Below, piece by piece: positions 1 through 28,222 of a DNA stretch of 28,222 nt. The stretch's first letter is position 1. Every line of letters begins with the position of its first letter. This stretch comes from Deltaproteobacteria bacterium TL4. Lineage in GTDB: Bacteria; SAR324; NAC60-12. Location of the stretch: NCBI GenBank assembly GCA_051382335.1, contig JBBCAX010000158.1:1-28222 (forward strand), written 5' to 3'. A model generated the notes under the pieces. That model was not told where the DNA came from. It made no database searches and saw only the letters and a program-made list of their open reading frames with translations. The position numbers and the translations under genes are program-made.

Positions 1-23
1 TTTTTCAGGCCAAACCTATCATT
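1..23. repeat. 23-bp terminal direct repeat, left copy (TTTTTCAGGCCAAACCTATCATT)
   Basis: Identical to positions 28200-28222, the last 23 bases of the window. Confidence 0.95.
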
Positions 24-171
24 AATTCTAATACGACTTTATAAGTCTCTGATTTTATTCAGGAGTAATATTGAGCAAATTGTTCAAAGTCGAGTAACTT
101 AGAAATGAATTAATTATTTCCTATAAACGTTAATTTTATTACATTAAGGGAATTTCCGTTCCAAAAAGAAG

Positions 172-356
172 GGCACCTTTCAAAAATACAGAAAAGTAGT
201 AGTTTACATTTAATCATCGTCACTTCTTTCTTTATTTTAACGCAAGGACGCCAGGACGCCAGGAACGCAAAGGGTTTTAAAATATTTCTTTGCGCTCTTT
301 GCGTCTTTGCGACTTTGCGTTAAAGATCAACTGTCCACTGAAAAATGAAAGGTGCC
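172..356. mobile_element. 185-bp non-autonomous miniature element (MITE)
   Basis: Perfect 11-bp terminal inverted repeats GGCACCTTTCA (172-182) and TGAAAGGTGCC (346-356), flanked by an 8-bp direct repeat AAAAGAAG (164-171 and 357-364). No ORF. GGC-starting ends with an 8-bp TSD are typical of IS1595/IS6-type elements. Confidence 0.85.
236..324. repeat. REP-like imperfect palindrome built from short tandem units
   Basis: Left arm TTTAACGCAAGG-ACGCCAGG-ACGCCAGG-AACGCAAAG (236-272) pairs imperfectly with right arm CTTTGCGCT-CTTTGCGT-CTTTGCGA-CTTTGCGTTAAA (288-324) around an AT-rich loop. Confidence 0.8.
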
Positions 357-479
357 AAAAGAAGATTCAGATTTTTTTAAAACAGTGTAATCTGTGCCGT
401 GAGCCATTATAAACGAAAACACAACCTGAAGCCGTTACCCAAACGTGTGATCGAAATCATTTTGATTGTGAGGAGTACC

Positions 480-2081
480 ATGAAATTTAAACGGAACACA
501 AGGATGTTTGTTCAACTTGTCGGATTTGTGTTCGTCTTTTTGGGGGCCTGTTATCGGGATTCGACAACCCAAGTGCCCCTTGCCAGTGATGAAAAACTCT
601 ACAGGATTGGCGGTTTTGTCCGAAGTATTTCAGGGACTGTGAACCTGCAGAATAATGAGTCGGATTTTCTGGAAATCAGGTCTGAAGGTTCCTTTACGTT
701 TGAACAACCCTTGGCGAATGGGTCAACATACCAGGTCACAATCAAACAGAAATCTGAAAATCTGGGATGCGAGCTGACGCATGAAACGGGAGTGGTTGAG
801 AACAAAGATGTCGATGATATTGAGGTCTCCTGCGGCGAAAAGACAAGGGTCACGTTCAAAGGCGTGGTTGTCGGACTTGACGGCAGTTTGACGCTACAAA
901 CGTCAACGAATGAGATGGTTTTCCTGGAACAAAATGGAAATTTTGAAGCAACGCTTTCGTTAGTGGAAGGCTTCTCATATATTTGGGGAATTTTTTCTCA
1001 GCCGGAATCACAGGTTTGCCGTATAGAAAACGGAAGTGGTATTGTTTCCATAAACAACAACACCGAAGTTCTGATTTTTTGTGATCCTACTTCAATACAG
1101 AATTCTTGGAAAAAAGCCTATGCACACATGGTTTATCTCTCTAAAACATTGGGAAAACGTGTTGCGGGAAGTGCGAATGATGTACTGGCGAAAGATTATA
1201 TTACTCATGAGTTGGAAAAGATAGGCTATGAAGTAAGGCTGCAAACTTTTCGTTTAGAGTCCATTTCTCAACGGCAACGAGGCGTGGAACTAACCCCTTC
1301 CTCTTCAAAATCATTCAATATCATTGCTAAAAAGGCAGGCACTGCTTCAGAGACGTTGATCGTAGGGGGACATTATGATTCCGTTCAAGAATGCGGAGGC
1401 ACAGGTGCTTCAGACAATGCGTCAGGGATGGGGATTCTCTTAGAGATTGCAAGGCAACTTTATCGTAAAACACTCCCCATCAGTGTGGAATTTATTGCCT
1501 TTGGTGCCGAGGAAAAAGGCCTTCAGGGTTCTGAATATTTTGTCAACAACAGGACAGCTCAAGAGCTTGAAAACACGGTTGCGATGATCAATTTAGATAC
1601 GCTGGCAGGGGGGGATAAACTTTATGTTCATGGTGGTACCGCACCATCAGACTGGGTTAAGGATCAAGCCTTAAAATCAGCGGAAGAAACAGGAAACGTG
1701 CTCCATGTTAATCCTGGCTTCAACAAATCCTATCCTAAAGGCACCACAGGCTTATGGAGTGATCATGCCGCTTTTGCGGCAAAAGGCATCCCTTTTGCGG
1801 TCTTTGAAGCCACCAATTGGGACATTGGAGACCAAGATGGTTTTGAACAAACTGAAACTCAGGGAGCGATTTGGCATACGGATAAAGATGCTTTGGAGTT
1901 CATAGAAGCCGCTTTTCCTGGGCGGATAGAAAAACAATTAAAAATTACGCTTGAAATTTTGAACCATTGGATCCCTACTTTTCAGGTCCAGAAAGTAGCC
2001 AGAACTGAAAAAATCCGGGTTCAAGCCGATTTTCTCCAACGAAGTTCCAGGTATCCGGCTTATCGCCTCAAGTGCGATTAG
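480..2081 (+). CDS. M28 family (Iap-like) aminopeptidase lipoprotein with two N-terminal Ig-like repeats
   Basis: M28 motifs GGHYDS, GASDNASG, AEEKGLQGS, INLDT, SDH and WH. The C-terminal EATNW...DG...PGRIE segment resembles E. coli Iap. Lipobox FLGAC follows a hydrophobic stretch. Start set at ATG 480 because of RBS AGGAG at 471-475 (the ORF track starts at GTG 399). Confidence 0.88.
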   Translation: MKFKRNTRMFVQLVGFVFVFLGACYRDSTTQVPLASDEKLYRIGGFVRSISGTVNLQNNESDFLEIRSEGSFTFEQPLANGSTYQVTIKQKSENLGCELTHETGVVENKDVDDIEVSCGEKTRVTFKGVVVGLDGSLTLQTSTNEMVFLEQNGNFEATLSLVEGFSYIWGIFSQPESQVCRIENGSGIVSINNNTEVLIFCDPTSIQNSWKKAYAHMVYLSKTLGKRVAGSANDVLAKDYITHELEKIGYEVRLQTFRLESISQRQRGVELTPSSSKSFNIIAKKAGTASETLIVGGHYDSVQECGGTGASDNASGMGILLEIARQLYRKTLPISVEFIAFGAEEKGLQGSEYFVNNRTAQELENTVAMINLDTLAGGDKLYVHGGTAPSDWVKDQALKSAEETGNVLHVNPGFNKSYPKGTTGLWSDHAAFAAKGIPFAVFEATNWDIGDQDGFEQTETQGAIWHTDKDALEFIEAAFPGRIEKQLKITLEILNHWIPTFQVQKVARTEKIRVQADFLQRSSRYPAYRLKCD

Positions 2082-2139
2082 TGGGTCGTTATGAGATAAG
2101 TGGAATCCTCTTCTAAAAATTTAATATCAACAGGTAGGA

Positions 2140-3378
2140 ATGACTGTCGAAGTTGAGAAACGTCTGAAAGGCACCCAAAAAGGGGCTATTGTTCAAGAGT
2201 TATTCATGAATAGTATCCATTTTCCTTTAGCCAATATTTTTCTGGAACTGCTGATTGAGGGGCCAGAAAAATATTTAAGGGAATCCGACCTTTCAGCCAT
2301 GCTGATAGCTTGTTTAGTTCAATCGTATTTTTTGGGGACATGGCAGTATCATGGGAAATCGCATCGTTTTATAGGAAATGTGATTGCCCCCGCGATTTAT
2401 ACTCTGTTTGGATGCTTCCTCGATGGAATGGACTTTTTTTCCAGTCCACACCATTTCGCTTACTGGGGGTTTTCTCTCAGTATTGGGTTACTTCAGGAAA
2501 TGGGTCATCACCAATCAGGTTTTTTTTCGGATATCCTAACGATTTTAGAACATGTGGTTCGTACCTGTATTTTATTAGTCATGTATGGTCTTTTTGAAGC
2601 CATGACAGAAACGGACTATAATTCAATTGCTGGATTCTTGTCAAATGCGAGTCATCTCTATGTCGCCATAGTGATCCCCCTCCTGGGACTCGTCATTGGT
2701 TTTACGAATGTAATTTCGAAACGATATTTGACACTTCTTCAACAGACCGCCGAACAGCTCCGCAAGTATTCTGAATGGTTACTGGGAAGAGAACTTCTTT
2801 CGAATTCAATTAAGGATATCAACACGTTGGCACTTCAACGAAGAGAACGAACTGTATTTTTTATGGATATACGAGGGTTTACAAGTTGGAGTGAAAATAA
2901 ACCGCCAGAGGTGGTTGTCGAAATGCTGAACTCGTATTTTGAAAAGACGGAACAAGTCTGGAATGCGTCCGAAGTGATCAAAACAAAACATACGGCGGAT
3001 GAAATCATGGCCGTATTTCCAACCGAGCAAAATGCTCTTGAAAGCGCGATTAAAATCAACAAGGAAATTAGCGCGTTTTTAAAACCCTATGAGTTATCGG
3101 CAGGGATAGGGATTCATCAAGGGGAATTAGTCGAGGGCTTGATTGGTAGCAAAGATGTTAAGATGTATGATGTTATCGGTGATACCGTTAACACCGCAAA
3201 AAGGATCTGTGATCAAGCATTAGGTGGTGAAATCCTGATTTCTCAGGAGGTTTATGCCAAATTGGAAACGCTTGTGCGGGTTCATGATCCAAGATTTCTA
3301 AAAGCCAAAGGAAAAAGTGATCTTCTCAAAGTGTTCCCCGTTCAAGGCTTAAAACAGGAGAAACTCGCTGAAAGCTAA
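2140..3378 (+). CDS. Membrane-bound class III adenylate/guanylate cyclase (about 6 TM helices plus catalytic domain)
   Basis: FMDIRGFTSWSE, K-H-T-A-D-E-I-M-A, GIGIHQG and YDVIGDTVNTAKRI motifs. The N-terminal ~200 aa are hydrophobic. RBS GGTAGG lies upstream. Confidence 0.9.
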   Translation: MTVEVEKRLKGTQKGAIVQELFMNSIHFPLANIFLELLIEGPEKYLRESDLSAMLIACLVQSYFLGTWQYHGKSHRFIGNVIAPAIYTLFGCFLDGMDFFSSPHHFAYWGFSLSIGLLQEMGHHQSGFFSDILTILEHVVRTCILLVMYGLFEAMTETDYNSIAGFLSNASHLYVAIVIPLLGLVIGFTNVISKRYLTLLQQTAEQLRKYSEWLLGRELLSNSIKDINTLALQRRERTVFFMDIRGFTSWSENKPPEVVVEMLNSYFEKTEQVWNASEVIKTKHTADEIMAVFPTEQNALESAIKINKEISAFLKPYELSAGIGIHQGELVEGLIGSKDVKMYDVIGDTVNTAKRICDQALGGEILISQEVYAKLETLVRVHDPRFLKAKGKSDLLKVFPVQGLKQEKLAES

Positions 3379-3528
3379 TAAACGTTGCCCCAAAGCGTCC
3401 GCAAGTTCAAGTGAGTTTCCTGACTTTCTAAAATGGTCTGATTTTTGTATTTCTTTTTTATAGGTTTCGAAAGCTCATGTTGATGAGCAAATTTTATCTA
3501 CGGATGACGTTTTTGTGGAAGGAGAGTT

Positions 3529-4251
3529 ATGCAAGTTCAAAATAATGCGGTACCAAATACGGAACAAAAGTCGATTTCGGCCAATAAGAACGTCAAACCG
3601 GATAAAACGGATCTACCCTCGAATCAAAATGTGAATCAGGGGCAGAATGCTGAGGTTCCGAAAGAAAAAACGGCGGAAGAGCGTGTTTCTGTATACCTCA
3701 AGGTTGTCTCCCGTTTAGAAGGTTTTATGGAACAAGGAGAATTGCCCACTAAAGCGATTGAAGGCTTTACCAAGGCGATTAGAAAAAGGCTGGAAGATCT
3801 GGGGGAGCAAGATAAAAAAACAATAGCCAATCTGCCTGAATTCAAACAATCAGGTGCTGAAAGCCTCGATAAATTACCGGATTTTCTTGAAAAGAAGCTA
3901 AACCATAGAGAATTGGACGAGGCCGTTCTTGCGCTACTCAAACAGCCTAAATTCGCAGAACTGATGGGAGCCAAACCGACATCACAGACTAGCACTTACA
4001 GTCCCAAAGATATGGTGGCAAAAAAAGCCGAGGGGGACGCAAAGCCTGCACCTCAACCGAATTTACAGGAAATTTCCAAGCGAGCCAATCAAATGGTTCA
4101 GCAGGGAGCCGCAAACATCAAGAGTATGCCCATGAGCACTGAGTCTTCTTCAAAGGTTGCGCAGGAAAATGTGACTGTTGTGGATTCAACAAACGCGTCC
4201 CCTATAAAATCAGCGCCTCAAACCATGAATGTGTCTGCTGAGGCTGCCTAA
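3529..4251 (+). CDS. Hypothetical protein (low-complexity termini, helical core)
   Basis: 240-aa ORF with a strong RBS (GGAAGGAG) just upstream. No recognisable motif. Confidence 0.75.
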   Translation: MQVQNNAVPNTEQKSISANKNVKPDKTDLPSNQNVNQGQNAEVPKEKTAEERVSVYLKVVSRLEGFMEQGELPTKAIEGFTKAIRKRLEDLGEQDKKTIANLPEFKQSGAESLDKLPDFLEKKLNHRELDEAVLALLKQPKFAELMGAKPTSQTSTYSPKDMVAKKAEGDAKPAPQPNLQEISKRANQMVQQGAANIKSMPMSTESSSKVAQENVTVVDSTNASPIKSAPQTMNVSAEAA

Positions 4252-4266
4252 CCGCGGTGGGATGGA

Positions 4267-4626
4267 TCAATTTTTATGATTTCCAGGTAAGTGGCCTTTA
4301 GGAACACCGATATAGAACGACCCTTCAATGTTTCCACCTTTTTTAATATTCAATCCCCCGGGTGGCGTATAAAAATCTCCTTTTACATCGCCATCCGCAA
4401 GGAGTGTGATTTTTTTCACCGCAGCGACATTACCCATGATTTTTCCGTTCACGACAATAGACTGAGCGTTCACCTTTCCATGAATTTTAGCAAAAGTTCC
4501 AATGGTGATTTCATGATTTCCTTGAATGAGACCATGGCACTCACCATCAATACGAGCAGGTCCTTCGCAAGTAATTTCACCTTCAATGTGCACATCCGGT
4601 GCGATGTAACTAGAGATGACTTTCAT
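4267..4626 (-). CDS. Bactofilin (polymer-forming cytoskeletal protein, DUF583)
   Basis: Typical beta-helix repeats: SYIAPDVHIEGEI, ARIDG, KIHGKVNAQSIVVNGKIMGNV, DVKGDF, LNIKKGGNIEG. Confidence 0.92.
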   Translation of the reverse strand: MKVISSYIAPDVHIEGEITCEGPARIDGECHGLIQGNHEITIGTFAKIHGKVNAQSIVVNGKIMGNVAAVKKITLLADGDVKGDFYTPPGGLNIKKGGNIEGSFYIGVPKGHLPGNHKN

Positions 4627-5053
4627 AATCGTCCTGGTAATATGGTTCTATAGAGGTTCCTTTAATAAAGGAAAAAGAAGATCTGAGAGCCTCGAGTTCC
4701 GTCCCGAGAAGTCAAAATATCCTTAAAGAAGATTTTTTATCCTCTCCAATTGGAGAGTCTTGCGTACTTATTAAAAAAAATCAATTCAATTAAGGCCTGA
4801 GTTCAATTTGATGTTCCTTTTGAGAACAGTGTCTGGAATTTGAAAAACCTCCATTCCTGATCGTAGTAAAATTTGATTATTGTTTAGTTACTGCCGTTTT
4901 TCATGGGAAATTTCATTACCTCATTGCAACCAGCCCTGAAAAACGATAGGGAAAGGAGAAATGGCTCAATTTTTGATAGGATGTTATTAAGTGCACGACT
5001 ATCGACAGGAGCCGGTTGATAAGGCTTCATTTGATTTTTTTATGAGGGTTTAC

Positions 5054-6295
5054 ATGAACGAATACAGACGAGGGGTTCGCCTGACTTTAGACGATTTTTC
5101 CAAAGTACACATTTCAAATGCTCCTGAACAGGTGACCCCTCTGGAACTCTCTTTGGAAGGAATCCGCATTCAAACACCTATAGCCTTGAAACCCAATACG
5201 GACATTGATCTCTTTCTCTTTAACAAAACACTCCGCACCAAAGCCAGAGTCCGTTGGGTAAAAACCGCTGTAGAGGATGATAACCTTTATGAAGTTGGAC
5301 TTCAAATGGAATATCTCGATTTTTCCATTTTGGAATATGTTGTGAGACAAAACGCGAAGAACTCAAAGGATACCCAGGTCTTAGTTCTGACGCCTGTTGA
5401 ATTTTCGGCAGAATCCCTTGATGTTTATTTGCAGCTCACAAACTTGGGAATCCAGTCCACCATTTCTCCGGAAGAGGTCTCGAACTATTTAAATCAGCAA
5501 GAGTGGGACTTGTTGCTGCTGGATGTGGATTTGATAGATAATACGCAGTTGCTGGAAGATCTTCGTTCACGTCAAGAATTCTCCTTCATGCCCATCGTTT
5601 TACTGACACAGACGATCACTAAAGAGATTATCAAATTGCGTTCGTCTCATATGTTTCTTGAAATATTAACCAAACCCGTTGAGGCTCATGACCTTTTGAG
5701 ACGGATTGTTACGCTGATGGAACAAACGGCCCGTTATCTGGCGATGGAAAGTAACAGAAAACAGGTAGAAAAGGAGCTCGCAAATGTTCAGCAATCCATG
5801 CAGAGTCAAAATCAGGAAATGATGAACATGCTTTCTCAGGTAATGCAACAGTCTGAGTCTATGGGACAAATTATCCAACTTCAGGAAGCGTTATCGGATC
5901 TCAACTCGGTTTCTGAAGTGATTCATTTTGCGCAACAATGGGCGTTTCAGAATTTTGATGTGAAAACCAATATTTGGGATTGTTCCCACGAACCCTTTCT
6001 CCCCCTGGGAGATCAGCCTGAACCGCATTTTAAGCTCAGTCCCCATCAAAGAGTTGCTCTCATTCAAAGGTTGTTTAATCGACGGACCAATATTTTACTG
6101 GATGACCTGGTATTGATTCGGAAGAATAATTTTGTCCTGGAAGTTGTGTCTGAAACCACCCAAAAGGATATTATTGATTCCCTGACTTTTTTTATGAAAG
6201 TTGTAACGCCTGTAATCCAGGGAAAGAGTCAAAAGCAAGAATTACGAGAAGCGAATCAGAAGCTAAGAGAAAGTTTAAATGCCTCTAACCTTTAA
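5054..6295 (+). CDS. PilZ-domain / receiver-like response regulator with coiled coil and uncharacterised C-terminal domain
   Basis: N-terminal RRGVR and ELSLEG PilZ-type motifs, plus ARVRW...YEVGLQ. REC features WDLLLLD, PIVLLT, LTKPV. Start set at ATG 5054 after GAGGG (ORF track starts at GTG 4991). Confidence 0.78.
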   Translation: MNEYRRGVRLTLDDFSKVHISNAPEQVTPLELSLEGIRIQTPIALKPNTDIDLFLFNKTLRTKARVRWVKTAVEDDNLYEVGLQMEYLDFSILEYVVRQNAKNSKDTQVLVLTPVEFSAESLDVYLQLTNLGIQSTISPEEVSNYLNQQEWDLLLLDVDLIDNTQLLEDLRSRQEFSFMPIVLLTQTITKEIIKLRSSHMFLEILTKPVEAHDLLRRIVTLMEQTARYLAMESNRKQVEKELANVQQSMQSQNQEMMNMLSQVMQQSESMGQIIQLQEALSDLNSVSEVIHFAQQWAFQNFDVKTNIWDCSHEPFLPLGDQPEPHFKLSPHQRVALIQRLFNRRTNILLDDLVLIRKNNFVLEVVSETTQKDIIDSLTFFMKVVTPVIQGKSQKQELREANQKLRESLNASNL

Positions 6296-6317
6296 GCTGT
6301 TAAGCGACAGCGATTAG

Positions 6318-7613
6318 CTATAGCTCGTCATTGATTTCGAATCCAACCAGGGTAATATCATCATTGAGTTTCATCTGTGGGTTTCCCATGTGGGTTAAAA
6401 TGCGGAGGTAGAGCGTTTCGATCAGCTCAGCCATGGGAAGGTCGCTATGGGCTTTCAGGGCTTCTTTCAAACGCTTTTTCCCAAACATTTCACCATGGGG
6501 ATTGGTGGTTTCCAGGATGCCATCAGTATACATGAGGACTTTATCCCCCGGAAACAGCGAAAGGCTAAGGTCCTCAAAGAGAGGCATGTCTTCAAAAGAT
6601 CCAAGAATCGTTCCACCTGTTTTGAGTGGTAGGAGTTCCTGTGTTTTGTGTCGAAGGAGGTAGCCTTCAGGGTGTCCGGCTGAGGAAAATTTCAGAGTTT
6701 GGGTTTTTGCGTCGTAGATGCAATAGGCCGCGGTGACAAACTTGTTACCCTGTATTTTCTTCAGGAGCGCTTCATTGAGCTTTTTTAGCGCTATTGTGGG
6801 AGAGTGAACACCTGGGGCAAAGGTCTTGAATAATCCTGAGACCAGAAAAGTGAGGAGCGCCGCTTCGACACCGTGTCCTGTGACATCCGCGATAAAAATC
6901 CCCACTTTTTCTTCTCTAAAATCAAGAAAATCATAAAGATCTCCGCCAAGTTGATCCATGGGCATATATTTGGAGGCCAGTCGGACTGAGGCAAGTTTTG
7001 TTTTTAAATGGGGCAGAAGCGAGAGCTGAGTGATTCTGGCTTGTGCCAATTCCTGTTCGATTTGAGTTTGAGCTTGTGTCAGATTGGTTGTGGCCTGAAT
7101 GAGGTGGTTATTCAGCTCCGTTTGCATCAAGAGGCTCTCTTTCAAATCTTCGTTAATGGCATCGAGCTCCTGATTTTTGGTATCCAATTCGATTTCTATC
7201 TTTTTTTGGCGGATGGCGTAGCGGATCGCGCGTTCCAGCAAAACAGTGTTGATTTCCCTTTTTACCAGATAATCTGTCGCACCGGTTTCCATCGCCTTAA
7301 CATCCACATCCATATCCTCGTTAGCTGTTAACAGGATCATGGGAGCCTTGCATCCACGCGCTATCGATTCTCGAATGATTTCAATGCCCGTTACCCCATC
7401 GCCAAGATAATAATCGATCAGATACACATCATGCCGAAAATCCATAATGGCTTGGATTGCGGAATCATACGTTCCTTCCCAGTCCAGCTTAAATCGATTT
7501 CTGTTTTTGCCAAGCATCTTCCGAACAATGAGATAGAGGGATTCATCATCATCAACAAGAAGAACCTTGAGGAGAGGGGCCTTTTGATTTTCAATGGAAG
7601 TGGATTTCAACAT
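6318..7613 (-). CDS. Response regulator-PP2C/SpoIIE (RsbU-like) serine phosphatase
   Basis: REC (VLLVDDD, YLIDYYL, DYLVK), then a coiled coil, then SpoIIE motifs GGDLYDF, IADVTGHG, SAGHP, YTDGILE and DDITLV. Start is ATG 7613 or TTG 7619, overlapping the upstream gene. Confidence 0.93.
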   Translation of the reverse strand: MLKSTSIENQKAPLLKVLLVDDDESLYLIVRKMLGKNRNRFKLDWEGTYDSAIQAIMDFRHDVYLIDYYLGDGVTGIEIIRESIARGCKAPMILLTANEDMDVDVKAMETGATDYLVKREINTVLLERAIRYAIRQKKIEIELDTKNQELDAINEDLKESLLMQTELNNHLIQATTNLTQAQTQIEQELAQARITQLSLLPHLKTKLASVRLASKYMPMDQLGGDLYDFLDFREEKVGIFIADVTGHGVEAALLTFLVSGLFKTFAPGVHSPTIALKKLNEALLKKIQGNKFVTAAYCIYDAKTQTLKFSSAGHPEGYLLRHKTQELLPLKTGGTILGSFEDMPLFEDLSLSLFPGDKVLMYTDGILETTNPHGEMFGKKRLKEALKAHSDLPMAELIETLYLRILTHMGNPQMKLNDDITLVGFEINDEL

Positions 7614-8703
7614 TTTCAAGATAATCTATGAGTTCGTTAATCAAGTCTTGGAGTTTTGACACGTTTTTCAGGTCTACGGCTTTTTCAAGCTCGGCGCCCA
7701 ATTCGTTAATGAATTTTAAGCCATGCGCTCCTTTTATACGGTACACCAAATTTCGAATTGTCGCAAAATCTTCTTGCTTCAGGGCTGCGTTAATTTTTTG
7801 TGCTTCCTTATATTTTATTTCAAGGACCTCATAAATGATCTCATCCAATTCCTGGTTGACGACCGCAATATACTTTAAGGCATCAGGCACAACGCTGTTT
7901 TTAGGCGTTGCTTTGCCACGAGGCTTGATGATCGGCGTTTGAGACAACGTCTTTTCAGAAATGTCTAAAATTTCATTAACGCTCTTCAGTAGCGTGTTCC
8001 CCGCATAAATAAGAGAGGAGACTTTAGCTTTCTGCTCTTGCTGAAGTGATGTACTTTCAAGATGTTTCAAGTCCTTGATGAGGGTATTCACGAGCGATTG
8101 AACTTCGCTTTTTTTTGTAAAAATACCTTCTACCCGAGAAAATTTATTCATGGTTCTGATCTGCTCTCCAAGTTCCTCAATTGTATTTTCAAGTACGACT
8201 TGAGTGTCCAGCAGGCGAGCATTCGTGGATTCATATAATTTGGCTTTATGGGTAGTAAGACTGAGCTTTTCTGTCAATATTTTGGCAAAAAGATGATATA
8301 AAAAATTTTGGAGGTCATCGGAATAGATATCTGAATATTCGCCCACTTCCTTTGAAGAAATACTGAAAACCTTGACAATACGAGTCGCAGCCATGATTGA
8401 CGCAGAACAAGGCTTGTGGTTAATGATACTCATTTCACCAAAGATATCGCCAACTCGCCGCAGCGTTAAAATCAAGGCGTTCTGTGCATAAACAGAGACT
8501 TCTCCGCGAATCAGGAAATATAATCGTGTATTGATATCTCCTTCTTTCAAAATGACGGCGTTCTGCGGATATTCCGAAAATTTTGCCAGTGGAATCAGTT
8601 TATTCAAAAAACTATCAGAGAACCCTTCAAAAATGCGGGCCTTCTTCAGATACGTTATGATTTCCTGATTGCTGTCGAATAAGAGGTTGTTTTCCACACT
8701 CAT
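7591..8703 (-). CDS. Cyclic nucleotide-binding domain protein with degenerate HisKA-like and HPt-like domains
   Basis: cNMP fold: IFEGFS...ILKEGD...LYFLIRGEVSV...GDIFGEMS. Middle segment QEQKAKVSSLIYAGNTLLKSVNEILDIS resembles HisKA helix 2. C-terminal DFATIRNLVYRIKGA...ELEKA resembles HPt. Start set at ATG 8703, 13 bp after the kinase stop. Confidence 0.82.
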   Translation of the reverse strand: MSVENNLLFDSNQEIITYLKKARIFEGFSDSFLNKLIPLAKFSEYPQNAVILKEGDINTRLYFLIRGEVSVYAQNALILTLRRVGDIFGEMSIINHKPCSASIMAATRIVKVFSISSKEVGEYSDIYSDDLQNFLYHLFAKILTEKLSLTTHKAKLYESTNARLLDTQVVLENTIEELGEQIRTMNKFSRVEGIFTKKSEVQSLVNTLIKDLKHLESTSLQQEQKAKVSSLIYAGNTLLKSVNEILDISEKTLSQTPIIKPRGKATPKNSVVPDALKYIAVVNQELDEIIYEVLEIKYKEAQKINAALKQEDFATIRNLVYRIKGAHGLKFINELGAELEKAVDLKNVSKLQDLINELIDYLENVEIHFH

Positions 8704-8716
8704 GATATTTTTCAAT

Positions 8717-10294
8717 TTATAATTCAGGTTGCGCAGTGACAGTTTCCGTAGCAGGCAGTGTGAAGGTGAAGACGGTGCCGCCGGAAACCGAGGTTTCATT
8801 TTTTTGCACTTGAATTTCTCCCCCATTTTTTACGACAAATTCTTTACAGAGGACTAACCCCAGGCTGGTACCTTGTTCTCCAGCAGTTCCTTTTTGACTG
8901 TACCGCTCCTCAATTTTGAACAATTTATCAAGGTGTTTTTCGGGAATGCCTACTCCATTATCAGAGACCGAGATCTCAACAAAATTCAGCGTTTGCGGTT
9001 CGTCGTTTTTCGTTTGCGAGGCGGCAATGCGCGGTTTTGCGCCAATAAGGACTTCACCGCCAGGATGGGTAAATTTGATGGCATTGGATACCAAATTTTG
9101 CAGGACGGTGCTCAACATATCATAATCCGTCAACACCACGGTTGCGGCTGGAACCGTATGCGCGAGTTTGATATTTTTACTTTTGGCGTTTTCAGAAAAA
9201 AGGCTGAGGGTCTTTTCAATCACTTCAGTCAAGTCAACTATTTCAGGCCGGCACTCCAGGTGTCCACGGGAAAGACGTGACCATTGGAGCAGATTTTCCA
9301 GGAGTTCCTGGAGTTTAATCGCCGATAAATTGATTCGTGTCGCGAAATCCAGGATTTCTTCTTGAGTAAAGCTGGTGAGGTCTTCGATCAAGAGATCTGT
9401 CATTTTTCGCATGCCGGTCAATGGACCTTTGAGATCATGGGAAATGATCAAGAAAAAGGTATCTTTACTCGAGTTAACTTCACTGAGTTTTTGCCCATAG
9501 TTTTCCAGTTGGACTTCATGCTGTTTGCGTTCTGTGATGTCGCGCAATGTAGCAAGGATGGCTTTTTTCCCTTGCCACTCCGTCTCAGAACTTTTCATTT
9601 CAGCGATTCCCTGCTCTCCATTTTTCCGGTGAATTGTAAGTTCAATGGGTTTTTCCCCAGTTGCGGAAATGGCAAAGGGACTCCCCAGGAGATTTTCCTT
9701 ACTGGTGTTGAGGAGGATTTCTGTCATAGGATTGACAAATTGAATAATCCCCCGTATATCCAGAATCATGAGGCCATCATTGCTCTGATTAACAATAGAG
9801 AAGAAGTTGGCTTTGCTGAGTTCCAAGTCATTTTTTGCCTTTCGCAATTCAGAAGTGCGTTCTTTGACTTTCATCTCCAGGGTCAGATTCATTTGCTGAA
9901 GTTCCTGACGCAGTTTGCGTTGTTCCAGTGCTTTTCTGATTGAAAAAATTAACATTTCCAACGATTGCACGGGTTTCATCAGAAAGTCTGAAATGTGGAA
10001 ATCGTTTAATAGCGCAAACGCTTCATTCAAACTTCCGTGTCCGGTAAGGACGATAACAGCCACATTCCAAGAGCGTTCTTTTAACTCTTTTAGAAGTGTG
10101 ATTCCATCCATCACAGGCATTTTTAAATCCATAATCATCAGATCACAGGGATGAGACTGATATTTCTCCAGCGCATCCTCTCCATTGACAGCACTCTCCA
10201 GTTGATAGGCTGTTTTACGACCTAACGCGCTAAATAAAAGATCACGGAGTGCCGGATCATCATCGACAATCAGGATACGTTCCGGTATATTCAT
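8717..10294 (-). CDS. Hybrid sensor histidine kinase (REC-PAS-HisKA-HATPase)
   Basis: REC ILIVDDD and DLKMP, PAS ending RDITERK, H-box SHDLKGP, N-box NLVSNAIKF, G1 DNGVGI, G2 GTSLGL. No TM segment. Confidence 0.95.
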   Translation of the reverse strand: MNIPERILIVDDDPALRDLLFSALGRKTAYQLESAVNGEDALEKYQSHPCDLMIMDLKMPVMDGITLLKELKERSWNVAVIVLTGHGSLNEAFALLNDFHISDFLMKPVQSLEMLIFSIRKALEQRKLRQELQQMNLTLEMKVKERTSELRKAKNDLELSKANFFSIVNQSNDGLMILDIRGIIQFVNPMTEILLNTSKENLLGSPFAISATGEKPIELTIHRKNGEQGIAEMKSSETEWQGKKAILATLRDITERKQHEVQLENYGQKLSEVNSSKDTFFLIISHDLKGPLTGMRKMTDLLIEDLTSFTQEEILDFATRINLSAIKLQELLENLLQWSRLSRGHLECRPEIVDLTEVIEKTLSLFSENAKSKNIKLAHTVPAATVVLTDYDMLSTVLQNLVSNAIKFTHPGGEVLIGAKPRIAASQTKNDEPQTLNFVEISVSDNGVGIPEKHLDKLFKIEERYSQKGTAGEQGTSLGLVLCKEFVVKNGGEIQVQKNETSVSGGTVFTFTLPATETVTAQPEL

Positions 10295-10463
10295 GGTTAT
10301 TTCCAGTAAGTTTTTGTATGAAATTCAGAAGAGAGTTCTCAAAAAAATAACTTTGTTCTTGCGTTTAATGCATAAATGGCACTAAAAGTATTCAAACGCA
10401 ATTTTTTTCATATATTTCGGCCCCCTTCAATAGCTTGAAAAATTAATTTACGGAGTTTTCAAA

Positions 10464-11507
10464 ATGCGTCACTGGATTCTTATCCTCATGTTGATTCTCA
10501 CTTTTCCCCTGACTTCGGTGTTTGGTGGTGAACCTGAAGAATTGGTTTTACTGACCTGGTCCGAATACATGGACGCGGAATTGGTCAAAAAATTTGAACA
10601 GCAGTTTCAGATCAAGCTCAAAGAGGTCTATTATGAAAGTGATGATGATCGAAACCAGAAGCTGTTGCTCACACAAGGAAAAGGTTATGATTTAGTCCTT
10701 GTTGATGGCACAACCGTGTTGTCCTATACTCAGCGTAACTGGATTGTCCCCATCGATTCCACGCAGGTTCCCAATCTTAAACATATCGATGAAAAATGGC
10801 TCAAACTCCTTCCTCAAATCAAAGCTTACGTTGTTCCCTACTTCTGGGGTACGCTGGGAATTGCTTATCGTCAAGATCTGGTCAAGCATCAAATCAGCAG
10901 TTGGAAAGATCTGTTCCAACCTGCTCCCGAACTGAAAGGGAAAATTTTGATGATCAATGACACACGGGATACGCTCAATGCCGGATTTAAAGCCTTGGGC
11001 TATTCCTTGAATAGCGAGAGTACCGATGAGTTAGCAAAAGTGGAGCAGTTGCTTTTGGCACAAAAACCCTTCGTTAAAGATTACACCTATCTTCAATTAG
11101 GAGAAAACTCGGAGCTGATTTCCGGGGAGATCTGGATGGCCTTGGCTTATAACGGAGATGCCCTGATGTTACAAGAACTGCACCCTCAGATCCAATTTGT
11201 CGTTCCCGAAGAAGGCACCATGTTATGGCAGGACTATCTGGTGGTGATGAGAGCCTCAAAGCATAAAAATAAGGCCTGGGCCTTCATTAATTTTCTCAAT
11301 GAACCTCAAAATGCGGCACAACTTGCATCTACCCTTTACTATGCGAGTCCCAACAAATCGGCGTTAAAATATATTGACAGTGCCATGTTGAAAGATCCTC
11401 GCATTTATCCTGACGACAGTACGCTTTCCAAATCCGAGTTAGTGGCTGAATTGCCTGGTCGTGTGAATAAAAGATGGACTTCCGTATTTGCCAAATTACG
11501 TCAATAA
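10464..11507 (+). CDS. PotD/PotF-family polyamine-binding periplasmic protein, NspS-like
   Basis: Signal peptide, plus TWSEYMD, VPYFWGTLGIAYR, VVPEEG, AWAFINFL and YASPN motifs. It has ESDDDR in place of the PotD ESNE segment. No potABC genes are adjacent. Confidence 0.9.
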   Translation: MRHWILILMLILTFPLTSVFGGEPEELVLLTWSEYMDAELVKKFEQQFQIKLKEVYYESDDDRNQKLLLTQGKGYDLVLVDGTTVLSYTQRNWIVPIDSTQVPNLKHIDEKWLKLLPQIKAYVVPYFWGTLGIAYRQDLVKHQISSWKDLFQPAPELKGKILMINDTRDTLNAGFKALGYSLNSESTDELAKVEQLLLAQKPFVKDYTYLQLGENSELISGEIWMALAYNGDALMLQELHPQIQFVVPEEGTMLWQDYLVVMRASKHKNKAWAFINFLNEPQNAAQLASTLYYASPNKSALKYIDSAMLKDPRIYPDDSTLSKSELVAELPGRVNKRWTSVFAKLRQ

Positions 11508-11513
11508 CCGCGA

Positions 11514-14168
11514 ATGAAATTACGATTCAAAATTCTATTGCTCCTGATTCCTTTAATTGTGATGCCCCTCCTGTTATTAGGCAAGATTGCCTATGACCGT
11601 CTCAAGAAAACTTCGCAACAAACGGCTTTGGAAGATGTACAGTTGATGCTTCAGCAAATGGAATTACGAACGCAGTCGGACTTCAAAACCATTAAAGCCA
11701 ACCTCAGTTTACTTTCAGAATCGAAATACCTCACCACCTATCTGCTCACCAACGATGAAAATACCCGCTACGGTTTGATGCAAAGGCCACTTTTGGAGAT
11801 TTTCGCGAGTTATCACAGGGCTTACCCTGATTATTATGAAATACGGATTCTTCTTCCTGAGGGCTATGAGGATGCACGGTACACTGTTGATCAAATGAAC
11901 AATAGGACTGAAGAAGAACAAAACTCCATTTATTTTCAGGAAATGGTTCAAGCTCAAGAAGATGAATTTAGCACGCCTTATCTGAATCCCGATAATCAGG
12001 AAGTGGCTTTATTTGCGGCCAAGAAATTAATGCTGAAAAATCCCGTTACGGATAGTGCGTTTGCCCCGCCAACGTTGAGGGGATATCTGGCTTTTACCGT
12101 TCGTCTTCAGTTTTTAAAACAACAAATTGAACAAAATCCTATTTTACATAAAAGCTCTTTATTCGCGTTGGATGACAAAGGGAAGGTCCTGTTTCATAAA
12201 TCTGCCGAACTGGGACACGCGGCCTTTTCTGTGGAACTCTTTACGTCCCTGCGGGAAAACATTCGAAACCACACTGTTCTTAAAGCAGAATACGAAGGAG
12301 TTGTTTATTATTTTCAAGGGAAGCAACTCCATCCCAAAATTTTTCTAATTGCGCAACTTCCTGAAAGCGCTCTTTTAGAAGACGGGCACTTGTTAAAGAA
12401 AGTGGTTTTTGTCATTACGTTCTTAAGTATTCTTCTCACCGTCATTTTGAGTTATCTTTCCTTGGATCTAATGATTTTACGGCCTATTAAAAAGCTGGCC
12501 AAAGCCACGCGCGAACTCCGTTCTGGAAATTATCAGGTTCAACTGGAAATCAAGTCCAAGGATGAAATTGGCATGTTGTCACAAGATTTCATACAGATGG
12601 CAAATGATATTCACCAATCCAACAGGCAAATTGAAGGCTATAACCTGCACCTCGAAGAAAAAGTCAAGGAACGTACAGAAGATTTACACAGCGCCTATTT
12701 GGAAATTTCGCACCTGAATCAACTGGCTCAGACCGTCAATGCCACCCTGGATATTGACGCGGTTCTTAAATCGGTGACGGAAGCGCTCCGATCGGTTTTT
12801 CATTTTGATGCGATCAGTATTGTTCTGATCGATGAAAAAAATAAAAATTTGTTTTTCAGGCACATTTACAGTGATGAAATTGCCCCTGATATTATTAAGC
12901 AATATCTACACACACGCATCCCACTTGACGAAGACAGTAGTGCGTTTGCGGATAGTATTCTGAAAAACAATCGAATTTTCATTCCTAAAATCACAGAGGA
13001 ACATCTCAAATTTATGAAACCCTACGATAAAGGAGCTTATGAAGTTATAAAAGCGATTGCCTTTTTGTTTTATCCTTTGAACGTCCAAAATAAAGTCATC
13101 GGCGCGTTATGCTTTGCCAATTTTTATACTCCGTTTACTCTACTGGAACCCGAGCTTGCGACCATAGAACGCTATGTAACACAAATTGCGACGGCGATTA
13201 ACAATGCTCAGGTGTATGAAGATTTAAAACACACAAAGGTTCAATTAGCGGAAACTGAAAAGATTGCGGCCATGACGAAAACCTTTGAACGTTTTGTGCC
13301 TAAACAGTTTCTTGATCGGGTTGCGAAAGAAGGGTTGGGTAATATTCAACTCGGAAAAGCGGAAAGTGATTTTGTGACCATTTTATTTTCAGATATCCGA
13401 GCCTTCACCACGCTTTCTGAAACAATGAATCCCCAGGAATTACTTAATTTTCTGAACGCCTACCTGACACGCATGAACGAAGCCATCCATAACTATGGAG
13501 GCTTTGTCGATAAGTTTATTGGCGATGCCATCATGGCTTTATTTGACGATCCTGGAGGTTCTCACCATCAGTCCGCGCACAATGCGGTTTATGCGGCAAT
13601 TGCCATGCAGAAAACACTCGATATCTACAACAAGCATCGTGCCCAAACAGGCTATCCGCCAATTACCATAGGCATTGGACTCCATAGTGGAATTTCTATC
13701 TTTGGAACCGTAGGGTCCCATGACCGGATGGATACCACCGTTTTAGGCGATACCGTCAACCTGGCCTCTCGTTTGGAATCGGTTACCAAGTATTATAAAT
13801 GTCAAATCGTCGTTTCCTCTCAAACATTCCGTTTATTGGAACATGATGACCATATTTTATGGAGAGAATTGGATTATGTGAGTGTTAAAGGAAAAAAAGA
13901 ACCTGTTTGTATTTTCGAAATTTTTAACACCAATACCGACGAGATCATAGCATTAAAAAAACAAATCCTCTCTCCATATCACGAGGGGTTAATGAATTTT
14001 CACAACCAGGATTGGAACCGGGCCATTCAACTATTCAGAAACTGCCTGGCCATCTTTCCCGATGATCCTGTGTGTCAAATTTATCACCAACGCGCCCTTG
14101 ACTTTCAAACCACCCCACCTCCCACTGATTGGAAGGGAATCTACGCTTTTTCCCATAAAGAATTTTGA
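11514..14168 (+). CDS. Class III adenylate cyclase: TM-periplasmic (Cache-like) sensor-TM-HAMP-GAF-catalytic domain-C-terminal TPR-like tail
   Basis: HAMP (RPIKKL...DEIGMLSQDF), GAF-like region, and catalytic FSDIRAFT, DKFIGDAIMA and MDTTVLGDTVNLASRLE. The Lys/Asp pair indicates ATP specificity. The gene starts 6 bp after the binding-protein stop. Confidence 0.93.
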   Translation: MKLRFKILLLLIPLIVMPLLLLGKIAYDRLKKTSQQTALEDVQLMLQQMELRTQSDFKTIKANLSLLSESKYLTTYLLTNDENTRYGLMQRPLLEIFASYHRAYPDYYEIRILLPEGYEDARYTVDQMNNRTEEEQNSIYFQEMVQAQEDEFSTPYLNPDNQEVALFAAKKLMLKNPVTDSAFAPPTLRGYLAFTVRLQFLKQQIEQNPILHKSSLFALDDKGKVLFHKSAELGHAAFSVELFTSLRENIRNHTVLKAEYEGVVYYFQGKQLHPKIFLIAQLPESALLEDGHLLKKVVFVITFLSILLTVILSYLSLDLMILRPIKKLAKATRELRSGNYQVQLEIKSKDEIGMLSQDFIQMANDIHQSNRQIEGYNLHLEEKVKERTEDLHSAYLEISHLNQLAQTVNATLDIDAVLKSVTEALRSVFHFDAISIVLIDEKNKNLFFRHIYSDEIAPDIIKQYLHTRIPLDEDSSAFADSILKNNRIFIPKITEEHLKFMKPYDKGAYEVIKAIAFLFYPLNVQNKVIGALCFANFYTPFTLLEPELATIERYVTQIATAINNAQVYEDLKHTKVQLAETEKIAAMTKTFERFVPKQFLDRVAKEGLGNIQLGKAESDFVTILFSDIRAFTTLSETMNPQELLNFLNAYLTRMNEAIHNYGGFVDKFIGDAIMALFDDPGGSHHQSAHNAVYAAIAMQKTLDIYNKHRAQTGYPPITIGIGLHSGISIFGTVGSHDRMDTTVLGDTVNLASRLESVTKYYKCQIVVSSQTFRLLEHDDHILWRELDYVSVKGKKEPVCIFEIFNTNTDEIIALKKQILSPYHEGLMNFHNQDWNRAIQLFRNCLAIFPDDPVCQIYHQRALDFQTTPPPTDWKGIYAFSHKEF

Positions 14169-14238
14169 TGAGGCATTCCCCTTTTCAGGGTCATACGTTT
14201 TCGCTTCGAGACAGAACCTCTCTGGAGTGATCCGTTCT

Positions 14239-15653
14239 TCAACATTCAATCAATGTAACACGACGTTTAGCGCGAGTTATGGATACGTACTGAAGACGTC
14301 GGGCATCGTCAACGCTGATCCATCCAGTGTTCCATCCCTTGGGAAGAACCAGAATAACCTCGTCAAACTCCAAGCCTTTTGCGCGATGCATGGTGGCAAT
14401 ACGAATTGTTTTGGAATTGGATTGATCTCGTTCATTTGGGGCAATCACTTTGCATGGGATTGCATTGTTTTTTAATGCAGTTTCAATCGCTCCCCCTGTT
14501 TTTTTTGTTGGTGTAATCACACAGAGGGTGGTAGGTGATTCTTGATCATTAGAAACCGTTTTTGCATGGCTTACCAACCAGGCAAGGGCTTCTTCCAAAT
14601 GGGAGAATTGAAGCAATTCCGGGGAGACTCCGTGTGAAATGGATTTGTAGCGTTTGGACTCGTCGGTGCCATTATCCAAATCATCAATCTCGCAATCTTC
14701 CAAAACGGCTACGGCCTTGGTTCTGATTTCTTCAGTTGTGCGATAGTTCAAATATAGTTTTCGGGATCGCCCCCGAATATCAATACCACAGCTACTCATT
14801 GTAGAACGGTTTCGACTGTAGATTCGTTGATGTCCATCTCCCACAAAGAAAAGGTCATTGGCCCCTTTCGGAACCATTGCTCTCAACAATTTCAGTGCTT
14901 GTGTTCCAAAGTCCTGGGTTTCATCTACGATAATGGAAGAATAACGCGCAGGCAGTCCTTTCAAGAGGGTTATCGCGTCACGGTAAGCATCATCCACTTC
15001 CTTGAGCTTTCGACTGGCTAGTTGAGCCCGGTATTCTTCAAACACTGGCCAGATTGCGTCTCGTTTCGTTCGATTGAGAACCGTTTTGCGCCCAGCCCGC
15101 TTAGCCATCCGGTATTCATCGCCTGTTGTAATCCCTTGCGGAAGTATCACTTGCTCCAGTTCTTCTTGATAAAACTGCTCGGACAAAGTCAGGGAGGTGT
15201 CTTGGATAGCCAACGCGGTTTTCCAGGCGTCTTCTGCGGCTCCTTTCTTTCTGTTATACACGATGGTGTGTTCATAATTGTTGCCGCGTAAAAATGCCTT
15301 CACCCACGCATCGAGATTTTTGATCTCAATATTTTGCATGACTGACTCAGAACATAGGCTTTTCAGATTCTCCTCAATATCAATGGCCAAATTATGGGTA
15401 AAGGTAGTGAAGAAGACCTTCGAATCACCTGTGGTGAAATTTTGTGCTAACCACTTCGCACGATGCATCGCCAGCACGGTTTTACCCGTTCCAGCACCCC
15501 CTGAACTCTCACCGAACCGTTACGATTCCCTGAGGCAAGTTTGCGTTGAGTCGGGTGCAGGAAAATTCGCCACTGAGCAAGTGGGGCATTCAGAATGGCC
15601 ATCATGGTTTCATTATCATCCACCACAACAAAACGGGCCTGGGATTCGGGAGT
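14239..15653 (-). pseudogene. UvrD/SF1 helicase, N-terminally deleted and frameshifted
   Basis: PESQARFVVVDD...WRIFLHPTQRKL is followed by a 1-bp frameshift near 15503 (gtt cag ggg gtg instead of VLGGAGTGKT). ORF 14239..15477 carries VDETQD, GDGHQRIY, LNYRTT, TMHRAKGLEFD and YVSITRA. Confidence 0.88.
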
Positions 15654-16046
15654 TTGAAATATATTGAACAACCAAAGCCAGCGACGCCATGCCAAATGAT
15701 TTGCGGATTCATCATGAGCGTGGGTCTCATCATAGACAATAAAACCTGGGCTGTATTCTGGGAGTGATGTTTTATCAATGAGGGTTGCAGGCCACCAGTA
15801 TCGAACCAAAGTTGCTTGGGTTGCTGTTGAGGTATTGCCGCAAGTCGTACTTTTTTTGGGTTTTATTTTTTGAAAATCCGGCCTTTCAGACCAAAATTGT
15901 TCCAAGGCTGTCCGGGCGGAAATCAGGGTAGGATCCGTGGGATGCGGCACCATCTGAAAAGCCAAAGCACCTGCTGAACGACATATTTTGAGGGCATGGG
16001 CATCGGTTGTAGAGCCTGGAGGTTTTCCCAGCCATTCAATCAACAG
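15651..16046 (-). pseudogene. C-terminal fragment of the large YprA-like helicase, fused in frame to the UvrD remnant
   Basis: LLIEWL...AWRRWLWLFNIFQT resembles the C-terminus of this large helicase family (recalled, not searched). It runs directly into UvrD-like PESQARF. Confidence 0.6.
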
Positions 16047-17416
16047 TGTTTACAGAGTTTAAAACCCGGGCGTTGTTTCTCTAGATCGGCGACTTTGTAT
16101 GCCTCACCGAATTTGGCGGACTCTCCAAAATTGACATCCCGGAATTGGGCTTGCGCAATAAATTCAAAACCGAAGGGCAAATCATCTGCCTTCAGACGAT
16201 ACGCCTCAAGAATGCTCGACTGTTCAAAATCGACTAATAACTGACGCACATAAAACTTGGGTTCACGATCTTCCGCGCTATCATCAATGCGTGCGTCGAC
16301 CTCGTTACTGTTGGCAATCGCCTGTTTGAAACGCAGTAACTGCCGCCGCTAGGAGATATTCGACCACATCGGGTCACCGCAACGAGGGCAGGAGGAATGG
16401 CTGTCAGCTTCAATGGTCAGGTTCTCCATGTAAGGGCAGGAGGGACACAACCGCCACGATTCCAGTTTTGACAAGTTCAAATTGATCTGATCGATCTCGA
16501 CACGATGCTGATTGGCATAAAACACATTTTCCGGGGCAAATTCCGACAGTGCCGAATTGGCGGGTCGTTCATACCTCTCAGTCGGCAAGGAGACATAAGC
16601 CTTGCTGCCAGGATCATCATTGCCGCGTTTTCTCCAGAGAAGTGATTTAAGCTCAATTCCGGCTTCAGGGAAAGCGTAGTTTGGAATGAGTCCGGCATCA
16701 GTTAAGGTATTGAGCAACTCCCTCTGGTTAATTTCCTTGACCAGCTCCATTGCTTTTTGGCGTTCGCAATCAAGTTGATCGATCTCAGCGACAATGGCTT
16801 GGTCTTTGGGTTTAGCCTTCAGCCCTTTGATTTGAGTTTTAATGAGATCCGCTCGTTTTTTATGGACTTGCCGTTCGTTCACCAGTTCTTCGAGCATCTT
16901 GATCAAGCGCAGAGACAAGCTGTCGTCAGTTGTTGTCCCATGCATAAACGCGGTGAGCCGCGATTCCACTCGATCATCAAGATCACTTCCCAGGAGGATC
17001 AGAAAATCGGCCAGTAACTTGGCTCTTTTTTGATCGACATAGGAGAGGAACGTATAGGGAAATTTTGTTTGATCCAGGCAGTCACGAGCGTCGAGCGCTT
17101 CCTTTGTTTTTTCCGGAAGAGCGGTATCCGGGACGCCGGAACTCACCCAGTTATCGAGGCAGAACGCGAACAACTGGCGGCGCAGGACTTCGGCTGCTTT
17201 GAGGAATATTCCTGGCGGAGTCACCTCCCCTGAGATCATCTCCTGAGTGTCTTCAAAAAAGTAGAGATCATGCGGGCTGTTGCCATCGGCCAGTATGGTA
17301 GCCAAAGCGTTTCCGTCTCGTCTTCCCGCGCGGCCGATACGCTGCAAATAACTGGCTTGATTGGGGGGGACTGAGCAGAGCAGAACCGAAGACATTGCGC
17401 CAATGTCTACTCCCAT
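16040..17416 (-). pseudogene. Central fragment of YprA/DrmB-like DEAD/DEAH helicase (HelicC and Zn ribbon) with in-frame TAG
   Basis: Motif V EMGVDIG, motif VI QRIGRAGRR, GLIPNYAFPE, CPSC/CPRC. The TAG at 16349-16351 is followed in frame by RRQLLRFKQAIANSNEVDARIDDSAEDREPKFYVRQLL, joining ORF 16040..16249. Confidence 0.87.
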
Positions 17417-17417
17417 T

Positions 17418-19502
17418 TCAACGCTCTACAGGCATCTTGAGTGGAGAGTCTTTCTCAAACCAACTCTGCTCGACACGTTCCAGAAATTCCGGCCAGGGAC
17501 AAGAGGGCTTGGCCGTTAGATCAATGATCCGGGCTAATCCTGTTCTGACTGTATTGCCGTAAGTCCGTGCAGAAAAAAAACCGGCTCGATGGGCGGCATC
17601 CTGGACTGAATCTGAAAAAGCGATCAGTTTCTTGTCATCATTATAAAGACTGGACCAGGTATGTTCGATGGCGACCGCTCCCAGCGTCGCGTTGCGGGCA
17701 CCTAATAAAATCTGCCGGTCGCGACTGCCACAAGCAGGGCAAATTCGATTGTGCCAGGTATGAGTCACCCCGGTTGTTGAGGTGCTGGTGCTCGTGGCCG
17801 TCACATAAAAAACCGCGACCAGTTCTTTATGTCCACAGCTCAAACACGGAACATTGTCGCTTTGCAAGCTCCCGCAACTTGGACACAGACTCCTGGGAAT
17901 CCCCTCACAGAGAGGGTGGCTAGCCAGAGGCGCGTACAAGCGTGCGACCTCCGGTTGACTGGCAAACCAGGCGTTGTAAATCTCGTCAAGTTCGCTTCTC
18001 ACCATATTCTGCCCCTCAAGAACACAGCCCAACCAACCGGTCGTGTGGCAGTCCGTACACTGAATCAACGGGAGAGACAGATGGTCTTGTCTTGCTTTCA
18101 AATCTCTACTGGCTCTCAATTCGATCTGGTTTGGATGAGCACTCACATTGGTGACCATGCGGCGCAATTCCCGCATCCACAACTGGATTTTCAAGGTGAC
18201 CAAGGGTCGATTCGGGACGACCGGGTCCCGGGCCCAGGCAATCAGGGACAGCAGCGCGTCCAAGACCTCGCGAAGGTGCTGCCTTGCGGATTCCGGCAGT
18301 GGCCCTCGCAATTGCTGCTGCAAGTCCGCCATGGCTACTATTTTTCCTTGCATGATCTTCAGCAAATTATGGAACAACAGGTGCTGTTTCAAATGCCCGC
18401 CAAGTTCAGCCCGCCAGGTTAATGCCTCAACATTTTCTGGTGCCTTCAGACCAGGAAAAAATAACTCAAACCATGCGGCTAAAGCGTCATTCTGAGTGGC
18501 ATAGCGTCCGATGTCTAATTTTTCAGCAAAGTCAGAACGTGGGTGCAAAACGTGCTCAATGGCGCTGCTGCCCAGGAATTCAAATTCGGATAGGCGTTTT
18601 TCCGTAATGACGGATTCCGGAGGAAAAGGGACACCAAACACTTGTCGGGCATATTCGCGTAATGGCTCAGAATTCGTGCCGCCGCCCAGTGTCGCGGAGG
18701 TCCCAGCGCAGATCAGATGATCTTTGGGGGTTTGCAGTCGTGCCCTTAACCGACGCAGTAACAGAGCCAAATCGGTCCCTTGAGCGCCATCGAACGTATG
18801 CAATTCATCCACAATCACATAGCGCAAGGTGGTGGGGGCGTTGTTGTCCCACAAGTGCCGGTCTTTGGGACGGATCAGCAGGTAATCCAGCATTTTGTAG
18901 TTGGTGAGCAAAACATCCGGCGGACTTTTGCGCAAGGTGTCACGGTCTGTGATGACGCTGTTTGCTGTCATCACCATGCCTCCTCCGGTCTTCCCTTTCT
19001 GCCCGCCGATGAACAACCCGACTCGCAAACCATTAAACGCCGGAGTTTTGGCAATCACCTGAGCAAATCGCAGGGCCTGATCATTGGCCAGCGCATTCAT
19101 CGGGTAGATCACCAAGGCTTTGATGCCTGCTTGCCCCTCACCGAGTGCACGAGCGCAGTGCTCCAGTACCGGATAAAGGAAACACTCGGTTTTACCACTG
19201 CCGGTGCCGGTCGCTACCAGCGTATTGGCGGCTTCATGGTCACTGGAAAGCCGTTGCCACGCGGCTTCCTGATGGGTAAACCCAGGGTGTTCTGTCTCGA
19301 AATGAGCAAAGAATTTATTGCCGGCTTGCCCCTCACGAAAAGGCAAACCCACCTGCACATACGGCCCCTTCAACCAGCGGCTTTCATCCTCGGTAAAGCG
19401 CCGCATGATGCCTGAGAACAGCGGATCCGACGGTTCAAAACCCGTGATTAGAAACTGTTTCAAGCCTTGTTGAATTTCATGAGCCAACAGTGAAGGTAAC
19501 AT
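17418..19502 (-). pseudogene. N-terminal fragment of YprA/DrmB-like DEAD/DEAH-box helicase
   Basis: Motifs HQ, TGTGSGKTE, YPMNALANDQ, LLTNYKMLDYLL, DELH, TSAT, several CxxC pairs and FSDSVQDAAHRAGFF. The ORF stops abruptly at PVER*, out of frame with the next fragment. Confidence 0.88.
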
Positions 19503-19562
19503 AAAATACACTTTTCATTATTCTTTTTTGGAACGCAAGAACCTGAACCACTCTGGTTTGTT

Positions 19563-19826
19563 TCAGGATTGAAGGGCGGTTTGAGAATATAAACTTTTTG
19601 CCAAATATTCTTTATAGTTCTCTGATAAATCTCCTGGACCCGGAGCACATCCAATGAAGCCATTCTTTTTCATGATCTCCAGCGGACTTTGTTGATTGAT
19701 AGTCAATTGATCATAATCCAAATCCAGGGCTTTTTTGATAATATCTGTCAGGGAATCCTGAGTTGTTTCCTTCAGGAATTCAATCTTGTAAGCACTCTGA
19801 TCATCTAATTGTGCATTGAGTATCAT
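19563..19826 (-). CDS. CopG/RHH-like antitoxin-type DNA-binding protein (orphan)
   Basis: ILNAQLDD...SLTDIIKKAL RHH-like N-terminus and C-terminal GFIGC...DLSENYKEYL tail, typical of CopG-family antitoxins. ATG 19826 is preceded by GGAG. Confidence 0.72.
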   Translation of the reverse strand: MILNAQLDDQSAYKIEFLKETTQDSLTDIIKKALDLDYDQLTINQQSPLEIMKKNGFIGCAPGPGDLSENYKEYLAKSLYSQTALQS

Positions 19827-19952
19827 ATGAATCTCCAAAAACATTGTATTGAGTATCACGCATTGTAAGACGTTTGTAATAGGGTCGCAAGAAAAAGAGA
19901 GGTGTTGCTCACTACCAAGTTAAAAACGCAATAACGCAAGCCAGACCCTTGT

Positions 19953-20183
19953 CTATGCAGTCAGATCGAAATATTTAAATGTTTTTTCAATGCCTCCATC
20001 AGGATTTTCACGAATTTCATCCATTTTTTTGATTGCATCAGGATTATAAAACGATTCACCACAGTTTTTGCACGAAATCAAAGGGACTTTATCGATAATC
20101 ACTGTTGATCCTGACATCGTTTTGACAACTTGTGTGGTTAATATTTCCCTTGCTCTATCAGTTTGACAACTCGGACATATCAT
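19953..20183 (-). CDS. YgiT-type zinc finger protein (MqsA N-terminal-like, no HTH)
   Basis: MICPSC...IIDKVPLISCKNCGESFY. ATG 20183 has RBS GAGGAG, 1 bp after the upstream stop. Confidence 0.85.
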   Translation of the reverse strand: MICPSCQTDRAREILTTQVVKTMSGSTVIIDKVPLISCKNCGESFYNPDAIKKMDEIRENPDGGIEKTFKYFDLTA

Positions 20184-20184
20184 A

Positions 20185-20478
20185 TTAAAACTCCTCAAAA
20201 ATGGTGATGATGATCACATCAGAAACTTCTTTCACAACAACTCCGATTTTTCTATGATCCTTTGCTTTACCATGAATTACCCATTTCCACCCTCCTGTTT
20301 GATCACCCTTTTGCCGAGCAACAATTCTTCCACTTAAAATTCCATGGATCATATCACTTTCCTTGAACCCATCATTCATCATTTCTTCATAAGCATGTTG
20401 GGTGATTCGATAATGCTGATTCTTAATTTTTTCTTGAATCCTTGAAAGTGTTTTACTGTACATTAAAATCTCATTCAT
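20185..20478 (-). CDS. DUF4258 domain protein (putative RelE/MqsR-like toxin)
   Basis: YRITQHAYEEM, I..G.I, KWVIHG, R.IGVVV, IIITIF pattern. Paired with a YgiT-type zinc finger gene. Confidence 0.82.
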   Translation of the reverse strand: MNEILMYSKTLSRIQEKIKNQHYRITQHAYEEMMNDGFKESDMIHGILSGRIVARQKGDQTGGWKWVIHGKAKDHRKIGVVVKEVSDVIIITIFEEF

Positions 20479-20567
20479 TCCATCTGGTCACCTTTTGCAG
20501 GATAAACCGCAACAGGGTATGTATACTCAACGGTGGCATAAGTTAAACTTTTATTATCTCTGTTTTT

Positions 20568-20597
20568 ATTATAGCCTGAATTCACTGGAGTTGGCAA
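20568..20597 (-). promoter_or_regulatory. Putative sigma70 promoter for the DUF4258/YgiT pair
   Basis: On the minus strand TTGCCA (20597-20592), 18-nt spacer, TATAAT (20573-20568), about 90 bp upstream of the DUF4258 start. Confidence 0.65.
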
Positions 20598-20685
20598 ATC
20601 AAGATTTTTTTCTCTGCGGCTCCATTTTACCGCTGCTGGAGCAGTAAGACCAGGTGCGAATAAAAACGTTAAGTACAAGCAAAAA

Positions 20686-23600
20686 TCAGCGTTGAACCTG
20701 GTTTCCATGCTCACGCTTCTGCTTCGCGAAAAAGTCCCAGGCGATGCGGTAATCGGTTTCACGGTTGGCCAATGCAAAAGGCGCGGTGTACGTGCGGGTG
20801 CGGATTTGCGGGCCGCCGGGTTGGGTGTCATCGTTCACGGTAGTGGTGACGGTACTGCCTACAGGTAAGGTGCCTGCCTCTTGCATTTGACGCAAATCCT
20901 CCCAACCAAATTTTTTAGTTTGGGTGCGGCCTTCAGGAAACATGATCGTCACATCCGCTGAATTCCGGCTGCCTTTGCGAGGCAAACCAACCCCGACCAA
21001 GCCTTTGCTGTTAGTGAAAACAATCCGTCCCTTCAGGTCATACCAAGTATCTCGTTCGTACCCTTGCATCACTGGAAACTGCACCCGGTAAATCAGCAGC
21101 AATTCCTCCAACGTCAAACCCAAAGCTTGCGCCACCAGTACATCAATTTCCACCAGCGCCATGCGGCGGGCATAGTCACTGCGCAAGGCACAATGTCGCT
21201 GCCATTCAGGAGTCAGCGCCCTGAAGAAGACTTGCGGCAACCGAGGGTTTTCCTGCTGGCTTCAGCGTTGTTGGGTGAAATCGAAAGTGAAGACTTCTTC
21301 CCAGAGTGGTGCGTAATGCTTGGTCAGGCAGTTGAGAGCGAGCGCACGAACTGCAATATCTGAAGTGAGTGTTTGTGGAATCGGAAGCTGGCTGACAAGG
21401 CTCTTATTTGCGTGCCCCATGCCAGTCGATTTCACACGGAAATCGACAGGAATTGACTGACTGAATGCGAGAAATCCTGACAATTCCTGAGTTGATTTAA
21501 AAACATGCCCAAAGCAAGTATGTACTTGTCCTACACCTGGCGGCACCAATGTGGTAATTAGGGTGCGTTCTGATGATGGCCCAATCATCTCCCGATTTAC
21601 CAGTCTAAAATACTCCGTCACCCGTTTTTGACGCCAGCGTTGGACGGCTACGGCTTGGCCTTTTTGATTCTCGTGCCGAGCTTGTTCCTCCAGTGTGAGT
21701 TGATTCCACGGCAGTGTTACTGTTTCGGCTTCCTGCCAACTGACCCGTGGAGTACGGCGTTCGTATTCTTCCCGGTCTGCCATCGGACGGTAGTTGCTGC
21801 GCGGCAGATAGTCGTCCGGAAGAGTTTCGAGGTTGAGCGGATCGTAGGCCTGGTTATGATTGCAAATAGCACGAGGGGTTTTGTTGAAGGGGTTCGCCAG
21901 GAAAAAATGCGGACCGGACAACACCCACTCTTCCGGTGCAACGGCAAACGGCGCACTACGGTCGGTGTTACGGATGATCGTGCCGTCATGTTGCTGCATG
22001 GTTTCGTGCCACATCTCAGTGGAAAAATAATCATCTCCCAAATCGCCTAACCTGCGTGGATAATCAGCCAATTTTTTCAAGACACCAGAGAGTTTTCCCG
22101 TGTGCAAGGCCGGGAGACGGGCGCGGCGCGGCGGAGTGCCAGGTTCATCATAGAGTTGGGCAAAGACGGTCAACTCCTGATCCGAGACTCGAACAATGCG
22201 GTCAGCATGACCGACTGTATTCCATTTCCCTTGTTCGTTTTTGTAACCACCTACAATGCCTTCGCCATCATGTGCATAACAGGCATCCACGGTAGCTGGC
22301 GAAAATAAATTAGCAATCTGATCAAAACTGGTCTGTATCTGCTGAGAACCATACACGTTGATGCTGTATTTGGTATGGTGATCTACCTCGGCAAAGAGCT
22401 GAAACTCATTCACAAACTGAAAATGTGCTCGCAACCGGGCATACACCGCTTCACGCAGAAATCCCCCATCTGGATCATCGTAAGGGCTTTCCGGGTGAAG
22501 GTAGCCCACCACCCCCTGATTGTTGACCAGCATCCAACCTAACGGAATAAAGCATTTATAAAGGTTGGCTTTCATGCCTTTGAGCAAAGGATAATTCTGC
22601 ATGGCATTGAGGAAATTCTGGGTGGCTTCCGCTTCTTCAAGTTCCGCTGTCCACTCATCTTGCAGTGTCGGAAATTCGGCAAAGGCCGCGCTGCGTTGTC
22701 GGGCCAGTTCGGTGGCACTGAGTTTGCGAATGGCGACCAGCGGATTGGCTTCTCCGAGCACACCGGCTTCGTTCCATTCCACCTTGATCCAGGGCGGGTT
22801 ACCCAGGACTAAATCAAAACCTCCTCTTTGTTGGAAGACATCGGCAAAGGTCAATTCCCAGTGCAGGAAACGCCGAGTTTGGGCAATGGCTTCCACGGTA
22901 GCGATACGGGAAAAGTTTTGGCGGAGTTTGCTGATGCGGAGTTGACCGAATTTATCATGTAAACGGGGAGGAGTCCCCGTCAGAGAGAGTGTGGGCTGGA
23001 CGGGTCCAAAAAAATCACCTTGCAATTCGGGCAGCAGTTCAAGGGTCACCTCTGGTTTTTCTTCCAGATCGAATTGGGTTTGGGGGTTAAGATCGACGAT
23101 ATTGCCTTCGAGAATCGCGCCTATTTCAAGCCACCACTGTTCACGGCTGGGCAAGTCGGCGCTTTGGGTGATCGGCCAAAACCACAAGGCGCACCAATAA
23201 TCCATGACGAGTTTGAGACGGCGGTAGGAGGTCGCAAGGTCGCCGTCATCGTTCAGAAAACCTTGTTTCCGAACCGCTTCTTTCTGCGCTCGGGAGGTCG
23301 TTCTTCCCGTCGTGTCAGCAGGCCACAGGGGAACCAGGTCTTCGGTACGACTCCGGTCTTTGATCAAACGCTGAGTGTGTTCTTCCCAGAGATAGTCAAT
23401 GACTTCTGAGAGCTGTTGCAGGCGTTTAAGCTCATGAGTTTCCAGTGGCTGAGTAAAAGTTTTGCGCCAGGTATTGATACGTTTAAATTCGTCAGGATAA
23501 AGGGCTTTGGCGACTTTATCACTGTAGTTGGCCATACCGGGATCAGGGAGCAGGAAGTGATAGATTTCGTCTTTTTCGCGTGGCGCGCGATCACCACCGA

Positions 23601-25803
23601 TCAATGATTGAGGGGCCAGTCGACGCGGAGCCGTTTTGTACCAGGCAAGCTTGAAGCCTTTACGTAAGTGGCTGGCGGGATAGACCTCACGACGGGATCC
23701 AATGAGGCTGTTGCCCTCAAACAACTGGTAACCAAACCAGGGCACATGCGTTGGTTTGAGGGGTTGACCGGATTCAGACGGTTCCCCATAAATGGCATTG
23801 AGCCAAAGACTGACTTCGGCCAGTTCAGTCGCAATGGGGTTCAAATCGACACCATAAGCATTGAGGTCGGCAATGTACATGCGGGTTTTTTGCAGTTCCA
23901 GCGGGTATTGTTCGTGAGAAACGCGGCGTTTCAATTCGGTTTGTTTTCGTTCCAGGTAAGCTTCCGCTAATTGGTTAATGGCCTCATTCAAAAACGCGGC
24001 GCTGCCCATCGCAGGTTCAACCAGCGTAAGTGTCAGAATTTCATCAGCGCTTTTGTCCTTCAGCAATTCTTTGAGCGCGTATTTCACCAAACAACGGGTG
24101 AGCACTTGAGGGGTATAGTAACTGGCGCTTTTTTGCCGGTCGCGTCCCGCCAGACGATAGATGAAGGTATCACGCGGATATTTTCGCAGACTTTTACGAC
24201 CGTGTTCATCTACATCATGCACTCGTTCGGCAGGTTCGTATTGATCAATGCGGCTGGCCGGGACAAACCAGGCAGAGTCCATGAGGTCGGTGCTGCCTCC
24301 TCCGCTGCTGTCTTCCTCCTTGTTCTCGTCAAGATCGTCCTCATCGTTACTTTGTGTTGTTTTTTTAGGCTTAGGCTGGACCTCGTAAAGGTCTTCCTTC
24401 GCAAAGAATCCCCGATAAGAGAGCAAGGCTTCATACACCGCTCCCAGTTGGTTGATCGACAGCAATTGATAACTCACTCTGCCTTTGCTGCGGCCACCGG
24501 AGAGAGACATCAGCCGAATGACGCGCTGCCAGACATGATTGGGAAAACGCACCTGATTGAGCAAAGGCGTGGACGCCGGGTCAAATAACTTGCTGTCGAG
24601 CGGAGCTAACGTGAAGGCTTCTTTGAGACTTCCTGCGGTAAGGCTTGGCTGCACGGCAGTGCTGCAACCCTGGTCTATCAATGAAAACAGGCGGCGCAGT
24701 GTGGTATCAAAATACATCCCGTCACGAGCCGTGGGCGTGTTGAGTTGGGTGAGCTCCAGATCCCGCAGAGCTTCGAGGCTGTAACCTTTAGCGTAGATCT
24801 CGCTTTTTTGGATGGGCACATACCCGAGTTCCGGACGGGCTTCGATGTAAAACATGAACAGCAGACGATAGACCAGACGCAGACATTCCAGACTCAGATC
24901 AGCCACATCCACGGCATCTTTTCCGCTATAAAATCCCTGTTTGTTCGCCTGTGCTTTTTTTCGTAGTTGCTGTACCGCTTCATTACCAAGAAGCTCGATG
25001 GCTTCGCGCAAGGCATATTTAAGGTCATCGCTCACACTGAAAGCGTGCTTGTGGGCATTTTCCTCCAAGCCTTCCAGCAAACTGGCTCCCTGGCCTGGAG
25101 CAAGACTTTCATGGTGCAGTAAAGCTGCAGCAGCCTGCAGGGTCGCCGTGTCTTTGCGGTCGAGAATTTCGGTCCAGTCAAAACGCAGCAGACGGTTGTT
25201 GGGCCATTTGTAACGGTCAAGCAACAGCCATTCTTTGAAGCCCACCAGAATGACATAACGTGGCGCATTTTGAGCTCCCAGCAGAGCTTCGGAGACAATT
25301 TCCAGCCAACTCAAATTTTTGAGAGCTTTGGGAACTTCCTGTCCGCCATAATGAGAGAGAGTAAGTGTGTGATCAAGGGGATCGCTTTCTTCCTGTCCCG
25401 GTTGATACGCCGGTACAATAACGAGTTGAGGCGCCTCGTGCTGCTGCCCTAGTACCACCCAAACCGGCAGAGGCATTCCTCCCTGGAGTTCGATTTCTTG
25501 AGGCTGCACGTGGTACCCCAGTGCTTCCAGCAAGGGACCATGCAACTGAGCGTGGCTATTCAAGCGCGCCTGATCTTCTCGCTGTCGGGTGTGGCTGGTC
25601 AGTCCCGCAAACCATTTACCGCCCAAACCGGCAATACGTTTATGAGGAGCACGAGCAGCGGCATCCGCCTCTTCCGCTGCCTGCCATCTTTCAATCAAAG
25701 TGCGGATATCGCCTTTGAATACTTCTGCCAGGTAGTGGTGTCCATAGAATTCGTTTTCGTTAGTAATCCCGGAGAAGGGCTGAACAGCGTGGGCTACGGG
25801 CAT
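20686..25803 (-). pseudogene. Large Eco57I/type IIG-like amino-DNA methyltransferase (about 1705 codons) split by one in-frame TGA
   Basis: SASYYTP, motif I EPAMGSAAFL, YGVDLNP, FLHWEL, motif IV GNPPW and KANLYKCF. The TGA at 21262-21264 is followed in frame by SQQENPRL, continuing into ORF 20686..21240 (ALRSDYARRMALVEIDVLVA...QFPV...YERDTWYD). Confidence 0.88.
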
Positions 25804-25825
25804 AAGATTTTCCTTGTCAGATAAT

Positions 25826-28049
25826 TTATGGCACTACTGCGGCTAAAACCTGAATAAACGGTTGCGGCTCGGTGGTCATGGTGTCTTCTACCCATTGGCG
25901 GTATTCATCGAATACTTTACGAATTTTCTGGGTACGTTGTTCCCTGCGAGACTTTTTGAATTGTTCAGCCTGTTGATTCGCGGCAAGCCGCAACTCCAGT
26001 TGCTCAATTTGTTTGTCTTGCAGACGCTCAAGATCCACCAAAGTTCCTGCCAATCGCTGTTTCATATCTGCGTCAAAGTGGCGTTGACGATCAATCATGT
26101 ACCGCTTCATGACATCGACAGCGTCAGGTAATTTTCTTTGCAGTGTCTCTGTCTCAATCCCTTGACCCCGGTTTGGTAATACTCCGGCTTCCAAGCCGAT
26201 ACGAGTGACAAAATCTTGAAAGGCTTCCAAATTAAATTTTTCAGTCCCGTGCTGAGTAACGACCTGCCACTCCATTAGCAGAGGTTGTCCCTTGAGGTTA
26301 GGGATCAATCCAATCAGAATAAAAGCACGTTCATCCGTTGCGAGTTTGGGTGACTGAATCACTGGAGCACTGTGGCGTCCAAAAGCAGTGAGTACCCGAT
26401 CTGAAAGCCAGTTCATCATTGGATGCTGTGGCCAAAGATAATGCAGTGAAGGCCAGCTTTCGTCTTCCAATTTGGCTTGGCGTGCTTCCTCAATGGCACT
26501 GATCATGCGCTCTTTGCTAGCACATAAAGCGTAACGATGATCACTTACTTGGACTTCTATCGGCAGGGAGCGTTTTAGGCGTTCTTGTAGATCAACTGGA
26601 GCGGTAAGTGTGATGGTTTGGCTATCGTCATCCGTCGTGAACTGAGCCACAGGAGTGGGTTGTGAAAGCTGTTGCAAAGCGGTTTTGGCAAAGATGTAGT
26701 CTCCCGAAAATAACGAAATTCCCTCACAAACGGAAGCAAGACTCGTGGGTTCTGAGGCTTTAGCGTTCTCACCCGCGGCAAACAAATGGAGCAACCAATC
26801 CCCCTCTTCTTCCCCACTGCTCTTTTGAGCTGCATCCAATGCCGTTTCAAATTCCTGGGCATCAACACCACTGGCCATCAATTCAGCAACTTTTTCGGCC
26901 TCTTTTTCCGGGTCGTACACATGAAGGAAAGAGGCGGGATCACCCAAGTCGTGGTAAGCTTGTTCATCTTTTTTTTGCAGGATTTCGAGAATACGTAGAT
27001 CCCCTTTGACGCGATCTACCGTCGTGGTGGTGAACAAGTAAACGATTTGAGGTTGGCGTGTTTGACCATAACGGTCAATTCGCCCATTGCGCTGCTGGAA
27101 CACCATGAGAGACCAAGGGAGATCAAAATGCACAAGACGATGACAAAAATAATGCAGGTTGAGACCTTCAGAAGCTACATCAGAACACAGTAACATACGT
27201 ATTGGGTCTTCCCGACGACCAAAGCGTTCAACCAAATCTTGTTGTTCCGTATCGGACAGGCTCCCATGCAGTATTTCAATCTGGTCTCTCCTCAGGCCCA
27301 CACCGTTGGGCAGCGACTTGACCAACCAGTTTAGCGTTTCAATACGTTCGGAGAAAATCACCAGTCGGTCATTCGGATCAGAAGGATCCCAGCAAAATTC
27401 AGGGCTTTTCAACTGCTGAATCAGACGCCGGAATTTGCTGAAACTGTGGGCGTCAATCTGGCGGAGAGCTGTAGCGAATAGTTCCAAGGCCTCAACTTCG
27501 TCTTTTTCATCATCGGTGCTGTTTGGTTTTTCCTGCAGCAGGGCTATACGTCGCAAGGTGGAATCGAGTGCGGCAAAGGAGCTGGAAAAGATGGCTTTTT
27601 GCATGCCTACCCGTTGCAGTTCCTGTTGTTTACCAGCCTTGTGCTCACCTTTCTGGGTAAAAGGAATTTCCAGTAAAGCGCGAAAGGCTGTCTCTTCTTG
27701 GTCCGTTGCCTGTTGTTGCAAACTTTGGGTAACACGGTCTTGGAAATCGCTGGAAACCTGATCACGGATATCCTTTTTGAATCGACGAATCACCAACCCT
27801 TTGTCGCAATAATCGTAGGGTGTGTAGTCATCGTGATCACTAATAGCGGTTGGATCAAGCAAGCTCATCAGCGAGGCAAAACTTCGGGCGGAACCATCAT
27901 GCGGAGTTGCCGACAGAAGAATAAGTGTATCCGAACGGCCAGCCAGCATCCTCGCCAATCGGGCACGGCGAGACATCCCGTCCTCATTACCGCGTGCCGC
28001 TACATTGTGGCATTCATCAATGATGATAATATCCCACCATGCGTTTTCG
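25826..28049 (-). pseudogene. SNF2-family (DrmD-like) helicase, 5'-truncated
   Basis: The frame extends upstream of ATG 27976 as ENAWWDIIIIDECHNVA (motif II). It also has LSATPHDG, VIFSERIET, SDVASEGLNL and QQRNGRIDRYGQ. Walker A and the N-terminus are missing; similarity stops at 28049. Confidence 0.88.
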
Positions 28050-28075
28050 GGTGGTGTCCCAGATTGACTTACAAA
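28050..28075. mobile_element. Putative IS terminal inverted repeat (IS1-family-like) truncating the SNF2 gene
   Basis: GGTGGTGTCCCAGATTGACTTACAAA begins exactly where helicase coding ends and AT-rich DNA starts. GGTnnTG starts are typical of IS1-family ends. No transposase is present in the window. Confidence 0.5.
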
Positions 28076-28199
28076 TCAAAAATAAATGTTTGTATTATCC
28101 TGGACTTTGAACATTTGATTCATGGTTTTAGTTTTAATTATTCAATAATATCAGTGGTTTTATTTTATGAATGAATTAATGCAAGGTTATTATTTCCCG

Positions 28200-28222
28200 T
28201 TTTTCAGGCCAAACCTATCATT
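28200..28222. repeat. 23-bp terminal direct repeat, right copy
   Basis: Identical to positions 1-23. Confidence 0.95.

Follow-up and report, generated by a model that had tools for sequence, protein, structure and literature searches.

Two adjacent genes of Deltaproteobacteria bacterium TL4 probably encode a two-part receptor, in which an NspS-like protein would capture a polyamine in the periplasm, dock on the dCache domain of a membrane-bound cyclase and change the synthesis of cAMP inside the cell. With less assurance, we also lean toward a wider reading: the adenylate cyclase would be gated by its binding protein and convert an outside polyamine signal into cAMP, and it would be one branch of a large family of plug-in polyamine antennae whose outputs are c-di-GMP, cAMP or a kinase and which would have given rise to NspS–MbaA itself. 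No description of a link from outside polyamines to cAMP was found in the literature. In the available part of PMC8050422, the partners of binding proteins that are named are chemoreceptors, sensor kinases, GGDEF/EAL proteins and Ser/Thr kinases, with no adenylate cyclase among them. If the reading is correct, adenylate cyclases would join the kinds of receptor that a periplasmic binding protein controls. One of the many orphan cyclases of this lineage, which has been little studied, would gain a named input, polyamines. The wider family would also point to a likely signalling role for many genes that are annotated as subunits of polyamine transporters.

Both genes lie on the forward strand of the window, the whole 28,222-nucleotide stretch that was analysed. 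The upstream gene (10464..11507) encodes a 347-residue periplasmic binding protein of the SBP_bac_8 family, assigned as NspS-like by ORF call, domain search and tree, with a hydrophobic segment at its N-terminus. The ORF coordinates leave a gap of 6 bases (11508..11513) before the gene of a membrane class III nucleotide cyclase of 884 residues (11514..14168; ORF call and domain search). The cyclase begins with a hydrophobic, putative membrane segment (residues 1–28; 11514..11597), followed by a periplasmic dCache sensor (residues 29–296; 11598..12401) of a subfamily seen behind NspS-like binding proteins and by a second such hydrophobic segment (about residues 291–325; 12384..12488). Domain searches then place a HAMP domain at residues 321–367 (12474..12614) and a GAF domain at residues 413–562 (12750..13199), and the class III cyclase domain occupies residues 617–799 (13362..13910). 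The C-terminal tail has a borderline match to a TPR-like repeat (13977..14066; E 0.001), and a relative, L103, carries a clearer TPR.

A PotD-like gene within 20 bp of the gene for a two-TM/HAMP receptor is the criterion for NspS–MbaA pairs (PMC9993111), and the 6-base gap seen here is within this spacing (<20 bp). The ORFs and the domain search agree with the preliminary description of a PotD-family gene 6 bp upstream of a two-TM HAMP–GAF–class III cyclase. The same description's remark that no ABC permease or ATPase lies nearby also holds: neither was found among the 16 window proteins scanned by domain search, and the only potB/potC matches in the whole genome are at a separate locus, C154. 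A promoter and terminator scan of the locus gave counts no higher than chance.

A signalling rather than a transport role of the binding protein is supported by its score, its neighbours and its phylogeny. Against the PotD family model it reaches 145 bits, where the cut-off is 582 bits. In a tree of 16 transporter and 38 signalling proteins (V. cholerae NspS was left out), all 16 transporter-linked proteins fall on one side and the 38 signalling proteins on the other, with support of 100/100; a quick tree gives the same split with support of 98. The TL4 protein is on the signalling side, as are the NspS proteins of S. meliloti and Shinella. Identity as a PotD/PotF transporter subunit was rejected, with the protein failing on equivalog score (far under the cut-offs), on permease neighbours (none) and on placement (outside the transporter clade). 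A cognate potABC elsewhere in the genome had been named beforehand as a point against signalling, and this is half the case: potABC is present at C154, but as a potABCD with its own PotD, which is 31% identical to the TL4 binding protein. The phylogeny proposed as a check was likewise mixed. It sets the protein apart from transporters, but the 12 binding proteins paired with MbaA-type sensors form their own clade (100/100) and the TL4 protein is outside of it. Because of this different NspS subclade and a longer sensor, the pair is, by sequence, a sister type of NspS–MbaA and not its orthologue.

The pocket of the binding protein comprises acidic and aromatic residues: W32, E34, D60/D61, D81, F127, D169, Y229, D232, W255 and D257. 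Eight residues of V. cholerae NspS are predicted to contact norspermidine (PMC9993111); placed by their spacing and by way of S. meliloti NspS, all eight map to columns that are identical in the TL4 protein and S. meliloti NspS. The amine anchors of PotD, E36/E171/D257 (PMC4096761), correspond to E34/D169/D257. At position 60, Asp or Glu stands in 34 of 38 signalling proteins, where 15 of 16 transporters have Asn. The ligand is likely to be spermidine, norspermidine or a close polyamine. In cyclase-linked relatives the pocket differs (S81 and E232 in L100; G81, T127 and W229 in L103), so the ligand may differ among them. The NspS motifs named in the preliminary description were compared against S. 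meliloti NspS only, and the VPYFWG-type motif, taken earlier as NspS-like rather than PotD-like, had to be dropped as a signature since transporter PotDs carry PYFWG as well.

The sensor itself gives a weak dCache_1 match over residues 33–233 in the domain search. A sensor profile built without the TL4 protein scores the TL4 cyclase at 300 bits and the genome's next ORF at 20. Of 79 related loci, 77 have the sensor behind a binding protein and the remaining two end at a contig edge, and all 8 sensors of the phylum are directly behind a binding-protein gene; conservation of the gene pair, suggested earlier as a check, is thus borne out. The usual output of the subfamily is GGDEF–EAL or a histidine kinase, and the pair persists in several phyla with differing outputs. 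Elsewhere, a search of plasmids with the sensor had no match, the ESM Atlas returned generic dCache matches only, and the pair was seen at 1 of the 79 metagenome loci listed, with a kinase output. The distances of binding proteins and sensors correlate (rho 0.45, where the best of 1000 shuffles is 0.37), a value not counted as evidence because shared ancestry can give it. As for MbaA, both the TL4 and the MbaA-type sensors are Cache folds with matching topology of the membrane-distal module. The TL4 sensor matches the MbaA-type profile at 89% (E 2e-6), and generic dCache controls reach 90%; S. meliloti MbaA, compared with the cyclase by pairwise BLAST and by shallow profiles, gave nothing significant. 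The preliminary description had called this the same sensory module as NspS–MbaA, which stands for the NspS-type pocket and the conserved pair but not for the binding-protein clade or the sensor, whose longer subfamily is no closer to the MbaA type than those controls.

In the cyclase domain, the metal-binding D627 and D671, the adenine-selecting K667 and T742 and the catalytic N749 and R753 are all present. The second base-selecting position was located seven residues before the Asn, from the spacing of D566 and N573 in PMC5967339, and Asp or Thr at this position both serve adenylyl cyclases (PMC5967339). Of the residues listed in the preliminary description, only the ATP-selecting Asp needs correction, to Thr742. 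The best solved-structure match is CyaB, and the predicted Lys/Thr adenylyl cyclase site is intact. The GAF–helix–cyclase cassette recurs in the genome with other N-termini in front of it, in four paralogous cyclases at 39–43% identity. The GAF domain is missing from four of the five sensor-cyclases found, and its proposed role as an added cytoplasmic input is not supported; most likely it came with the cyclase cassette and serves as a relay, and it may not be a second input at all. The NKFDE motif marks cyclic-nucleotide-binding GAF domains, and no Lys follows the Asn in residues 537–546 of this one.

The output has indeed been swapped, as first described, from c-di-GMP in NspS–MbaA to a cyclase, with GAF and class III cyclase domains and no GGDEF–EAL. 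This combination is rare. Only five proteins were found that join the sensor to a cyclase; genomic context was at hand for three of them, and all three have a confirmed upstream binding-protein gene and belong to TL4's own bacterial family. The five cyclases are placed at separate points of the tree, and there were probably three or more separate fusions. Because they arise separately, any one of the fusions may be of recent date, with poor coupling. The exact TL4 architecture was seen once among 247 proteins examined, and the matches listed from a metagenome scan with the sensor-cyclase alignment were ordinary cyclases. The host genome has 28 ORFs for class III cyclases and 44 matches to cNMP domains over the cut-off, as well as nspC, also over its cut-off, beside a dehydrogenase-like ORF. 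Arg is the usual residue at the pocket position of cNMP-binding domains; a neighbouring cNMP-domain gene found no support as a dedicated effector, since it has Cys in place of this Arg and many paralogues in the genome.

In the proposed mechanism, the liganded binding protein would dock on the membrane-distal module of the dCache domain, and the signal would pass through TM2, HAMP, the coiled linker and GAF to the cyclase dimer. Docking is carried over from another subfamily, as the characterised MbaA sensor is of a different, shorter one. Docking favours the synthase in MbaA, and on this analogy we lean slightly toward activation of the cyclase. The pair would act as a polyamine antenna of the plug-in kind, and in this cAMP-rich lineage a cyclase would have replaced its output on several occasions. 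Searches brought up no solved structure of an NspS-type protein switching a dCache–HAMP receptor, and the cAMP output, which makes the pair assayable in an E. coli cya mutant, would offer a handle on this switching.

Other explanations could be considered. The same receptor might read an omega-amino acid, a diamine derivative or agmatine, as orphan SBP_bac_8 proteins beside sensor kinases in P. aeruginosa bind GABA or 5-aminovalerate and not polyamines (PMC11113362). The TL4 protein's place outside the NspS clade proper, and the replacement of PotD Y85 and Q327 by T83 and V327, are consistent with this. However, such a ligand is unlikely given the acidic residue at each of the PotD amine anchors and at D60, D61, D81 and D232, the eight columns shared with S. 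meliloti NspS, the absence of basic residues at the 16 pocket columns examined, and a related locus (L077) in which the pair is interleaved with spermidine-synthesis genes, tying the family to spermidine synthesis. It is quite unlikely that there is no docking, with the dCache domain sensing its ligand directly and the binding protein buffering polyamines or feeding the C154 PotABC. The presence of potABC would suit this, direct binding of amines is frequent among dCache domains (bioRxiv 2023.04.06.535858), and the orphan SBP_bac_8 proteins did not bind their neighbouring sensor domains (PMC11113362). In these sensors, however, the amine-binding position is never Asp (Thr in 46, Ser in 3 and Ala in 1 of 50); Thr195 of TL4 aligns with the Asp of solved ligand-binding dCache domains, and the terminal motif Asp common to the direct amino-acid and amine sensors (dCache_1AA and dCache_1AM) is missing. 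Moreover, PotABC has its own PotD, the pair stays together over several phyla despite its changing output, and binding-protein clade follows sensor subtype (12/12 for the MbaA type).

A recent shuffle, with the periplasmic signal weakly or not transmitted and the cyclase run mainly by GAF or bicarbonate/CO2, seems improbable. The repeated cassette and the single occurrence of the exact architecture would fit it, and Lys/Thr cyclases include bicarbonate-stimulated enzymes; yet both genes are intact, the sensor residues are conserved, sensor-cyclase fusions recur and HAMP-to-cyclase coupling is common. As class III domains share one Pfam family and specificity is read from sequence only, the product might be cGMP or another cyclic nucleotide, but this is very improbable with the adenine-selecting pair Lys667 and Thr742 (PMC5967339) and CyaB as the best solved match.

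The polyamine-responsive receptor favoured here is closest to the NspS–MbaA systems of V. cholerae and S. meliloti. Both have a PotD-like gene directly upstream of a two-TM dCache-fold/HAMP receptor, binding proteins on the same side of the tree against transporters, the same eight pocket residues and a matching succession of helices and strands in the membrane-distal sensor module. They differ in output (SGDEF–EAL in MbaA), in gene spacing (the genes overlap there and are 6 bases apart in TL4), in the sensor (about 268 residues with a full proximal module in TL4, about 232 with a reduced one in the MbaA type) and in the binding protein, which in TL4 is outside the clade paired with MbaA-type sensors. 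E. coli PotD and PotF share the fold family and the amine anchors, but at 25–29% identity and with the TL4 protein far under both cut-offs; Asp60 and Asp81 replace Asn62 and Ser83 of PotD, and permease neighbours are lacking in TL4. In LuxP–LuxQ, CBP–ChiS and ScrB–ScrC, a binding protein also controls a dCache-like sensor, though with other binding-protein families and other outputs; the MbaA-type sensor model has LuxPQ as a weak fold match, and the available part of PMC8050422 classes ChiS and ScrC as dCache-like. Membrane class III adenylyl cyclases of the CyaB/CyaC type share the catalytic domain and the Lys/Thr selection, but the predicted source of input to the TL4 cyclase is a periplasmic binding protein encoded by a gene of its own.

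The pair in the window is a real feature whose receptor is of a known kind and whose cyclase output is new, and it is easy to test. The binding protein (10464-11507, forward strand) has 347 amino acids and is SBP_bac_8 by Pfam, and 6 bases separate its gene from that of an 884-amino acid cyclase (11514-14168, forward strand), which has a weak dCache_1, HAMP, GAF, and class III cyclase domains by Pfam, with its outer domain bracketed by two hydrophobic segments. This is the layout given in the preliminary description. The ATP site claimed there was right for the metal-binding Asp pair (D627 and D671), K667, and N749 and R753, but the second base-selecting residue is T742 rather than Asp, going by the spacing in the accessible part of PMC5967339, where adenylyl cyclases are marked by Lys with Asp or Thr. 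Most of the cyclase's named close relatives carry a SAR324 label, which makes this the probable lineage of the host.

A transporter subunit is the obvious alternative for a PotD-like protein. The host genome does have a potABC elsewhere, at C154, but that operon is a complete potABCD with its own PotD, the host's one other PotD-like gene and only 31% identical to the window protein. The latter scores 145 bits against a PotD model with a cut-off of 582, and in a tree of 54 author-chosen rows, its bootstrap not fully settled, a 100/100 branch has all 16 transporter-linked proteins on one side and 38 proteins on the other, the window protein and S. meliloti NspS among them; an earlier quick tree of 63 rows gave this split a support of 98. 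Scores, separate operon, and tree set the window protein apart from the transporter subunit and place it on the NspS side, as had been proposed. The S. meliloti reference, locus L110 of strain Ak57, has a binding-protein gene overlapping a 790-amino acid SGDEF/EAL gene and was taken as NspS-MbaA because its layout matches the nspS-mbaA description in the accessible part of PMC9993111.

The same part of that source names eight predicted pocket residues for V. cholerae NspS, all kept in S. meliloti NspS and three of them missing from PotDs. Placed by spacing, these fall on W32, D60 or D61, D81, F127, Y229, D232, W255, and D257, and the window protein is identical to S. meliloti NspS at each. The PotD amine anchors E36, E171, and D257 (PMC4096761, accessible part) correspond to E34, D169, and D257. 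Among binding proteins of cyclase-linked relatives, the pocket positions vary.

A sensor profile built without the window protein gives the window cyclase 300 bits and the next ORF of the host genome 20, and the sensor is modeled (pLDDT 92) as a double Cache fold. Position 195 lines up with the Asp that binds ligand in solved dCache domains; Thr occupies it in 46 of 50 cases and Asp in none of the 50. The aligned Asp is common to amino-acid and amine dCache motifs (bioRxiv 2023.04.06.535858, accessible part). Because of this mostly Thr, never Asp position, the sensor would fit better as a docking surface than as a direct amine pocket. Judged from sequence, the binding protein most likely captures a polyamine, docks on the sensor, and alters the cyclase dimer: the putative polyamine would close the binding protein, the closed form is predicted to dock on the membrane-far (distal) module, and the change would be relayed via TM2, HAMP, a helical linker, and GAF to the dimer. 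The proposal for V. cholerae, in the portion of PMC8079147 available, is that norspermidine-bound NspS docks and favors synthesis and that spermidine or no ligand leads to release. Caution about both docking and ligand comes from PMC11113362 (available portion), in which orphan SBP_bac_8 proteins bound GABA but not the sensor next to them.

Binding protein and sensor stay paired, while the output varies. Genomes scanned with an alignment of 41 proteins gave at least 538 confirmed relatives; the 79 best loci come from several phyla, and 77 of them encode the window-type periplasmic domain, the remaining two stopping at a contig edge. Motif calls on all 81 sensor genes of these loci (with Pfam run on most) gave 53 with a GGDEF-type motif, 18 with a kinase motif, 5 truncated, and 5 that the motifs left unclassified, and no cyclase fusion among them. 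Another class, sampled as 401 evenly drawn genomes, had 14 matches; the sensor lies downstream in the 9 best-scoring of the 13 loci fetched and is absent downstream in the 4 weakest. In the host's phylum, the binding protein occurs in 4 of 88 genomes and the sensor in those same 4, with all 8 sensors directly behind a binding protein. These tallies, not fully independent since one phylum locus may recur among the best 79, bear out conservation of the gene pair. Six loci (L025, L054, L061, L062, L064, and L067) have two or three tandem binding-protein genes ahead of a single sensor, which suggests several antennas per receptor. In one locus (L007:7026-8384), an intact binding protein is followed by a sensor-HAMP protein that lacks an output domain, and another (L077:5722-11801) is one run of binding protein, AdoMet decarboxylase, sensor-GGDEF-EAL, and spermidine synthase.

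The cyclase output of the sensor family is rare and recurrent. Three of the 8 phylum sensors have a cyclase end (the window, L100 in genome G016, and L103 in genome G008), and 5 have kinase domains. A sensor-cyclase profile was run against 1.84 billion representatives, and the best 150 plus 120 homologues yielded 247 proteins; sensor and cyclase occur together in 5 of these, namely the same three and P0131 and P0243, both known as proteins only, without genomic context. A quick cyclase tree puts the five in five places, and its well-supported branches require at least 3 changes. GAF is found in the window protein alone among the five, its closest relatives being GAF-cyclase paralogues of the host genome; the Lys of the GAF motif NKFDE is absent from it. 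P0243 carries the window-type sensor on a kinase-receiver-cyclase hybrid of 1074 amino acids. G008 also has seven binding-protein paralogues and, at L129:8482-10876, a diverged sensor joined to LytTR, a DNA-binding domain, and convergent with a binding-protein gene; this may be a fourth type of output.

The host genome has 28 class III cyclase ORFs and, over the cut-off, 44 cNMP-domain and 16 GGDEF matches. It also has nspC over the cut-off (G000:C90:39666-42863), with a dehydrogenase-like ORF upstream and a ureohydrolase-like ORF convergent, both named by reading sequence. The window itself holds another, membrane-type class III cyclase (2140-3378) and a divergent trio (6318-10294, reverse strand) of REC-PAS-histidine kinase, a cNMP-domain protein whose tail is helical, and REC-SpoIIE phosphatase. 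The cNMP pocket normally has an Arg, where this protein has Cys; seven host proteins, this one included, share a close Cys-type pocket, an expanded variant. The stretch at 14239-27976 (reverse strand) is higher in GC and encodes SNF2 (DrmD-like) and UvrD helicases, a type IIG restriction-methylase, and a DruE-like helicase that falls into two frames near 17417; it is likely a defense island, partly broken.

Cockerell 2014 reportedly surveyed NspS-like genes beside c-di-GMP proteins, and the wider family may already be partly described there. No adenylate cyclase is among the binding-protein partners named in the accessible part of the review PMC8050422, and a literature search covering few subscription journals found no description of a binding-protein/adenylate cyclase pair; PMC8967002, PMC9602780, and PMC5646818, in their accessible parts, added nothing on a cyclase.

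The MbaA-type survey covered 401 genomes of a single order and fetched 40 of 61 matches. Of the partners, 14 fit a rhizobial MbaA profile (54-251 bits) but failed to match the window-type one, 8 fit the window type, and none has a cyclase. The MbaA-type alignment includes a fifteenth member, L252, added on appearance and gene overlap alone. In the 54-row tree, 12 binding proteins with MbaA-type partners form a 100/100 clade inside the window-type rows that excludes the window protein. Shallow comparisons between the sensor types gave no significant match; deeper profiles aligned 164 distal-module columns at 89% (E 2e-6), about the level of generic dCache domains (up to 90%). Clade and profile match thus argue against the window sensor being the MbaA sensor itself, and the “same sensory module” of the preliminary description finds no support in that wording. 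Because of the tree placement, the profile comparison, and the MbaA-type model, which matches Cache folds, the window pair would appear to work like NspS-MbaA as a sister type rather than a strict member. In that model the helices and strands of the distal module are those of the window-type sensor, and the proximal (membrane-near) module is reduced.
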